From contig CAZCMD010000001.1 in the NCBI GenBank assembly GCA_964499695.1, positions 13,872 through 77,871 on the forward strand: 64,000 bases of DNA, given 5' to 3'. Positions within the stretch are counted from its first letter, which is position 1, and every line of letters starts with the position of its first letter. Positions 1-64,000 of the stretch are shown in pieces. Position numbers and translations under genes: made by a program. The notes below the pieces were generated by a model. It searched no databases. It worked only from the letters and a program-made list of their open reading frames with translations, and was not told where the DNA came from. This stretch comes from an uncultured Desulfatiglans sp. (GTDB lineage Bacteria; Desulfobacterota; DSM-4660; Desulfatiglandales; HGW-15).

Positions 1-298
1 ACTCCCATTTCCCGAAAAAGGGTGATCCCTTTCTTATATCCACTGCCACATCATATATCTCGCCCCTTACAACATAAATGAGCTTACCCTGCGGGTGTTT
101 AAGCTGGTAGTGGAGCCCGCGCAGGGTGCCTTTAACTGAGTGTGAATGGTTATCCTGTACAAACGGTGTACTTATGCCATTTTCAGCAAACCTGGCAAAA
201 TGGTATGTCTCTAAAAAAAAGCCCCTTGCGTCATTGAATACAGAAGGTTCTATAATAACTGCACCGGGCAGGTCTGTATTAATAAATGATACTGGCAT
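1..298 (-). CDS. rfbC: dTDP-4-dehydrorhamnose 3,5-epimerase (RmlC), N-terminal part; 3' end lies outside the window
   Basis: Not in the ORF track because the window edge truncates it. My reverse-strand translation from the ATG at 298-296 gives [34 protein letters not shown]...[41 protein letters not shown], which is typical of the RmlC cupin. Its start overlaps the rmlA stop (TAATG). Confidence 0.85.
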
Positions 299-1173
299 TA
301 AGGCTGCTCCCCCTCTGCAATGGTCATAAGGTAACTGCCATATTCATTATTCCTGTATTCATTTGCCAGCTCTTTAAGCTGTTCATCGTTTATATAACCA
401 AGCTGATAGGCTATCTCCTCAATACAGGATATCTTGATCCCCTGCCGCTCCTGTATGGTCTCAACATAATTTGATGCCTGCTGAAGAGCCTCATGGGTGC
501 CTGTATCGAGCCAGGCAAATCCCCTTCCTAAAAGCTCCACCCTGAGCTGCCCGCGCCTCAAGTATTCAAGGTTAACATCGGTTATCTCATACTCGCCGCG
601 TGGAGAGGGCTTAAGGTTTTCTGCTATCTCTATCACACTGTTATCGTACATGTATAAGCCCGGTACAGCATACCTGGACTTGGGCTTTGCAGGTTTCTCC
701 TCAATGCCTATTACATTTTTATCTTTGTCAAACTCCACAACGCCATACCGTTCAGGGTCTTTAACCAGATAACCAAATATAAGGCCGCCCTTGTCCAATT
801 TTACTGCGTTCTTGAGTATGGTATCTAGATTATTGCCATAAAAGATATTATCTCCAAGTATAAGGCACACATTATCTTTTCCTATAAAATCTTTACCAAT
901 AGTAAATGCCTGTGCCAGGCCGTCCGGGCTGGGCTGCTCCTCATAGGTAAACCTGATGCCAAGTTTTGATCCGTCACCAAGCAGCCTTTTAAAACCTGGG
1001 AGATCAACCGGTGTGCTTATGATCAATATATCCCTTATCCCGGCTGTCATAAGGATGCTCAGCGGATAATATATCATTGGTTTGTCATAAAGGGGTAAAA
1101 GCTGCTTGCTCACAACCCTTGTTAACGGGTATAACCGTGTCCCTGATCCGCCAGCAAGTATAATTCCTTTCAA
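298..1173 (-). CDS. rfbA: glucose-1-phosphate thymidylyltransferase (RmlA)
   Basis: N-terminus is [18 protein letters not shown]. Full-length similarity to RmlA, including YGVVEFD and [12 protein letters not shown]. Confidence 0.95.
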
Positions 1174-1185
1174 AGTGATACTCCT

Positions 1186-2244
1186 TTATATTGGTTTCCC
1201 ATATTGTTTATCTATCCATGACTGGTATTCACCGCTTTTTACACGATCTATCCAGCCCCTGTTATCAAGGTACCATCTTATTGTCTTTTCAAGACCGGTC
1301 TCAAATGACTCTGAAGGATGCCAGCCCAGCTCCCTCTGTATTTTTGAGGAGTCTATGGCATAGCGCCTGTCATGACCGGGCCTGTCCTTTACAAATGTGA
1401 TCAATTTCCTTCTTGATTTATGATTTTTCGGTCTCTCATTTTTATCCAGGTAATCACATATCAGTTCAACAATGCGGATGTTCTCCATCTCATTATTGCC
1501 GCCGATATTGTATGTCTCACCCCTTTTACCTTTATCCATTACCATTTTAATGGCGCTGCAATGGTCCTTAACATAGAGCCAGTCACGCACGTTTTTACCA
1601 TCACCATATACCGGAAGCTGTATCTCGGAAAGGGCATTAAGGATAATCAGTGGTATCAGTTTTTCAGGAAACTGGTATGGACCATAATTATTGCTGCAAT
1701 TTGAGATAGTGACAGGAAGATTATAGGTCTTGAAATATGCCCGCACCAGGTGATCCGATGATGCCTTGGATGCAGAATAGGGGCTGTTTGGTTTATATGG
1801 TGTAGTTTCTGTAAAAAGCCCCTCCTGACCCAGGCTCCCAAAGACCTCGTCTGTGCTCACATGATGAAAGAGTTTAAGGTTATCCCGGTATTTTCTTGCA
1901 CACTCAAGCAGGTTGAATGTGCCTATGATATTTGTCTGTATAAAATCTGATGGGCCGACAATTGATCTGTCAACATGGGATTCTGCTGCAAAGTGGCAGA
2001 CCGTATCTATCTTATAGTCCCTGAACACAGGTTCTATTGCATCCATGCTGCATATGTCTGCCTTGATAAAGATGTAGCGGCCAGGGTATTTATCGTTAAG
2101 CCCCTCCAGGTTTTCCGGGTTACCCGCATAGGTGAGTTTATCAAGATTGATAATACGACCCTTGAAATCCGTATCCTCAAGCAGGTACCTGATAAAGTTA
2201 CTCCCTATAAAACCGCTCCCGCCAGTTACCAGTAGATTTTCCAT
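1186..2244 (-). CDS. rfbB: dTDP-glucose 4,6-dehydratase (RmlB)
   Basis: VTGGSGFIGSNF Rossmann motif, the HFAAESHVDRS and YSASKASSDH (YxxxK) motifs, and RmlB-like length. Confidence 0.95.
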   Translation of the reverse strand: MENLLVTGGSGFIGSNFIRYLLEDTDFKGRIINLDKLTYAGNPENLEGLNDKYPGRYIFIKADICSMDAIEPVFRDYKIDTVCHFAAESHVDRSIVGPSDFIQTNIIGTFNLLECARKYRDNLKLFHHVSTDEVFGSLGQEGLFTETTPYKPNSPYSASKASSDHLVRAYFKTYNLPVTISNCSNNYGPYQFPEKLIPLIILNALSEIQLPVYGDGKNVRDWLYVKDHCSAIKMVMDKGKRGETYNIGGNNEMENIRIVELICDYLDKNERPKNHKSRRKLITFVKDRPGHDRRYAIDSSKIQRELGWHPSESFETGLEKTIRWYLDNRGWIDRVKSGEYQSWIDKQYGKPI

Positions 2245-2249
2245 TTATC

Positions 2250-3911
2250 TCATTCCTTGAATATAGCGCCTGTATTGGCTGAGGTTACCTGTTTTGCATA
2301 CCTGTAAAGATAGCCTGTTTTTACCTTGTAGTCAGGCCTCTTCCATTCTGCGCTGCGTTTTTTGATCTCATCATCTGTCAGTTTTACATTAAGTGTTCGT
2401 TTGGGGATATTTATCTCAATTATATCCCCCTCCTTGAGTATTCCTATGGGCCCGCCCTCCTGTGCCTCAGGTGATACATGGCCGATGGCTGCGCCGCGTG
2501 TACCGCCTGAGAACCTGCCGTCTGTTATAAGTGCAACCTCTTTATCCATGCCTACACCTGCCAGCGCTGATGTTGGGGATAACATCTCCCTCATGCCAGG
2601 GCCCCCCTTAGGCCCTTCATAACGGATCACTATTACATCACCCTTTTTGATCTTTCCATCCATAATGGCCTTCATGGCATCCTCTTCGCTGTTATAGATG
2701 CGTGCAGGGCCTGAGTGGGTGAGCATTGAGGGATCAACAGCAGATTTTTTGACCACAGCGCCAAGAGGTGCAAGATTTCCAAAAAGTATTGCAAGGCCGC
2801 CGTCAGCAGAATAGGGGGCATCGATCTTTTTAATAATATCTGTGTCAAGTGACTCTGCCTTACCTACAATCTCTTTTACCTTTTTGCCGGTTACTGTGAT
2901 TACATCGGTATGAAGCAGATTTTTTTTCATGAGTTCTCCCATAACTGCCTTTACACCTCCGGCTGCATGAAGGTCTTCCATGTGTGCAGAGCCTGCCGGT
3001 GATATCTTGCAGAGGTTGGGTGTCTCTGCGCTTATCTTATTGAAGAGATCAAGGTCAAGCTTAAAGCCTGCTTCATGGGCAATGGCAGGGAGGTGCAATA
3101 CCGTATTTGTGGAGCTTCCTATGGCCATTTCAACATGCATGGCGTTTTCAAATGCCTTCATGGTGGCAATATCCCTTGGTTTTATGTCATCTGCTACAAG
3201 CTTCATTATTCGTTTACCTGCCTCCTTGGCGAGCCTCTGTCTTTCTGCCATTACCGCAGGTATTGTGCCGTTTCCAGGCAGGGCAAGGCCAAGGGCCTCG
3301 CTCAGGCAGTTCATGGAGTTTGCCGTAAACATACCTGCGCATGATCCTGCGCCGGGGCATGCGTTTTCTTCCATATCATGAAGGTCATCCTCTGTGATCT
3401 TCCCTGCCTTTCTTGCCCCGACCGCCTCAAAAACAGTTATAAGATCGATATCTCTGTCTTTGACCTTTCCTTTCAGCATGGGGCCGCCGCTTATTATCAA
3501 TGATGGGATATTAAGCCTGAGCATGGCCATGAGCATGCCCGGTACGATCTTGTCACAGTTGCACACAAGCACAAGGCCGTCAAACGGGAAGGCCGTGGCC
3601 ATTATCTCTATGGAGTCTGCAATCAGTTCCCTTGAGATCAGTGAATATTTCATGCCTTCATGGTTCATGGCAATGCCATCACATACGCCTATGGTTGGGA
3701 ACTCCAGTGGTGTGCCGCCATTCATGGCTACACCCATCTTGATTGATGTTACAAGGCTGTCTAAGTGGATATGACCCGGTATCACCTCATTGGCGGAGTT
3801 TACTATACCTATTATCGGTCTATTAAGTTCATCATCGGTAAGCCCCATTGCCTTGCATAAAGATCTGTGAGGTGCCCTTTCAAGTCCTTTTTTCATCTTG
3901 TCTGATCGCAT
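2250..3911 (-). CDS. ilvD: dihydroxy-acid dehydratase (IlvD)
   Basis: [35 protein letters not shown] and TDGRFSGGT motifs. I placed the start at the ATG at 3911 (GGAG 7 nt upstream). The longer track ORF, which runs to 3986, reads through a heptamer-repeat hairpin. Confidence 0.93.
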
Positions 3912-3930
3912 TTGTTTCTCCTTAAAATTA

Positions 3931-3994
3931 GTTCGAAGTGCGAAGTGACTAAAGTTTGAAATTAACTTCAAACTTCGAACTTCCAACTTCGCAC
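3931..3994. repeat. heptamer-array hairpin between nadE and ilvD
   Basis: Right arm AACTTCA AACTTCG AACTTCC AACTTCG (3964-3991). Left arm CGAAGTG CGAAGTG (3934-3947). Central AAGTTTGAA-attaac-TTCAAACTT is a perfect 9-bp inverted repeat. Confidence 0.8.
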
Positions 3995-3995
3995 A

Positions 3996-5636
3996 TTAAA
4001 AAAATTCACCCCCTCGAGCAATGGGATATCTTCTCCCGTATCCGAATGCCTTTGAGGTTACCTTTAGGCCGGGCGATGCCTGCCTGCGTTTGTATTCGTT
4101 AATGACTATACGTCTGAATGTATCCTTTACGATATGAGGATCATATCCCTGTTCTATTATCTCTTCAAAGGAAAGATTTCTCTCCACGATTGCCTCTATT
4201 AATTTATCAAGCATATCATAAGGAGGTAAAGAGTCCTGATCTGTCTGGTTGGGCCGCAACTCAGCAGATGGTGGACGCTCTATGATTTCCTGAGGGATTA
4301 TCTCTTTTTCCCTGTTTATATATGCTGCCACCCTGTAACAGAGGGTCTTTGGTACATCTGAAATAACCGCGAGCGCACCGCACATATCGCCATATAGAGT
4401 GCAATAACCTGTGGCTGTCTCGGATTTGTTACCGGTAGTTAAGAGCAGCGCATTAAATTTGTTTGACGTTGCCATGAGGAGGGTGCCCCTGATCCTGGCC
4501 TGCAGGTTCTCCTCTGTCTCATTCTCCTTGAGCCCCTTAAAGGAAGGTGAAAGGGAGGTCTTATAGCTGCCAAAGATATTCACAATGGGGATTTCATCAA
4601 AATGGATGCTTAAGTTTTCTGCCAGTGTTCGTGCACATCTTTTACTTAAATCAGAGGTGTACTCTGAGGGCATGCTGACCCCTGTTACATTTTCAGGGCC
4701 AAGGGCCTTTGCGGCTATATATGCCACAAGGGATGAATCCAGGCCGCCGGATAAGCCGACCAGGACCTTTTTAAAACCGCACTTTGTAACATAGTCCCTG
4801 GTACCCAGTGTAAGACAGTTGATTATAGATTCCTCTTCTCCCGGCCACGGATCAGTTACTGGCGAATAATCCTCATCACTGTCCCATATAATTGTATCAG
4901 ACTGGAATTCTTTACCACGAAGAATAAGCCTGCCTTTTTTATCAACCACCATGCTTGACCCGTCAAAGACAAGGTCATCATTTCCGCCGACCTGGTTGCA
5001 ATATATTATCGGGAGATCATATTTACTGGCAATTTTTTCAAGCACCTTCATCCTTAAGGAGGGCTTTTTTATTGTGTATGGTGAGGCAGAAATATTAACC
5101 AGAATATCAATCCCTTTTTCTGTGAGTTCAGCAACAGGGTCTATGCTGTATCTGGGGATGTTCTCTATATCACCGACATTCCATATGTCTTCACAGATAC
5201 TTACGCCAATTATTTTACCATTCAGTTCAAAAAAAAGGCCCTTTTCTGCCGGTTCAAAATACCTGGTTTCATCAAACACATCATAGCTGGGTAACAGTTT
5301 TTTTCCACCGGTGCAGATGATCTTTCCATTATGTAAGAATGCTGCCCCGTTAATAAGAGGTTTACCTTTTCCTGAATGATTTATATCAATAAAACCGCAA
5401 ATAATTCCAATAGATAACGAATTTTTTGAAAGTTTTTCAAGATATTCTGAATTTCTTTTTATGAATGCCGGTTTTTCAAGCAGGTCTTTTGGCGGATAAC
5501 CCATTAATGTGAGTTCAGGAAAAACCGCAAGATCACATCCTGATAAGGATGCTTTCCTTACCGCTTCAGCGACAATTGAAAGGTTATGCTCAAAATCACC
5601 GATAACCGGGTTTATCTGATTGATGGATATTTTCAT
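3996..5636 (-). CDS. nadE: glutamine-dependent NAD+ synthetase (CN-hydrolase domain plus NAD synthetase domain)
   Basis: N-terminal nitrilase-like domain (FPEL, ICEDIW) and C-terminal LSGGLDSS PP-loop. The ATG at 5636 is preferred over the TTG at 5651. Confidence 0.9.
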   Translation of the reverse strand: MKISINQINPVIGDFEHNLSIVAEAVRKASLSGCDLAVFPELTLMGYPPKDLLEKPAFIKRNSEYLEKLSKNSLSIGIICGFIDINHSGKGKPLINGAAFLHNGKIICTGGKKLLPSYDVFDETRYFEPAEKGLFFELNGKIIGVSICEDIWNVGDIENIPRYSIDPVAELTEKGIDILVNISASPYTIKKPSLRMKVLEKIASKYDLPIIYCNQVGGNDDLVFDGSSMVVDKKGRLILRGKEFQSDTIIWDSDEDYSPVTDPWPGEEESIINCLTLGTRDYVTKCGFKKVLVGLSGGLDSSLVAYIAAKALGPENVTGVSMPSEYTSDLSKRCARTLAENLSIHFDEIPIVNIFGSYKTSLSPSFKGLKENETEENLQARIRGTLLMATSNKFNALLLTTGNKSETATGYCTLYGDMCGALAVISDVPKTLCYRVAAYINREKEIIPQEIIERPPSAELRPNQTDQDSLPPYDMLDKLIEAIVERNLSFEEIIEQGYDPHIVKDTFRRIVINEYKRRQASPGLKVTSKAFGYGRRYPIARGGEFF

Positions 5637-5654
5637 AATAAATAAGCTCAAGGT

Positions 5655-5712
5655 TCAATGCTCAAAGCTAAAAGTTCGTGAAAACTTCGAGCTTCGAGCT
5701 TTGAGCTTCTCT
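5655..5712. repeat. heptamer-array hairpin between the KdnA-like gene and nadE
   Basis: GCTCAAA GCTAAAA ... CTTCGAG CTTCGAG CTTTGAG CTTCTCT. GCTCAAAGCT and AGCTTTGAGC form a 10-bp inverted repeat. Confidence 0.8.
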
Positions 5713-5713
5713 C

Positions 5714-6901
5714 TTATATCCCTTTCGCAGCCTTTTCGATCGCCTTTAAAAGCCCGGGCATCTTTTCTTCCATATTGAGTGTTATCTGAAAGGTAAGCGC
5801 CCTTGACATTATGGCTGCTGTTTTTGGAAGGGCTGTCTTGCTGTAGCTGCAACGGGTAGTGCCATCAGGGTTCTTAAATGGATACCCTGTTCTTGTAAGG
5901 CTTTTTCCCTCAAGCAGGTGTTCCCATCTCTCATAATAATGCCAGTCATTATCATACCAGTAAACAGCGCCATAACCCTCAGATGCCATGACCCTGTTGA
6001 ATTCCCTTGCCCTCTTTTCATCAGGCAAAAGGAATATCATGAATGTTGCCGTGTCACCGGATGGATCAGGTATATGGCGGAAGGTAATATCCTTGAACTT
6101 TGAAAGAGTCTCCTTTATACGTGCCTTGTATCCTCTATGTATTTTAAGGATGTTATCAAGTTTATTAAGCTGTGCAACGCCCAGTGCCCCCTGAAGCTCC
6201 ATCATCCTGTAATTAAAACCTGTAAAGCTGCGTTTCTCAAGCCCCCTTGAGACATTGGGGTTATGGTCGTGCCCGTGATCAGAATACTCTGATGCCTTTG
6301 TGTACAGGGTCTTGTCATTTGTAAGTATCATACCGCCTTCACCGGTAGTTATGGTTTTGACCGCATCAAATGAAAATGTTCCAAAGCTGCCAAATGTTCC
6401 AAGCGCCCTTCCGTTGCACCTGCCTCCTGTAGACTGGGCAGTATCCTCAAGCACAGGTATCCCGTGCCTGTCAGCCACCTTGATTATTTCCTCTATATTG
6501 GCGTGAGAGCCGCACATATGGACTGGTATAATGGCCTTAGTCCTGGGGGTAATCTTTTTTTCAAGATCCTTCGGGTCAAGGCAGAGGGTATCATCTATTT
6601 CTGCAAATACAGGTACTGCACCCGCATCGAAAATGGATTCCCATGTGGCTATAAAGGTGAATCCCTGTGTAATAACCTCATCACCCGGCCCTACACCAAG
6701 AGCTGCAAGGGCTACCCTTAATGCCGCAGTACCTGATGAGACAGCAAGGGCATAACCTGCACCACAGTACTTTGCAAAATTTCGCTCAAATTCCAGCACC
6801 TTGCTGTTTTCTTTATGCTCATACCTGAGCAGAATCTTTTTTGATAATGCCTTCTGTACGGCTTCAAGCTCTTCCTGGCCTATAATTTCATATCCTGGCA
6901 T
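5714..6901 (-). CDS. DegT/DnrJ/EryC1-family PLP aminotransferase, KdnA-like (candidate 8-amino-3,8-dideoxy-octulosonate transaminase)
   Basis: SSGTAAL, FSFDAVKTITTGEGG (PLP-lysine region), SDHGHDH and WHYYERWEHL. It sits immediately downstream of an Fe-ADH gene, as in the Shewanella kdnB-kdnA pair (recalled from memory, not searched). Confidence 0.8.
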   Translation of the reverse strand: MPGYEIIGQEELEAVQKALSKKILLRYEHKENSKVLEFERNFAKYCGAGYALAVSSGTAALRVALAALGVGPGDEVITQGFTFIATWESIFDAGAVPVFAEIDDTLCLDPKDLEKKITPRTKAIIPVHMCGSHANIEEIIKVADRHGIPVLEDTAQSTGGRCNGRALGTFGSFGTFSFDAVKTITTGEGGMILTNDKTLYTKASEYSDHGHDHNPNVSRGLEKRSFTGFNYRMMELQGALGVAQLNKLDNILKIHRGYKARIKETLSKFKDITFRHIPDPSGDTATFMIFLLPDEKRAREFNRVMASEGYGAVYWYDNDWHYYERWEHLLEGKSLTRTGYPFKNPDGTTRCSYSKTALPKTAAIMSRALTFQITLNMEEKMPGLLKAIEKAAKGI

Positions 6902-6916
6902 GTGTTATTCCTTTCA

Positions 6917-6983
6917 GTTATCAATGATCAATTATCAAATTTATTTTAACAATATTGTTAACTGTTCATTGATCATTGTTCAT
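6917..6983. repeat. heptamer-array hairpin at the 3' end of the Fe-ADH gene
   Basis: GTTATCA ATGATCA ATTATCA, then the perfect 16-bp palindrome TTAACAATATTGTTAA (6946-6961), then TGTTCAT TGATCAT TGTTCAT. Confidence 0.8.
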
Positions 6984-8136
6984 AGGCGTTACGATATATC
7001 TCTGCCGCAGCCTCTTCTGTCATTGGCCTGGGGTTATTTGCTATAGGTACAGCAACCTGCATGGCTGCCTTTGCCATCTCAGGTATAGAGTCCTCAGGTA
7101 TATTCAGTTCCTTCAGTGTCATGGGTACGCCTATGTCCTCTGCCAGTTCAAACACTGCATCTGCTACAAGCGACGCATATTCCCTGCCTGAAAGTTCTCC
7201 CATCTCCTGATCCATACACAGGGCCATATTGCAGAATTTGTCGATATTGCCCGGGTAATTGTATTCAAGCACATAAGGGAGGAGGAGGCCATTACCAATA
7301 CCATGGGGTACATCAAATATTGCCCCCATCGGATAGGCCATGGCATGTACAGCGCCGACACCGGCCATGGCAAGACCCATTCCGGCAAGGTAACTCCCCA
7401 TCATCATGTTCTCGCGATATTTCAGGTTTTTACCATCAAATACTGCGCCCCTGAGGTTATCCATAATTATTTCAATGGCTTTTAGGGACACAATCTCACT
7501 CATGAAATGTGCCTTAAGTGATGTATATGACTCGATCGCATGGGTGAGTGCATCCATCCCTGTATAGGCAGTTATCATAGGAGGCAGATCAATAGTCAGC
7601 TCAGGGTCAAGTATGGCAGTGTGGGGGTAAAGATAGGGGCTGTTAATACCGCCTTTTTTCTTTGTATCCCTCTGGGTAAAAACCGCGGTAAGGGTGGTTT
7701 CGCTGCCAGTTCCGGCTGTGGTTGGTATCATAATTGTGGGAATACCCGGTTTGTTTACCTTATTTTGCCCAATGTATTCAATTGCCTTTCCTTCATTTCT
7801 AACCAGCACGGAGATTGCCTTTGCAATGTCCATTGTACTGCCGCCGCCAACACCTATAACGCACTGCACCTTTTCCTTAATGGCCAGTTCTGTAGCAAGG
7901 TCTGCGATCCGCGGGTCAGGTTCAGGTGTAATATCCGAGAATATAAAAAACCTTATCCTGGAAGATTTAAGGGCTTCTTTAACATGCTCTGCTATTACAG
8001 ATTTTGCCAGACCCTGATCTATTACAAGAAGTGCCCTTGATGCGCCCAGTTTTTTACATTCGGCACCAAGTTCCATGACAGAACCTGAACCAAAAATAGT
8101 CTTTTTAACGCCTTCTATTGTCTTGATATTATTCAT
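6973..8136 (-). CDS. iron-containing alcohol dehydrogenase family protein (KdnB-like oxidoreductase candidate)
   Basis: GVGGGSTMDIAKA, PTTAGTGSE, and His-rich metal-site motifs (DALTHAIE, GVGAVHAMAYP). Confidence 0.85.
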   Translation of the reverse strand: MNNIKTIEGVKKTIFGSGSVMELGAECKKLGASRALLVIDQGLAKSVIAEHVKEALKSSRIRFFIFSDITPEPDPRIADLATELAIKEKVQCVIGVGGGSTMDIAKAISVLVRNEGKAIEYIGQNKVNKPGIPTIMIPTTAGTGSETTLTAVFTQRDTKKKGGINSPYLYPHTAILDPELTIDLPPMITAYTGMDALTHAIESYTSLKAHFMSEIVSLKAIEIIMDNLRGAVFDGKNLKYRENMMMGSYLAGMGLAMAGVGAVHAMAYPMGAIFDVPHGIGNGLLLPYVLEYNYPGNIDKFCNMALCMDQEMGELSGREYASLVADAVFELAEDIGVPMTLKELNIPEDSIPEMAKAAMQVAVPIANNPRPMTEEAAAEIYRNAYEQ

Positions 8137-8396
8137 ATATTACCCCTTTTGGTTGTTTCCCCAATGGTTGTTTAAGGCAAACATCCAACTCTTGGTTTTA
8201 AGTGCCTTTTGTCTATCATTCCAGTGAAACCGGTATCTTTTGGAAATACCATGATAAAGATAAAATGAATTACATCAATATCAATAATTTTTCAAGTCAT
8301 TAAATAGGGCTATTATGCATGTAATCCAACATATTTTTCTTAAATTATGGCCAGTATAAGAGGGGTTTTTCTTAAAAATTTTGAATAATCACAGTC

Positions 8397-8412
8397 TGGC
8401 ATAATTATCGCA
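8397..8412 (+). promoter_or_regulatory. sigma54-type promoter candidate (TGGCAT-N5-TCGCA) upstream of the Hpt/che operon
   Basis: TGGCATAATTATCGCA. GG and GC have the canonical 12-nt offset. Located 74 nt upstream of the ATG at 8486. Confidence 0.45.
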
Positions 8413-8485
8413 TAATAATTCAAAAGTAAAATATATGCATCGTTATAACATTAAAATCTGAAAAGATTTTAGATAGGAGGAATAC

Positions 8486-8812
8486 ATGGATTTTTTAACA
8501 CCCGCTCAAAGGCTTGGGCTTGAACTTGAAGAATATATTGAGCTTATAGGGTTGTTTCTGGAAACAAGCGATACTGATATAACCGGAATGGAGAAGGCCG
8601 CTATAGCTCATGATTATGGGACTCTGATAGAACGTTCCCATTCCTTAAAGGGTTCATCAGGTAATCTTGGTCTTACAGAAATATATGAAAAGGCTAAGCA
8701 GATTGAGATGAATGCCAGAGCCAATAGTCTTGAAGGCTTTGATAATCTGTTATTACTGATAAAACAACATGTTATCAAAATCAAAGAAGCTTTTAACAAG
8801 CAGGGTTCTTGA
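8486..8812 (+). CDS. single-domain Hpt histidine phosphotransfer protein
   Basis: HSLKGSSGNLG phosphotransfer motif, 108 aa, AGGAGG RBS. Confidence 0.8.
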   Translation: MDFLTPAQRLGLELEEYIELIGLFLETSDTDITGMEKAAIAHDYGTLIERSHSLKGSSGNLGLTEIYEKAKQIEMNARANSLEGFDNLLLLIKQHVIKIKEAFNKQGS

Positions 8813-8922
8813 GAAAGGTTGCAGTGTATTTAAATGTCAAAAAAGCGTCGCATTCAGTCAATCGAATGACTGGTAATCTCTGAATTTCTTATTCTGAAAG
8901 CTGTGTAAAACTGGAGGTTTAA

Positions 8923-9225
8923 ATGGTTGAAGGCAGGAAAACAAATAAAAAGACTATCAAGCCGGGTAAGGATATAGCAGGGTCAATTGTTGAGGATCTT
9001 AGAGTGAAACTTTTAAAACTGATCAATCAGGATGTTAGTGAACTGGCAATAGACATGAAGGGCATTAACATGATTGATTCAACAGGTCTGGGGGTATTGA
9101 TAGCCACCAGAAACTCCCTGGACCAGGCTGGCAGATTATTGAGACTTACGAATGTGTCTGAAAATATAATGAGTCTTTTTAAAATGATAGGGATTGACAG
9201 ATATTTAAATACTAACGCTGCATGA
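8923..9225 (+). CDS. STAS-domain protein (anti-sigma-factor antagonist, SpoIIAA/HsbA-like)
   Basis: DMKGINMIDSTGLGVLIAT, the conserved Ser/Thr-Gly region of STAS. 100 aa, GGAGG RBS. Confidence 0.75.
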   Translation: MVEGRKTNKKTIKPGKDIAGSIVEDLRVKLLKLINQDVSELAIDMKGINMIDSTGLGVLIATRNSLDQAGRLLRLTNVSENIMSLFKMIGIDRYLNTNAA

Positions 9226-9308
9226 GCCGGTAATTGCACGCAGTGATTTTAAACATATAGAAATGACAAATGATAGAACCTGTCAGATGTAAAATGGACA
9301 GGGTATAA

Positions 9309-12300
9309 ATGGCGATGGAGGAAATTATGAGTATGCAGGATGACGAGACCTTGAGACTTTATGTCGAAGAATCAATTGAGCATTTGGCAGACATTGAAAA
9401 TGATCTGCTTGCTATTGAAAAGGATGGCGCTGATATCGATGAAGAACTGGTAAACAAGGTATTTCGTGCTGCCCATTCAATAAAGGGTGGCGCCGGGTTT
9501 ATGGGGCTTAACAATATCAAGGAACTCTCCCATAAAATGGAAAATGTCCTGGGTATGATCAGAGAAAGGGAGATGGTGCCAAACCCTGAAATTGTCAATA
9601 TACTCCTGCTTGCATCAGATACACTAAGAAATCTGCTCAATAATGTCGGCGCCAGTAATGAGATGCCCATTGAAGAACATGTTAATGCCCTTGTTGCCCT
9701 TACAACAGGTGCTGTTCCTGAGAAAAAGGCTATAAAAACAGAGCAAAACATAAACCTGATCTTTGATAATGGCAGGATGACTTTTAATATTTCTGCCTCT
9801 GATCTGGCCAATTCCAGAAAAAAGGGACAATACATATATCTGGCAGAGCTGGATCTTGTTCAGGATGTTGAAAAAAAGGGTCTCACCACTATGGATCTAT
9901 TAAAAAGGCTCAGTGAAAGTGGGACGATTCTATCTAATGAGGTCGATGTACAATCGGTTGGTACACTTGAAAAGTACTCAACATCAAGCAAGGTGCCTTT
10001 TCTCGTCCTGTTCGGGACGATACTTGAACCTGAAATGGTAAACGCCCTTTTTGATATTAATGAAGAGAATATTTACCTGCTGGAAGACAATAACAGTTTT
10101 ATAAGGCTTACCGAATATGGCCAACCTCAAGAAACCGCAGAAGTCAAAAAAAGTCATGAGGAAACTCCTGTGATTCAACCTGAAGAAAAGGCTTTTAAAG
10201 AAGATACAACATCATTCTCTTCCCCTGAAACAGGTTCAACTATTGCTGCCAAAGAAACGGATATATCTGCTTCTTCCGCTTCAAAAACCGCTGATACAAG
10301 CCTGAGGGTCAATGTAAGTCTTCTTGATTCCCTGATGACACTTGCCGGAGAACTGGTACTTGGCAGAAATCAGCTCATGCAGTCTATTGGTCAGAAGGAT
10401 ATCAGGGCAATAGAAGGGACCGGTCAGAGGCTGGATCTTATAACATCAGAGATTCAGGAAGCAATCATGATGACAAGGATGCAGCCGATCGGTAATGTAT
10501 TAAACAAATTTCCAAGGGTTGTAAGAGACCTTGCCCGAAATCTGAACAAGGAGGTTAAGCTTACCATTGAAGGCGAAGGGGTTGAACTGGATAAAACAAT
10601 CCTTGAAGCAATCAATGATCCCCTTACACATCTTGTCAGAAATTCAGTTGATCACGGTATAGAACTTCCTGCTGAAAGGCAGAGGGCAGGAAAGGAATCT
10701 GTCGGTCATGTGTTGCTCAAGGCATATCATGAGGCAGGCCAGGTGAATATAGAAATCAGGGATGATGGAAAGGGCATAAATCCCAACAAGCTGACAAAGG
10801 TTGCCCTTGAGAAAAAGGTGATAACCGAAGATCAGGCAATTTCAATGTCTGATAAGGAAAAGATAAATCTGATATTCCTTCCCGGTTTTTCAACAGCGGA
10901 AAAGGTAAGCGATGTATCAGGGCGCGGTGTTGGTATGGACGTTGTTAAAACCAACCTTGATAAGCTTGGTGGTGTTGTGGATGTGGATTCTGCTATCGGT
11001 AAGGGTACAACTATAAAAATCAAACTGCCCCTTACACTGGCAATTATTCCAAGTCAGTTGATAAGTGTTTGCGGTGAAAGATATGCTATACCACAGGTCA
11101 ACCTTGAAGAACTCTTCAGGATACCTGCCAATCAGGTCAAAGACAGGATAGAAAAGGTCGGTGATGCAGAGGTTGTAAGATTAAGAGGAAGCCTTCTTCC
11201 CCTGATCAGGCTTTCCGATGTTATAGGGATTGAAAGAGAATACATTGACACCAGCGAAAAAATCAAAAAATCTGACAGAAGGGAAAGCATTTCTGACAGA
11301 AGAGGGAGAAAAAGTCCTCTTAAAAAGGCTGTAAAGGATGATATCATCCGCGGGATTAATGAGAGCAGCGAAGGATCGGAAGAAAATGATACAGAAGACG
11401 ATTACTCAAACCGGAGAAAAAAATCCACTGACCGAAGATATCATGCTTCCAGTGCGGTAAATATTGTTGTTGTCTATACCGGGGCACTTAAATACGGGCT
11501 TGTTGTGGATATATTACACGATTCCGAAGAAATCGTGGTAAAACCGCTTGGAAGGCATCTCAAACACTGCAAGGCATATGCCGGCGCCACCATAATGGGA
11601 GATGGCCGTGTAGCGCTGATTCTTGATGTTGCAGGAATTTCCAAGATGGCCCGCCTGACTTCAATGGATGGTACTGAGAGGGCTGTGCAGGTTGCCAAGG
11701 AACAGAGGATGAAGAGCCAGAAAGATATCCAGTCTCTGCTTATTTTCAGGAATGCAGAAGACGAACAGTTTGCAGTCCCCTTAGGTCTTGTTGAAAGGGT
11801 TGAGAAGATAAAACGGACTGACATAGAACATGTTGGAGGGAAAAAGGTTATACAGTACAGGGGTGCAAGCCTGCCTTTATTTGCCATAGAACAGGTAGCC
11901 AATGTAAAACCCCTTTCTGACAAGGAAGATCTGCTTGTAATTGTATTTTCTATCGGTGGAAGGGATATAGGTCTTCTCGCTACACCGCCGCTTGATTCAA
12001 CAGAAGAGGCCCTGACAGTAGATGACATGACCCTCAAGCAGACTGGGATCATGGGTTCGGCCATAATAGGGAATCAGACAACCCTCATGATAAATATCTT
12101 CGGGATTGTCGAGGCCCTTAACCCTGACTGGTTTACCAAAAAGGAAACAGTTATGGTTTCTGAAAACAAGGCCGCTACGGTTCTCTATGCTGAGGACTCC
12201 AATTTTTTCAGGGGGCAGGTTACTGAATACCTGAAGGAAGACGGGTATAATGTTATTGAGGCAGAAGATGGTCGAATCGCCCTTGATCTTATTGAAAAAC

Positions 12301-12548
12301 ATATAGATGAAATTTCCCTTGTTATAACTGACATAGAGATGCCCAATATGGATGGCTTTGAGCTTACATCATATATTAAAAAAGATGCAAGATTCAGGCA
12401 TCTCCCTGTGATTGCCCTTACAACAATGGCAAGCGACGAGGATATCCAGAAAGGGAATAAAGTCGGGATAGATGATTATCAGATAAAGTTGGATAAGGAA
12501 AAGCTGATGAAAAGTGTTTTTCAGCATCTCAAGGCAGTTACGAAATAG
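9309..12548 (+). CDS. cheA: hybrid chemotaxis histidine kinase CheA with two CheW-like domains and a C-terminal receiver
   Basis: P1 motif HSIKGGAG. Kinase boxes NSVDHGIE, DDGKGI, GRGVGMD. Two CheW-like segments separated by a charged insert with repeated DRR. REC at the C-terminus (DIEMPNMDG). The start may instead be the ATG at 9327, which has GGAGG 5 nt upstream. Confidence 0.92.
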   Translation: MAMEEIMSMQDDETLRLYVEESIEHLADIENDLLAIEKDGADIDEELVNKVFRAAHSIKGGAGFMGLNNIKELSHKMENVLGMIREREMVPNPEIVNILLLASDTLRNLLNNVGASNEMPIEEHVNALVALTTGAVPEKKAIKTEQNINLIFDNGRMTFNISASDLANSRKKGQYIYLAELDLVQDVEKKGLTTMDLLKRLSESGTILSNEVDVQSVGTLEKYSTSSKVPFLVLFGTILEPEMVNALFDINEENIYLLEDNNSFIRLTEYGQPQETAEVKKSHEETPVIQPEEKAFKEDTTSFSSPETGSTIAAKETDISASSASKTADTSLRVNVSLLDSLMTLAGELVLGRNQLMQSIGQKDIRAIEGTGQRLDLITSEIQEAIMMTRMQPIGNVLNKFPRVVRDLARNLNKEVKLTIEGEGVELDKTILEAINDPLTHLVRNSVDHGIELPAERQRAGKESVGHVLLKAYHEAGQVNIEIRDDGKGINPNKLTKVALEKKVITEDQAISMSDKEKINLIFLPGFSTAEKVSDVSGRGVGMDVVKTNLDKLGGVVDVDSAIGKGTTIKIKLPLTLAIIPSQLISVCGERYAIPQVNLEELFRIPANQVKDRIEKVGDAEVVRLRGSLLPLIRLSDVIGIEREYIDTSEKIKKSDRRESISDRRGRKSPLKKAVKDDIIRGINESSEGSEENDTEDDYSNRRKKSTDRRYHASSAVNIVVVYTGALKYGLVVDILHDSEEIVVKPLGRHLKHCKAYAGATIMGDGRVALILDVAGISKMARLTSMDGTERAVQVAKEQRMKSQKDIQSLLIFRNAEDEQFAVPLGLVERVEKIKRTDIEHVGGKKVIQYRGASLPLFAIEQVANVKPLSDKEDLLVIVFSIGGRDIGLLATPPLDSTEEALTVDDMTLKQTGIMGSAIIGNQTTLMINIFGIVEALNPDWFTKKETVMVSENKAATVLYAEDSNFFRGQVTEYLKEDGYNVIEAEDGRIALDLIEKHIDEISLVITDIEMPNMDGFELTSYIKKDARFRHLPVIALTTMASDEDIQKGNKVGIDDYQIKLDKEKLMKSVFQHLKAVTK

Positions 12549-12626
12549 AAAATAAGCGGATTACAGGTATCCTGAAATCTTTTTAAAAACTATACACCGG
12601 ATTAATGGTGCGGGAGGTAATAATAA

Positions 12627-13100
12627 ATGGCTAACCATGCTGACAATAGAAATGCAGGGAATAAAACAATGGAACTGGCAACATTTTATGTCGGTGATTC
12701 GCTGTGCGGTATGGATATATTAAAGGTCCAGGAGATAAACAAGCTCCTTGAGATGACAGAGGTGCCGCTTGCCCCTGATTATGTAAAGGGAATACTGAAC
12801 CTCAGAGGTCAGATCGTTACTGTCATAGACCTTGGAAACAAACTCAGTCTGGCAGATACGGAGATCTCCAGTGAAACCAGAAACATAATTGTCAACTCAA
12901 ATGGTGAGTATATAGGTCTTCTTGTGCACAGGATAGGAGATGTTGAAAGGACAGAAGAAGATAAAATAGAACCTCCGCCGGCAAATATCGGAGGCATTCA
13001 GGGAAGGTATTTTGAGGGTGTCTTTAAAAAGGAAAAGAGCCTGATCGGCATACTCAATGTGGAAGAGATCCTGAAGGATGACAGCAGTCAGGCCATTTAG
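12627..13100 (+). CDS. cheW: chemotaxis coupling protein CheW
   Basis: FYVGDSLCGMDILKVQEI...YVKGILNLRGQIVTVIDL. 157 aa. Confidence 0.9.
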   Translation: MANHADNRNAGNKTMELATFYVGDSLCGMDILKVQEINKLLEMTEVPLAPDYVKGILNLRGQIVTVIDLGNKLSLADTEISSETRNIIVNSNGEYIGLLVHRIGDVERTEEDKIEPPPANIGGIQGRYFEGVFKKEKSLIGILNVEEILKDDSSQAI

Positions 13101-13167
13101 GAATTAGACAGAGATTGATCCCGGGCTTGATCTTTCAATTGAAAGAAAAAAGGAATTACAGGACTTA

Positions 13168-14292
13168 ATGGAAAAAACTCCCCTCAGAGTGCTTGTGGTC
13201 GACGATACCGTGGTTTATCGTAAGACTGTGAGTGATGTGCTGGCTGAAATACCAGGTGTTGAGGTAGTCGGGACTGCCAATAATGGCAAGATTGCCATGA
13301 TGAAGATAGCCTCCCTGAAGCCAGACCTCATTACCCTTGATATCGAAATGCCTGAGATGAACGGGCTTGATGTGCTGAGGGCGTTAAAAACAGAGGCGCC
13401 TGATGTTGGCGCCATAGTATTAAGCACACTTACTCACAAGGGCGGTGACCTCACCATAAAGGCGCTTGAGCTGGGCGCCTTTGATTATATTACAAAACCG
13501 GAAACCGGAAGTATTGAAGAGAGTAAAAGAACAATAAAAAAGATACTGGATCTTTTGCTCAAGAGTTACTCCAGACATCTGGAGATGAAAAAGATTCTGC
13601 GGGGCGCAGGTTACGGAAAATCATATACTACTGAGGCAGTATCAGGTCAGGCTGATTTAAGGACATCAAGGTACACTTCAGTTTCATCAACAAGATCACA
13701 CAGAAAGGTAAAAGCGGAAATCGTAGGTATTGGAATATCAACCGGAGGTCCAAAGGCATTATCTGAAATGATGCCTATGATTCCTGCTAATATTAATGTG
13801 CCTATATTAATAGTACAGCATATGCCTCCAATGTTTACCGAATCACTTGCGAAAAGTCTCAATGCACGATGTGCCATTGAAGTTAAAGAGGCAGAGGATG
13901 GAGAGATAATCAGACCCAACGTCGCATTTATTGCACCTGGTGGAAGGCAGATGAAGGTAGTTGCAGGCGCTGACGGGTTGAGCAGGATAATCAGGATTAC
14001 GGATGATCCTCCTGAAAATAGCTGCAAGCCTTCTGTGGATTATCTGTTCAGGTCAATTGCCGAGCATTATGTGGGTCGTTCTGCCGGTGTAATAATGACA
14101 GGTATGGGTTCTGACGGCACTCTGGGTTTAAGAGTAATGAAGAAAAATGGTTCATTTATCATTGCGCAGGATGAACCAAGCTGTGTTGTATTTGGTATGC
14201 CGAAAAAGCCTATTGATGAGGGGATTGTTGATATTATCGCACCCCTGGACAGGCTCGCGGATGAGATTTCTAACAGTGTAAAAGCTATATAG
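13168..14292 (+). CDS. cheB: chemotaxis response regulator protein-glutamate methylesterase CheB
   Basis: REC (VLVVDD, DIEMPEMNG) plus the methylesterase domain (GISTGGP, QHMPPMFT, TGMGSDG). Confidence 0.93.
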   Translation: MEKTPLRVLVVDDTVVYRKTVSDVLAEIPGVEVVGTANNGKIAMMKIASLKPDLITLDIEMPEMNGLDVLRALKTEAPDVGAIVLSTLTHKGGDLTIKALELGAFDYITKPETGSIEESKRTIKKILDLLLKSYSRHLEMKKILRGAGYGKSYTTEAVSGQADLRTSRYTSVSSTRSHRKVKAEIVGIGISTGGPKALSEMMPMIPANINVPILIVQHMPPMFTESLAKSLNARCAIEVKEAEDGEIIRPNVAFIAPGGRQMKVVAGADGLSRIIRITDDPPENSCKPSVDYLFRSIAEHYVGRSAGVIMTGMGSDGTLGLRVMKKNGSFIIAQDEPSCVVFGMPKKPIDEGIVDIIAPLDRLADEISNSVKAI

Positions 14293-14314
14293 GAAAAGTG
14301 TTTGTGTATAATTC

Positions 14315-15157
14315 ATGATCAAGATTACTCCAAATGAGATAAAGGTACTTTCAAAATATATCTATGATATTTCAGGGATATTCCTTGATGAGAAAAAGGC
14401 ATATCTTCTTGAAACCAGATTAAAAATGATCATGGATGCAGAGAGGTTTACCTCTTATCAGGAGCTTTATCAGAGGGCAAAATCTGAAAAAAGCGTCCAT
14501 TTGGAAAGAAAGATAATAGATGCAGTGACCACAAATGAGACCCTGTTTTTCAGAGACAAGTCGCCTTTTGAAATGTTCAAGTATAAAGTCATGCCTGACC
14601 TAATAGATAAGCGTGCAGCCCAGAACTCCGGTATGTCACCTATTAATATCCGAATATGGAGTGCAGCCTGCTCCACTGGCCAGGAAATTTACAGTCTTGC
14701 CATTATTTTAAAGGAACTGATCCCTGATCAGAAGAAGTACAAGATCAAGCTTTTAGGTACTGATATCTCGGATGATGCTGTGGCGCAGGCAAGCTATGGC
14801 AAGTATAACAGGTTTGAGATAGAGCGGGGGCTTGAAAAGGATCAACTGCAAAGATATTTTGTTTCAAATGGGAACTCCTGGAAGATCAGGGACGATATAA
14901 GGGCAATGGCGGTCTTTCAGAAACGAAATTTAATGGGACCATTTACCGGGATAGGTCAGTTTGACATTATTTTCTGCCGTAATGTTGCCATATATTTCAG
15001 TATTGATGACAGAAAAAAGCTCTTTGAAAAGATTGCAGGTGTCCTGGCTCCTGACGGATATCTTATCATTGGTTCTACAGAATCATTAACAGGCATATGT
15101 CCGCAGTTTGAGGCACAGAGACATTTGAGGTCAGTATTTTATACAATAAAACAATAA
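14315..15157 (+). CDS. cheR: chemotaxis protein methyltransferase CheR
   Basis: TTNETLFFRD, IWSAACSTGQEIYSLA and FCRNVAIYF. Confidence 0.92.
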   Translation: MIKITPNEIKVLSKYIYDISGIFLDEKKAYLLETRLKMIMDAERFTSYQELYQRAKSEKSVHLERKIIDAVTTNETLFFRDKSPFEMFKYKVMPDLIDKRAAQNSGMSPINIRIWSAACSTGQEIYSLAIILKELIPDQKKYKIKLLGTDISDDAVAQASYGKYNRFEIERGLEKDQLQRYFVSNGNSWKIRDDIRAMAVFQKRNLMGPFTGIGQFDIIFCRNVAIYFSIDDRKKLFEKIAGVLAPDGYLIIGSTESLTGICPQFEAQRHLRSVFYTIKQ

Positions 15158-15190
15158 TCAGGCGGGATCAGGAAAGGAGAAGGATCAACT

Positions 15191-16081
15191 ATGAGACACA
15201 ATAAATCATACATAGTCTGGATGCCTCAAAATGGTTCCGGTAAAACACATCAGATTGTTATAAACCCATGGTATCTCATTGCGCTTATAATAACCTTTGT
15301 GTTATGTGTCGTTTCCATACCATTTTTCCAGCATCATGTTTTTGCGCTTAATAAGAAGATTGTCTTTCTTGAAAACTCCGGCACCAGCATGAAGTTAGAG
15401 ATAGCAAACCTCAGATACCTTAAAGATAACCTGAGACAGATAGAGGAAAAAGACCATCAACTTTCTGAATATTTCGGGCTGGACAGTGACTCAAATGATA
15501 TGGAAGGATTGCCAGGCAAGGGTGGAATATCCGATAATTCCGGATACATTGAACTGGAGAAAAGTCTATTATCTCTGCCTGATAAAAATGGCCTCTCATC
15601 CCATATTAATAACCTTGATGAAAAATTCAGGAAATATTCTGAACTACTTAAGACCCGGGATCAGATTCTTGAGGTCACCCCCAGTATACTTCCTGTTGAA
15701 AAAAACAACATATCACTCTCATCAGGTTTTGGATGGCGTGAAAATCCTTTTACAAAAACAAAAGAATTTCATGCAGCGATAGATATATCAGGGGATAAAG
15801 GTGAAAAGATCTTTGCACCGGCAAGGGGCCTTGTTCTGAAAACAGGTAATGATAAAAGGATCGGTAAATTTATCCTTATCAGGCATACAGATAGAATAAA
15901 GACCTTATTTGGTCATCTGAGCCATATATATGCAGAAGAAGGAAAAGAGGTAAAGCGCGGGGACAGGATCGGTCTTATGGGAAACACCGGGCTATCAACG
16001 GGCAGTCATCTGCACTATATGGTAATAAAAGAGGGCAGGGCAGTTAATCCCCTTGAGTACATACTTGATATGAGTAACTGA
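15191..16081 (+). CDS. membrane-anchored M23 (LytM-type) peptidase
   Basis: N-terminal TM helix, a coiled-coil segment, and the HAAIDISG...GNTGLSTGSHLHY metal-site motifs. Confidence 0.85.
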   Translation: MRHNKSYIVWMPQNGSGKTHQIVINPWYLIALIITFVLCVVSIPFFQHHVFALNKKIVFLENSGTSMKLEIANLRYLKDNLRQIEEKDHQLSEYFGLDSDSNDMEGLPGKGGISDNSGYIELEKSLLSLPDKNGLSSHINNLDEKFRKYSELLKTRDQILEVTPSILPVEKNNISLSSGFGWRENPFTKTKEFHAAIDISGDKGEKIFAPARGLVLKTGNDKRIGKFILIRHTDRIKTLFGHLSHIYAEEGKEVKRGDRIGLMGNTGLSTGSHLHYMVIKEGRAVNPLEYILDMSN

Positions 16082-16083
16082 TT

Positions 16084-16755
16084 ATGAATTATATCTTTCT
16101 TTTAAACAGGAAAAATATTATACCAGTTTCATGTTTGATTATACTCTTCGTATTGGTCTCAGCCCAATTCTCCGGTGCAGCATTAAGAATGGATAAAGAT
16201 GCTGTTTTTTGCAGCTATTTTATGATTAGTGGTAACAAGCCCTCAGAACAGGACATTGAGGAGCTGTGTTTCAACAGTGGCAGGCCTTCATATACTGCCT
16301 TCAAGCCTTCTGAGATGTTTTCAAAAAAGAGCCTGCTGTCCGAGAAAAAAAAGATAGAAAACAGGATAAATGCCATTTCCGGTGACCCTACAATTATTTG
16401 GAGTGTAAGGCTTGATTCCATGGATGCAGCCGGCATTGAGCGTTTTTTCTCTGCTGATGCCATTAATGACAGTATGCCCCGTCCCACTCCCTACATAAGC
16501 GGAAGGATATCTGAAAACGGGCCGAAGTTTATCAGAAAGACTGTGACAGCATTATTTGACAGATCTTCTGCTCAAAAATATGGGAAAGGGGTTGAGGTAT
16601 TAATCAGCCTGCGGCCTGTCAAGTCTGTATATGAGTATGAAAAGAGAAATATTGTTGAACAGGATGTTCTCCTGCCTATCAGATATGTCATTTTTCAACC
16701 AATAAAAGTCCAGATACTTGACGGAAAATTGTTAAACAATCAATTGAACAAATAA
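16084..16755 (+). CDS. secreted hypothetical protein
   Basis: Signal-peptide-like N-terminus (IILFVLVSAQFSGAA). No motif recognised. The start lies 2 nt after the M23 stop. Confidence 0.55.
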   Translation: MNYIFLLNRKNIIPVSCLIILFVLVSAQFSGAALRMDKDAVFCSYFMISGNKPSEQDIEELCFNSGRPSYTAFKPSEMFSKKSLLSEKKKIENRINAISGDPTIIWSVRLDSMDAAGIERFFSADAINDSMPRPTPYISGRISENGPKFIRKTVTALFDRSSAQKYGKGVEVLISLRPVKSVYEYEKRNIVEQDVLLPIRYVIFQPIKVQILDGKLLNNQLNK

Positions 16756-16833
16756 AACGTAATAACAGAATTGCACTTACCGCCTAATATATTGATTTAA
16801 TTGAATATAAAAAAAGGTATATGCCTGCATATT

Positions 16834-16849
16834 TGGTATATATTTTGCT
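16834..16849 (+). promoter_or_regulatory. sigma54-like promoter candidate (TGGTAT-N5-TTGCT) upstream of the cheZ-like gene
   Basis: TGGTATATATTTTGCT with correct GG/GC spacing but a C-to-T change at -24. Located 54 nt upstream of the ATG at 16903. Confidence 0.35.
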
Positions 16850-16902
16850 TTGTAATTAGAAAGATATTTTTTTGTATTGATCATTATGTGGAGGGTATTC
16901 TA

Positions 16903-17991
16903 ATGGGAAATGTGCTAATGGGTGATCTTGATGGCATGACAGAAAGACTTGCCTTTGATACACATGAGATTGAACAGATTATAACAAGGTACAAGGCCAG
17001 GGTTGTCGCAGGAACAGATGACAATGACTATATGGAATATAATGGCAAAATATTTCCGGTAAAGGGAATAAAAGATACGGAAGGATTAAAACCCTACTTT
17101 ATCATTCTGAAGTCGGGTGTTGCATTTAATGCGAGTGATTATCAGATGCTCTTCAATACAGAAGATCTCCCAAACAGCCTGATTTCCGGGATTGATTCTT
17201 CGGGCAAAAAATATCTGTGCCGTCGTTATTTGAATGGAAGCAGGTTAATGGAAACAACCGTTCAAAAGTATACTGCTGGAAATAACCAGAATCTAACCTC
17301 AGATGAGGCTGAAAAACTAAAGGATGTAATAAATAAGCTGAAAAAGGGAGAGTTTTTTGAACTGCTTACAATGGAGTTTTCCGATAAGATTAAGGGAATT
17401 GCCAAGGAACTGATAGATTTTAGAAAAGATATCCAGACCAGGATAGAGCCTGATATAGTGGAAATAGCATCAAAGGATATTCCTGAGGCAAGCAACCAGC
17501 TTGAAGGTATTAATGAAACCCTTGAAGAAAGCACTATGAAGATAATGGATATCAATGAGGCCCAGATGGAGGCTGCTAATACCCATTACAAGCTTCTCGA
17601 TCAGATACTTGCAAAAAACAGTGACGGAGATGGAAATATTTCTATGGGTTTGAGCCTTGAAGAGGCCATAGAGACCATTGAAAACCAGGTCTCTTTCCTG
17701 AAAGAGATGGAACAGCGGTCACTTACCATGATGGAGCCATTGAGTTTTCAGGACCTTGTGGGTCAGCGTATCCAGAGGATTATTAAACTTGTGAGGTCAA
17801 TGGAGGTAAAAATAGAAGAATTGATCGTCTCTTTTGGAATAAAATTAAAGAAATACAAGGAAGACCCCGAAATAACATATGAGGAACTTAATAAAGATGT
17901 CGATGAGTTCATGTATGAACTAAAAGGTCCACAAAGGTCAGGGGAAGGTCTTGATCAAAAGGCCATTGACGATCTCCTAAACAATATGTAA
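16903..17991 (+). CDS. cheZ: CheZ-like CheY-P phosphatase with a long N-terminal extension
   Basis: SFQDLVGQRIQRI matches the CheZ catalytic D/Q motif (E. coli FQDLTGQVIKR). LKGPQ and the C-terminal DQKAIDDLLNNM resemble the CheY-binding tail. Start set at the ATG with GGAGG 8 nt upstream; the track start at 16801 is a TTG. Confidence 0.8.
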   Translation: MGNVLMGDLDGMTERLAFDTHEIEQIITRYKARVVAGTDDNDYMEYNGKIFPVKGIKDTEGLKPYFIILKSGVAFNASDYQMLFNTEDLPNSLISGIDSSGKKYLCRRYLNGSRLMETTVQKYTAGNNQNLTSDEAEKLKDVINKLKKGEFFELLTMEFSDKIKGIAKELIDFRKDIQTRIEPDIVEIASKDIPEASNQLEGINETLEESTMKIMDINEAQMEAANTHYKLLDQILAKNSDGDGNISMGLSLEEAIETIENQVSFLKEMEQRSLTMMEPLSFQDLVGQRIQRIIKLVRSMEVKIEELIVSFGIKLKKYKEDPEITYEELNKDVDEFMYELKGPQRSGEGLDQKAIDDLLNNM

Positions 17992-18010
17992 TCTATAATA
18001 AAAACACAAT

Positions 18011-18032
18011 AAAGCTGGTTTTACAGCTTTTT
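18011..18032 (+). terminator. weak AT-rich hairpin plus T-run after the cheZ-like gene
   Basis: AAAGCTG-gtttta-CAGCTTT followed by TT. Confidence 0.25.
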
Positions 18033-18066
18033 CACAATATAATAGGGAATATATGGAGGAAAAAAT

Positions 18067-18444
18067 ATGGGATTTGATACTTCGATCAAGGTATTAGTGG
18101 TTGATGACTTCGCTACAATGAGAAGAATTGTTAAAGGTGTGCTCAAACAGCTCGGTTTCAATGATATAATCGAGGCCGAAGATGGTAATATGGCTCTCAA
18201 AGAACTGCAAAAAGAAAAGGTTGGTTTGATCGTATCTGACTGGAATATGCCCAACATGACAGGGCTTGACCTCCTTAAGGCAGTAAGGGCAGATGAAAAA
18301 CTTAAAAATACACCTTTCCTGATGGTAACTGCTGAAGGACAGAAGGAAAATGTTGTCCAGGCTGTACAGGCCGGTGTAAGTAATTACATTGTGAAACCCT
18401 TTACCCCTGAAACCTTTAGTGCAAAACTGGAAAAGATATTCTGA
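18067..18444 (+). CDS. cheY: chemotaxis response regulator CheY
   Basis: VLVVDDF...SDWNMPNMTGLDLL...YIVKPF. 125 aa single REC domain, GGAGG RBS. Confidence 0.93.
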   Translation: MGFDTSIKVLVVDDFATMRRIVKGVLKQLGFNDIIEAEDGNMALKELQKEKVGLIVSDWNMPNMTGLDLLKAVRADEKLKNTPFLMVTAEGQKENVVQAVQAGVSNYIVKPFTPETFSAKLEKIF

Positions 18445-18627
18445 TAAGAGAAATATTTTTCCGCTAAAAGGGGAAGATTATTCCTTCTTTACGGCAGAAG
18501 ACAAGATGTTAATTGTAATTAAAAATATAAAAAGAATTAAAGAAATAATATGTAACCTGCTGAATATACAGTATAATTTTCACGCTTATCAATGCTGTGT
18601 ATTAACGGTGTATGATCATCCGGATTA

Positions 18628-18643
18628 TGGCAAGCATATTGCA
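18628..18643 (+). promoter_or_regulatory. sigma54-type promoter (TGGCAA-N5-TTGCA)
   Basis: TGGCAAGCATATTGCA, 105 nt upstream of the ATG at 18748. Confidence 0.55.
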
Positions 18644-18747
18644 ATAGAAAAAGATAATTCATATAAAAGGAGATCATACTATTAAGTATGATTTCTGTTA
18701 AATAGTTAATCGTTGTATGATTATCTGAACCGGAAAAGGAGTTAAAA

Positions 18748-19218
18748 ATGAGAATCGATGAAAGTCAGAGAATACTACTGGAACAGCAGGGGAAGGTAAA
18801 TAAATCCAAAAATAATGAGGCTGGAAGTTTTCAGCAGATTATGGAACAATTGACCGCCCGTCCTGAAACAGGGAGGTCTTTGCCCCTGAATATCAATCCG
18901 GTTCAGATATTAGATGGATCAACAGGCATTATTCCTGTAAATGGAGCTGTATCAGGCTCCAACGAAAAGACCATGCTGCTCGATTCCCTGAAGGATACTG
19001 TTAATCTGATCGATTTTTATGCGGGAAAGCTTGAGGATACCTCTTTTCCGGCAGAAGATCTTTCATCCCTTGTTGATAAGCTCGATGAGAAGCTTACTGA
19101 AATAAAAGGCATGTCATCTATGGAAGGCATATCTGACAAACTTAAGCCTGTGATCTCTGATATTGCCGTTACAATGGGTACAGAGATAGAGCGTTTTCGC
19201 CGGGGTGATTATCTTTAA
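18748..19218 (+). CDS. hypothetical protein (possibly a DUF327/YaaR-like flagellar-associated protein)
   Basis: AAGGAG RBS, 156 aa. The N-terminus (MRIDESQR...SFQQIMEQL) only loosely resembles DUF327 proteins. The function is not supported beyond genomic context. Confidence 0.5.
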   Translation: MRIDESQRILLEQQGKVNKSKNNEAGSFQQIMEQLTARPETGRSLPLNINPVQILDGSTGIIPVNGAVSGSNEKTMLLDSLKDTVNLIDFYAGKLEDTSFPAEDLSSLVDKLDEKLTEIKGMSSMEGISDKLKPVISDIAVTMGTEIERFRRGDYL

Positions 19219-19932
19219 CTATATCGGAAAACAGATAACAATATCTGCTGACTGACCTTTTCCGGTCTTAATGATTATTCCATCAGAGTGAAATATCTTC
19301 AATATCAGCATAATGTCTGATTCATTGTCAGGTGCTGTCAGCCTGTCAGATGAAAAATCTTTTTTCAGCATGTCATTGATTATACTGGCAAGATCATTCA
19401 GCCCGGTAACAATGGTAATCTCATAGAAGCCACCATTTTTTACAGTCCTGATATGAAGTGTGCTTTTCTTATTTCTTTCTATCTCTTCTATAATTCTTTG
19501 AAGCAGCCAGCTAAAAGCCAGAATAGAATTTTCAGGAAGGCCGCTTATAAGAGGCGGCTGATCTCCCAGGTCAAGAGTCGTTTCCACGTTATGTTTGTAA
19601 TATAGATTTGTATTAAAAAATAACAATTCCTGTTCAAGGTAGTCATTGAAATTTAATAAACCGTTATATGTATGCATGATCCTGTTGGATGATGCCTTTA
19701 TTATTGTGTTCAAACGATCAAGCTCTTCTTCTATGCGTCTGAGCCTGGGCAGTATATTGCTCTCGTTACCGCCACCAGCCTCCGCCCCTTTTTTAAGCAT
19801 ATACTGAGTCATCTCAAGGTCAAGGCCGATATTCTGTAGCGGGCCGTTTAAATTGTGTATCAGACCACCAGTTACCTTTCCAAGTGAGGCAAGTTTATAT
19901 AATTCGATAAGGCTGTTAAAGGACAGTTCCAT
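19219..19932 (-). CDS. soluble histidine-kinase-like protein with an intact H-box but a degenerate ATP-binding domain
   Basis: LASLGKVTGGLIHNLNGPLQNI resembles an NtrB/AtoS-type DHp H-box. I could not find N, G1 or G2 boxes in the C-terminal half. No TM or sensor domain. Confidence 0.55.
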   Translation of the reverse strand: MELSFNSLIELYKLASLGKVTGGLIHNLNGPLQNIGLDLEMTQYMLKKGAEAGGGNESNILPRLRRIEEELDRLNTIIKASSNRIMHTYNGLLNFNDYLEQELLFFNTNLYYKHNVETTLDLGDQPPLISGLPENSILAFSWLLQRIIEEIERNKKSTLHIRTVKNGGFYEITIVTGLNDLASIINDMLKKDFSSDRLTAPDNESDIMLILKIFHSDGIIIKTGKGQSADIVICFPI

Positions 19933-19937
19933 AATTA

Positions 19938-20498
19938 TTACTCCTCCGGGTTTTTCCTGTTTCTTATGTCGATCCTCTGCTTCTGGAAAATCATTTTTAC
20001 TATTGAATCGTGGGCATCATCTCTTATACAGACTATCCTTGTCGCATAGATATTTTTATCTTTCTTTTTCGTTACCCTCAGTATTTCTGTAATCAGTTCC
20101 ATATGATACTGAACAACACCGGGCATAATAAGTTCCATTTTTAATAAGGCACCCTCTTTGAATTCTTCTTCTGAGGCAAATTTTAGCCCGGAGGCGCTTA
20201 TCTCCATTATGTTGTCATGCCCTGTACATTGGTCTGCTGGTCTGGATAATATCTGTTCGATTATATAGTCAAGCTTATTATTGAGGAGATTGAGTGCCTG
20301 AAAATATTTTTCATCTTTTGAACCCTTTACTGTTTCCTCCAGAATTGTGTCAATCGGGCTGGGTATGCCGCTCTGTTTAAAAAGGGTATTACCAAAACCA
20401 TTTTTTACCGACTGTATCTCATCCTCTGAAAGTAATTTCCACTTTACAGGGACTGTTATCTCAACCCTGAAATGTTCGCGATTGTTTATTTCTGGCAT
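19938..20498 (-). CDS. PilZ-domain protein with a long insertion between the RxxxR and xSxxG motifs
   Basis: NREHFRV (RxxxR) near the N-terminus and EISASGLKF (D/N-x-S-x-x-G-like) about 95 residues later. The ATG at 20498 has GGAG 9 nt upstream; the track start is a TTG. Confidence 0.55.
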   Translation of the reverse strand: MPEINNREHFRVEITVPVKWKLLSEDEIQSVKNGFGNTLFKQSGIPSPIDTILEETVKGSKDEKYFQALNLLNNKLDYIIEQILSRPADQCTGHDNIMEISASGLKFASEEEFKEGALLKMELIMPGVVQYHMELITEILRVTKKKDKNIYATRIVCIRDDAHDSIVKMIFQKQRIDIRNRKNPEE

Positions 20499-20635
20499 CT
20501 TAACCAACTCCTGAATTTTATTATCTTGTACGGATATAAGGACTTCGGAGTATATTATATTTTTTTAATGAATGAAAAGTAAAAACAGATGTGCTTTAAA
20601 AAGTAATATGGGATAATAATATCTCAGTAGGGTTT

Positions 20636-22141
20636 TCAGACAGCAATACTGATCTGCTCCGGAATGGTATTTTCTGTGAATATCCTGAGTGATACCTCTA
20701 CAACCTCAGGGTCAAATTGTGTGCCTTTATTTCTTATAAGCTCTTCAATACATTTATCAATTGGAATCGCCTTCCTGTATGCCCTGTCGGAACTCATTGC
20801 ATCAAAACTGTCTGCAACAATGAGAATCCTTGATAAAAAGGGAATCTCTTCTGCTGTAAGGCCATCAGGATAACCTTTGCCATCCCATCTTTCATGATGA
20901 TTTCTTATTATTGCGAGTTCATCTTTATCCAGCATAAGTGGAGTAACAATGTTTACCCCTATTAAAGGATGTGTCTTTATCTTGTCATATTCCAGTTCTG
21001 TAAGCCTTGTCTTCTTGTTCAGGATACTGTCATCTATACCAATCTTACCGATATCATGTAGAGGTGCGCACGTCCTTAGCCTGTGCAGATCGTCATCAGA
21101 GCAGCCCATTACCTTTGCTATCTCTAATGCATATTTTGTTACCCGTGAAGAATGCTGACGGGTATATTTATCTTTTGCCTCAATAGCCCCTACCAGGGAC
21201 ATCATTGATGCCATAAGGTTTTGCATAAGGTTGTCATACAGGGCCATGTTTTCTATATTCAGGGCTGTTCTTTCGGCCATAAACCTGAGTATGAACTGAT
21301 CATCAGTATCAAATCCGGTATCACCTGCCTTTTCTCCAAGTAAAAGCAGCCCAAAGGGTTCATTCCTGATATTAAATGGAATTGATAGATAATTGCCATT
21401 GTGATCTGTATCGAGGGTAATATTAAAACATCTTTCAAACAGGCGTTTATTGATCTTCTCCTCTGCCTTTTCGTGACCTGTTGAGATACGGGTTCCAGGG
21501 TCAGCATTATCAAGGCCTTTTTGTGAAAGGAGGATATAATTGCTTGCTTTATCATTATCCCTGATAAGAAAACATGCCTTTTTTGCCTGGCATATCTCTA
21601 TACTTTTATTGAGGATAAACCTGTGCAGATCTTCTGTTCTGTTAATCCTTGAAAGAGAATCAACAATGTCATACATGAGTGTCTGGGACCTGATTCTTTT
21701 CTGGAGTTCAACATTGAGCTTTTCCACCTCCTGCTTTTGTTCCAGCTCCTGGTTTAGCCTCCAGTTGTTTTCCATCAGGGTTTTAAGGCGACTGATCCTT
21801 TCAAGGATGATTTTTATATCCTGAAGACGAAAGGGTTTTACCAGAAAATCCGATGCCCCGCTGCGCATTGCATCGATAACAGTCTCCATTGTAGGATAAC
21901 CGGTCATAATTATTACATTTGTCAGTTGATGATTTTCATGTATGCGCTTGAGCGTTTCAAGGCCGCCAATGCCTGGCATCATGAGATCCATGAAGATATA
22001 GTCAAAGGATTCGCGGTCGATCTCAGCAAGGGCCTTTTCGCCGCTGTCCAGGATGGTGATATTCTTGAAATTGAGATGTTCAAAGAACATGCCCAGTGTC
22101 TCACCGACCATCGGATCATCATCGACAATCATTACACGCAT
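20636..22141 (-). CDS. response regulator with REC, GAF-like and HD-GYP domains (putative c-di-GMP phosphodiesterase)
   Basis: REC (MIVDDD, MDLMMPGIGG, VKPF). HD-GYP (PLHDIGKIGI, HHERWDGKGYPDG). The ATG at 22141 is preferred over the GTG at 22198, which would overlap the upstream gene by 37 nt. Confidence 0.85.
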   Translation of the reverse strand: MRVMIVDDDPMVGETLGMFFEHLNFKNITILDSGEKALAEIDRESFDYIFMDLMMPGIGGLETLKRIHENHQLTNVIIMTGYPTMETVIDAMRSGASDFLVKPFRLQDIKIILERISRLKTLMENNWRLNQELEQKQEVEKLNVELQKRIRSQTLMYDIVDSLSRINRTEDLHRFILNKSIEICQAKKACFLIRDNDKASNYILLSQKGLDNADPGTRISTGHEKAEEKINKRLFERCFNITLDTDHNGNYLSIPFNIRNEPFGLLLLGEKAGDTGFDTDDQFILRFMAERTALNIENMALYDNLMQNLMASMMSLVGAIEAKDKYTRQHSSRVTKYALEIAKVMGCSDDDLHRLRTCAPLHDIGKIGIDDSILNKKTRLTELEYDKIKTHPLIGVNIVTPLMLDKDELAIIRNHHERWDGKGYPDGLTAEEIPFLSRILIVADSFDAMSSDRAYRKAIPIDKCIEELIRNKGTQFDPEVVEVSLRIFTENTIPEQISIAV

Positions 22142-22161
22142 GGTATTAAAATCCTGATCTA

Positions 22162-22824
22162 TTATTGCCCTATGTTGCTGAACAGTTTCGACTTGCACAA
22201 TTCAAATTCCTTTCCTGTCAATAGCCCTCTTTCTTTAAGGTCTGAAATCCGTTCAAGATTGTCCAGTATCGAGGTCTTCACATTAGACACTGTACTTGAA
22301 TAGTAAAAGGGCAGCATACTGCCGGCAATTACCGGTCTATCATCCTCATTAGTATTCTCTTCGGGCTTGTAGCTGTTTATCTCAAGCAGTTTTTTCATCA
22401 TATTCAACTGTTCATAGGCATTTTTCAGATCATCTATGAGTTTTCTGTTTTCCCGTATAAGCCTTATCTTTTCACGGGCATTATTTACAATAATCCTTAT
22501 CTCTTCCAGCTTGAATGGCTTTGTAATATAGTCATATGCACCTTCCCTGATTGCCTGAACAGCGGTTTCAAGGGAGGCAAAACCGGTTATAAGTACGACA
22601 AGACAGTCAGGGTCGATCTTTCTGGTTTCAGTCAGGACCTCCAGTCCATTAGCGCCCGGCATCATAAGGTCTGTAATTATGAGATCAAATTTCTCATTTT
22701 TACATAAATCTATTGCCTTTTTGCCATCATTACAAACAGTTACGTCATTTTCCTGGTCAAAAACAGTTTTCAGGGCAGATAGAAGTGTCCTGTCATCATC
22801 AACAATTAACAGTTTTAGTTTCAT
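22162..22824 (-). CDS. response regulator: REC domain fused to a C-terminal SHOCT-like short domain
   Basis: REC (LLIVDDD, TDLMMPGANG, ITKPF). C-terminal LERISDLKERGLLTGKEFELCKSKLF matches the SHOCT pattern. Confidence 0.75.
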   Translation of the reverse strand: MKLKLLIVDDDRTLLSALKTVFDQENDVTVCNDGKKAIDLCKNEKFDLIITDLMMPGANGLEVLTETRKIDPDCLVVLITGFASLETAVQAIREGAYDYITKPFKLEEIRIIVNNAREKIRLIRENRKLIDDLKNAYEQLNMMKKLLEINSYKPEENTNEDDRPVIAGSMLPFYYSSTVSNVKTSILDNLERISDLKERGLLTGKEFELCKSKLFSNIGQ

Positions 22825-22863
22825 CCTTTTTCTCTAATACGGAGGTTATGATAATTTAATTCT

Positions 22864-23244
22864 CTATACCTTCTCATCAAACAAAATGCCTGTCATCTCT
22901 TCAATCCTTGCGGCAAGATCAAGCATTTCTTCAGGGGGAATTTCTCTTATAACCTTTCCGCTCTCTTTTGATATAACCTTTACCATTATTCTTCCGGTCT
23001 TTTCATCTACCTTGATTTTCAGGTCCCTCTGAATTGACTGAACGTAACTGTCCATGGTTTCTGCAATGCGGCCTATCTTGTCACTCAGAGATTCCTTAAA
23101 CTGCTGGAAACCCTGTGCCTCCTTTTTGCTGTTATTATCAGTACTTATAAGACTGCTCTTAATATTTGAAGAGGAGGAGACAGGTGTTATTGCATCAATC
23201 TGTCTTTTTGCAAAGTCTCTGGTGATATTTTGTATAGCTTCCAT
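22864..23244 (-). CDS. flaG: flagellar protein FlaG (paralog 2)
   Basis: C-terminal KIKVDEKTGRIMVKVISKESGKVIREIPPEEMLDLAARI is the FlaG signature. Confidence 0.85.
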   Translation of the reverse strand: MEAIQNITRDFAKRQIDAITPVSSSSNIKSSLISTDNNSKKEAQGFQQFKESLSDKIGRIAETMDSYVQSIQRDLKIKVDEKTGRIMVKVISKESGKVIREIPPEEMLDLAARIEEMTGILFDEKV

Positions 23245-23307
23245 TCAGGGTCCTTCCTGCTTTACATAAAAGGCGTATAAATTCCATATATACCCTATCT
23301 GTATTTT

Positions 23308-23335
23308 TTATCGGCATTAATCCCTTAAGGCTTTA
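23308..23335 (-). promoter_or_regulatory. sigma28 (FliA)-type promoter upstream of flaG paralog 2
   Basis: Reverse strand reads TAAAG-N15-GCCGATAA (TAAA-N16-GCCGATAA), with a perfect -10 element. Confidence 0.55.
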
Positions 23336-23460
23336 ATGATATCCTGATTTTTTTGATTCTAAAGGGTTTGGCCGATAAATAGAAAAACAGGAAAATCCAT
23401 TTAAAAATAAGAAATTCCTGTTTTAAGTTATTCAGGTTGATATTTTATCAGGTATTCTAA

Positions 23461-23844
23461 TTAAACCTTTTGATCAAAGAGCACACCGGAGATCTCTTCC
23501 ATCCTTGCCGCAAGCGCAAGCATTTCTTCTGAAGGAATTTCTCTTATGACCTTTCCGGTCTCTTCGGAAATGACCTTGACTAAAATATCTCCTGTATCGC
23601 TGTTGACCTGGATCTTGATGTCCTTTTGTATTGACCGTACATAATTGTCCATCAGTTCGGTAATACGGGCAATCTTCTCATCAGTGGCTCTTTTTACTTC
23701 TTTCGATCGTTTTCCTGTATTTACTGCATGGAAATTGATCTCGCTGGCACCGGAATTGAGCGGATCAGAGGTTGTCATATGAGACGGTGCAGACAATCCC
23801 TGGTCAATTGGATGATCAACCGGTTTTATTGCTGAAAATGCCAT
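23461..23844 (-). CDS. flaG: flagellar protein FlaG (paralog 1)
   Basis: KIQVNSDTGDILVKVISEETGKVIREIPSEEMLALAARM. Start at the ATG at 23844; the GGAGG RBS lies inside the longer track ORF. Confidence 0.85.
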   Translation of the reverse strand: MAFSAIKPVDHPIDQGLSAPSHMTTSDPLNSGASEINFHAVNTGKRSKEVKRATDEKIARITELMDNYVRSIQKDIKIQVNSDTGDILVKVISEETGKVIREIPSEEMLALAARMEEISGVLFDQKV

Positions 23845-23917
23845 TTTATTTACCTCCATGTACTTCCCACGACATACCTGTCATGGATTCACTAGCCTTT
23901 ATACCCTAATAGCAACG

Positions 23918-24361
23918 TCATGCTGCTACCTGATGTGAAAGCCTTCTTATTTCCTGGGGAATAGCTGCATTTACAGGGGCAGGTTCTTCCTGTTCCGGCC
24001 GTATTCCTTCCCAGCCGCTTTTTAGTTCACTCAGTATATTTATACATTCGTCAAAAATAGAAAGGTTCTTTTGAATATCAGCGAGGAGGACTCTACTGGT
24101 TAGATATGTATACAATGAATCCAGGCTTGCCGCTATCTTTCCACCCTTATCCATATTAAGATTTGCCTGTAATTCACTTATTATAGCCAGGGTCCTCTTT
24201 ATTTTTTCAGACTTCTTTATGAAATCTTTATCTTTTAGATGATCTTTTGATTGTTCAAGGCATAAAATCGCTTTTTCATAACACATTATAACAAGTTCAA
24301 GTTTGCTTGCTGTTTCAATCGATGATCTTCTGTACTGCTTAAAAGCCTTTCCGTAATCCAT
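23918..24361 (-). CDS. fliS: flagellin-specific chaperone FliS
   Basis: YRRSSIETASKLELVIMCYEKAI and overall FliS-like length. GGGGG RBS. Confidence 0.88.
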   Translation of the reverse strand: MDYGKAFKQYRRSSIETASKLELVIMCYEKAILCLEQSKDHLKDKDFIKKSEKIKRTLAIISELQANLNMDKGGKIAASLDSLYTYLTSRVLLADIQKNLSIFDECINILSELKSGWEGIRPEQEEPAPVNAAIPQEIRRLSHQVAA

Positions 24362-24441
24362 TCAATCCCCCATTAGAATAATAAATAAGTTAAAAGTTAA
24401 TATTCATCCCTGAGTAATATCCCATATTAGATTGAGATATA

Positions 24442-26733
24442 CTAAGACAGTGTGCTTAACTGGCTCGAAAGCCACTGGCCCTCCGATTGCAGCTTTGAAA
24501 GAGCCAACTCCATTGCCACAAACCGGGCAATCATCGCTTCCTGTTTTCTGCTCAGCCGCGCGTTAACATTGTCAATGAGCTCTTCCTTGTTGTCGATCTG
24601 GTCAGATAGTGAATCAATCTTGTTTGCCACATATCCGTCAATTGAATCGGTTATATTAAATAGCGCCCTGTCAAAAAGCTCGGCAACACCTACTGTGAAT
24701 TTGATATTTCCCACATTCCCTGTGGTTGAGCCTGTATATTTAATAGTAAGTCCCGCAATATTGGCTGCATCTTTATCTCCGGTAAGCCTTTGTCCACTGC
24801 CTCTGGCAGCCTCTCCGTTTATGGTGCCTGCAACATCCTGTCCATTATTTACCGTTACAGGTGAACCTGCCCAGAGTGATGAATTTATTGTAAAACTGTT
24901 ACCACTGCCATAATCATCACTGCTTAAAATCAGGTGACCGGCGCCATCGTCCGATGCACCTACGCTTATGGCATATCTTCCTTCCTGGCCATCCCCATTA
25001 CTGGTTAGGACTGTCCCGAAAACAGATGCCCCGGTGCTGTCAAATGCAAATGTAAGGTTACTTGCACCCTCTTCATTATCCGTTAAAACAAGACGGCCAT
25101 TTACGTCAATGGAAGCGGATATATCATTACCAAAGGCAGACTCTATTTCAGTGAGAAGTCCCTGGATGGTGTCTGTGGAGGCACTCTCTATGGTGTATGA
25201 TCCTGAAATAGCGGACCCATCCCGTGCAGTACCTGTAAAACTGATTGCATTTCCATCAGAGAGAGTTGCCCCATCTATTGCAGCCCATGTTGTGGAAGAT
25301 GTAACAGCAGCACCGCCCGCTTGTACAGCATTATTCCCGACCAGTTTTTCAGTATAGACTGTTTCCAGTTCACTGTTTATAGCTGTAGTAATATCCGGTA
25401 TAGTCATATCTGAGGTAAGATTGATCACTGCTGTTTGATCTCCCTGCGATATGGTCAGGGTTTGATCACTCCCTAAAGTTCCGGAAATAGCTGAACTGGG
25501 GTCGGAAATACTTTTAGTAGCGGCCTGTGTTATATTTACAGCATAGTTACCGGCTTTTGTGTCATTTGTGCTGTATGCATATTCTATAGAACCGGAGGTT
25601 GAGGAGCCGTTAGCACTGAAAAGTTTTTGTATGTCACTGAAATTTGATTCCAGATATTCCCCAAGCTCTTCACTGTCAATACTCAGTTGATTATTTGAGT
25701 CCAGATGTATGCCGGCAAGTCCCATAATTGAAAATTTTGAAGACACTCCCCATACAGGATCAACGAGCAGAGATGCGAGGTCTGATTTTATAGATGAAAG
25801 TGTTCCGTCACCAAAGAGTACCGCCTGCGAATCTTTATCACTTTCATTATAGGTCTGCTGTTTATTAATATAGGAAGATACCTCATTATATGCATCCACA
25901 AATGTCTGTAGCTTTTTTTCAATCCCACTTGTATCTCTATCTATATTTAGGGTGATGGTTGTAGATGTATCCTCACCTGTAAGTTTAAAAGTTACACCTG
26001 TTAACACATCGTCTATGATATTATCCTCGCTTGTTACCGCTATTCCGTCCAGTAAAAATGAGGCATCCTTGCCTTCAACTAACGTATTTACCGTACCTAT
26101 TGAGTCTGTCCACCCCATAGCCTGTAGAATATCTGTGGCTGACCCGTTTTCAAGGCTTATCCCTTCTGCACCTGTATCGTCGCTTGTAAGGTTAAGGCGG
26201 TAGTCTGTATCACTGTATCGTATCAGGCTGGCTGTAACACCTGCACCTGCGTTGTTAATTTTATTTCTTAAATCATCAAGACCATCAGTCGCTGATACAG
26301 TTATGGTTTTGCCGTTTATAATTATATTGCCGTTGAATTCCGACCCAAGGTCATTTGTACCGCTTGTAAATGAAGCAGAACCAATTTTATGAGCTGTGGC
26401 TATATTATTAATGGTAATAGTATATGATCCTTTAACTGCAGAAGAGTCAGTTGATACACTTAGAAGATCTTCTGCATCAATATCTGCGTTGTCTGAGGTC
26501 ATGGAAGAGGAAAAGGTGTTAAAATTATCGGGTTTAGAAAGTGCAGCAGCAGCAGTTTTTAGAGAAAGAAGCTGGGTATTAAAAGAGCGCCATTCCGTAA
26601 GCTGGGTCTCATACTGGGTCTTCTGCTTTTCTAACATATTCACTGGCCTCTTTTCAATGGCCATCAATTGATCAACCATTGTTCTCCAGTCAAAACCGCT
26701 TGAAAGACCACTTATCTGATTTGTACTTGCCAT
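24442..26733 (-). CDS. fliD: flagellar filament cap protein FliD (HAP2), long form
   Basis: N-terminal ISGLSSGFDWRTMVDQLMAIEKRP, C-terminal RFVAMELALSKLQSEGQWLSSQL, and a long S/T/G-rich centre. AGGAG RBS. Confidence 0.9.
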   Translation of the reverse strand: MASTNQISGLSSGFDWRTMVDQLMAIEKRPVNMLEKQKTQYETQLTEWRSFNTQLLSLKTAAAALSKPDNFNTFSSSMTSDNADIDAEDLLSVSTDSSAVKGSYTITINNIATAHKIGSASFTSGTNDLGSEFNGNIIINGKTITVSATDGLDDLRNKINNAGAGVTASLIRYSDTDYRLNLTSDDTGAEGISLENGSATDILQAMGWTDSIGTVNTLVEGKDASFLLDGIAVTSEDNIIDDVLTGVTFKLTGEDTSTTITLNIDRDTSGIEKKLQTFVDAYNEVSSYINKQQTYNESDKDSQAVLFGDGTLSSIKSDLASLLVDPVWGVSSKFSIMGLAGIHLDSNNQLSIDSEELGEYLESNFSDIQKLFSANGSSTSGSIEYAYSTNDTKAGNYAVNITQAATKSISDPSSAISGTLGSDQTLTISQGDQTAVINLTSDMTIPDITTAINSELETVYTEKLVGNNAVQAGGAAVTSSTTWAAIDGATLSDGNAISFTGTARDGSAISGSYTIESASTDTIQGLLTEIESAFGNDISASIDVNGRLVLTDNEEGASNLTFAFDSTGASVFGTVLTSNGDGQEGRYAISVGASDDGAGHLILSSDDYGSGNSFTINSSLWAGSPVTVNNGQDVAGTINGEAARGSGQRLTGDKDAANIAGLTIKYTGSTTGNVGNIKFTVGVAELFDRALFNITDSIDGYVANKIDSLSDQIDNKEELIDNVNARLSRKQEAMIARFVAMELALSKLQSEGQWLSSQLSTLS

Positions 26734-26790
26734 GATCCACTCCTTACAAGGTGTATCGTTAAAGGAAAATCTTTCCTTATGCTGTTCATT

Positions 26791-26818
26791 TAATCGGAAA
26801 AAAATACCAGAAACTTAA
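26791..26818 (-). promoter_or_regulatory. weak sigma28-like motif upstream of fliD
   Basis: Reverse strand reads TAAG-N15-TCCGATTA, matching 6 of 8 positions in the -10 element. Confidence 0.25.
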
Positions 26819-26844
26819 ATAAAACTATCGTGATATTAGAGATT

Positions 26845-26860
26845 TGCAAGATATTTGCCA
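26845..26860 (-). promoter_or_regulatory. sigma54-type promoter upstream of fliD-fliS-flaG
   Basis: Reverse strand reads TGGCAAATATCTTGCA (TGGCA-N6-TTGCA), about 112 nt upstream of the fliD ATG. Confidence 0.55.
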
Positions 26861-26862
26861 TT

Positions 26863-26897
26863 TTTAAGGTTTTAGGTGTGCGGTTTAAGGTCTAAGG
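26863..26897. repeat. tandem degenerate heptamers (TTTAAGG TTTTAGG TGTGCGG TTTAAGG TCTAAGG)
   Basis: Five consecutive 7-nt units ending in GG, read directly from the sequence. Confidence 0.8.
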
Positions 26898-26898
26898 T

Positions 26899-26953
26899 AA
26901 AAAAAATAAAAAACCCCGCAACCGGGGATCCGGAAGCGGGGTTTTTTATTTTT
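26899..26953 (-). terminator. rho-independent (bidirectional) terminator downstream of fliC
   Basis: A-run, then CCCCGC-16 nt-GCGGGG, then a T-run. On the minus strand the stem is followed by TTTTTTATTTTTTT. Confidence 0.8.
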
Positions 26954-26956
26954 CTC

Positions 26957-26984
26957 TTTGAGCTTTCAGCCTTCAGCTTACAGC
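26957..26984. repeat. tandem degenerate heptamers (TTTGAGC TTTCAGC CTTCAGC TTACAGC)
   Basis: Four consecutive 7-nt units followed by AAAATGCT. The same unit type and the same trailing AAAATGCT occur at 62903-62945. Confidence 0.8.
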
Positions 26985-26993
26985 TCTAAAATG

Positions 26994-27752
26994 CTAGCCG
27001 AACAGAGAGAGTACACCCTGTGAAGACATATTAGCCTGGGCAAGCATTGCAGTACCTGCCTGCAGTAGTATCTGGCTCTTTGTAAAGCTTGACATCTCAG
27101 CCGCCATATCAACATCCCTGATTACAGATTCAGCCGCAGTCTTGTTTTCAATGGTTGTTGCAAGGTTAGCTGCTGCATAAGAAAGCCTGTTCTGTGCAGC
27201 GCCGAGGCTGGCACGGGAATCACTTAATGTACCAGCAGCGGCTGTAACTAGCTCAATATCAGCGGCACCCAAACTTGTTGCACTAAGACCATCAAGACCC
27301 AAATCGGCTGAACTTACGGCGGACGCAGTATAACTTATCTGGCTAAAGGTTGTAGCATCTGCACCAACCTGAATGGTTCCGCTAAGTGATATACTATTCC
27401 CGATTCTGTCTATTTCAGAGAGAAGCTCCTGTGCTTCATCAGCGGCAGTACTACCACCCTGTGTGGCAAGTTCGCCAAGCCTGCTAAGGATATTTGCTAT
27501 CTGGTCATAGGCACCTTCAGCTACCTGAATACCGGCATTTGCCTGTTCAACGTTTCTTGCTGCCTGGGTCAGAGAGGCGATTTCAACCCTTGCTGCTGTA
27601 GAAATTGCCAGACCTGTTGCATCATCAGATGCTTTATTGATTCTGTAACCAGATGACAGCCTTTCCAGTGATTTAGCCATCATATTGCTGGAAATGGTTA
27701 AATTTTTGTGTGCGTTCAATGCCTCGATGTTGTGTTGTATTCTTAATCCCAT
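26994..27752 (-). CDS. fliC: flagellin (short, 252 aa)
   Basis: N-terminal LRIQHNIEALNAHKNL...LSSGYRINKASDDATGLAIS. C-terminal AESVIRDVDMAAEMSSFTKSQILLQAGTAMLAQAN. GGAGG RBS. Confidence 0.95.
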   Translation of the reverse strand: MGLRIQHNIEALNAHKNLTISSNMMAKSLERLSSGYRINKASDDATGLAISTAARVEIASLTQAARNVEQANAGIQVAEGAYDQIANILSRLGELATQGGSTAADEAQELLSEIDRIGNSISLSGTIQVGADATTFSQISYTASAVSSADLGLDGLSATSLGAADIELVTAAAGTLSDSRASLGAAQNRLSYAAANLATTIENKTAAESVIRDVDMAAEMSSFTKSQILLQAGTAMLAQANMSSQGVLSLFG

Positions 27753-27817
27753 AGTTTTAATCCTCCATGATTAAAAAAGTTTTTATTTTCGGTTATTAAA
27801 TAACCGGTGTAAATGTT

Positions 27818-27829
27818 GGCATCCTTGCC
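27818..27829 (-). promoter_or_regulatory. candidate CsrA-binding hairpin in the fliC 5' leader
   Basis: Reverse strand reads GGCA-AGGA-TGCC, with the GGA in a 4-nt loop. A second GGA motif overlaps the SD (CATGGAGGA). Confidence 0.3.
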
Positions 27830-27898
27830 TTTGGGTTTTGTGGGATATTACAGTTTTTTTCACCTGCCTTTCATCCACTTACCCTGTGTTTGAAATTA

Positions 27899-27926
27899 TT
27901 ATCGGGATAGGCTTGAATAAACTTTA
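27899..27926 (-). promoter_or_regulatory. sigma28 (FliA)-type promoter of fliC
   Basis: Reverse strand reads TAAAGTTT-N12-CCCGATAA, about 145 nt upstream of the fliC ATG. Confidence 0.7.
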
Positions 27927-28061
27927 AATATTTTTTAGAGAGAGATGAAAAAAATGATAGGAGGGTAGGTCAGATTATTTGGAGTGATTTTTTTTTGTTA
28001 ATGTTTTAATGCCCAATATAAGGCAAAGTGGAAAAAAATAAAATAAATTAATGGGTTATCG

Positions 28062-29948
28062 TCAGACTGCAGGGGATATACATGATTCAAGTTTGTTGAT
28101 AATATTGTTAATCTTAGATGAACCATCAATACCGCTATTATTAATTGAATTCCCTATTTCGATAAAAATATTTTTTAGATCGTTAAAATTATCAATTGTC
28201 CTGTCCCTGTCAAGACCGAGGATTTCCAGTATTTTATCACAATATTTAACATGTGATTCAATATCACCTGATTTAAGTTTTATTTCACACATTGTAAGAA
28301 GATTTGACAAATCATTACCCTTGATGGCAAGTGCCTTTTCCAGAAAAATCTGTGCATCTTCATATTTCCCTATTGAAAAAGTTATCTCAGCCAGGATACT
28401 CCATGCTTCAGGGCTGTCGGGTCTAGATTCTGCAGCCTTCATAAAACATTGCAGGGCATATTCCAGTTTTCCTGAAGCTAAATAATAATTACCTAGTTTC
28501 AGAAGATCAGAATATGAGGAGCCATTTATATTTTTTGATGATCTTAATATTTCATATGCCTTACCATAATTCTCCTTCCCGAGGTATAATGAAAAAAGAC
28601 GATTTATAACCGTTTCACCTGTCCCCCCTGTTTCAACTACTCTTTCAAGTGCTCTAATTTCATCATCTGTGGAACCGCATTTCTTACTGTACTCAGCCAG
28701 CATATAGTTTGCGCCATACTCTTCCGGAACTTCTTTTAATGTCAGATCAAGATACTCCTTTGCGCAATCCATATCACCTGATTCATCTATATGATAAACA
28801 ACTATACCCCATAATGTCTTCCATCTGGTTTCAGACATGTTGCAGGCCTTTTTATAGTATTCCCGCATCTGGGAAAAATTATTTGTTGCATGGTATGCAT
28901 GGCCTATTAATACTTCTATGGCAGGCCCTTCATTCATCTGAATATGAGGTGATAAAGCTTCTTCCGGGCTGTTTTTTAAAAAAAGTTCCATATGGTAAAG
29001 AAATAATTTTCCAAAATTAATTACATTATGCCATTCACCCATAACTCTCGCAACAAATGTTAGTATATAATATGAGTCCATATGACCGGGATATCTTTCG
29101 AGAGCCTCATATGCATATTTTTTCGCTTGCTCATATTGTTTCAGTGAAAAAAATGCAGATGATATAATAAAATAAGTCCATGAGAAAATCGGATTTTTTA
29201 AATGGTGAGGTTTCAATAGATTGATACTTTTTTTAGCTTCTTCTATTGCTTCCTCAAATCTTTTACTTGAAAGGTATGATGCGCTAAGATAATGTCTGTT
29301 AAGAGGATTATCAGGATCATTTTCAATTTCTTTTTCTAAGAGCATTGTTGTCCTTAAAAATTTTTGCTCAGCCTTTATTTCGTCAAGGTCATAACCATAG
29401 TGCCATAGTTCAATGTCAGAATAGAATGATTTGGTGACTCCGAATATTATTTCATGAATGTCCCGCTCATAATGAATTTTTCGATTATTCCTGAACAACC
29501 TACCAACATTATGAATTGACTTCGATTTTCCTTTCATGCTTGGTGAATTGATTTTTACTAAAATCAAATCTGCATCTTTTGCTTTTTTAATTGCCGGTAG
29601 TATTTTTTCACCACTTCCCTTCATAAGCTCTTCATCGGCATCTACCTGGAATATCCAGTCACCTGTAGCATATTCAAAATAATGGTTTCTTGCCTCGCTG
29701 AAACTGTCCTGCCATGGATGAAGGTAGACCTTGTCAGTATATTTTTTGGCTATGTTAAGAGAATTGTCCTGCGAACCGGTATCTATGATGATTATTTCAT
29801 GCGCAATATCTTTTACACTTTTGAGACAGTTTTCCAGAAACCGCTCTTCATCCTTCACAATAAGACACACTGAGATGGCGGGCCTCTGATTTGATATTTC
29901 TCTCCTTGCCTTAACCTTATTCGATATTTTTTTATTTTTTTTTGTCAT
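28062..29948 (-). CDS. GT2 glycosyltransferase fused to C-terminal TPR repeats (GmaR-like; candidate protein/flagellin glycosyltransferase)
   Basis: N-terminal ISVCLIVKDEERFL...IIIIDTGSQDNS...WQDSFSEARN...QVDADEEL (GT-A, DxD). The C-terminal ~400 aa are repeated TPR-like helices. It is the gene immediately adjacent to fliC. Confidence 0.8.
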   Translation of the reverse strand: MTKKNKKISNKVKARREISNQRPAISVCLIVKDEERFLENCLKSVKDIAHEIIIIDTGSQDNSLNIAKKYTDKVYLHPWQDSFSEARNHYFEYATGDWIFQVDADEELMKGSGEKILPAIKKAKDADLILVKINSPSMKGKSKSIHNVGRLFRNNRKIHYERDIHEIIFGVTKSFYSDIELWHYGYDLDEIKAEQKFLRTTMLLEKEIENDPDNPLNRHYLSASYLSSKRFEEAIEEAKKSINLLKPHHLKNPIFSWTYFIISSAFFSLKQYEQAKKYAYEALERYPGHMDSYYILTFVARVMGEWHNVINFGKLFLYHMELFLKNSPEEALSPHIQMNEGPAIEVLIGHAYHATNNFSQMREYYKKACNMSETRWKTLWGIVVYHIDESGDMDCAKEYLDLTLKEVPEEYGANYMLAEYSKKCGSTDDEIRALERVVETGGTGETVINRLFSLYLGKENYGKAYEILRSSKNINGSSYSDLLKLGNYYLASGKLEYALQCFMKAAESRPDSPEAWSILAEITFSIGKYEDAQIFLEKALAIKGNDLSNLLTMCEIKLKSGDIESHVKYCDKILEILGLDRDRTIDNFNDLKNIFIEIGNSINNSGIDGSSKINNIINKLESCISPAV

Positions 29949-30085
29949 TTTTTTATGGTTTTAAGAGGCTGCTTTTAAGCTAAATCTCATTGATTATTCC
30001 ATAATCAAAAACATCAATGACATCTCTATCTATGGATTAATAATGGGTTCTCTTCAAAAGAATCAAGTTATTCGAATCATATCTG

Positions 30086-30829
30086 TTAACTACTGATTTG
30101 CCTTGTACAAAAATAAATTTCGCCTGATGCTGGTGTTAATCCCATTTTGATAGCATCATTATAATTAACAAGATCGCCTGATTTTATGACTTTTACAGTA
30201 AATCCTGAACCACGAAGTCGGTCTGCGTAATCCGGGCCGTAACGTCTAACATGATCATCCTGACCAAATGCCTTTAATCGTTCTTCAGGAGCAATTATTG
30301 ATGCATCTTCGAATGTTTTTTTACTGGTAATCGGAACATTCAGTACAGCCCATCCGTTTGTTTTAAGAACTCGAAAGAGTTCTTTCATTGCCTTTTTATC
30401 ATCTAGGATATGTTCCAATACATGGCTGCAGTAAATTATATCAAATGATCTGTCAGGATATTTAATATCACAAATATCCATTTTAACCATGGCTCTGGGA
30501 TTAAATAGATCCGCAGTCAGGTAATCATTCCCTAAGCGTTCTTTTAGTATTGATATAAAACAAAACTCTGGCGCTATGTGAAGCATTTTTTTTGATTTTC
30601 CATCAAAAATATCAGTATTGTTTTGAAAGAACAACCATGCAAGGCGATGGCGTTCAAGAGCGCCACAGTTAGGACATTGTGCATCTTTACGCGGTACTAT
30701 CCCAAATGGCTTAAAATATTGTGATGACTCACCGCACACCGGGCAGTATTTCTCATTATCGCCAGTTAACCCTTCTGTTGTTCCAAGTGATTTGATTTCA
30801 CATTTTTTACTATAAGAACGATTACCCAT
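30086..30829 (-). CDS. class I SAM-dependent methyltransferase with an N-terminal zinc ribbon
   Basis: CPVCG...CPNCG, then MLHIAPE and IIYCSHVLEHILDDKKAMKELFRVLKTNGWAV (Methyltransf_11-like). Confidence 0.75.
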   Translation of the reverse strand: MGNRSYSKKCEIKSLGTTEGLTGDNEKYCPVCGESSQYFKPFGIVPRKDAQCPNCGALERHRLAWLFFQNNTDIFDGKSKKMLHIAPEFCFISILKERLGNDYLTADLFNPRAMVKMDICDIKYPDRSFDIIYCSHVLEHILDDKKAMKELFRVLKTNGWAVLNVPITSKKTFEDASIIAPEERLKAFGQDDHVRRYGPDYADRLRGSGFTVKVIKSGDLVNYNDAIKMGLTPASGEIYFCTRQISS

Positions 30830-30951
30830 TATATGCTCTCCTTTAGTGATGCTTAGAAATAATGAAAGCCTTTTTCTGATGCTACAAGCTTGAATCTAAA
30901 ATTAGTTTTCTTTAACTTAAATACATTAGACATCCTATTTTTTAACGGTGC

Positions 30952-31290
30952 TTACCGGGTAAATATTTTAAAACCAAGAAATATTAGATTTTTATTAATT
31001 TCAGCATGGTAAGGCTCTGAAGTCGATATAAGAACCAGAGCTTCTTTTCTGTGTTGCTTAAATCTCTCTATTGAGAGAATTGGCACATCTAATAGTTTGT
31101 TTACACGAATCCTGTTATCTTTTAGAGAATACTGATCCAATATGGCAGGAGAGTTATCAATTGATCCATCATTAACACATATAATTTCGATATCTTGCAT
31201 TGGTTGTGCGAGCACGCTGTCAAGGCATTGATATATATATTTTTCTGCATTGTATACGGGTATTACAACGCTAACTTTTGGATTGTTCAT
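30952..31290 (-). pseudogene. truncated duplicate of the N-terminus of the downstream-facing GT2 gene (remnant)
   Basis: The first ~63 aa (MNNPKVSVVIPVYNAEKYIYQCLDSV...VNDGSIDNSPAILDQYS) parallel 31316-32677 (MNNPKISVVIPVYNGEKYLCQCLDSV...). About 155 nt are ~80% identical by eye (31131-31290 vs 32517-32677). The DxD region and everything after it are missing. Confidence 0.55.
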
Positions 31291-31315
31291 ATTCTATTTT
31301 TCCCCATATTTGTAA

Positions 31316-32677
31316 TTATCCCTTGATCCAGATATTTAATTCATTATCACGCCAGACAATTTTGTTTCGTGGAATACCATTGTTCTGGAGAAACTTATGT
31401 ACATCCTTAATAATACCTTTATCTGCAATTGTAATAACAATGTAATCGATGTTGTGTTTAATAATTTCAGTTGGGCTGCTTATTTCATGGGTTTCATCGG
31501 ATAATCGTTTGTAATTTTTATCTACCCAGATACATGGCTTACCATAACCCATTTCATTCATTACAGAAACAGCAATTTTGCCAAAACCACCAGCACCATA
31601 TATCGCAATTTTAGAATCCTTTTTGAGTAAATCGAGAGGAAACTGCTGCTCATAGTAGGCTTTTTGAAGAATGAAAATCTTTTGATTTTCTGATTTTGAA
31701 TCTTTCAGTAATAATGGATATGTACCAGCTAAATTTTTCTGATAATAGTTATTCCAGCGTTCTGTTTGGATGATTTTGATGAAATCTGATGAATCAATTT
31801 CATCAATGAAACGTTGGGTTTCAAATCTTATATTTTCCCAATTGTGACCTGATTCTCTGGAACGGTTGTACCAATAAAACATTTCTTTCAGTTCAATTCC
31901 GAGAATCAAATAACGCAATGAATGAGGTAAAAAATGTGTCCTTTCATCTAAAAGCCGGTACACCTCAAACAAGCATTCGAAATGATTCAAACAACCGCTA
32001 AAAAGCGATGTGGGGATATTTTTACGATACATAAGAACATAGTTATCTGAAAAGACTACTCTGGCTGCTTTCATAAGAACCAAATAATAAAATGTGTGAT
32101 CCTCGAAAGTATGCATAAAATCAAATTGTATTTTATTGTTTTGAATAAATGATAGTTTATATAAGCCATTCCATGGGGGGTAGCAAATACCATCGGGTGT
32201 AAAAGCCTCTGGATAATTTACAAAATTTATCACTTTGCCAAAGTATTCTTTGGGAATTTGAGATAAATTGTACGCAGTTTCATGTAAATTTTCTCCAGTT
32301 ATGGTATCCATTGTATGTACACGAAATTTTAAAATGTCTGCATCATATCTTTTAGCCTCTTCATAAACTGCTTCGTAGGCGTTATCTACGAGAAAATCAT
32401 CAGAGTCCAGAAAGTGGATATATTCGCCAGTGGCTATCTTCATTCCATTGTTACGGGCTGGCCCAAGATGCTGATTGTTTTGATGAATGACTTTTATTTG
32501 TTTATATTTTCGAGAGTACTCATCCAATATGGCTGGAGAATTATCAGTAGAGCCGTCATTAACACCGATTATCTCTATGCCTTTCATTGGTTGCATAATG
32601 ACACTATCTAGGCATTGACAAAGGTATTTTTCTCCGTTGTATACGGGTATCACAACGCTAATCTTTGGGTTATTCAT
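31316..32677 (-). CDS. GT2 glycosyltransferase with a C-terminal GxGxxG Rossmann-like module
   Basis: VVIPVYNGEKYL...NDGSTDNS...FLDSDDF. The C-terminal ~115 aa (KIAIYGAGGFGK...ISSP...IVWRD) are shared with 32702-33934. Confidence 0.8.
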   Translation of the reverse strand: MNNPKISVVIPVYNGEKYLCQCLDSVIMQPMKGIEIIGVNDGSTDNSPAILDEYSRKYKQIKVIHQNNQHLGPARNNGMKIATGEYIHFLDSDDFLVDNAYEAVYEEAKRYDADILKFRVHTMDTITGENLHETAYNLSQIPKEYFGKVINFVNYPEAFTPDGICYPPWNGLYKLSFIQNNKIQFDFMHTFEDHTFYYLVLMKAARVVFSDNYVLMYRKNIPTSLFSGCLNHFECLFEVYRLLDERTHFLPHSLRYLILGIELKEMFYWYNRSRESGHNWENIRFETQRFIDEIDSSDFIKIIQTERWNNYYQKNLAGTYPLLLKDSKSENQKIFILQKAYYEQQFPLDLLKKDSKIAIYGAGGFGKIAVSVMNEMGYGKPCIWVDKNYKRLSDETHEISSPTEIIKHNIDYIVITIADKGIIKDVHKFLQNNGIPRNKIVWRDNELNIWIKG

Positions 32678-32701
32678 AATCTACCTATTTCTTTTAAAAA
32701 A

Positions 32702-33934
32702 TTATTCTCTGATCCAAGCATTAGAATCGATATCACGCCATACAAGCTTATTAAATGGAACACCAATGTTCGTGAGGAACTCACGCACCTCTTTAATAAT
32801 ATTTTTATCTTCAATTGCAATAATAATAAAATCAAATTTATATTTTTCTATTAGATCTGGGCTGCTTATTTGATACCCATCAACAAATATACTTTTAAAA
32901 TTTCTGTCTGCCCAAACACAAGGTTTTCCATAACCTACTTTATACATTGCTGAAACAGTTCTTTTACCAAAAGCGCCAGCGCCATAAATTGCTATCTTAT
33001 TCTCCTTTTTAACTATACTGATAGGGAACTGCATCTCCCAGTAAAGTTTTTGACGAAGGAAAAATTGATCATTTACTTCTTTTGACTTTTCCGTTGATAG
33101 TTGACGAATACCAGCCAACCGCTTCATATAATAATGGTTCAAAGGGTTTCTTTGGATACTCTTATTGAAATCAGATATATTTATTTTACTTAAGGAATTT
33201 TTTATAATATCAAACTCCACATGATCCTGTACTTTTATATTATATTGTTCTTTTATTTGTTCCCAAATTTTTTTTCTTATCGGGGTTTCTTGAAGAAGAT
33301 CAATTTCTCGCTGACCTCCTTTCAATAAATTATGTGGATTAATACACGATATTGCATCAATTACTGCTACTTTTCCCTTAATATTTGGCCCTAAAACATT
33401 TAAAAACCAGTAATCAACCCCCCATCCTATTAAGACTGGATCATATACTTCCATGAATGCATCAAGCTTATCCTTCCGAAATAATGGACATGTAACCTCA
33501 ACAAAATTTGTATATCTCAAAAAGGTAAATGGGTTTGCCTTTGTTATAGGATGGCTGATTTTGCCTATGGGATCAAAGCTTGGTTGAAGCAACCACAGAT
33601 CATATTGTTCAAGAATTTTAAATAAATTACTAATACTGGCACTATCTATAATAATATCGTCATCAATTACTAAAATTCCTTTATAATGATTTAGAATATT
33701 TTTCCAGTGTTGGTAAACATAGTGTAGATTAGGAAATTTGCCCCCTTTTCTAGAAATGTAAAAATCGGTAATATCTTTATATCGGTTTTTCTCATCCCCA
33801 TAATAACATACCCATAAGTCAAAGCTTCGAGGTCCTTGTATCCAACGATATATTTGGGCATTATCTCCTGCCGAGGTAAAAACCAAAAACTTGTAATTGG
33901 GACTATCAATATTTTTAATCAGTAAGTTTGTCAT
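32702..33934 (-). CDS. DUF707-like putative glycosyltransferase with the same C-terminal GxGxxG module
   Basis: FTSAGD...FDLWVCYYG...VIDDDIII...LLQPSFDP...FVEVTCPLFRKD...GWGVDYW aligns by eye with plant and bacterial DUF707. C-terminal KIAIYGAGAFGK...ISSP...LVWRD. Confidence 0.6.
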   Translation of the reverse strand: MTNLLIKNIDSPNYKFLVFTSAGDNAQIYRWIQGPRSFDLWVCYYGDEKNRYKDITDFYISRKGGKFPNLHYVYQHWKNILNHYKGILVIDDDIIIDSASISNLFKILEQYDLWLLQPSFDPIGKISHPITKANPFTFLRYTNFVEVTCPLFRKDKLDAFMEVYDPVLIGWGVDYWFLNVLGPNIKGKVAVIDAISCINPHNLLKGGQREIDLLQETPIRKKIWEQIKEQYNIKVQDHVEFDIIKNSLSKINISDFNKSIQRNPLNHYYMKRLAGIRQLSTEKSKEVNDQFFLRQKLYWEMQFPISIVKKENKIAIYGAGAFGKRTVSAMYKVGYGKPCVWADRNFKSIFVDGYQISSPDLIEKYKFDFIIIAIEDKNIIKEVREFLTNIGVPFNKLVWRDIDSNAWIRE

Positions 33935-34123
33935 GTTATCTTTTTTTCATAATGATTCAGATAATTGTAAGTTTTTAAGTTTAATTTTTAAGTAATAGAC
34001 TTTTTTTGATAGTAAATTATTTTTTTGTTAGGTGTTTTTCACCGAGATAGGTACAGTATACTGAGTGAGATAGAAGCTAAGCATTATATAAGGAACAGTA
34101 ACTATACTTTAATCAAGAACATC

Positions 34124-35401
34124 TTAATATCCGCTAAATAGTTTGTACCAAATCAGGTCAGCTATATTCCAGATTGCTGTCTCATCCAGACATCCATTAT
34201 CGTTGCATACTTCATCCGGAAAGATTGTGATAGCCTTGGGAAGGAATTTTGTGAGTTCGTCATATTGTTTTTTTAATATTTTTTCTCTGTGTGCCTCCAG
34301 TAAGCGGACAATAACTTGTTTATCAATCTTGAGTTTGCATAAATCGTTTTGAATGATAGCTTTATCAACATCAAGTAGATCCAAAAATGTATAGTTGTAT
34401 CTTTTTCTGCTATCCATCTTACAATCGGCATCTTTAAATAAAAAGGTCGATACTATTTTTCTTAAAGTGTCGCTGCCGCAAACGCAAACATTCAACCCGT
34501 TTGGATTTACCCAATTCGGAAAGTATTCCTTCATAACTAAAAAGAGGGATTGCTTAAGTGATTTTATATATTGTTTCTGACCGGACATAGCAATATCATC
34601 CATCCTTTTAATTGCAAAGCGTAACTGACTAAATGCCATCTTTTCTATATACATAGAATAAGCATCAAAAAGTTTGAGCCTTTTAAAATTTTCTACCATG
34701 TTTCTGATTGAATCTGGAATACTACCAAGTGCAGACAAATAGTTAATCGTGCTGTCCTTGCGGTTTCTGAAATAAAAATACATGGGCCGGTTTACACGGC
34801 AAACAGACCGGGAAAAAGCTACTAAAGCTGACGTTACCGGAAAATCTTCATATTTTTGCTTTGACTGTTTAAGACCACTTTTAATGTAAAGAGAACGGCG
34901 AAATACTTTTCCCCAAAGGAAAGCCCTCATACGGTTTATTGAATCCGGAAATTCTATTGGTATGATTTTTTTATATTCGGGTAATCTTATTTGTGAAATT
35001 GACTGTTTTTGATTATGGTTGTTTTCTTCGATGTAATATATGTCACAAACAGCAATATCCGCATTTAATTTGCTTATTGTTTTAATCATTTCCTCACAAT
35101 AATCTGTTGACCACCAGTCATCAGCATCTAAAAAAGTGATGTATTTTCCCTTCGCAAGTTTTACTCCAATATCCCTTGCGGGGCCCTGGCCTTCGTTGTC
35201 TTTATAGATATATTGAATTTTTTTTGAATTAGTTGATGTAAATTTTTTGCAAATTTCGCCGGAACTATCCGTTGATCCATCATCTATCAAAAATAACTCA
35301 TAATCTTGGAATGTCTGGGATGCAACAGAATTAAGGCATCTTTCAATATATGATTCAACATTGTAAACGGGAAGAATAATGCTTAAGATAGGGTGATTCA
35401 T
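34124..35401 (-). CDS. GT2 glycosyltransferase
   Basis: LSIILPVYNVESYIERCL...IDDGSTDSS...FLDADDWW. The ATG at 35401 is preferred over the TTG at 35410. Confidence 0.8.
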   Translation of the reverse strand: MNHPILSIILPVYNVESYIERCLNSVASQTFQDYELFLIDDGSTDSSGEICKKFTSTNSKKIQYIYKDNEGQGPARDIGVKLAKGKYITFLDADDWWSTDYCEEMIKTISKLNADIAVCDIYYIEENNHNQKQSISQIRLPEYKKIIPIEFPDSINRMRAFLWGKVFRRSLYIKSGLKQSKQKYEDFPVTSALVAFSRSVCRVNRPMYFYFRNRKDSTINYLSALGSIPDSIRNMVENFKRLKLFDAYSMYIEKMAFSQLRFAIKRMDDIAMSGQKQYIKSLKQSLFLVMKEYFPNWVNPNGLNVCVCGSDTLRKIVSTFLFKDADCKMDSRKRYNYTFLDLLDVDKAIIQNDLCKLKIDKQVIVRLLEAHREKILKKQYDELTKFLPKAITIFPDEVCNDNGCLDETAIWNIADLIWYKLFSGY

Positions 35402-35566
35402 ATTAATCAATCTATTTTATGAGATAATCTCATCGGAAAACATATAAGCTTTCATTAAAAAGTTTGCGTTTATTCTTGTCTAGTGGGAAAAATATTATTA
35501 AAAACAATTGATATCGATGGTCCCTTGATATCCTTTATTGTGGACATACTTAATTGCTGTTATGTT

Positions 35567-36229
35567 TTATTTTATTGCATTTACATAAAGTGTGCCTAGC
35601 TTTCGATCTATACTATCCAATTCATCATCGAATTCACGACGCTGGATTTTTTTGAAGCCTGAATTGCACAAAGCCCGAGAGAGTGTTTTGAAATCATATG
35701 CAAATTTATGTTGATCACCTTGGCGAAAATGATAGTTGATATGTTCAATTTCTGTTTGGCACCATTCTGGATGCCACCTTTCTTTCGCAATTTTATAGTA
35801 ACCATCAGATTTGTTTGTATTGTACTCTATAATAGGCCACTCTGTGTCTGGCACGCCAACGCTGAATAGCCCCCCGTTCTCAAGGACTCGATAACATTCT
35901 CTAAGAAATGAATTAGCGACCTTTGGATAGTCAAGATGCTCTAGAAAGTGCTCTGAATATACTATAGAACAAGAATTATCAGAAAAAGGGAGAGGTTCTC
36001 TCATGTCAAGTGCAATTTCCGCTTTTGAAGATAGATCAATGTTTATCCAATCTTTTTTAATTTTAGGACCACACCCAATATTTAGTTTCAGATGCATCTG
36101 ATTGGAAATTTTACGAGCCTTTCGAACTCCTTTTCTATGGTTACGGAGTGTATCAAATTCGAGCTTTAAAATTTTAAGCGATGATATAAAACCATGAGTC
36201 GTATATTTTTCTAACAATTTCATGATCAT
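35567..36229 (-). CDS. class I SAM-dependent methyltransferase
   Basis: LNIGCGPK...VYSEHFLEHLDYP...LENGGLFSVGVPD. Confidence 0.7.
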   Translation of the reverse strand: MIMKLLEKYTTHGFISSLKILKLEFDTLRNHRKGVRKARKISNQMHLKLNIGCGPKIKKDWINIDLSSKAEIALDMREPLPFSDNSCSIVYSEHFLEHLDYPKVANSFLRECYRVLENGGLFSVGVPDTEWPIIEYNTNKSDGYYKIAKERWHPEWCQTEIEHINYHFRQGDQHKFAYDFKTLSRALCNSGFKKIQRREFDDELDSIDRKLGTLYVNAIK

Positions 36230-36394
36230 TTTTTAATCCTTCATAGTTATAGGGTGGCAAAGCAAAATATTAAGCAGAAAATGTTTAGATTGCTACTTTA
36301 CATATAAACTGGGTGGTAAATTAATTGAAGCAAAAGTAAACTTGGCATGGATGTCCAAATAAGGTAAAGAGTTACTGTGTGGGAGATATAACAA

Positions 36395-38884
36395 TTAGCA
36401 CAACTGGCTTTTGATTTTCTGAAAGATATTTTTTCCTGCAGAACTGTCATTTATATTGGCATGCCTATGATATGCTTTTTGCCTTGACCCATTATCACCA
36501 TTATCGAACATGGCGAAAGCAAGATATTCAAGTAAAGCAGACTTGTCATTTTCATATATAATTGATTCAAAATATTTTTTGCATTTCTGATAAACAATTT
36601 TATTCTTGATAATAAACTCATCATCTTTTTTAATTGTTAGATCAATAGTTTCTACTCCTGTATCCGGCGAATATTTAAACAAAAATGGATAATTTTCAGA
36701 GAAAATGTAAATAAACTGATTATCTGTCCAGGCAAGTTTGACTTTTCCTCCACCCCCCCTATTATCGAGTAAAGCTTTTGACAGATCCGTTACTGTTTGC
36801 AGCTTTCTGGAAATAGGATCAAAACGTAATACCACGTTATGATAATGCGGGAAAAGGAAGATTTCATTTTTATAAATAACTGGTGTTACGAACTGACTTA
36901 AGTTGCCCGAGTCTGCCAGAGGAGATGGTGGAAGAGGGACAGCAGCATATGCTTTTCGTGTTTCTCTATTCCAGCATAGTAAAGAACCAGGACCCTTTGG
37001 AGTAATCCAATTGTTTTTGCCATCGAAACATATCCCTATAAAACCTAATTCAGATTTTGAAATAAAAATGATTTCTGCGGATTTGGATTCCATATCCAAT
37101 ACAAGTAATCTCCCATGAGTTTGAAGCGTTGCAACAGTATATTTTCCACATACATGTACTTGAGCAAAAAAGGGGATGGAATTTGAATCTATTTGCTTGT
37201 CTATACCCTCAATATTACTAAATTCACCTGTTGAGGAGTCATAACAAAGAATATCCGGATACAGCAAGCCAAAAAAGAAGATCATATTATTGTAAGTTGA
37301 ACATTTGGAAAATTTCCAATTCAGACGGTATGATTTTATTTTGGTGAAAAAAGATTTGGGTAACTCAATGCTGGAAAATTCTCCAGTTGCTATTGAATAT
37401 TTTGCAATCGACTTGGCAGACATAGGACAAAAATAGATATCGTCCTTTATTTTAACAGCAAAGCTGAATAGTCTTTTTTGATCAATATCTTCCCCAGGAA
37501 AGCTTCCCATATACTGCGGTTCCAGGGTTTTTTTATCAATCCTGAACAACCCGTTAAAATGATAAGCTGATACCCAATAAGCCCCATCATAATCTATAAA
37601 GCATTCAAAGCAGGCAGTATATTTGTCCATATCATCAAGATGCTCTTGAATGGCATGGTTTTGAATCATGACCGGTTTTCCAGTTAGGCCATACATCATT
37701 AGTAAAGATCCCCCATCCCCATAATAGGCATCAGTCAATGCAATAGCTCTGTGGAGATCAGATGTATCATCATAAATGCCCCAGCCATCGTTTATGTAAT
37801 TCGAAATGATTTGTTTATAGTCGTTTAGCAGTTGTGGCCGCATTGACTTATATGTAGCCTCATTGAGAGGATGAGGGCGCCACCACAAGGCTACATCGTC
37901 TCGGTTTTTAAAGGTTTCAAGAACATGGCGCAGTTTATTCAGATACTGTTCGTTGCCCGCAAGCAACGAACCTATGCTTGTGTTGTAAAAGATAACCTTC
38001 CTGCCATTGATTATCTTATGCCATTCATCAGGAAGATTGCAGTCTTCTTTCTTTGTGTTAATGACTTTGTCGAATTTTGGTGAACCCAGTGCAACAAACT
38101 TATCCTTGGGATTTCCGAATTTATTTCCATAAGCTTTTTTAAAAGCATGTATGTAAGTATTGCGTATTTTCTCGGATTGCACTATTACCGTGTGGGCATA
38201 CACACATCCGGGAAGGGTGCAGAAATGATCCGGCAGAGGAGCATTTTCATCAACCACGAAATATGGGACATAAACAAGCATATCAGTAAGGTTACGCAAC
38301 CGCTCAAAATAGAAATCGGGATGGACTGTAGTCACAAAATTATTTGCATCATAGGGCGCGAAGGATACTATAACATCAGGGTGGCGGGCAGCAATGTCAT
38401 ACGACTCCCAATCTGTGCACTCAATGTTATTTGAATAGCAGTCCGAACCTTCAAAGTGAGGTGTTCCTAATGAACCATCACTGTTCCTTTCAAACCAGGG
38501 AATTGGTATCCAGTAGGGATCACAGTTTGGATCATCTTTGGCTGCAAGATAAATGCTCTCTATACTATCACTCATGCTTGCATTATAAGATAAAAATGCT
38601 ATTTCAATTCTGTCAGGTTTAAGTTCGTCCTTTATACAGTTTTCAATTTTGAACAGATGCTTTATCAAGTCTTTGCTGTCAATTTCTCCGTTGTTTGCTT
38701 TGAATAATGCCTCATAGTAATCTTTCAAGAGCACTGCAGTTTGAGTTCCTTCACCTTTTATGCTTTCGATAAAATCATATATTGCCGATACAGCATCCTG
38801 ACAATCAGCATACAAACCGGATGACTGTGCCTGTTTAGTTTTTTGAAGCAGATCTAAAATTTGCCGCTGTTGATACTTTCGCAT
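36395..38884 (-). CDS. large two-part protein: TagF-like (CDP-glycerol glycerophosphotransferase-family-like) region plus a C-terminal ~7-bladed beta-propeller-like repeat region
   Basis: GSPKFD, VIFYNTS, WWRPHPL and LTDAYYGDGGSL parallel GFPRND, IIWMPTF, IIKPHPV and LITDYSSVAF in the clear TagF-like protein at 49381-50526. The C-terminal half has seven ~45-aa repeats of the type hhhhP...hhhhD..TGE...I. Confidence 0.45.
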   Translation of the reverse strand: MRKYQQRQILDLLQKTKQAQSSGLYADCQDAVSAIYDFIESIKGEGTQTAVLLKDYYEALFKANNGEIDSKDLIKHLFKIENCIKDELKPDRIEIAFLSYNASMSDSIESIYLAAKDDPNCDPYWIPIPWFERNSDGSLGTPHFEGSDCYSNNIECTDWESYDIAARHPDVIVSFAPYDANNFVTTVHPDFYFERLRNLTDMLVYVPYFVVDENAPLPDHFCTLPGCVYAHTVIVQSEKIRNTYIHAFKKAYGNKFGNPKDKFVALGSPKFDKVINTKKEDCNLPDEWHKIINGRKVIFYNTSIGSLLAGNEQYLNKLRHVLETFKNRDDVALWWRPHPLNEATYKSMRPQLLNDYKQIISNYINDGWGIYDDTSDLHRAIALTDAYYGDGGSLLMMYGLTGKPVMIQNHAIQEHLDDMDKYTACFECFIDYDGAYWVSAYHFNGLFRIDKKTLEPQYMGSFPGEDIDQKRLFSFAVKIKDDIYFCPMSAKSIAKYSIATGEFSSIELPKSFFTKIKSYRLNWKFSKCSTYNNMIFFFGLLYPDILCYDSSTGEFSNIEGIDKQIDSNSIPFFAQVHVCGKYTVATLQTHGRLLVLDMESKSAEIIFISKSELGFIGICFDGKNNWITPKGPGSLLCWNRETRKAYAAVPLPPSPLADSGNLSQFVTPVIYKNEIFLFPHYHNVVLRFDPISRKLQTVTDLSKALLDNRGGGGKVKLAWTDNQFIYIFSENYPFLFKYSPDTGVETIDLTIKKDDEFIIKNKIVYQKCKKYFESIIYENDKSALLEYLAFAMFDNGDNGSRQKAYHRHANINDSSAGKNIFQKIKSQLC

Positions 38885-38928
38885 ATTTTGATTCTATCCA
38901 TTTCTCATTTTAATCAGTCACGCTACTG

Positions 38929-39981
38929 CTAGCGATCCTGCCAGTCTGCAAGCATTCTTCGATACATATCACTTAACCCATACTTGTATATCCAACCCAA
39001 TGCCTTTAACTTGTCAATATTAAGTCTGTAACCCGTCTCTGACGCGTAGCCGTATTTATGTGTATCAGTTGCTGCTTTTAAGACAACTTTGATATTTCCA
39101 TCATAAACATCTTTCGCTATAATTTCCGCCATTTCCCGTATTGTTACACTGGCAGACGGGTTGGCTATGTTATAGGCCTCAATGTCCTTGCCCTTAATTA
39201 AAATTGTAAAAAGAGCCCTAACAGAATCTGAAATGTAGCAATAATTACCGCGTGATTTACCTTCTGTATGAAGCTCGATATCTGAACCTGCCAGTACGCT
39301 CCTCGCAAATTGCCCGAATATCCGAGTGTCATCTCTCGGGGTTCCTGCGCCGAAAGTTTGTGCCAACCGGGCAATTTTTACAGGAAGTCCATATTGATTT
39401 GCCCATGCAGTACACAATGCCTCGCATAACCTCTTACTTTCAGGATAACTGCTTCTAGGGTTTGAAAGGTCCAGGTAACCTAGATCACTTTCTGCTACTT
39501 CAGGAAGGTCTGTCTGGCCGTAAACCTCCATAGATGACAGGTACAGGAAACCGCTGCAGTAGTACTTGTGTGCCAGTTCCAGCATATTCCTTGTTCCATC
39601 GACAGATATCGAAATGACATCGGCAGGCCTTGCCACCATATCTGAGGATTTTGTATTCGCTGCACAGTGGAAGATATAATCAATCCGGCTGGGGAATTTG
39701 CTTGTATTTAACGGTTTGCGAATATCGCCAATTACGGTTATTATGCCAAAATCTTTTTCGAGCCTGGCACATTTTTCTATGTCTCGACCATGGGCAATAA
39801 TCAGTAGATTCAGGTTATATTTGGTATTTGCGGAAGCAAGGACATGAACAAGCATTCCGCCTATAAGTCCGGTTGCCCCGGTCACCATGACCGTAGTGCC
39901 ATAGAACTCATTCCAGGAGATGTTAGTATCGGACAATATTTCGTTTATGTCTGCTTTAAGCGTTGGTCCGTTCAAACTCAT
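38929..39981 (-). CDS. NAD-dependent epimerase/dehydratase-family (extended SDR) protein
   Basis: VTGATGLIGG and YPESK (YxxxK). Located 3 nt downstream of the cytidylyltransferase gene. Confidence 0.8.
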   Translation of the reverse strand: MSLNGPTLKADINEILSDTNISWNEFYGTTVMVTGATGLIGGMLVHVLASANTKYNLNLLIIAHGRDIEKCARLEKDFGIITVIGDIRKPLNTSKFPSRIDYIFHCAANTKSSDMVARPADVISISVDGTRNMLELAHKYYCSGFLYLSSMEVYGQTDLPEVAESDLGYLDLSNPRSSYPESKRLCEALCTAWANQYGLPVKIARLAQTFGAGTPRDDTRIFGQFARSVLAGSDIELHTEGKSRGNYCYISDSVRALFTILIKGKDIEAYNIANPSASVTIREMAEIIAKDVYDGNIKVVLKAATDTHKYGYASETGYRLNIDKLKALGWIYKYGLSDMYRRMLADWQDR

Positions 39982-39984
39982 CTG

Positions 39985-40704
39985 CTAACCTAATATCTCA
40001 GCATTTTCTTCGGCATCATAAAGTGCTTTAAAAATATAAAAATCAGAGGGAAGGGTTACCTTTATATTATTGCTGCCACATTCTACTGTGTGGAGTTTAA
40101 CGCCATAATGGAACATCATTGATGCTGTATCAATAAATGATGACTTTCCATCTGTTCTCGCTTTTTCATGATATTTCAGGATTTCATTAAAATAGAATGA
40201 TTGGGGAGCTTTAGCAACTCTCATTGTTTCACGGTTGCCCATGTCGTCAATACAGCTTTTTTTATTGATATGAATAAACGTTTCATGTTCACGGGCAACT
40301 GTAACGCAGTTTCCGTATTGTTTTACCATCTCAATATTTTTTGAAATAAGACTCTTATCAATAAAAGGTCTGACACCGTCATTTATCAATATAATGGAAT
40401 CTCCTGTTGTTCCTGATTCTCTTAATGTGCACAAACCATTATATATGGACTGCTGGCTTGTATCACCCCCGGTTGTCAGCCATTTGACTTTTTCAATCTG
40501 CCAGCGCTTGATTTCCTTTTTCAGTTCTTTTTCCCATCCGGAAATGCACACGACAGCAATTGAATCAATGTCGGGGTGCATTTCAAAACGCTCAAGTGTA
40601 TATATCAATATTGGTTTGCCAGCATATTTTAAAAATTGCTTAGGTAAAGATTTGCTGCTCATACGTATGCCGGTGCCGCCTGCAAAAATAAGAGCAATGT
40701 TCAT
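39985..40704 (-). CDS. IspD/TarI-family cytidylyltransferase (candidate CDP-alditol synthase)
   Basis: MNIALIFAGGTGIRMSS..PKQFL..GKPIL. 239 aa, the length and pattern of TarI/IspD. Confidence 0.75.
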   Translation of the reverse strand: MNIALIFAGGTGIRMSSKSLPKQFLKYAGKPILIYTLERFEMHPDIDSIAVVCISGWEKELKKEIKRWQIEKVKWLTTGGDTSQQSIYNGLCTLRESGTTGDSIILINDGVRPFIDKSLISKNIEMVKQYGNCVTVAREHETFIHINKKSCIDDMGNRETMRVAKAPQSFYFNEILKYHEKARTDGKSSFIDTASMMFHYGVKLHTVECGSNNIKVTLPSDFYIFKALYDAEENAEILG

Positions 40705-40813
40705 TTAGTTGGACCTCTCATTGTCTGATAGGTTATTGAACTCAAAACAGATAATATTTACATCATTAAATTTATAATAACGAGTTAAAATTATATACCC
40801 TATATTATAATTA

Positions 40814-41887
40814 TTATAAAGCGTATAATATGGTGTCAACTGTCCAATTTGTATAATGGCGGATAAAAAATTTGTAATCCATATTTAAATCTATAATATA
40901 TTCGGGTATTTCTATTATATCTTCAGATTTGTGGTATATGCTTATCGCTAATTTGGGTTTAAAGCGTTTTATGGTCTTTTTTGCTCCCTTTAATGCCTCA
41001 AGCTCAGCGCCTTCAATATCCATCTTAATAAAAGTTACACCATCTTCTTCAACAATATCATCAAGAGCTACAACCGGAATCCGGGCATTTCCGGATTCCA
41101 CGATACAAGAACCTCCTCCACCGTATGAATTAAAGTCTAAAGTGTCATTACCATTCCACAAACCGGCCTCATATAATTTGACTTCACATGCGTTAAATTC
41201 ATTAACTTGTTTTTGGCAAATCTCTATATTTTTTTTATCCGGCTCAAAGGCATATATCTTTTTAAGGGTTTTGCATTGCCGGGCCAATCGGTTACTGCTA
41301 GTAAAATCAAAACTCCCGGCATCAACAAAGATTTCATCGTTCACATAATTTACCAAGCTCGGTTCAAAATATTGATCATTATGATTTGCCTGAAAATTTA
41401 TCCAATCCAGACCATTAATTATATCTTCTTCATCTATGCCATGCCCGGTAAAGAACTCTATCAAGTCTCTGTGATATTGCTTCCAGACAGCCAGGATTAT
41501 AATAGAGTTTTCGGAATATTTTGAAACAAGGGTTTGTGGGGATATTACCGGTATTCCATTAACACTGCTTGCCTGTAAATCACCATTTACATCTGAAAAG
41601 CATTCTATTTTTGCATTTTTAAGCAGATTTTCTATGATCTGTCCAACCTTGCCGGCGCCATAAATGATTATTCTTTTCCTGTTTTTTAATGACTCATCAA
41701 TATAGTCGACAAATTGCCTGACTTTTTCATTTAAAAATAAAGATGGCATCGAAGGTAAATTTTTTTTTACCATGTTTTCTATATGCACTATGTCATTGGT
41801 AATAGAATAGAGAAGCCGGTATACAAAAATATCTTTCGACTCCTTGTCTTCCAGCTCTCTATATATTTTTATTGCTGTTTTAATCAT
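40814..41887 (-). CDS. FkbM-family methyltransferase with an N-terminal GxGxxG module
   Basis: FVDAGSFDF...AFEPDKKN...IKMDIEGAELEALKGAKKTIKRFKPKLAISIYHK. N-terminal IIIYGAGKVGQ...ISP module. The ATG at 41887 overlaps the stop of the upstream gene (ATGA); the track start is a TTG. Confidence 0.8.
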   Translation of the reverse strand: MIKTAIKIYRELEDKESKDIFVYRLLYSITNDIVHIENMVKKNLPSMPSLFLNEKVRQFVDYIDESLKNRKRIIIYGAGKVGQIIENLLKNAKIECFSDVNGDLQASSVNGIPVISPQTLVSKYSENSIIILAVWKQYHRDLIEFFTGHGIDEEDIINGLDWINFQANHNDQYFEPSLVNYVNDEIFVDAGSFDFTSSNRLARQCKTLKKIYAFEPDKKNIEICQKQVNEFNACEVKLYEAGLWNGNDTLDFNSYGGGGSCIVESGNARIPVVALDDIVEEDGVTFIKMDIEGAELEALKGAKKTIKRFKPKLAISIYHKSEDIIEIPEYIIDLNMDYKFFIRHYTNWTVDTILYAL

Positions 41888-43095
41888 GATCGATTTAACA
41901 AAACTTTCCCGACACAATTTTTTCCACGAGTATAGTCATTCTGATTTATTCCTGAGACAAGAAATGAATAAAGCCTGTCATTCAGTTTTATTATGTCGAA
42001 TTCATCCTTTACTCTTGCCTCGGCATTTTTGCTTAAATCCATACGTAGATCCATATCAGAAGCTATTTTAAGCATGTTTTCGGCTATTGAATCGATATCT
42101 TTTTCAGGTGAAAGAAGCCCTGTTTTTTTATGAATTACAAGTTCAGGTATTCCTGAGTGATATGTGCTTACAACCGGAAGTCCTATAGCGTGTGCTTCGG
42201 TTAGTGCTACGGGCACACCCTCTGAATCGCCATTTTTTGCTACTACACTGGTTAGAACAAATACATCAGCATTCTGCATCTCTTGAATCACTTCAGTCTT
42301 TGTTTTAGGGCCCAGAAATGTTACATGTTCTCCAATCCCTTCCTTTTTCACAATCTCCTGACACTCTTCATATAGTTCTCCTCCACCAATAATCCTGTAT
42401 TCTGATTTAATTTTCTTATGGATTTTAGCAAAAGCCTTTAAAGAAAATTCGATTCCCTTTTTCTCAACAAAGCGGCCTACGGTAAGAAATGTGATTTTAT
42501 CTTTCATGAAAATACGATTTTTACATGAGAATCTTTCGAGGTCTATGCCATAACGGTGAATAATTACCTTGTCAGGGTTACATCCTCTTTTAACCAGTTC
42601 ATTTTTCATAAAATGACTCGGAGTGGTTATTAGATCAGCCCTTTCAAATAAATAATTATAGCAGTTATCACCTTTTTCTAAGAAATATCTGGATGCATCA
42701 TAGCCATGAAACGAAACCAAAATAAATGTGTTACATAATCGAAAAAGTGGCTCAAACATATTAAAAATTTCACCGAAATGAACATGAAAAGCGCTAATAT
42801 CATTTAAATTGTTAATTTTATTAATATCTATAAAAGAACAAAGCCATGCGTCAGGATCGTTTTTTATTTTTTCTGGCGGAGCTTTTATAAATTTTGTTTT
42901 TTTCAGCAAATCATATGTCTCGATTTCTTCATGAATGGTTTTCGTCCTGGTGGTATAAGTAGACCAGTTTTCTATATCAAATCCCCTGTCAATCAAGCCG
43001 GTCATCTGGTCTAATATAAAAGTAGCAGATACTGCAGGAAACTCCCCCTGCATAATCATAATTTTCTTTTTATTTTGAATCGGTTTATTAATCAT
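41884..43095 (-). CDS. GT4 (GT-B, group 1) glycosyltransferase
   Basis: FLTVGRFVEKKG...DVFVLTS......EGVPVALTEAHAIGLPVVSTYHSGIPELV. Confidence 0.85.
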   Translation of the reverse strand: MINKPIQNKKKIMIMQGEFPAVSATFILDQMTGLIDRGFDIENWSTYTTRTKTIHEEIETYDLLKKTKFIKAPPEKIKNDPDAWLCSFIDINKINNLNDISAFHVHFGEIFNMFEPLFRLCNTFILVSFHGYDASRYFLEKGDNCYNYLFERADLITTPSHFMKNELVKRGCNPDKVIIHRYGIDLERFSCKNRIFMKDKITFLTVGRFVEKKGIEFSLKAFAKIHKKIKSEYRIIGGGELYEECQEIVKKEGIGEHVTFLGPKTKTEVIQEMQNADVFVLTSVVAKNGDSEGVPVALTEAHAIGLPVVSTYHSGIPELVIHKKTGLLSPEKDIDSIAENMLKIASDMDLRMDLSKNAEARVKDEFDIIKLNDRLYSFLVSGINQNDYTRGKNCVGKVLLNRS

Positions 43096-43097
43096 TT

Positions 43098-46000
43098 CTA
43101 TCTCGCTTTTTTTGATAGATATTGGTTCTTGAAGGCTGTCCCTGAAAATCCGGCTGTCATTATCTGGTCTTGAAAAGCCTGCGGAGTGTAATCACTTTGA
43201 AGCAAATGGTTATAAAAGGTAAACAAATCTTTTGTGAAAAAGTCTGTCTGTTCCTTGTTCAATCCACTCCTCTTTACCCAAAGACCTATCATTTGAGCGA
43301 GGCTAGCATTCCATCCGCCCAATGCATTTATCGATATATCGGTAAAGTCTGCTGCCTTCAAATGTCTTTCCAGGGAGAAAGGAGTGTAACGGTATTCATC
43401 GTGGGGGGCATCATGCAAAGGCCAAAGAAACGGGACTGTAAAAAACAACAATCCGCCCGGTTTGAGTACCCTGTTTATTTCTTTTAAGACCGACTCGATA
43501 TCCGGCAGGTGTTCGAATAATTCGGTAGCCATAACAGTATCGACAGTATTGTCATCGAGCGGGATCTTTCTGCCATCCCAGAACATATCAGGCTTGCCGT
43601 TTTGCTGGTAGGTTGGGTTTTCGATATCCAGGCCGATATATTTTTCAACCTTGCTGTTGGATAAAATATATTGTTTATAGGGCATTTCACCGCAACCGAG
43701 ATCAAGCAAAGTGCCTTTAAAAATGTTAAGCTTTTCATCAATGGATTTTTTTATTGAAGATCTCATATAATATAGATCCATGTTTTCCGGTGTAAGGGGG
43801 ATGTTGATAAAATTATTTTGACGTGTAGAGTTAGATAAATTCTCCGAAATTCTTTTTTCTACCCAATTAATTGCTACTTTCGTTCTTTTGAGATTCTTAT
43901 ATTTATCGTTTATCTCTATCAATGACTGTTGAGCTTCCAGTACGCCGAGTAATGATAGTTTAAGAATAGCCCTTGCACATTCGAGTTCAACAAGATCACC
44001 TTTCTCAAGAAATTTCTCATATCTATTGATAGCACTATCCATCAAGCTTAGTTTTTCTTGAGCAGAAAGGCTCGAAATAATATTGTGCCTAATCTTAGAA
44101 TATGGAATTTTCTTTTTAAGTATAAAAACCACGGAGTTGTTAGGTACATAAATAATAGGTTCGAAATATTCTGAGAAAAATTCCATTGTGATTGCCAACC
44201 AAGGGCATGTCGGATGAATAAAATCCTGTTGAATGATAATTGAATGATTAGGTATCAAATTCGGAAAAAACTCACGTACAATAAAGTCATTTATCTCCCA
44301 AGACTTGGAAACGTCAATAAACAGCAATTCAATTGCTGTTTTATCCCAGGGGAAAGAGGTTATGTCCCCTTCATGAATATCCAAAATGTTTTTAATCTCA
44401 AATGTGTTCTGATCAAAGATTGATCTTATAGAATCTCCTGGTGAGTAGTCTCCATATTTTTTCAGATACTTATCAGATTGATGCTTATCAGCTATAAATA
44501 AATCATATGAATGAATAACTTTAAATTTTGATTCATTGATTTTGTTCTCCGATACCCCCATAGCCAGTGAAAGCGTAGAGCCACCTAAAAAACATCCGGC
44601 ATCAATAATAGCGCCAACACCTTTCCAATATTCTTTACCAAGCATATAAAGGAGTTGACGTTCCTCAACTGATAACATTGTTGTAATCAACTTAATTTTC
44701 TCCGGAAGTATAATCCTACGCCAATCAGAACTTATACCATCTAACGCTGCCGGATATTCATGTTTTTTCTTGTTTTTAAAAGAAGTTTTTTTATGCAATG
44801 GTATCCTTTTATCTTCTCGTGCAATACCATTATCAGTGATTTTAATTTGTGGTAGATTCATTGAATCTGATGCTGGGATCTTTATCTCACTTTTAATGGA
44901 TGTTCTCAGGACCATTTTTTTAATGAAATCAGCCCATCTGTCAGCACATACTTTAATCGTGTATTCCTTTTCAACTGTTTTACGCGCGGCTTTTGATAGT
45001 CTTCGCCAGAGACCTTTTTCATTTTGTAATCTTACTATAGTATTAAGGAAGTCTTCTTCACGATTGTCAACAAGCAGACCGTTCTCGTCGTGTTTAATAA
45101 TTTCAGTTGCACCACTCTTGGTTTTTGTGCAGACAGGTACCAATCCGCATCCCATGGCTTCCATTAATGAAATAGACATACCTTCATAGTCTGACAGCAA
45201 AACAAATACATGGTTCTGAAGCAATGCGGGAAAGATTTCATCAACTGCCAACAATCCACCATATCTAAGCCTGTTACCAAATTGCGCAGTATTTATAGCC
45301 TCAATAGCATTTCCCTGCTCCCTGTCCTCGCCATAAAGAGTTGCACTGGTGCCGGGGATTTTATCAAGTACCTTCTTTAATGATTCTATAACATCGAAGA
45401 TTCTCTTTTGACGCTGTATTAATCTCCCGGTATATACAAGATTTAATTCTCTGCCCGGTTTATCGACTGTTTTATCCGGCAGACTAATACCATAAGGACA
45501 TTTAAGCATTTCTACATCGGGGACATTTTGAGCTTCTACAAGACCTTTAATATATTCGGATACACATACAATTCCGGACAGGCGATAATCCATATCTCCT
45601 GAAACAAAATATTCAATCAGCTCATGATGAAAATTATCATCCGAGTGCAAAATGCCGACTGTCGGGATGCCTGCTTCTTTTATCCACCGTGACGCAAAAT
45701 ATGCGGGCACACTTAAATTGGGGACAAAAAGATCCGGCGGATCAGGTTTTAAGATATTTAATAATTGCAGAATATTCTGCTCAGTATATTGCTGTCGAGG
45801 CACAACGATGCAGGGTATGCCGTTCCGTTGGAGATTACGGAGAACCGTACATTCAGAATCTGCATTCATTAAGAAAATTACTTCCGGTTTTATCCCGCGA
45901 GCAGCCAATTCCGGTAAAATGCGCTGAAGCCAGATATTAGGGCCATTGATCTGATTCGGCCCATATGCTACGAACGTAACCTTTAACGGGGCTTTATGAT

Positions 46001-46946
46001 TAACCTCTATTTGAGCTTTTTTATCAGCAAAGTATTCAGGTATTAAGTTGAACAGTTTAAGCCTGTCATTTTTCTCAATAGATGATAGATTGTTGATATT
46101 GTCCAGATGATGAATAAGCATCTTCTTTATATCATCTCCATATTTACCGTTAAAGTGTTCGAGTATTCTCAGGTACATAAAGATTCTTCCGGCATGTATA
46201 TAATCTCCTTTATGATTTACAGTTATGCCACCTGAATGTTTTCTATATACTGCCCAATTCTCATCAAAATATTTAATTTTCTTATCACCACAAATAAGCA
46301 TAACAAGGGCCATATCCCTGCTTGGAACTTTAAAATACCAATCAGGTATATTAAGATTTTCAGGTCTCTTACAAACTATACTGACCGTGGGGCAAAGCGG
46401 TGAAGAAATTAAATCAGACATTGTGTAAACATCTCTATTCCTGTCAATCCCATTCCATGGGAAATCAGAATATAAAAGACCTTCTTTATTCGGATTATCA
46501 AACTCGACAACCGTGTTATGAAAAGAGATAACATAATCTGGGTTGGCTTCCAAAAAATCCACCTGCTTTTGCAGTTTATGAGGGTCTGTCCAATAGTCAT
46601 CCCCCTCGCATAAGGCACTGTATTTACCTTTTGTCCTGTCTCGCTGGATTCGCCCGATTGTACCATCTTTTTTTTGAAACTGGTTTTCTGTCTGATAGAT
46701 CGGCTTTATCAGGTTGGGATATCTTGCTTCGTATTCCCGGATAATATCGGCTGTCCTATCAGTTGACGCATCATCATGAATAAGTATCTCAAATGGAAAA
46801 TCTGTTTCCTGGATCAAAAAGCCCTCAAGCGCATCTTCAATATACTTTTCGTGATTATAACTCATGCATTTGATACTTACTATTGGTTTGGCAGCCTCAC
46901 CTTTCCAACTTTTCATTATCTCTTGTTCTGACCGTAATATTCTCAA
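43098..46946 (-). CDS. 1282-aa multidomain enzyme: GT2, GT4, methyltransferase-like domain, and a class I SAM methyltransferase
   Basis: GT2 (VSIKCMSYNHEKYI, IHDDASTDRT, CEGDDYW; ~46200-46890). GT-B (EGMSISLMEAMGCGLVPV; ~44930-45990). IIDAGCFLGGST region (~44155-44710). LLDLGCGEMP...ELFEHLPD...LKPGGLLFFTVPF (~43345-43765). The track start is a TTG; an ATG at 46916 is an alternative. Confidence 0.8.
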   Translation of the reverse strand: MRILRSEQEIMKSWKGEAAKPIVSIKCMSYNHEKYIEDALEGFLIQETDFPFEILIHDDASTDRTADIIREYEARYPNLIKPIYQTENQFQKKDGTIGRIQRDRTKGKYSALCEGDDYWTDPHKLQKQVDFLEANPDYVISFHNTVVEFDNPNKEGLLYSDFPWNGIDRNRDVYTMSDLISSPLCPTVSIVCKRPENLNIPDWYFKVPSRDMALVMLICGDKKIKYFDENWAVYRKHSGGITVNHKGDYIHAGRIFMYLRILEHFNGKYGDDIKKMLIHHLDNINNLSSIEKNDRLKLFNLIPEYFADKKAQIEVNHKAPLKVTFVAYGPNQINGPNIWLQRILPELAARGIKPEVIFLMNADSECTVLRNLQRNGIPCIVVPRQQYTEQNILQLLNILKPDPPDLFVPNLSVPAYFASRWIKEAGIPTVGILHSDDNFHHELIEYFVSGDMDYRLSGIVCVSEYIKGLVEAQNVPDVEMLKCPYGISLPDKTVDKPGRELNLVYTGRLIQRQKRIFDVIESLKKVLDKIPGTSATLYGEDREQGNAIEAINTAQFGNRLRYGGLLAVDEIFPALLQNHVFVLLSDYEGMSISLMEAMGCGLVPVCTKTKSGATEIIKHDENGLLVDNREEDFLNTIVRLQNEKGLWRRLSKAARKTVEKEYTIKVCADRWADFIKKMVLRTSIKSEIKIPASDSMNLPQIKITDNGIAREDKRIPLHKKTSFKNKKKHEYPAALDGISSDWRRIILPEKIKLITTMLSVEERQLLYMLGKEYWKGVGAIIDAGCFLGGSTLSLAMGVSENKINESKFKVIHSYDLFIADKHQSDKYLKKYGDYSPGDSIRSIFDQNTFEIKNILDIHEGDITSFPWDKTAIELLFIDVSKSWEINDFIVREFFPNLIPNHSIIIQQDFIHPTCPWLAITMEFFSEYFEPIIYVPNNSVVFILKKKIPYSKIRHNIISSLSAQEKLSLMDSAINRYEKFLEKGDLVELECARAILKLSLLGVLEAQQSLIEINDKYKNLKRTKVAINWVEKRISENLSNSTRQNNFINIPLTPENMDLYYMRSSIKKSIDEKLNIFKGTLLDLGCGEMPYKQYILSNSKVEKYIGLDIENPTYQQNGKPDMFWDGRKIPLDDNTVDTVMATELFEHLPDIESVLKEINRVLKPGGLLFFTVPFLWPLHDAPHDEYRYTPFSLERHLKAADFTDISINALGGWNASLAQMIGLWVKRSGLNKEQTDFFTKDLFTFYNHLLQSDYTPQAFQDQIMTAGFSGTAFKNQYLSKKAR

Positions 46947-47015
46947 TTCAACCTCTCAATAAAATATTGCACCCGCTTCCGTTATGGTTCATTTTAATTC
47001 AATCTTCATTTGCGG

Positions 47016-47747
47016 TTACTCTATAATATCAATAAGCTTTAGCCGCCGCGAAATCTCAGCGATTTCATCTATCGTGTTTTCCCCTATATCTTCAGAGAGG
47101 AGAATAGCATTCTCCTTCAGTATATTTACCGGCCAGTCCCACCATTTTGATGAGTCGATCCTTCTTTCGGTTTCATCATTGAAGCGCATTTTCAGCTTTT
47201 TAGCCGGTGCACCTGCAACCACGGAATAAGCCGGAACATTTTTTGTAACAACGGATCCAGCCCCTATTACAGCGCCGTTGCCAACAGACACACCCGCCAA
47301 TATGATAGCACCGGCCCCAATCCAAACCCCATTACCTATGATCGTGCGATCCCGCGGAGGGGATGGTATGTCAATCCCAAATTTTTCCTTCCAGTTGATG
47401 CCGGTCTGCATGCTTACACTGCGCATATTGTGATTAACCGCCCCAATGCTGACATTCCATGACAAAGAACACATCCGCCCGATTTGTGAATGTATAACTC
47501 GAGTATTCTTGTTTGTTGAAGAACCAAGACCGATTTCTGAAAATGAAATTAAACAATCCATATCTATACGATTGTGTCCTTCGAGTTTTGAATAGGCAAT
47601 ACGGGACCTGTCACATAATTTCGCGTCATTGCCGATTTCCGAACATGTTATATATATATCATTATATATGATGACATCCTGGCCTACAGTAGTGTCTTTA
47701 ACAACAGTATTTCTACCAATGTCTAAATTATTTTTTAAATTATTCAC
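47016..47747 (-). CDS. hexapeptide-repeat (LbH) acetyltransferase
   Basis: [50 protein letters not shown] start overlapping the upstream stop (GTGA). Confidence 0.8.
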
Positions 47748-49384
47748 TGTACCGGCATCCTTTCAGAGTTCATTTCTCTAACTCCAAAAATTATATCAAG
47801 CACCACGATCCATTCTTCAGCTCTTTTAAAGTTATCATCCCTCCAGGAAATTGCGCCAAAAATCATCGACACAATGTCAATAAATACGGCGTCGTCAAGC
47901 ATTGAGCGGTCCGCATGCATGCCAAAAAAATCTTTCAATTCCTCAAAATAATCCTTTCTGTTACCGCCGAAGTGCAAGAGTTCATATGCAATAAAGCGGG
48001 AGAACTCCATTACAAACGGGGCGTAATATCCCAAGGGATCTATAAGTTTAATATCATCGTTTTCAATCAGGGCATTGTTCCCTGATATATCGCCATGGAT
48101 GAGAAATCTTTCAGACGGCAGTCCGCGATACTTCAAGAGTGCGCTCTCAAGGAGTTGCCTGCAAAATGCTTTTTTATATCCTACTGTAAGAGCCATACGG
48201 TATTTATCCTCCAACTCGACAACATAATCCTGAATGCAGGTATCAATACCGCCTTCCGGGGCCATCTTCATAGAGGAACAGATTCGCCTAAATAGACCTT
48301 CCAGCAAGTAGCGGTGTTTTGAAAAAGCCGTATAGTCACCTGGTATAATTCTTTTAAGCAACATGGCATAACGTTCATCGTCGCTGTCTATAAGCTTCGC
48401 TGTAATATCAGATGATAGGGTTTCTAAAGTGAACTTTTCCCGTTCATATCGTCCAGTGAATGGAGGTATTACCTTAATAATAACCGCACCAAATCTTTCA
48501 GAAGATGCCTCAAAAACCAGCCCAAAATTCGATGCCGGGTGAAGCGTGTAGTCGGTTATATCCCATTTTGCCAACAAATATTCCACATCAGCATCCAATG
48601 TCCTAGCCCACTCCCGAACTTCCTTACGCCATACTATGCGCAACCTCTGAAAAAGGTCTAAAGCAACATCATTGCTATGAGCTCTGAACTGACGCTTTTT
48701 TTCACGATGGGCCAGTAACGCTTCTACAATCGCAATATCATGGGGGTATATTATCTTAATGTAGTCAGTAAAATCCCAATAAAGCTTTGTTTTGACATTT
48801 GAAGGCAGTTGGTGCGCAATGACAGTCAAAAGTGAATTTTCATTAAAATGTTTCACCAGCATGTCGAAGTGATATCCGTGTGGATTTTGTATCATGTAGT
48901 ACCTTGAACGGTCCACGCTGGGCGTGTCATAGCACCCGAGACTGGTTGGGATTTTTGATGTGGTTAGCACTACGTCATATCGGTCCAAATACTCAAAAAA
49001 CTTATCAAACAACGCGCCGGTAACCAATGGATTGACTGCATCTGTCACAACTAGCTTATCGCAATCGTAATGATTTCCAATGTAATGAAGGACTTTATTG
49101 AAAGACTTATTCCTTTCCTCACCGCCCTCAATAATCACGATGCCATATGTATGTCGGAGTTTATTTATATAATCCCCTCTGGCTGCTACGATAATCTCAT
49201 CAGCTTTGCGTGATGCAAGGGCAGCACGGATCGTGTATTCAATTACCGGCCTACCGTTGACCAAGTGATACTGCTTTGGAACTGGATCACCGAACCTGTT
49301 GCCTACACCGCTTGCAAGTATCACAATCAAGTTATTTTTCATGGATGCTATACCCTGCCTTCTTAAATTATGTTGACCTGTCAC
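47744..49384 (-). CDS. bifunctional IspD-like cytidylyltransferase plus APH/choline-kinase-like phosphotransferase
   Basis: N-terminal [18 protein letters not shown]...GRPVI. C-terminal [23 protein letters not shown] (HGDxxxxN kinase loop). The start is either the GTG at 49384 (GTGA overlap) or the ATG at 49342. Confidence 0.7.
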
Positions 49385-50526
49385 AAATCAAGAATATCCA
49401 GGAGCCTTGCGGAATTCCGATTATCTTGATAGGTGTGAATGTAGTTTTTTAGTTTTGCCCTTTGGTCAGCAAAAATGTCATTTCCATTTGCCACATCGCT
49501 CATGAATTCGATTAAATCCTTTGTGGACCAAATTTTCTTTCCGGGCATATAGTCTAAAGGGTTTTCAACAATAAAACCGGGCGTATATTCATTAAAATCA
49601 TCTAATGTGTAACCGATCGGCCTGTCGAGGAGGAGATAATCGAAAGCGACAGAGGAGTAATCAGTTATCAAAGCATCTGTTTCGGCCATTAATTGATATA
49701 GGTTGATTCCTCGTTTGCGCAGTATTTCATTTGACATCAGGAGGATATTTTCTGACTGAACGATGGTGATGGCAGAAAGGTCTTGAACCGGGTGCGGTTT
49801 AATGATCAATAAAATGTCCTTCTGACTAAGACAGTCATCTAACAGTTCTAAGTCTCCTGCAGTACTCAGCACAGGAAGTCCCAAAGCATTTCCTTTCCCC
49901 GAATCATTACAGTCTATGTAACGGTGTTTTCTGAAAGTTGGCATCCATATAATAGTTATTGTATGCTGTCTTCCGCATGTTATTTTTGCTAGTTGTCCGT
50001 TGGGGGAAAACAGATCGTCATTGCGCGGAAAACCACAGACAAAGTACTTTGACGGATTAACACCAAACCTTTCCGAGGATCCGGCAATCAGATTTTTAGA
50101 GGTGCATAGAAAACGGTCGACATTTTCATCGTAATCACTGAGATACTTTGTAGCATTTTTTAGCCCAAAAGCACCATGAGTAAGGAAGATGCCAATTTGG
50201 CTTTTTTTTCTCTTTCCTATGACCATACCGTCGGCGATCAAATATCTTGCCCTTGTCAGCAAAATTAGATCAGCTATGGTTTTGTGGCTTCTTCGGCTTC
50301 TATCCATGACGGTGACATTAGATACGTTGATGTTTTGCCACTCTAGAACGTCACGAACAAGCCACACCAGTCTGTATTTTTTGTTAAGACCCCGACGCAG
50401 CATCTCTCTATAAAGAGCGCCAGTATTACTGTCAAAATCATCTTCACTTTCAAGGATGATAATATTTCCAAGTGGCAGATATTTTAACAAATTATCAAGG
50501 CAAAATATTTTATTCATTATAGTCAT
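49381..50526 (-). CDS. CDP-glycerol glycerophosphotransferase (TagB/TagF) family protein
   Basis: CGFPRNDDL, IIWMPTFR, IIKPHPV and LITDYSSVAFDYLLLDRP. Confidence 0.8.
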   Translation of the reverse strand: MTIMNKIFCLDNLLKYLPLGNIIILESEDDFDSNTGALYREMLRRGLNKKYRLVWLVRDVLEWQNINVSNVTVMDRSRRSHKTIADLILLTRARYLIADGMVIGKRKKSQIGIFLTHGAFGLKNATKYLSDYDENVDRFLCTSKNLIAGSSERFGVNPSKYFVCGFPRNDDLFSPNGQLAKITCGRQHTITIIWMPTFRKHRYIDCNDSGKGNALGLPVLSTAGDLELLDDCLSQKDILLIIKPHPVQDLSAITIVQSENILLMSNEILRKRGINLYQLMAETDALITDYSSVAFDYLLLDRPIGYTLDDFNEYTPGFIVENPLDYMPGKKIWSTKDLIEFMSDVANGNDIFADQRAKLKNYIHTYQDNRNSARLLDILDL

Positions 50527-50571
50527 TCGTAAATTCGTTTGGTGCGTATTATATTGTCTTTGTTCACTGTC

Positions 50572-51915
50572 TCATGACCGAAGGATCTTAGCTAAATCAA
50601 AGGCGAGTTCCACCGCCTGTTCAGCATTCAGACGGGGGTCGCAGTTCGTCTGGTAATTAAGATACAGATCCTTATCGATAAGTTGTCGATTGCCGCCGAT
50701 ACATTCCGTAACATTGTCGCCTGTCAGCTCAAGATGAACACCGCCTCCAACTGTTTGCTCAGCCTGGTGGATCTGCCAGAACATTTTGATTTCCCCAAGT
50801 ATGTCTTCGTATTTTCTGGTCTTATGCGAAAGTCCATTGGTGTATGTGTTTCCGTGCATGGGATCACAGATCCATAGAACCCTGAATCCCTCTTTTTTAA
50901 ATTCCCGAAGCAGAGGTGGAAGAAATGATTCGATTTTTGTCGAACCGAAGCGTGTAATAAGCGTTAGACGTCCTACATCATTATCAGGGTTAAGCAATTG
51001 TATGAGACGTTTTATTTCGTCGATATTGTGATCCGGCCCGATTTTTACGCCGATGGGATTACCGACGCCTCTTAAAAATTCCACATGAGCCCCTTCAAGC
51101 TGGCGTGTCCGATCACCGATCCATACCATATGGGCGCTTGTGTCGTACCATTTGCCTGTAGTCGTATCGATTCTTGTCAGGGCCTCTTCGTATTCAAGCA
51201 GAAGGGCTTCATGAGAGGTGTACACCGTGATTTCGTTTAACTGGGGGGCCTTGATATCTATACCAATCGCGGTCATAAAGTTCGCGGCCTTTCTGATCCC
51301 GTTAACAAGCTCATCATATTTCTGGTTGGCAGGGAAGGAACCGAAACTGGCCTCGCTCCATGATTGAATTTTATCCAGCGCGGCGTAGCCGCCTCGGGTA
51401 AATGCCCTTACGAGATTAAGGGTTGCGGTGGACCGGAAATATCCCTCCAGTATCCTGCGAGGATCAGGTGTTCTCGCCTCCGGTGTCGGATCAGGGCTGT
51501 TAATCATATCTCCCCGATAACTGGGAATCTCGATGCCATCGACCGTTTCAGTGGTGGAAGAACGGGGTTTGGCATATTGCCCTGCCATTCTGCCGATTTT
51601 TATAATTTTCTTCTCTCCAGCGTAGGCAAGGATTATGGACATCTTAAGTATGACCTTCAGGAGATCATGGATACGCGGGCCGTTGCAACGTGAGAAATTT
51701 TCGGCGCAATCTCCAGCCTGAAGGACAAATGCCTTGCCTTCGATTACCTCAGCAAGCTGCTGCTTCAACGCTCGTGTTTCTCCGGCGAAGACCAGCGCAG
51801 GCAACTGAGAGAGCTTTTGCAGCATATCTTCGCAAACACGGGCATCAGGCCAGTTCGGCTGTTGTCGTATTGGAAAAGAACGCCAGCTTGATTTCGACCA
51901 TTCAGGAGTTCTCAT
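50572..51915 (-). CDS. class II 3-deoxy-7-phosphoheptulonate (DAHP) synthase
   Basis: Collinear by eye with M. tuberculosis/plant-type DAHPS: QQPNWPD, LQAGDCAE, GRMAGQYAKPRS, SYRGDMIN, WIGDRTRQ, CDPMHGN, CDPRLN. Confidence 0.9.
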   Translation of the reverse strand: MRTPEWSKSSWRSFPIRQQPNWPDARVCEDMLQKLSQLPALVFAGETRALKQQLAEVIEGKAFVLQAGDCAENFSRCNGPRIHDLLKVILKMSIILAYAGEKKIIKIGRMAGQYAKPRSSTTETVDGIEIPSYRGDMINSPDPTPEARTPDPRRILEGYFRSTATLNLVRAFTRGGYAALDKIQSWSEASFGSFPANQKYDELVNGIRKAANFMTAIGIDIKAPQLNEITVYTSHEALLLEYEEALTRIDTTTGKWYDTSAHMVWIGDRTRQLEGAHVEFLRGVGNPIGVKIGPDHNIDEIKRLIQLLNPDNDVGRLTLITRFGSTKIESFLPPLLREFKKEGFRVLWICDPMHGNTYTNGLSHKTRKYEDILGEIKMFWQIHQAEQTVGGGVHLELTGDNVTECIGGNRQLIDKDLYLNYQTNCDPRLNAEQAVELAFDLAKILRS

Positions 51916-51937
51916 GTTATATCCTTAACTACCCGAT

Positions 51938-53083
51938 CTAATTATAAACAGGCTGCCAGGTCATGGTATCTTTTGATTTGACCATGGATTCAATCATATG
52001 AATTCCTTCTAGCGCCAGTTCGATCCCAAACACATTTTCAGAGTGCCAATGCCCGGTTGCCCTGTACTGACAGAGACAATCGGCAATATCCATATAAAGA
52101 TTGGCAAATGCCTCTATAAAACCGGCAGGGTGCCCGGCCTTAAACCTGTTATACCGTCTCATATTTGCAACCTCCACATAAGAGGCTCTATCCATAATTA
52201 CCCTGCGCCCATCAGCGTATGATACTAGCAGTTCCTCAGGACGCATCTGATACCATTCAGCAGAGGCTTCTGAGCCATATATCCTGAGTCTTAATCCGTT
52301 TCTTTGACCCAACGCTGACTTGCTGAACCATATCTGGCCCTGAATGCCTTCCGAATAGCGACAAAGACATGTGACGTTATCAATAACCTGTGAAAACCAT
52401 CCGTAACTGTTCTGATCGGCAATAACCTCAAGGGGTTTTTGTCCCACCAGATAGTGAATCAGCTGATGAAGATGAGACCCCAGGTCAAGGTGAATCACGG
52501 GTACATGTCCGTCGGTAAGCCTCCATGACTGGGGCGCCGGCTTATTCCCATGTGCATCCACCCTGATATAGCCTTCCTGAGGCATTTCAGCCTGAAAGTG
52601 CAGTATCCTGCCAAGCATACCCTTTTGGATCATTTTTTTCAGTTCACGCACCATCGGGTACCCCGAGTAATTATAGGTCACTGCAAGGAAACTATTTCTT
52701 TGACTGCAAAGGTCCAGGACTGTTTTGGCATCGGCGCTGTTTGTAACCAGGGTTTTCTCACAGATTACCGGGTAACCCGCCTCCAGACAGGTCATGACAA
52801 TCTCATAATGGGATGGGGTCGGTGTCAGAATGGTGATAGCATCCAGACGGCCTTTTTCTTTTTTCAACAGTTCCTGCCAGTTGTCATATGCCCTGTCAGA
52901 GGCTACCCCGTAAGCCTGTGCTGTCTCAAGATTCCGCTTTTCATCTGTACTGAAACAACCGGCCTTGACAGCCCAGCGATTATCCATGGTAGAGGATACG
53001 GCATGTGCATATCCAACCGCGGAATATAAAGAACCACCTATAAAACCTAGTGACATTGGTGAGGACACTGTCGGCTTATCCAT
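51938..53083 (-). CDS. Gfo/Idh/MocA-family NAD(P)-dependent oxidoreductase
   Basis: LGFIGGS...ILTPTPSHYEIVMTCLEAGYPVICEKTL. GGGAG RBS. Confidence 0.8.
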   Translation of the reverse strand: MDKPTVSSPMSLGFIGGSLYSAVGYAHAVSSTMDNRWAVKAGCFSTDEKRNLETAQAYGVASDRAYDNWQELLKKEKGRLDAITILTPTPSHYEIVMTCLEAGYPVICEKTLVTNSADAKTVLDLCSQRNSFLAVTYNYSGYPMVRELKKMIQKGMLGRILHFQAEMPQEGYIRVDAHGNKPAPQSWRLTDGHVPVIHLDLGSHLHQLIHYLVGQKPLEVIADQNSYGWFSQVIDNVTCLCRYSEGIQGQIWFSKSALGQRNGLRLRIYGSEASAEWYQMRPEELLVSYADGRRVIMDRASYVEVANMRRYNRFKAGHPAGFIEAFANLYMDIADCLCQYRATGHWHSENVFGIELALEGIHMIESMVKSKDTMTWQPVYN

Positions 53084-53101
53084 TATAATCTCCCTTTAAT
53101 T

Positions 53102-54262
53102 TCATTGAGTTTGGTTAATCGTATACAGGTTTCTGTTGAGAGTCTTTTTGTATAAATCCAGTAGCTCTTTCTCTGAATTATTCCTTGAAAACAATAACGC
53201 AATCCTGCTAAAAGGACTGGCTTTAATCATATCGCCCGCTAAGCTTATGGGGACCATCTTTTCTATCAGAATTGGAAAATGGAACTGGATTGATCCCAAA
53301 ACACCTTCAACAGGCTGAGAAATGGTATGCCTCATTATCCAGGCTTGCTTCATAGTTACTTTTTCAAATGTGAAATTTTGTTTTACAAAGGATCTGGCAT
53401 ATGTTTCTGCATAGCTAAATCCGGTTGAGAGTTCGATCAATTGACTGTACAGATCGCCGGGACAGCGTCTTGTCACCTCAATCAACCAGAATGATTCCCC
53501 GTTTTTTATGAATTGCGTGTGGACAAGCCCATCAACCATCTTCAACTCTTTTGAAAGTAAGGTAATACTTTTTCGTATGCGATTCAGCATTTCGGAAGGA
53601 AAGTCATAAATCACACGACTGGTGTCAACCACAAATGGGTTTGCCGTACTGTTCTCTTCGACAATAAAGTCTGCTACTATTCTGCCGCTGGTAATAAACG
53701 CTGAATGGCTGTATAGCTGACCTTCAACATATTCTTCGATTATGCATGTCTTTAAACGGGAGAATTCCTTTGCACGGTTGATGGCTGATTGCAGAGCCCG
53801 TTTTTCCGGCCTTTTAAGGACAGTCATGCCGTGACCGCTGTAAGCATCAATAGGCTTGACAATCAAAGGCCTCATTTCGTCCGAATGCTCGCCCGAGATT
53901 AGAGCCGGAACCGGAAGGCCGATCTGTTTTGCGAATCTTCGAAATTTATCTTTTTTATTGATAATGTCGGTTGTCTCCGGTGTATCCAGGCCATGATAGC
54001 TCCCTTTTGAGTTAAGCTCTGCGCACACCTGGTATGAACGGTCATTACACCCGGGGACGATGTAATCAATATTTAATTTTGCTATCAATTCTTCGGTTTG
54101 TTTAACATCGGAATAATCCATATTGATATAATTTCTGACTGATTTAGCCAGAAAATCCTTTGGGTTTCCGCCAATAACAAAGACCTCGAAACCGGACTTG
54201 ATCAAATAATTATAGATCGGCGCTGATGAAAAATTGGTGTCAACTAAAAGTACTTTATTCAT
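53102..54262 (-). CDS. ATP-grasp domain protein
   Basis: NKKDKFRRFAKQIGLPVP...LIVKPIDAYSGHGMTVL...IIEEYVEG... pattern of ATP-grasp ligases. Confidence 0.7.
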   Translation of the reverse strand: MNKVLLVDTNFSSAPIYNYLIKSGFEVFVIGGNPKDFLAKSVRNYINMDYSDVKQTEELIAKLNIDYIVPGCNDRSYQVCAELNSKGSYHGLDTPETTDIINKKDKFRRFAKQIGLPVPALISGEHSDEMRPLIVKPIDAYSGHGMTVLKRPEKRALQSAINRAKEFSRLKTCIIEEYVEGQLYSHSAFITSGRIVADFIVEENSTANPFVVDTSRVIYDFPSEMLNRIRKSITLLSKELKMVDGLVHTQFIKNGESFWLIEVTRRCPGDLYSQLIELSTGFSYAETYARSFVKQNFTFEKVTMKQAWIMRHTISQPVEGVLGSIQFHFPILIEKMVPISLAGDMIKASPFSRIALLFSRNNSEKELLDLYKKTLNRNLYTINQTQ

Positions 54263-54298
54263 TATTTGTACTCACCGGGGTGTTTGAATTTAAGAAAA

Positions 54299-55372
54299 TT
54301 ATTGAGCTTTCGCATACAATACCGTCTCTTCATAATGCTTTGTAAAGTGATCTAAATAAAATTTATATCCAAGATTTAAGTTGTTTATCAAGTGAACTAT
54401 GTTAGCAAAATCATTCATGTTATGATAAATGGAGATGGCTAGCTCCGGTTTAAATCTTCTCAATGTTTGTTCGGCGCCTCTCAGTGCATTTTGTTCCGCC
54501 CCTTCTATATCCATTTTTATAAGGTCAATTTTGGCTAATTGCTCCTGATCAACGAAATCGTCTATGGTTATCGTATATATGTTATTCTCGTGTCCTTCAA
54601 ACGGTGTTAACGACACCTTACTGCCTGGACCATTATCCCGATAAAACATCCTGATACCTGATTTATCCCATAACGGATTTTCAACTATTTTTATTATATT
54701 TTTAAAATGAGGATTAAGATTAATATTTTTGTAAGCTACCTGTAGATTATTCGGAATAAACTCAAAGGAATATACTTTTCCATTCCCTTTTACCTTATTA
54801 GCAAAAAATAATGTTGTATCGCCCCAACAGGCTCCACAATCTATAACAATATTGCCGTTCTTCGCACCAATGATTATTTGATCATCCGTTATATATTCAT
54901 AGGGCTTCAGTAAAAATTGACTGAATATGGTTCCAGGCGCAGTATATAGCTTAACCGGCAAATCAAGAGGCGACAAGTCCGCGAAAAAAAGATTTTTTTT
55001 CATGGAGCTTACATAATTAACTTCTACCTTATCTTCGGGATCTATCAATGATGACAACTCATCAATTTTTTTAGAATAATCCGTTGCCGAAAGGGGCAGT
55101 CGTATTTTCCTATGACCAAGAACCCTGAATGCGAGTAAATGGAGCAGGAGCTTTTTTGATCGAAAATCATCGAGGAGATAAAAAAAGGATTCAAACTCAT
55201 CCAGGAAATTTTCTATTTCAAAAAGATTTTCCTGCCCATCAACTATTTCTCTTTCCGGTTCCCCGAATCTGGAAAAAGAAAAATTATCTTTAAAATTATT
55301 TTTCCAGGCTTTAGCAAGGGTCTGTAAAAATGCATGGAAGAAGAAATTGTCTTTAGTATCGCCATCTGCCAT
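54299..55372 (-). CDS. FkbM-family methyltransferase
   Basis: VIDCGACWGDTTLFFA...SFEFIPNN...IKMDIEGAEQNALRGAEQTLRRFKPELAISIYHN. Confidence 0.8.
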   Translation of the reverse strand: MADGDTKDNFFFHAFLQTLAKAWKNNFKDNFSFSRFGEPEREIVDGQENLFEIENFLDEFESFFYLLDDFRSKKLLLHLLAFRVLGHRKIRLPLSATDYSKKIDELSSLIDPEDKVEVNYVSSMKKNLFFADLSPLDLPVKLYTAPGTIFSQFLLKPYEYITDDQIIIGAKNGNIVIDCGACWGDTTLFFANKVKGNGKVYSFEFIPNNLQVAYKNINLNPHFKNIIKIVENPLWDKSGIRMFYRDNGPGSKVSLTPFEGHENNIYTITIDDFVDQEQLAKIDLIKMDIEGAEQNALRGAEQTLRRFKPELAISIYHNMNDFANIVHLINNLNLGYKFYLDHFTKHYEETVLYAKAQ

Positions 55373-55373
55373 T

Positions 55374-56540
55374 TTATTCTTCTCCAGCGATTATATTTAG
55401 GATTCTTTTTATGTCTGATTTGTCGATCTCAGGATAAATCGGCAGACAGAGAATTTTCTCGGTAACGGTTTCCGCTACGTGCAGAATGCCGGGTTGTGCC
55501 GATTCAAGGCCCCTGTATGTTGGGAACTGGCTTATAAGAGGATAAAAATACCGTCTTGAAAAGATGTTCTGTTTCTTTAATGCGTTATAAATATCATCCC
55601 TTGATTTTCCGAAGGTGTTTTCATCAATTACGATCGGGAAATACTGATAATTATGCCTTACTTCAGGAATGTCTTCAAAGAATGAAATTCCGGGCAGGTC
55701 TCTGAGGCGCTTACTGTAATATTCCGCTATCTCTTTTCTTTTCTGAATGGACTGGTCAATATATTTTAATTGTAGTATGCCCAAGGCGGCCTGGAACTCA
55801 TTCATCTTTGCGTTTATTCCGGGTGCTACTACAGTAGTCTCGCCGGCAAAGCCGAAGTTCTTTAAAAAATCTATCCTTTTTTTCGTTGTCTCGTCATGGC
55901 AGATTATTGCGCCTCCCTCGAAGGTCGTGAATACCTTTGTCGCGTGAAAGCTTAAAACTGAAAGGTCGCCGAAATTTAAAACTGAGTTGCCGTTAATAGT
56001 TACACCAAAGGCATGGCAGGCGTCATAGATAACCTTTAAACCATAAGTCCCGGCTATCTCCTGGATAGCCTCAACATGACACGGATTACCATATACATGA
56101 ACGGGAAGGATAGCTGTTGTTTTAGGGGTAATAGCCGCCTCGATCTTTTTGGGGTCCAGATTGTATGTCACAGGGTCAATATCACAGAACACCGGTTTGA
56201 TGCCGTTCCAGTTAAGGGCATGGGTTGTGGCTACAAAACTAAAAGGGGTTGTTATGACTTCACCAGTTATTCTAAGTGTCTGAAGAGCGCTTATAAGTGC
56301 CAGTGTGCCATTGGAGAAAAGACAGACATATTTAACTCCAAGATATTCAGCCAGTTCTTTTTCAAAACGCTCATGATATGGGCCCTTATTGGTGAGTTGT
56401 TTTGATTCCCAGATTTGTTCAAGGTACTCATAAAATTCTTCAAGCGGTGGAAGAAAAGGTCTAGTAACATATATCGGTTCTTTATTATCAATATTATCTG
56501 CAATCACATCATCTGATATTTGTGGTGTATTCGTTGTCAT
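55374..56540 (-). CDS. DegT/DnrJ/EryC1-family sugar aminotransferase
   Basis: FSNGTLALISAL...PFSFVATTHA...SFHATKVFTTFEGGAI (PLP-lysine). Confidence 0.88.
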   Translation of the reverse strand: MTTNTPQISDDVIADNIDNKEPIYVTRPFLPPLEEFYEYLEQIWESKQLTNKGPYHERFEKELAEYLGVKYVCLFSNGTLALISALQTLRITGEVITTPFSFVATTHALNWNGIKPVFCDIDPVTYNLDPKKIEAAITPKTTAILPVHVYGNPCHVEAIQEIAGTYGLKVIYDACHAFGVTINGNSVLNFGDLSVLSFHATKVFTTFEGGAIICHDETTKKRIDFLKNFGFAGETTVVAPGINAKMNEFQAALGILQLKYIDQSIQKRKEIAEYYSKRLRDLPGISFFEDIPEVRHNYQYFPIVIDENTFGKSRDDIYNALKKQNIFSRRYFYPLISQFPTYRGLESAQPGILHVAETVTEKILCLPIYPEIDKSDIKRILNIIAGEE

Positions 56541-56561
56541 ATTTTTCCGTTATAAAAGTTA

Positions 56562-57203
56562 TTAATTGTTTGTGAATTGTCTTTCATAGTTATGTTTACA
56601 GATATTGCTATGTTTATTAATCTCTTCATGCCACGACAGGGTTGATATCAACTGACCAACCCAATATTTTATAATTTGCATATGACAGAGACTGGCATTT
56701 AAACGGTTTTCAGCAGGGATATAAAAATTTATTGAGCCGAGGGTTTTTAAAGTGTTGTTAGAGTTCATTGCAGAGAGAGTGCAGACATTGTTACCGGTTC
56801 TTTGTGCTTCCATTGCAGCATTGATGATATTCCTTGATTCACCTGAACTGCTTATTGCTACAAGCATATCCCCCGTGACCATTTTTTTTCTTAGGGGTTC
56901 AGCAAATATTTCATCATACCCTGAATCTCTCGCTACCGCTGTTAACAGTGAAAAATTATTAAATGATTCAGTATCTATTCCGGTGTTTTTTGCAAGGGTT
57001 GATGCGGTGTCACTGGCGATTGAAGCGCTGCTGCCATTGCCTATAAAATATATGGTTTTTTTCCTCTCAAACACCCCAAGGGCATAATTATGCAATTGTT
57101 TAAAAGCAATGTCAGTATCTATAATATTTCCGCTTATATCACTCACGGACATTGAAAGAAGGTGCTCTTTAAGATGATTTATATGTGTTTTCCAGTTAGT
57201 CAT
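56562..57203 (-). CDS. SIS-domain sugar-phosphate isomerase (GmhA/DiaA-like)
   Basis: IYFIGNGSSASIASDTA...LVAISSSGESRNII. 213 aa. ATGA overlap with the upstream MerR-like gene. Confidence 0.75.
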   Translation of the reverse strand: MTNWKTHINHLKEHLLSMSVSDISGNIIDTDIAFKQLHNYALGVFERKKTIYFIGNGSSASIASDTASTLAKNTGIDTESFNNFSLLTAVARDSGYDEIFAEPLRKKMVTGDMLVAISSSGESRNIINAAMEAQRTGNNVCTLSAMNSNNTLKTLGSINFYIPAENRLNASLCHMQIIKYWVGQLISTLSWHEEINKHSNICKHNYERQFTNN

Positions 57204-57544
57204 TTCATACCTAAAAATTTTGTTACTTCCATTTTAACCAGGTCAGAGATCCTTTTGGTGAGCATATCTATCTCACTTTCAGGTGACTTCGTAATACTGC
57301 TGCCATTATTGAAATACTCCTTTACCTGTGAGATACTCTTGCCTGCATTTCTCAGGTTTTTTATCTTTTCAAATACCGGGATATGAGATTCTGTATACCT
57401 TCGCTGTCCACCCGGAGTTCTTGAAGTCACAATTATTCCTTTCAGCTCCTTTTCCCAGAATCGTAAAGTTGGTTTTGGAACATCTAATATTTCGCTCAGT
57501 TGTTGAATGGTAAGCTGAGGTGTGTCTTGGTCTATATTGCTCAT
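57200..57544 (-). CDS. small MerR-family HTH protein
   Basis: LTIQQLSEILDVPKPTLRFWEKE...RTPGGQRRY, a MerR-type winged HTH. 114 aa. Confidence 0.7.
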   Translation of the reverse strand: MSNIDQDTPQLTIQQLSEILDVPKPTLRFWEKELKGIIVTSRTPGGQRRYTESHIPVFEKIKNLRNAGKSISQVKEYFNNGSSITKSPESEIDMLTKRISDLVKMEVTKFLGMK

Positions 57545-57599
57545 AAAATGAACCCTTTAAGTTTATGAATAAATGTTTTTTATGGGGAAGAATGGGTTA

Positions 57600-57616
57600 C
57601 TGGTAAAATATACCAG
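57600..57616. promoter_or_regulatory. perfect palindrome CTGGTA-N5-TACCAG upstream of the MerR-like gene (possible operator)
   Basis: Read directly from the sequence. Lies 56-72 nt upstream of the ATG at 57544 and just downstream of the galE stop. Confidence 0.25.
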
Positions 57617-57649
57617 CGTGTTCATTTATTGGATAATTTGAATAACAGT

Positions 57650-58642
57650 CTATTTATAACCGGTTGGATTGGATTTATGCCATCGCCATGCGGTTTCAAC
57701 GATACTTTCGAGATCGGTGTATTGAGGTTTCCAACCTAAATCACTAATAATCCTCTCGCTTGAACCTATCAACTTTGCGGGATCTCCAGCTCTTTTATTA
57801 TCTATCTTAAACGGGATGAATTTTCCGGTTATTTTTTCGGTTGTCTCTATTACCTGTTTAACTGAATAGCCTTCTCCATTTCCCAGGTTAAAAATAACTC
57901 CCTTTTTAACATCTGATAGTTTTTCCATGGCTAAAAAATGTGCCTGTGCCAAATCTGTTACATGAATGTAATCCCTTATGCATGTCCCGTCTTTTGTAGG
58001 GTAATTGTCACCGAATATACTGATATAATCTCTCTGACCCAGAGCAGTCTGGATTGCCAGCGGTATAATATGTGTTTCAGGGTTGTGGTCTTCGCCTATT
58101 TCACCATCAGGGTCTGCGCCAGCGGCATTAAAATATCTCAAGGCAATATAATTGAGACCATAAGCTTTATGATAATCATTCAGGATTTGTTCCACCATTA
58201 ATTTACTTCTTCCATAGGGATTTATAGGGCACTGAGGATGTTCTTCTGTTATTGGAATTTCAGATGGTTCACCATATGTTGCACAGGAAGAAGAGAAAAT
58301 CAAATTATTAACATTATTTTTTCTCATGGATTCAAGAAGAGAAATGGTCGCCGCAACATTATTAAAATAATATTTGCCCGGATCACTTATTGATTCACCC
58401 ACATATGCAAATGCAGCAAAGTGCATTACTATAAAGATATTATTTTCTTTAAAAATCGTGGATAAAAGCGAATGGTCTTCAATAGAACCTTTTATAAAGG
58501 TGCCCCATTTCACTGCTTCAATATGTCCAAAGACCAGGTTATCAAGTATAATTGGATTATATCCTCTTTGATAAAGGTATTTGGACATATGGGACCCGAT
58601 ATAGCCTGCCCCTCCAACAATCAGAACGTCAACTTTTTTCAT
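57650..58642 (-). CDS. galE: UDP-glucose 4-epimerase
   Basis: VGGAGYIGSH, SSSCATYG and YGRSK (YxxxK), with GalE-like length and C-terminus. Confidence 0.88.
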   Translation of the reverse strand: MKKVDVLIVGGAGYIGSHMSKYLYQRGYNPIILDNLVFGHIEAVKWGTFIKGSIEDHSLLSTIFKENNIFIVMHFAAFAYVGESISDPGKYYFNNVAATISLLESMRKNNVNNLIFSSSCATYGEPSEIPITEEHPQCPINPYGRSKLMVEQILNDYHKAYGLNYIALRYFNAAGADPDGEIGEDHNPETHIIPLAIQTALGQRDYISIFGDNYPTKDGTCIRDYIHVTDLAQAHFLAMEKLSDVKKGVIFNLGNGEGYSVKQVIETTEKITGKFIPFKIDNKRAGDPAKLIGSSERIISDLGWKPQYTDLESIVETAWRWHKSNPTGYK

Positions 58643-58830
58643 AATAATTATTTTTGTTTTTAAAGGTTTATTCCCAGATTACAGGGCAGGCTCCGCCCCT
58701 TTGGTTTACATACCCTGGTAATGTCTTAAATATTTGGTTTCCAAAATTGATAAATCCTTTAGGGAAAGAAGAGGCTTTATTACCTCATCCCATGAAGAAT
58801 TAACTTAAGCTTTAACTTTTACTTGAAACT

Positions 58831-58846
58831 TGCAATATGAGTGCCA
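58831..58846 (-). promoter_or_regulatory. consensus sigma54 promoter in front of galE and the glycosylation island
   Basis: Reverse strand reads TGGCACTCATATTGCA (TGGCAC-N5-TTGCA), about 190 nt upstream of the galE ATG. Confidence 0.7.
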
Positions 58847-58976
58847 CAAAATAATACTAATGAAAATACTCGTTATAACAATAGGTTATATCTTTTTTAT
58901 ATTGTTTATTGGGTGTTAAAGGTCAAGCGATTGACGCTTAAAGTTGAAAAATTTGCCGGATAGTTTTAGGTGTCAG

Positions 58977-59012
58977 AAAATTGACCTTGCTGAAAAATGC
59001 ATGGCAGGTCAA
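58977..59012 (-). terminator. rho-independent terminator candidate after the SBP/hybrid-kinase operon
   Basis: Reverse strand reads TTGACCTGC-loop-GCAAGGTCAA (one bulge) followed by TTTT, starting 19 nt after the kinase stop codon. Confidence 0.45.
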
Positions 59013-59030
59013 CGGAGATTAGAAAGAGGT

Positions 59031-61706
59031 TTACCTTGCCAGTGCATCCCGTATGGCCCGCCCTATCTTTTCTATATTGTAGGGTTTTTTGATATATGTA
59101 AAGGCGCCAAGTCGCAATGTCTCTCTTACCTGTTCTGTCTCTGAAAACCCGCTTGCGATAACAGCCTTCTGGCCAGGGTGTATTTCAAGTATCTGTCTGT
59201 ATGTCTCAAGGCCGTTAATCCCCGGTTCCATGATCATATCAAGGACAACAAGATCGGCAGAGTTGTTTTTCATATATTCTATGGCCTCCTCGCCACCTGA
59301 AACCGCAGTTACCCTGTATCCCAGTTTATCTAATATCCGGGAGAGGATTATCCTCTGCTCTTCTACATCATCAACAATAAGTATGGATTCACCCTTTGAT
59401 ATATATACATCAAGTGGTATAGAGGTTTTTTTTGCTGCCACATTCTCCCTGCTGGCCGGAAAATAGAGCCTGATAGTAGTTCCCCTGTTTTCTTCACTCC
59501 TTATATCAACATACCCTTTGTGGTCTTTAACTGTTCCCCATACAACGGTCATGCCCAAACCTGTGCCGCTTCTACCCATCTTCTTTTTGGTATAAAAGGG
59601 TTCAAAAATATTTATGAGATCCGTTTCCGGTATACCATCACCTGTATCCGATACAGTGAGTGTAACATACTCCCCCTCTTTGATATTTTCATAACCTGAA
59701 ACAGGTTTGTCCAGGTATTGATTTTCTGTTGATATCTGAATCCTCCCGCCATGAGGCATGGCCTCTGCGCTGTTGGATACAAGGTTCATGATTATCTTTG
59801 AGAGGTGAAAGCCTGACCCCATTATATTGAACAGGCCCTCATCAAGGTTTATATCCACCTCGATAGTTGGATGAAAGGAGAGGATATTTTCACATTCAGG
59901 GCTTTTCAAAAACTCGGTGATTATACTGTTCAGGTTTAAAACCTCATTTACAGAAACCCCTCTTCTTGCAAGGGTAAGAAGGTCCTGCACGATTGCGGCT
60001 GCCTTTTCACCGGCCTTTTTTATTGTAAGGAGCGGGCCTTTAAGGGGATTGGTGTCAGGCATGTCTAATGTCAAAAGTTCAGGATAGCTAACTACACCGC
60101 CAAGGATATTGTTCAGGTCATGGGCCACCCCGGCTGCAAGTGTGCCTATGACCTCCATTTTCTGGGCGCGCATAAGTTTTGATTGCAACTCCTTTGATTC
60201 GGATATGTCTATCACGGTAAGTATCATACCCTTTGAAAGGTCTTTTGAATCAAGGGCGCAGGCACCTAAAATACAGTCAAGTACAGCGCCATTTTTTCTG
60301 GCCCATTGTGTTTCAATGTTGATAGTATCCCCATTAGTATCTGCAAAAAGTCGTTTATCTACGCGCTCATATTCTGTCTCATTAGTGAAAAGTATAGATA
60401 TGTTTTGTCCAATCAGGGATCCTTCTTCGTAGCCGGACATGGTAAACAGTGTTTCATTTGCCCATTCAAGTCTTGCATTGTTTATGAGCCCTATCCCTAT
60501 AGGTGAGGCCATAAGGATGGCCTTCATCTTCTGCTCGCTTTCCAGCAGCACCTTTTCTACCTGCTTTCGTTCTGCAACCTCCTTTTCAAGGGCATCCCTT
60601 GATACTGTTGTGGTTTTCAGGTCATTCACCATCAAGCTGAAACTTTTTGCAAGGTCACCGATCTCATTATTGGAGCGGATATCTATCTCAAGTGATAATT
60701 GGCCTTTACCAATCTTTTTTGCTGCATCCCTGAGTTCTATAACCGGTTTTGTAAGCCTTCTTGACAGGAATACGCCTGATATTACCGCCAGTATAAGGCT
60801 CAGGAGCATGACAGATCCTGAAAGTATAAGGGTCATTACCACAGGCTGATAAGCCTCAAGAACAGGCAATTCAACAATCACAGCCCATTCAGGTGATGAA
60901 AGCGGGACATGGCTTGCAACCACAAGCCTATTGTTAATACCCCGCGATATCCTGGGTGAAATATCAGTCATGTGTGTCTTTTCTTTTACAAAGATATCCA
61001 CCTCCCTGAGATGAGACAGGTTCTCTCTCTTTAATACAGGGGCTATATCCCGATATGCAATCAGGTATCCCTGCTTTTCCACCACATAGGCTACGCCATT
61101 TTCACCGATCCTGATCCTCCCCATCAGGTCCCACATGAATTTAAGATTCAGGTCAGCTATCAGTGTGCCAAGAAAATCGCCAAATACATCTGTTACAGGC
61201 ACTGCCATGATCATCATTGGCTCACTTGTTGTTTCATCAATATATACAGGGCCGATATAGGTTTCATTGTTTTTCGTTTTTTGAAACAATTCATCCCTGT
61301 TGAAGTGCTCAGGTTGTGTGGAATTGATTTTGGTAATACGGGCTATCCTTGCTGTCTCTTCTTTTCCTGAGTCAAAAAGGATCAACTGGCGAAATGCCGG
61401 TTCAAGCCCCATTAATCTTTCAAGGGTTGGTTCCTGTGCCTTTTTTGGGGTAATCGGCATATTTCTGCGTCTTGAGGCGGATTCCAGTTTGGTAAATTTT
61501 TCTTGTATAAAATATTCAACCGCGTTTGCTGCATCCTTTGCTATAAATTTTTGATTTGTCAGTATAATTTTTTGCTGTGCCTGGAAGCTGAAATACATCT
61601 GCAGGGTGGTGGCAATAACAAGGGCCGCCATAGTCAGCACAGAAAACCCTGTGGCCAGTGTAACTGCAAGACTTCTGAATTTTTCTGATTTTTTATTTGC
61701 TGACAA
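59031..61706 (-). CDS. hybrid sensor histidine kinase (TM, periplasmic Cache-like domain, HAMP, PAS, HisKA, HATPase, REC)
   Basis: Two TM helices flank a ~270-aa extracytoplasmic region. AAGVAHDLNNIL H-box, NLVSNSAEAM, SDTGDGI, GTGLGM. C-terminal REC (ILIVDD...LDMIMEPGING...KKPY). TTG start 1 nt after the SBP stop. Confidence 0.88.
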   Translation of the reverse strand: MSANKKSEKFRSLAVTLATGFSVLTMAALVIATTLQMYFSFQAQQKIILTNQKFIAKDAANAVEYFIQEKFTKLESASRRRNMPITPKKAQEPTLERLMGLEPAFRQLILFDSGKEETARIARITKINSTQPEHFNRDELFQKTKNNETYIGPVYIDETTSEPMMIMAVPVTDVFGDFLGTLIADLNLKFMWDLMGRIRIGENGVAYVVEKQGYLIAYRDIAPVLKRENLSHLREVDIFVKEKTHMTDISPRISRGINNRLVVASHVPLSSPEWAVIVELPVLEAYQPVVMTLILSGSVMLLSLILAVISGVFLSRRLTKPVIELRDAAKKIGKGQLSLEIDIRSNNEIGDLAKSFSLMVNDLKTTTVSRDALEKEVAERKQVEKVLLESEQKMKAILMASPIGIGLINNARLEWANETLFTMSGYEEGSLIGQNISILFTNETEYERVDKRLFADTNGDTINIETQWARKNGAVLDCILGACALDSKDLSKGMILTVIDISESKELQSKLMRAQKMEVIGTLAAGVAHDLNNILGGVVSYPELLTLDMPDTNPLKGPLLTIKKAGEKAAAIVQDLLTLARRGVSVNEVLNLNSIITEFLKSPECENILSFHPTIEVDINLDEGLFNIMGSGFHLSKIIMNLVSNSAEAMPHGGRIQISTENQYLDKPVSGYENIKEGEYVTLTVSDTGDGIPETDLINIFEPFYTKKKMGRSGTGLGMTVVWGTVKDHKGYVDIRSEENRGTTIRLYFPASRENVAAKKTSIPLDVYISKGESILIVDDVEEQRIILSRILDKLGYRVTAVSGGEEAIEYMKNNSADLVVLDMIMEPGINGLETYRQILEIHPGQKAVIASGFSETEQVRETLRLGAFTYIKKPYNIEKIGRAIRDALAR

Positions 61707-61707
61707 T

Positions 61708-62724
61708 TTATCGGATTATCTCCCTGGCCCTGCTCAATAGACCCTCGCTCACAGGGAGCCCCAGCTCTTTCATCACCCTGTAATTAATCCTGAGGTGGCT
61801 CTCAGGTGATGCAACAGGTATTGTGCCGGCAGGTGTGCCTTTGAATATCTTATCTATCATTGTGGCTGCAAGCGTGCCTGTTTCAAAAAAATCAGGATGA
61901 AATGTATAAATGGCGCCCTGATCTACAGTAAATGGGGCGCCGCCCCCAAGGGGTATCCTGTGTTTATTTGTAAAATCTACTATAGTCTGAAAACCTTCGG
62001 GTGTGTGATTGATAAACTCTGGCATAATCAGGATGGCATCTATGCCGATATCACCCTGTGCACTTCTCTTCGCAAGGGTATCCTTAAGGCTTTCAACACT
62101 TGTTATGTGATCCTCGAGCAGTGTTATGCCAAACGATGGGGCGGCCTCACGCAGGGCCTCTGCCGCCTTTTGTGTTGTAGGATAATTTGGGTCATAGAGT
62201 ATCAGGATGCGCTTTGCATTGGGAACGAACTTTGGAAAAAAACTGAGGCGCATGACATCGTTATCTGACCCCGGAAACCGGACACCTGTAATATTGCCGC
62301 CTGGCTGACGTATGCTTTCTATAAGGCCTGTTCCTTCTATATTTGCATTGGCAAAAACAACCGGGATATCTGTTCCAAGGGTTGCCTCTTTTGCTGCGAT
62401 GCTCGCCTCTGTTGGAAATGTGAAAATAAGATCAACATTGACCTTTACAAAATCCTTAGCAGCCTGCTTCTCCTGTTCTGGGTCCATATTGGCAATTTTA
62501 ACATCATAGGCAATGTTTTTTCCTTCTACATAGCCTAGCTCAGCCATTTTTGCCTTGAATCCATCTGCTATTATTGTAAAGGAGTCTACCTCGGAAAGAA
62601 TACCCACCTTATATACCTTCTCACCCCTGTCGCCACAACCGCAAAGGGATATACAGATTGCAAACAGGATCATTGAGAATAGTATTTTCCATATTGATTT
62701 TTTATGTCTGTATCTATGCATCAT
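61708..62724 (-). CDS. lipoprotein, ABC-transporter-type substrate-binding protein (ABC_sub_bind family-like)
   Basis: Lipobox ISLCGC. VGILSE...FKAKMAELGYVEGKNI...PVVFA... pattern of the BMP/ABC_sub_bind family that often pairs with sensor kinases. Confidence 0.65.
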   Translation of the reverse strand: MMHRYRHKKSIWKILFSMILFAICISLCGCGDRGEKVYKVGILSEVDSFTIIADGFKAKMAELGYVEGKNIAYDVKIANMDPEQEKQAAKDFVKVNVDLIFTFPTEASIAAKEATLGTDIPVVFANANIEGTGLIESIRQPGGNITGVRFPGSDNDVMRLSFFPKFVPNAKRILILYDPNYPTTQKAAEALREAAPSFGITLLEDHITSVESLKDTLAKRSAQGDIGIDAILIMPEFINHTPEGFQTIVDFTNKHRIPLGGGAPFTVDQGAIYTFHPDFFETGTLAATMIDKIFKGTPAGTIPVASPESHLRINYRVMKELGLPVSEGLLSRAREIIR

Positions 62725-62902
62725 GCCACCATAAATAAAGGTTTTATTTCCGGTTGACCTGCATCGTTAACCCGGAATTTTCAGTATCGCCAGGTTAATA
62801 TGAAGTATAAAATTATTCAAATTTCATGCCAGTTTAACTCAATTAATAAATTTTTAAAATGTAATATTATTTAATGCCCATCCAAAAACTGTCGTTTTTG
62901 AA

Positions 62903-62997
62903 TGGCAGCGGTCAGCCATCAGCGTTCAGCTTTCAGCAAAATGCTTTTAAAACGGGGTCTTTGCTCACGGCTGACAGCTGAATGCTGAAAGCTCCAT
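62903..62997. repeat. inverted pair of heptamer arrays (5 x NNNCAGC, 25-nt spacer, 5 x GCTNNNN) forming a long imperfect hairpin
   Basis: Left arm TGGCAGC GGTCAGC CATCAGC GTTCAGC TTTCAGC. Right arm GCTCACG GCTGACA GCTGAAT GCTGAAA GCTCCAT. Confidence 0.8.
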
Positions 62998-63091
62998 CCG
63001 GGTTTTTGTTATTTCTGTATGGGCACTGCTTAAATCTGCCTTAACTATATCGGCTTATGGGGAATATTTCATTATTTCTTAATTTTATCCC

Positions 63092-63120
63092 TTGACTTAC
63101 AGTTTTAATTACAGTATTAT
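63092..63120 (+). promoter_or_regulatory. sigma70-type promoter of lexA
   Basis: TTGACT-17 nt-TATTAT, about 70 nt upstream of the lexA ATG. Confidence 0.6.
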
Positions 63121-63135
63121 TTTGCAAACTGTAAG
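63096..63135. promoter_or_regulatory. repeat set overlapping the lexA promoter (candidate LexA operator)
   Basis: TTACAGT at 63097-63103 and 63109-63115 (direct repeat, 12-nt period) and the inverted copy ACTGTAA at 63128-63134. CTTACAGTT and AACTGTAAG form a perfect 9-nt inverted repeat. Confidence 0.35.
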
Positions 63136-63188
63136 TTTAACTGAAAGAAGCGTTGCTTTGCATGTAAACAAACAAAAAGGGGCAGGGA

Positions 63189-63791
63189 ATGAAACTCACA
63201 GATAAACAGAAGGATGTTCTTACCTATATATCCGGCTATATTAGTGAATGGGGGCAGTCCCCCAGTTTTGATGAGATATGCGCCCGTTTCGGGTTCAGTT
63301 CCTACAACACCGTAACCACATATCTCAAACTGCTTGAAAAAAAGGGGTATATACGCCTACCTGAAAAAAACATGAAACGTTCCATAGAGGTAATAAGCCC
63401 TGTTGAGACAAAACGGCTTGAACTCCCACTATTAGGAAAGGTTGCAGGTGGAAAGCCCATAGAGGCCATAGAAAACTATGATGTTATTGAGGTGCCTCCA
63501 TCCATGCTTGGCGGGGGGGATCACTTTGTCCTGGAGGTTCAGGGGTTTTCCATGCAGGAAGAGGGGATACTGGATGGTGATTTTGTCATAGTCAGAAAAC
63601 AGTCTGGGGCTGAGAATGGCGAAACAGTGGTTGCCCTTATAGGTAACGAGGCAACCGTAAAAAAGTATTACAAAACAGGCAAACATGTGGAACTGAGGCC
63701 TGCCCATGAGGGCATGGAATCCATATTTGTGGAAAAGGGAGACGTGCGTATAGAGGGCAAGGTGGTTGGGGTGTTGAGGTATTATAAATAA
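63189..63791 (+). CDS. lexA: SOS repressor LexA
   Basis: N-terminal wHTH (LTDKQKDVLTYI...SPSFDEI), the cleavage region VAGG, and the S24 peptidase motifs GFSMQEEGILDGDFVIV and ATVKKYY. Confidence 0.92.
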   Translation: MKLTDKQKDVLTYISGYISEWGQSPSFDEICARFGFSSYNTVTTYLKLLEKKGYIRLPEKNMKRSIEVISPVETKRLELPLLGKVAGGKPIEAIENYDVIEVPPSMLGGGDHFVLEVQGFSMQEEGILDGDFVIVRKQSGAENGETVVALIGNEATVKKYYKTGKHVELRPAHEGMESIFVEKGDVRIEGKVVGVLRYYK

Positions 63792-63793
63792 AG

Positions 63794-63828
63794 GCACGGT
63801 ATACGGTGTACGGTTTGAGGTATAAGGA
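63794..63828. repeat. tandem degenerate heptamers (GCACGGT ATACGGT GTACGGT TTGAGGT ATAAGGA)
   Basis: Five 7-nt units between lexA and the four-helix-bundle gene. The last unit supplies the AAGGAGG RBS. Confidence 0.75.
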
Positions 63829-63837
63829 GGGATTGTT

Positions 63838-64000
63838 ATGGGAGATTTTCAGAAGCTTAAAGTCTGGCAACGCGCTAAGGGTCTGGCTGTTTCCATTTAT
63901 AAAATAATCAATCAGGGCCCTCTAAAAAGGGATTATTGCTTAAAAGATCAGATTTGGAGATCAGCAATTTCCATACCGAGTAATATAGCTGAGGGTGATG
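63838..64000 (+). CDS. four-helix-bundle protein (23S rRNA intervening-sequence protein family), N-terminal part
   Basis: Not in the ORF track because the window edge truncates it. My translation gives MGDFQKLKVWQRAKGLAVSIYKIINQGPLKRDYCLKDQIWRSAISIPSNIAEGD, the family hallmark (VWQ.A..L, R.A.SI.SNIAEG). Confidence 0.8.
   Translation, partial: MGDFQKLKVWQRAKGLAVSIYKIINQGPLKRDYCLKDQIWRSAISIPSNIAEGD

Follow-up and report, generated by a model that had tools for sequence, protein, structure and literature searches.

A known way for biosynthetic clusters to secure a precursor is to carry an extra class II DAHP synthase (DAHPS) gene. The PhzC-type (phenazine) and RifH-type (ansamycin) paralogues resemble the gene studied here in lying within a biosynthetic operon, in forming clades apart from the sampled housekeeping enzymes and in their presumed role, a private supply of C7 precursor. 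However, those clusters make small molecules, whereas this one is a cassette for glycosylating protein or polysaccharide; the DAHPS is of the long type IIA, full-length to PA2843 where PhzC (PDB 6bmc, 405 aa) matches only in part, and it lacks accompanying enzymes for later steps specific to chorismate or aminoshikimate.

Modified viosamine is found on the flagellins of Pseudomonas syringae and P. aeruginosa, and N-acylated 4-amino-4,6-dideoxyhexoses in O-antigens (VioA/VioB type). In these systems, as would be the case in ours, RmlA/RmlB feed a DesI/VioA-like aminotransferase, the 4-amino group is N-acylated, and the sugar is O-methylated and attached to flagellin, but their acyl group comes from acyl-ACP or acetyl-CoA via acyltransferases, while here an ATP-grasp enzyme would use a free acid made with DAHPS and a Gfo/Idh/MocA oxidoreductase (Gfo). 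The Kdo (KdsD-KdsA-KdsC-KdsB) and nonulosonic acid (NeuB/PseI/LegI with NeuA) pathways likewise have, within a glycan locus, a PEP-dependent aldolase that shares the mechanistic class of DAHPS; their defining downstream steps are missing here, since there is neither a phosphatase nor a CTP_transf_3-family CMP-transferase and relatives have no counterpart of the SIS gene. The L-amino-acid ligases BL00235, RizA and BacD/YwfE are closest in fold to our ATP-grasp enzyme (TM up to 0.82), with the same expected chemistry of acyl-phosphate formation and then amine attack, yet they are only 12-17% identical to it, its context is glycan synthesis, and the two substrates it joins are probably not both amino acids. 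Mycosporine-like amino-acid clusters combine an AroB-like cyclase, an O-methyltransferase and an ATP-grasp ligase, a trio (C7 sugar-phosphate cyclase, O-methyltransferase, amine-attaching ATP-grasp) that recurs in the AroB-bearing cassettes described below. Their cyclases use sedoheptulose 7-phosphate rather than DAHP, however, their methyltransferase family differs from FkbM, DAHPS, DegT and Gfo are absent, and their products are free small molecules. No description of a DAHPS-bearing glycan-tailoring pathway was found in the literature searched.

Layout of the locus

The window is the whole 64,000-nucleotide stretch of Desulfatiglans DNA that was analyzed. Its open reading frames were annotated by Pfam/NCBIfam profile searches. 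The DegT, FkbM, ATP-grasp, Gfo and DAHPS genes are one tailoring cassette within a flagellin glycosylation island, and lie in the following gene string.

57200-57544, minus: MerR-family protein (Pfam)
56562-57203, minus: SIS_2/SIS-domain protein (Pfam)
55374-56540, minus: DegT-family PLP aminotransferase, DesI/VioA-like (PF01041, 374 bits)
54299-55372, minus: FkbM-family SAM methyltransferase (PF05050, 85.6 bits; TIGR01444, 87 bits)
53102-54262, minus: ATP-grasp carboxylate-amine ligase, L-amino-acid-ligase type (Pfam ATP-grasp_4/_3)
51938-53083, minus: Gfo/Idh/MocA NAD(P) oxidoreductase (Pfam GFO_IDH_MocA N- and C-terminal domains)
50572-51915, minus: class II DAHPS, type IIA-like, clade B (PF01474, 647 bits)
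49381-50526, minus: TagF-like phosphotransferase, Glyphos_transf (Pfam/NCBIfam)
47744-49384, minus: IspD-like cytidylyltransferase fusion (IspD546; IspD-like N-terminal domain plus ~300 aa of unknown function)
47016-47747, minus: LbH acetyltransferase (Pfam/NCBIfam)

An earlier note on this DNA had reported a full-length class II DAHPS on the island strand, with ATP-grasp, FkbM, DegT, SIS and MerR genes upstream. The profile searches bear out the gene, its coordinates and strand, and Pfam matches all five upstream identities. The spacings it gave are also correct: 22 nt from Gfo to DAHPS, 45 nt from DAHPS to the TagF-like gene, 1 nt from DegT to FkbM, and 4-nt overlaps at MerR/SIS, TagF/IspD and IspD/LbH. 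Like that note, we saw no other shikimate enzyme and no NeuB-type synthase (no Pfam match among the ~60 window ORFs scanned). Terminator-like sites between 46900 and 59100 are not in excess (13, against 10.2 +/- 3.3 in shuffled sequence), and the GC content of the 50-54 kb segment (45%) is like that of the core genome and unlike that of the island.

The DAHPS passes its equivalog model (TIGR01358, 618 bits; cut-off 614.7), can be aligned from end to end with P. aeruginosa PA2843 (PDB 5uxm, 527 bits) and keeps all metal, PEP and erythrose-4-phosphate (E4P) phosphate motifs (GDCAE, GRMAGQ, KPRS, DRTRQ, GVKIGP, ITRFG, DPMHGN, HLELTG and CDPRLN). As judged from these residues, it is shown to be an intact enzyme for condensing PEP with E4P.

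Several further genes bear on the island's glycan.

43098-46946, minus: GT2-GT4-methyltransferase fusion, 1282 aa (Pfam)
41884-43095, minus: GT4 glycosyltransferase (Pfam)
39985-40704, minus: ribitol-5-phosphate cytidylyltransferase-like protein (IspD239; NF001183, 163.4 bits, cut-off 166)
38929-39981, minus: extended SDR (4,6-dehydratase model, 98 bits against 365)
26994-27752, minus: flagellin, 252 aa (Flagellin_N and Flagellin_C)
1186-2244, minus: RmlB (TIGR01181, 495 bits, cut-off 365)
298-1173, minus: RmlA (TIGR01207, 478 bits, cut-off 361)

The flagellin, adjoined by FliD, FliS and FlaG, all flanking the island, is the presumed acceptor of its glycan. A GT4 segment recurs, 74% identical, within a 1788-aa protein of a related locus, L082. 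For IspD546, the nearest match to the N-terminal domain is TarI/ribitol-5-P cytidylyltransferase (PDB 4jis). Because of this and the near-threshold score of IspD239, a CDP-alditol (teichoic-acid-like) branch accounts better than CMP activation for the IspD-like and TagF-like genes; those at 47016-50526 are probably such a branch with acetylation, specific to this island, and IspD239 and the SDR are a candidate pair for making CDP-alditol. The SDR's score rules it out as a 4,6-dehydratase, and the gene at 57650-58642 is no dehydratase but a GalE at 462 bits, above cut-off. Elsewhere in the window, at 5714-8136, a KdnA-like aminotransferase adjoins an Fe-ADH, so that the window probably also encodes an amino-ulosonic-acid route of the Kdo8N kind.

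Conservation of the cassette

Eight homologues of the DAHPS (68-85% identity) were looked up, and seven sit in the same kind of cassette, adjoining flagellin, pilin-like or Wzx/polysaccharide genes. Each of the seven cassettes holds an ATP-grasp gene, a DegT gene and an oxidoreductase gene, and all but the transposon-disrupted L088 and L091 have an FkbM gene; the eighth homologue, from Syntrophus gentianae (70% identity), stands alone. The complete set of five, which the earlier note had placed in a sugar-tailoring sub-cluster, does recur, in L082, L086 and L083 (79-85% DAHPS identity), next to flagellin in the first two and inside a Wzx/Bac_transf polysaccharide cluster in L083. At 68-75% identity a type-2 arrangement appears, with an SDR replacing Gfo and the gene order rearranged. 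The control set gave no ATP-grasp or Gfo gene within 10 kb of any of 80 housekeeping-type DAHPS loci (50-60% identity). This difference supports a DAHPS that is a dedicated member of a sugar-tailoring sub-cluster rather than a stray housekeeping gene, and its clade B is shown to occur almost only in glycan-tailoring cassettes.

Eight loci contain a DAHPS of a second, distant clade (clade A, 47-52% identity) among the same partners, in the order DegT-DAHPS-Gfo-ATP-grasp, with 4-8 nt overlaps among the DAHPS, Gfo and ATP-grasp neighbours in L130, L141 and L152, which indicates that these three form a functional unit. Both clades retain every catalytic and E4P-phosphate residue in the alignment. 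Seen from the ATP-grasp side, 17 fully flanked loci have a Gfo-type gene in 16, DegT in 15, FkbM in 13 and DAHPS in four; the four-gene core is thus often without DAHPS, which agrees with an acid that general metabolism can supply as well.

The earlier note had proposed a survey of this co-occurrence as a test, counting the SIS gene in the set; the DAHPS, Gfo, DegT and ATP-grasp genes are indeed conserved, in L082 and L086 beside flagellin, but a tblastn search of 92 related loci gave no counterpart of the SIS, MerR, TagF-like or either IspD-like gene. The SIS gene (GmhA-like only weakly, at 54 bits where the cut-off is 209) and the MerR gene are on the same strand and outside the conserved cassette. 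No cassette, the compact flagellar locus L086 included, has a KdsB/NeuA-family cytidylyltransferase or a phosphatase. Three cassettes (L098, L113 and L135) include a genuine AroB that passes the TIGR01357 cut-off, and L091 has a borderline case; only 3-4 of ~30 DAHPS-bearing loci have AroB, and the cassette of the window does not. Related cassettes repeatedly include a MenD-like enzyme (243.7 bits, cut-off 244.2), and in L107 the cassette also encodes a SKI-family kinase and a 6-phosphogluconate dehydrogenase, which would fit an additional source of E4P.

Proposed pathway and alternatives

We favor, at a probability of about 0.4, a pathway in which a DAHP-derived acid is amide-linked by the ATP-grasp enzyme to a 4-amino-4,6-dideoxyhexose, O-methylated and placed on flagellin. 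The DAHPS would provide a private supply of DAHP, sparing aromatic amino-acid synthesis. DAHP would then become a phosphate-free carboxylic acid, most likely by cyclization to 3-dehydroquinate, using housekeeping AroB in this organism and a cassette-encoded AroB in some relatives, and the inositol-dehydrogenase-like Gfo may follow with redox tailoring, for example to a quinate-type cyclitol acid. In parallel, the DegT enzyme would convert dTDP-4-keto-6-deoxyglucose from the window's RmlA/RmlB to dTDP-4-amino-4,6-dideoxyhexose. The ATP-grasp enzyme would turn the acid into an acyl phosphate and form an amide bond with the sugar's amino group, FkbM would O-methylate the product, and island glycosyltransferases would transfer it onto flagellin. 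Relatives that have the four-gene core and no DAHPS would take the acid from the housekeeping shikimate pathway.

The substrates of the four partner enzymes are assigned from family resemblance and gene order. AroB inside three cassettes points to 3-dehydroquinate rather than a free heptulosonic acid as the branch point, and its removal of the phosphate would explain the absence of a phosphatase. With no sugar-acid nucleotidyltransferase in any cassette, it must be an ordinary NDP-sugar that brings the nucleotide handle. The best PDB match of the DegT enzyme is the dTDP-4-keto-6-deoxyglucose aminotransferase DesI (2po3, 251 bits; NtdA 164, KdnA 113.5, RifK 113). RmlB-RmlA genes lie directly upstream of DegT orthologues in L116, L123 and L127, RmlA adjoins the orthologue in L121, and the window's own RmlA/RmlB would supply the substrate; together these support a dTDP-sugar. 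We infer that the Gfo acts on a DAHPS-derived metabolite: it adjoins DAHPS in both clades, and its closest PDB relatives (3v5n, 3dty and 7d5m, all of no known function) are followed by inositol and scyllo-inositol dehydrogenases. An AlphaFold2 model of the ATP-grasp enzyme (pLDDT 90.9) has as best Foldseek matches 4dim and L-amino-acid ligases (BL00235, 3vot, TM 0.82; RizA; BacD/YwfE), supporting an amide-forming role. Its orthologues are 71-77% identical across aligned type-1 cassettes, and none of the 1826 family members (E<=1e-30) bears a functional name.

Against this pathway, the DegT enzyme reaches only roughly half the score that the DesI equivalog model requires (TIGR04427, 345 bits against 650), and rml genes neighbour many glycan clusters for other reasons, L127 having rmlC as well. 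AroB is rare enough, and missing here, that DAHP itself could be the substrate. Gfo and DegT pairs classically make amino sugars (WbpB/WbpE, GnnA/GnnB, NtdC/NtdA), so the Gfo could have no DAHP-side role. Folds of the L-amino-acid-ligase kind usually take alpha-amino acids as the carboxyl substrate, and we know of no glycan that carries such a DAHP-derived acyl group.

In an unlikely alternative, the DAHPS (with AroB where present) only boosts housekeeping flux toward a late shikimate product, like the class II copies of antibiotic and phenazine clusters, and the ATP-grasp enzyme links an aromatic amino acid or chorismate-derived acid to an amino sugar made by Gfo and DegT. The alpha-amino-acid-using ligases nearest in fold, PhzC among the DAHPS structure matches, the known use of extra class II enzymes as supply devices, the dispensability of DAHPS in most cassettes and the MenD-like enzyme, MenD acting on isochorismate, are all in its favor. 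But no chorismate-utilizing enzyme and no shikimate gene beyond AroB was seen in any cassette (rare neighbours being scanned non-exhaustively), withdrawal of an end-product amino acid would by itself relieve feedback inhibition and make a private DAHPS unneeded, and the tight DAHPS-Gfo-ATP-grasp coupling suggests consecutive steps rather than ones six housekeeping reactions apart. We rate lower still, as doubtful, a route like that of the earlier note, in which DAHP is oxidized by the Gfo and then receives an amino group from DegT, giving a 4- or 5-amino-3-deoxy-heptulosonic acid; N-acylation by the ATP-grasp enzyme, O-methylation and nucleotide activation would follow, and the glycosyl residue transferred would be a seven-carbon analogue of pseudaminic or legionaminic acid. 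This route gives all four core enzymes sequential roles on one skeleton, with Gfo and DegT as the classical oxidize-then-aminate pair; clade A cassettes have DegT, DAHPS, Gfo and ATP-grasp side by side, housekeeping DAHP could feed cassettes that have no DAHPS, and ulosonic acids are possible substrates for the DegT family, KdnA being an example and a KdnA-like gene lying in the window. The proposed succession of SIS isomerase, PEP aldolase and CMP activation is nevertheless poorly supported, given the unconserved SIS gene and the missing phosphatase and KdsB/NeuA-type CMP-transferase; IspD-family enzymes, assigned the activation, make CDP-alcohols from alcohol phosphates, and those here resemble ribitol-5-P cytidylyltransferases and are not conserved with the cassette. 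AroB would moreover destroy DAHP in three cassettes, and the DegT enzyme is far from KdnA and NtdA.

The DesI-like score of the DegT enzyme also tells against a very unlikely aminoshikimate-like scheme in which Gfo, DegT and DAHPS act as RifL, RifK and RifH to give aminoDAHP, cyclized by an AroB-like enzyme to aminoDHQ and on to an amino-cyclitol or aminobenzoate unit. The RifL/RifK/RifH triad does consist of a Gfo/Idh/MocA protein, a DegT-family enzyme and a class II DAHPS, the same families as here, and some cassettes contain AroB-like genes; but RifM-type phosphatase, RifN-type kinase and dehydroquinase were not found in the window ORFs scanned, the ATP-grasp and FkbM genes would have no role, and type-2 clusters swap Gfo for an unrelated SDR. 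Least credible of all is a housekeeping DAHPS in the island by chance, for which one may cite the equivalog score, the alignment to an enzyme of primary metabolism (PA2843), the solitary Syntrophus relative and the core-like GC content. The conserved neighbourhood (7/8 homologues against 0/80 control loci) largely refutes it, as do the recruitment of a second clade to the same partners and the close spacing on both sides with no terminator signal above chance.

On this view, the conserved, uncharacterized cassette probably builds a shikimate-pathway intermediate into the sugar coat of flagellin and of other surface glycans.

The DAHP synthase and its gene string

The earlier note placed a full-length class II DAHP synthase (DAHPS) at 50572-51915, and this is borne out. 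The protein matches PF01474 with 647 bits (cut-off 27) over residues 6-442 of 447, passes the NCBIfam equivalog TIGR01358 narrowly (618 bits vs 614.7), and aligns end to end with PA2843, a primary-metabolism enzyme of P. aeruginosa. When M. tuberculosis AroG and PA2843 are used as alignment references for the motif positions, the metal ligands (Cys, His, Glu, Asp) and the PEP and E4P-phosphate residues (Arg, KPRS, Arg, Lys, Arg) are all kept. The closest homologues, up to 85% identical, are metagenomic proteins, and the nearest named ones (68-72%) come from Syntrophales, Smithella and Syntrophus. A LexA protein encoded in the window groups with Desulfatiglans at 90% identity or more, so that the host is probably a Desulfatiglans-like bacterium of the Desulfobacterota. 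The gene lies in a minus-strand string whose coordinates, strand and spacings (22 nt, 45 nt, 1 nt and 4-nt overlaps) had been read correctly, and Pfam and NCBIfam agree on each identity.

Genes of the DAHPS string (identities from Pfam/NCBIfam)
57200-57544, minus, MerR
56562-57203, minus, SIS (weak phosphoheptose isomerase match)
55374-56540, minus, DegT aminotransferase
54299-55372, minus, FkbM methyltransferase
53102-54262, minus, ATP-grasp ligase
51938-53083, minus, Gfo/Idh/MocA oxidoreductase (Gfo)
50572-51915, minus, class II DAHP synthase
49381-50526, minus, TagF-like transferase
47744-49384, minus, 546-aa protein with IspD-like N-terminal domain
47016-47747, minus, hexapeptide acetyltransferase

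The surrounding island, rich in glycosyltransferases and methyltransferases, extends from flagellin (26994-27752) to about 58.6 kb, with FliD, FliS and FlaG beyond the flagellin gene. No further shikimate gene and no NeuB-type synthase was matched in the roughly 60 window ORFs scanned, as the first reading of the sequence had suggested. The gene at 57650-58642 was considered as a 4,6-dehydratase feeding DegT and rejected; it is GalE. GC content of the DAHPS-Gfo-ATP-grasp segment (50001-54000) is 45%, compared with 43-47% in core genes at 1-8 kb and a lower 32-42% in the remaining island (28001-50000), which could reflect stronger protein constraint or a separate origin. Elsewhere in the island, a 112-aa ORF (30952-31290, minus) covers just the first 57 positions of a GT2 domain and directly adjoins a full GT2 gene (31316-32677); it is probably a truncated duplicate or pseudogene.

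Outside the island, a DegT-family aminotransferase (5714-6901, minus) gives a full-length match to KdnA, the 8-amino-3,8-dideoxy-manno-octulosonate transaminase (PDB 5k8b, 352 bits), and adjoins an iron-containing alcohol dehydrogenase (6973-8136, minus). This pair, at 5714-8136, corresponds to the KdnA/KdnB pairing with which Shewanella makes Kdo8N, so an amino-ulosonic acid, unrelated to the flagellin island, is probably made here for LPS. Between the LPS/sugar and flagellar genes lies an ordinary chemotaxis cluster (9309-18444, plus; 20636-22824, minus), which encodes a CheA-CheW-receiver fusion, CheW, CheB, CheR, an M23 peptidase, a CheZ-like protein, CheY and an HD-GYP-type response regulator, and in which no unusual feature was noted.

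Conserved cassettes in related genomes

Genomic context was compiled for eight DAHPS homologues, and seven of them sit among conserved glycan-tailoring genes, the sole stand-alone gene being that of Syntrophus gentianae. Where the DAHPS is 79-85% identical to that of the window (loci L082, L083-85, L086-87 and L088), it is accompanied by orthologous DegT, ATP-grasp (71-77% identical) and Gfo genes, in most cases also by FkbM and in some by a B12-radical-SAM gene. This type 1 cassette directly adjoins flagellin and other flagellar genes in L082 and L086, and lies within a Wzx/Bac_transf polysaccharide cluster in L083. At 68-75% DAHPS identity (L089/90, L091, L093) a rearranged type 2 version appears, in the order ArnC-like GT2, ATP-grasp, SDR (where type 1 has Gfo), FkbM, DAHPS, GtrA or LPG_synthase_TM, DegT and a protein of about 600-650 aa without a Pfam match; its ATP-grasp is distant (27% identical). 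Several N_methyl (type IV pilin-like) genes border the type 2 cluster of L091 (a Syntrophales MAG, JBHKXH010000001.1 829475-850818), which two transposases interrupt.

As a negative control only, we used a genome-contig scan with the DAHPS, which is dominated by housekeeping enzymes of 50-54% identity; not one of the 80 control loci (50-60% identity, named genomes) carries a relative of ATP-grasp or of Gfo within 10 kb. A housekeeping context, with no link to glycan genes in relatives, is therefore not what the window DAHPS shows (7/8 vs 0/80). The earlier note would have counted an unconserved neighbourhood against its proposal, and the neighbourhood is conserved. Of the gene set whose co-occurrence it proposed to survey, DAHPS, Gfo, DegT and ATP-grasp do so together; SIS does not (0/92 related loci). 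Because the neighbourhood is conserved in relatives and not in controls, the DAHPS belongs to the cassette, and it very probably serves the cassette rather than aromatic amino-acid synthesis.

The cassette was also surveyed from the ATP-grasp side, by a metagenome scan with an ATP-grasp alignment that gave 80 loci at 44-80% identity, in which ORFs were called and clustered into families; among neighbours, recurrent and intra-cassette genes were annotated.

Genes beside ATP-grasp, among the 17 loci flanked by 5 kb or more on each side and among 79 scan loci (L115 omitted; the ORF map of L173 is unreliable and misses genes found there by tblastn)
Gfo-type oxidoreductase, 16 of 17, 45 of 79 (a further 14 with a second, divergent Gfo/Idh/MocA family)
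DegT, 15 of 17, 47 of 79
FkbM-family methyltransferase, 13 of 17, 41 of 79
DAHPS, 4 of 17, 19 of 79

These frequencies indicate that the widespread unit is DegT, Gfo, ATP-grasp and FkbM, with DAHPS as an accessory. The scan brought up a second cassette-linked DAHPS lineage, 47-52% identical to the window protein, for which eight loci show the order (DegT-)DAHPS-Gfo-ATP-grasp (L116, L130, L134, L135, L136, L141, L145 and L152); within this order, genes overlap by 4-8 nt in L130, L141 and L152. By neighbour joining, the enzymes linked to cassettes fall into two clades, A (the second lineage) and B (that of the window), separate from the sampled housekeeping sequences, although this is a rough distance tree with housekeeping sampling skewed to Alphaproteobacteria and Campylobacterota. 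Every metal, PEP and E4P-phosphate motif is present in 23/23 clade B sequences, and the catalytic residues in 7/7 of clade A. That two lineages are tied to the same partners, and that genes are translationally coupled, favours a metabolic link leading from DAHPS through Gfo to ATP-grasp.

Named carriers belong to Desulfobacterota, Bacteroidota and Cyanobacteria, and cassettes occur beside flagellin, pilin-like and polysaccharide-export genes. The window DAHPS is an intact enzyme of a cassette-specific clade; it is inherited together with DegT, FkbM, ATP-grasp and Gfo and lies close to them, with no terminator signal in between. When the cassette was scanned for promoters and terminators, the yield was no higher than in shuffled sequence.

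Some related cassettes carry further genes. Genuine AroB (TIGR01357 over cut-off) occurs in three, with the orders DegT-AroB-ATP-grasp (L113), AroB-x-ATP-grasp-Gfo-DAHPS (L098) and DAHPS-Gfo-ATP-grasp-AroB (L135). L091 is borderline, with a near-genuine AroB (301 bits vs cut-off 305) directly upstream of DAHPS. The AroB-like gene of L101-L103 was rejected as AroB, being of another subfamily (TIGR04425, 418 bits) and on the opposite strand. A trio of MenD-like thiamine-diphosphate enzyme (243.7 bits vs cut-off 244.2), CsaB-like pyruvyl transferase and aldo-keto reductase adjoins ATP-grasp/Gfo in L135, L161 and L172, and the first two families are found again in L082 and L097.

Regions with MenD-like and pyruvyl-transferase genes
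L082, 11364-15457
L135, 6133-10196
L161, 5781-9864
L172, 167 onward

Since the natural substrate of MenD is isochorismate, the MenD-like gene is a hint that some cassettes carry out additional chemistry on a cyclohexene carboxylate. Inside the type 1 cassette of L107, 9119-11693 encodes a kinase of the SKI (shikimate kinase/gluconokinase) family, a 6-phosphogluconate dehydrogenase and a PF04199 cyclase, which may add pentose-phosphate/E4P supply. Class III (ornithine/GABA-type) aminotransferases lie inside the cassettes of L096 (5698-9250, paired with an iron-containing alcohol dehydrogenase), L100 (2565-3839), L137 (2223-3503) and L152 (11171-12454), which suggests that some variants aminate a second time, at a primary alcohol.

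Partner enzymes and a candidate route

The best PDB relative of DegT is DesI, the dTDP-4-keto-6-deoxyglucose 4-aminotransferase (251 bits, compared with 164 for NtdA, 113.5 for KdnA and 113 for RifK, PDB 1b9h), and its best model is likewise that of DesI (TIGR04427, 345 bits, under the equivalog cut-off of 650). Directly upstream of the orthologous DegT stand RmlB-RmlA, both over cut-off, in L116, L123 and L127, and RmlA alone in L121. The window has its own pair at its edge, with no rmlC or rmlD visible beside it in the window.

Sugar-nucleotide genes at the window edge (over NCBIfam equivalog cut-offs)
298-1173, minus, RmlA
1186-2244, minus, RmlB

These two enzymes can supply dTDP-4-keto-6-deoxyglucose to the DesI-like DegT some 53 kb away. 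The ATP-grasp AF2 model (pLDDT 90.9) has Foldseek matches to BL00235 (3vot, TM 0.82), 3wo1 (0.80) and 4wd3 (0.70), each with probability 1.00; the predicted three-domain fold is nearest to L-amino-acid ligases (BL00235, then RizA and BacD/YwfE), carboxylate-amine ligases that work via an acyl phosphate. For Gfo, the top structural matches are entries with no known function, followed by inositol and scyllo-inositol dehydrogenases.

We propose that the DAHPS would supply the cassette with its own DAHP, and that this would become a phosphate-free acid, most economically through AroB, which eliminates phosphate from DAHP to give 3-dehydroquinate. The cyclitol-dehydrogenase-like Gfo would tailor the 3-dehydroquinate, DegT would turn the RmlA/RmlB product into dTDP-4-amino-4,6-dideoxyhexose, and the ATP-grasp ligase would join acid to amine by an amide bond. 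FkbM would O-methylate the product, and the glycosyltransferases of the island would place it on flagellin. This particular structure, a DAHP/AroB-derived acid amide-linked to an O-methylated 4-amino-4,6-dideoxyhexose, is put forward tentatively, at somewhat under even odds. Such a route would account for the absence of a CMP-transferase and a phosphatase, for a DesI-like DegT with rml neighbours and for AroB in some cassettes; cassettes lacking DAHPS would be explained if the acid can be drawn from housekeeping metabolism.

Five genes that the earlier note had included stand apart from this cassette: among 92 related loci, none has a counterpart of SIS, of MerR, of the TagF-like gene or of either IspD-like gene. 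The IspD-like protein at 39985-40704 scores 163.4 bits against a ribitol-5-phosphate cytidylyltransferase model (cut-off 166) and lies with an extended SDR at 38929-40704 (minus). The other has TarI as the best PDB relative of its N-terminal domain, while its C-terminal half, about 300 aa long, is uncharacterised. The TagF-like gene matches Glyphos_transf with 142.9 bits. Given the ribitol-5-phosphate cytidylyltransferase likeness, the TagF-like enzyme and the adjoining SDR, these genes are better read as a probable teichoic-acid-like CDP-alditol decoration branch of this island; phosphodiester-linked alditols on flagellin would be unusual in themselves. CDP-activation of DAHP via its 7-phosphate by an IspD-like enzyme, followed by TagF-like transfer, was dropped, since related cassettes conserve neither gene. 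The CDP-alditol branch seems to include also an 829-aa protein at 36395-38884 (minus), whose sole match is a faint TagF-like one.

Rival readings and significance

A heptulosonic-acid glycosyl residue, the earlier proposal, would let the four core enzymes act neatly one after another, yet the activation enzyme and phosphatase that it calls for are missing from every cassette. Neither a KdsB/NeuA-family CMP-transferase (PF02348) nor a HAD/phosphatase family match was found in the island or the related-locus cassettes; a PF02348 trace on the IspD-like 39985-40704 (20.4 bits) stays under the cut-off of 22.6. CMP activation by an IspD-like enzyme, absent as those genes are from the related loci, thus finds no backing, and the tie between SIS and the PEP aldolase weakens likewise, as SIS lacks counterparts there and matches GmhA at 54 bits (cut-off 209). 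AroB contradicts this reading too, and the DegT affinities are mismatched with it, so we consider it quite unlikely. An aminoshikimate-like route, with entry of the RifH/RifK/RifL type, is very improbable: RifK similarity is poor (less than half the DesI score), RifM, RifN and dehydratase genes are missing, and the window contains no RifM-type phosphatase, kanosamine kinase, aminoDHQ synthase or dehydratase, AroB-like genes being confined to some related cassettes. The DAHPS locus fails the tested marks of Kdo/nonulosonate and aminoshikimate systems and bears those of a class II DAHPS.

The DAHPS might instead boost the supply of an aromatic acyl group made late in the pathway, which has precedent in secondary-metabolite clusters and would fit both the amino-acid-ligase fold of ATP-grasp and the MenD-like gene. 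No chorismate-using enzyme is among the recurrent and intra-cassette genes annotated, however, and the tight DAHPS-Gfo-ATP-grasp coupling favours consecutive steps, which makes a booster rather unlikely. A housekeeping DAHPS placed here by chance is hardly credible, being contradicted by the conserved context. To a broader reading, that a widespread and uncharacterised family of cassettes diverts the DAHPS step, and sometimes the AroB step, to a heptulosonic acid or quinate-like C7 unit that is joined by ATP-grasp, O-methylated and built into surface glycans, we give a probability of about 0.55.

Among the nearest functional analogues of the cassette enzyme are the DAHPS paralogues dedicated to antibiotic and phenazine clusters and the N-acyl, O-methyl viosamine modifications borne by Pseudomonas flagellins. 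The trio of AroB, O-methyltransferase and ATP-grasp in some cassettes resembles that of mycosporine-like amino-acid clusters. A search of open-access papers and preprints turned up no account of either DAHPS or AroB within a glycosylation locus, and earlier work in subscription journals may exist. To our knowledge, DAHP and 3-dehydroquinate are known solely as intermediates toward aromatic compounds and a few antibiotics. The gene-context result for the DAHPS is solid, and surprising for glycobiology; the chemistry is inferred. If DAHP or 3-dehydroquinate do enter flagellin, pilin or polysaccharide glycans, bacterial glycobiology would gain a new building block: the C7 unit would represent a new class of glycan constituent, and DAHP would have a metabolic fate not described before. 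A function could then be given to an ATP-grasp family whose members, more than 1800 proteins, are unnamed, and there would be a reason for class II DAHPS genes in the glycan loci of anaerobes.
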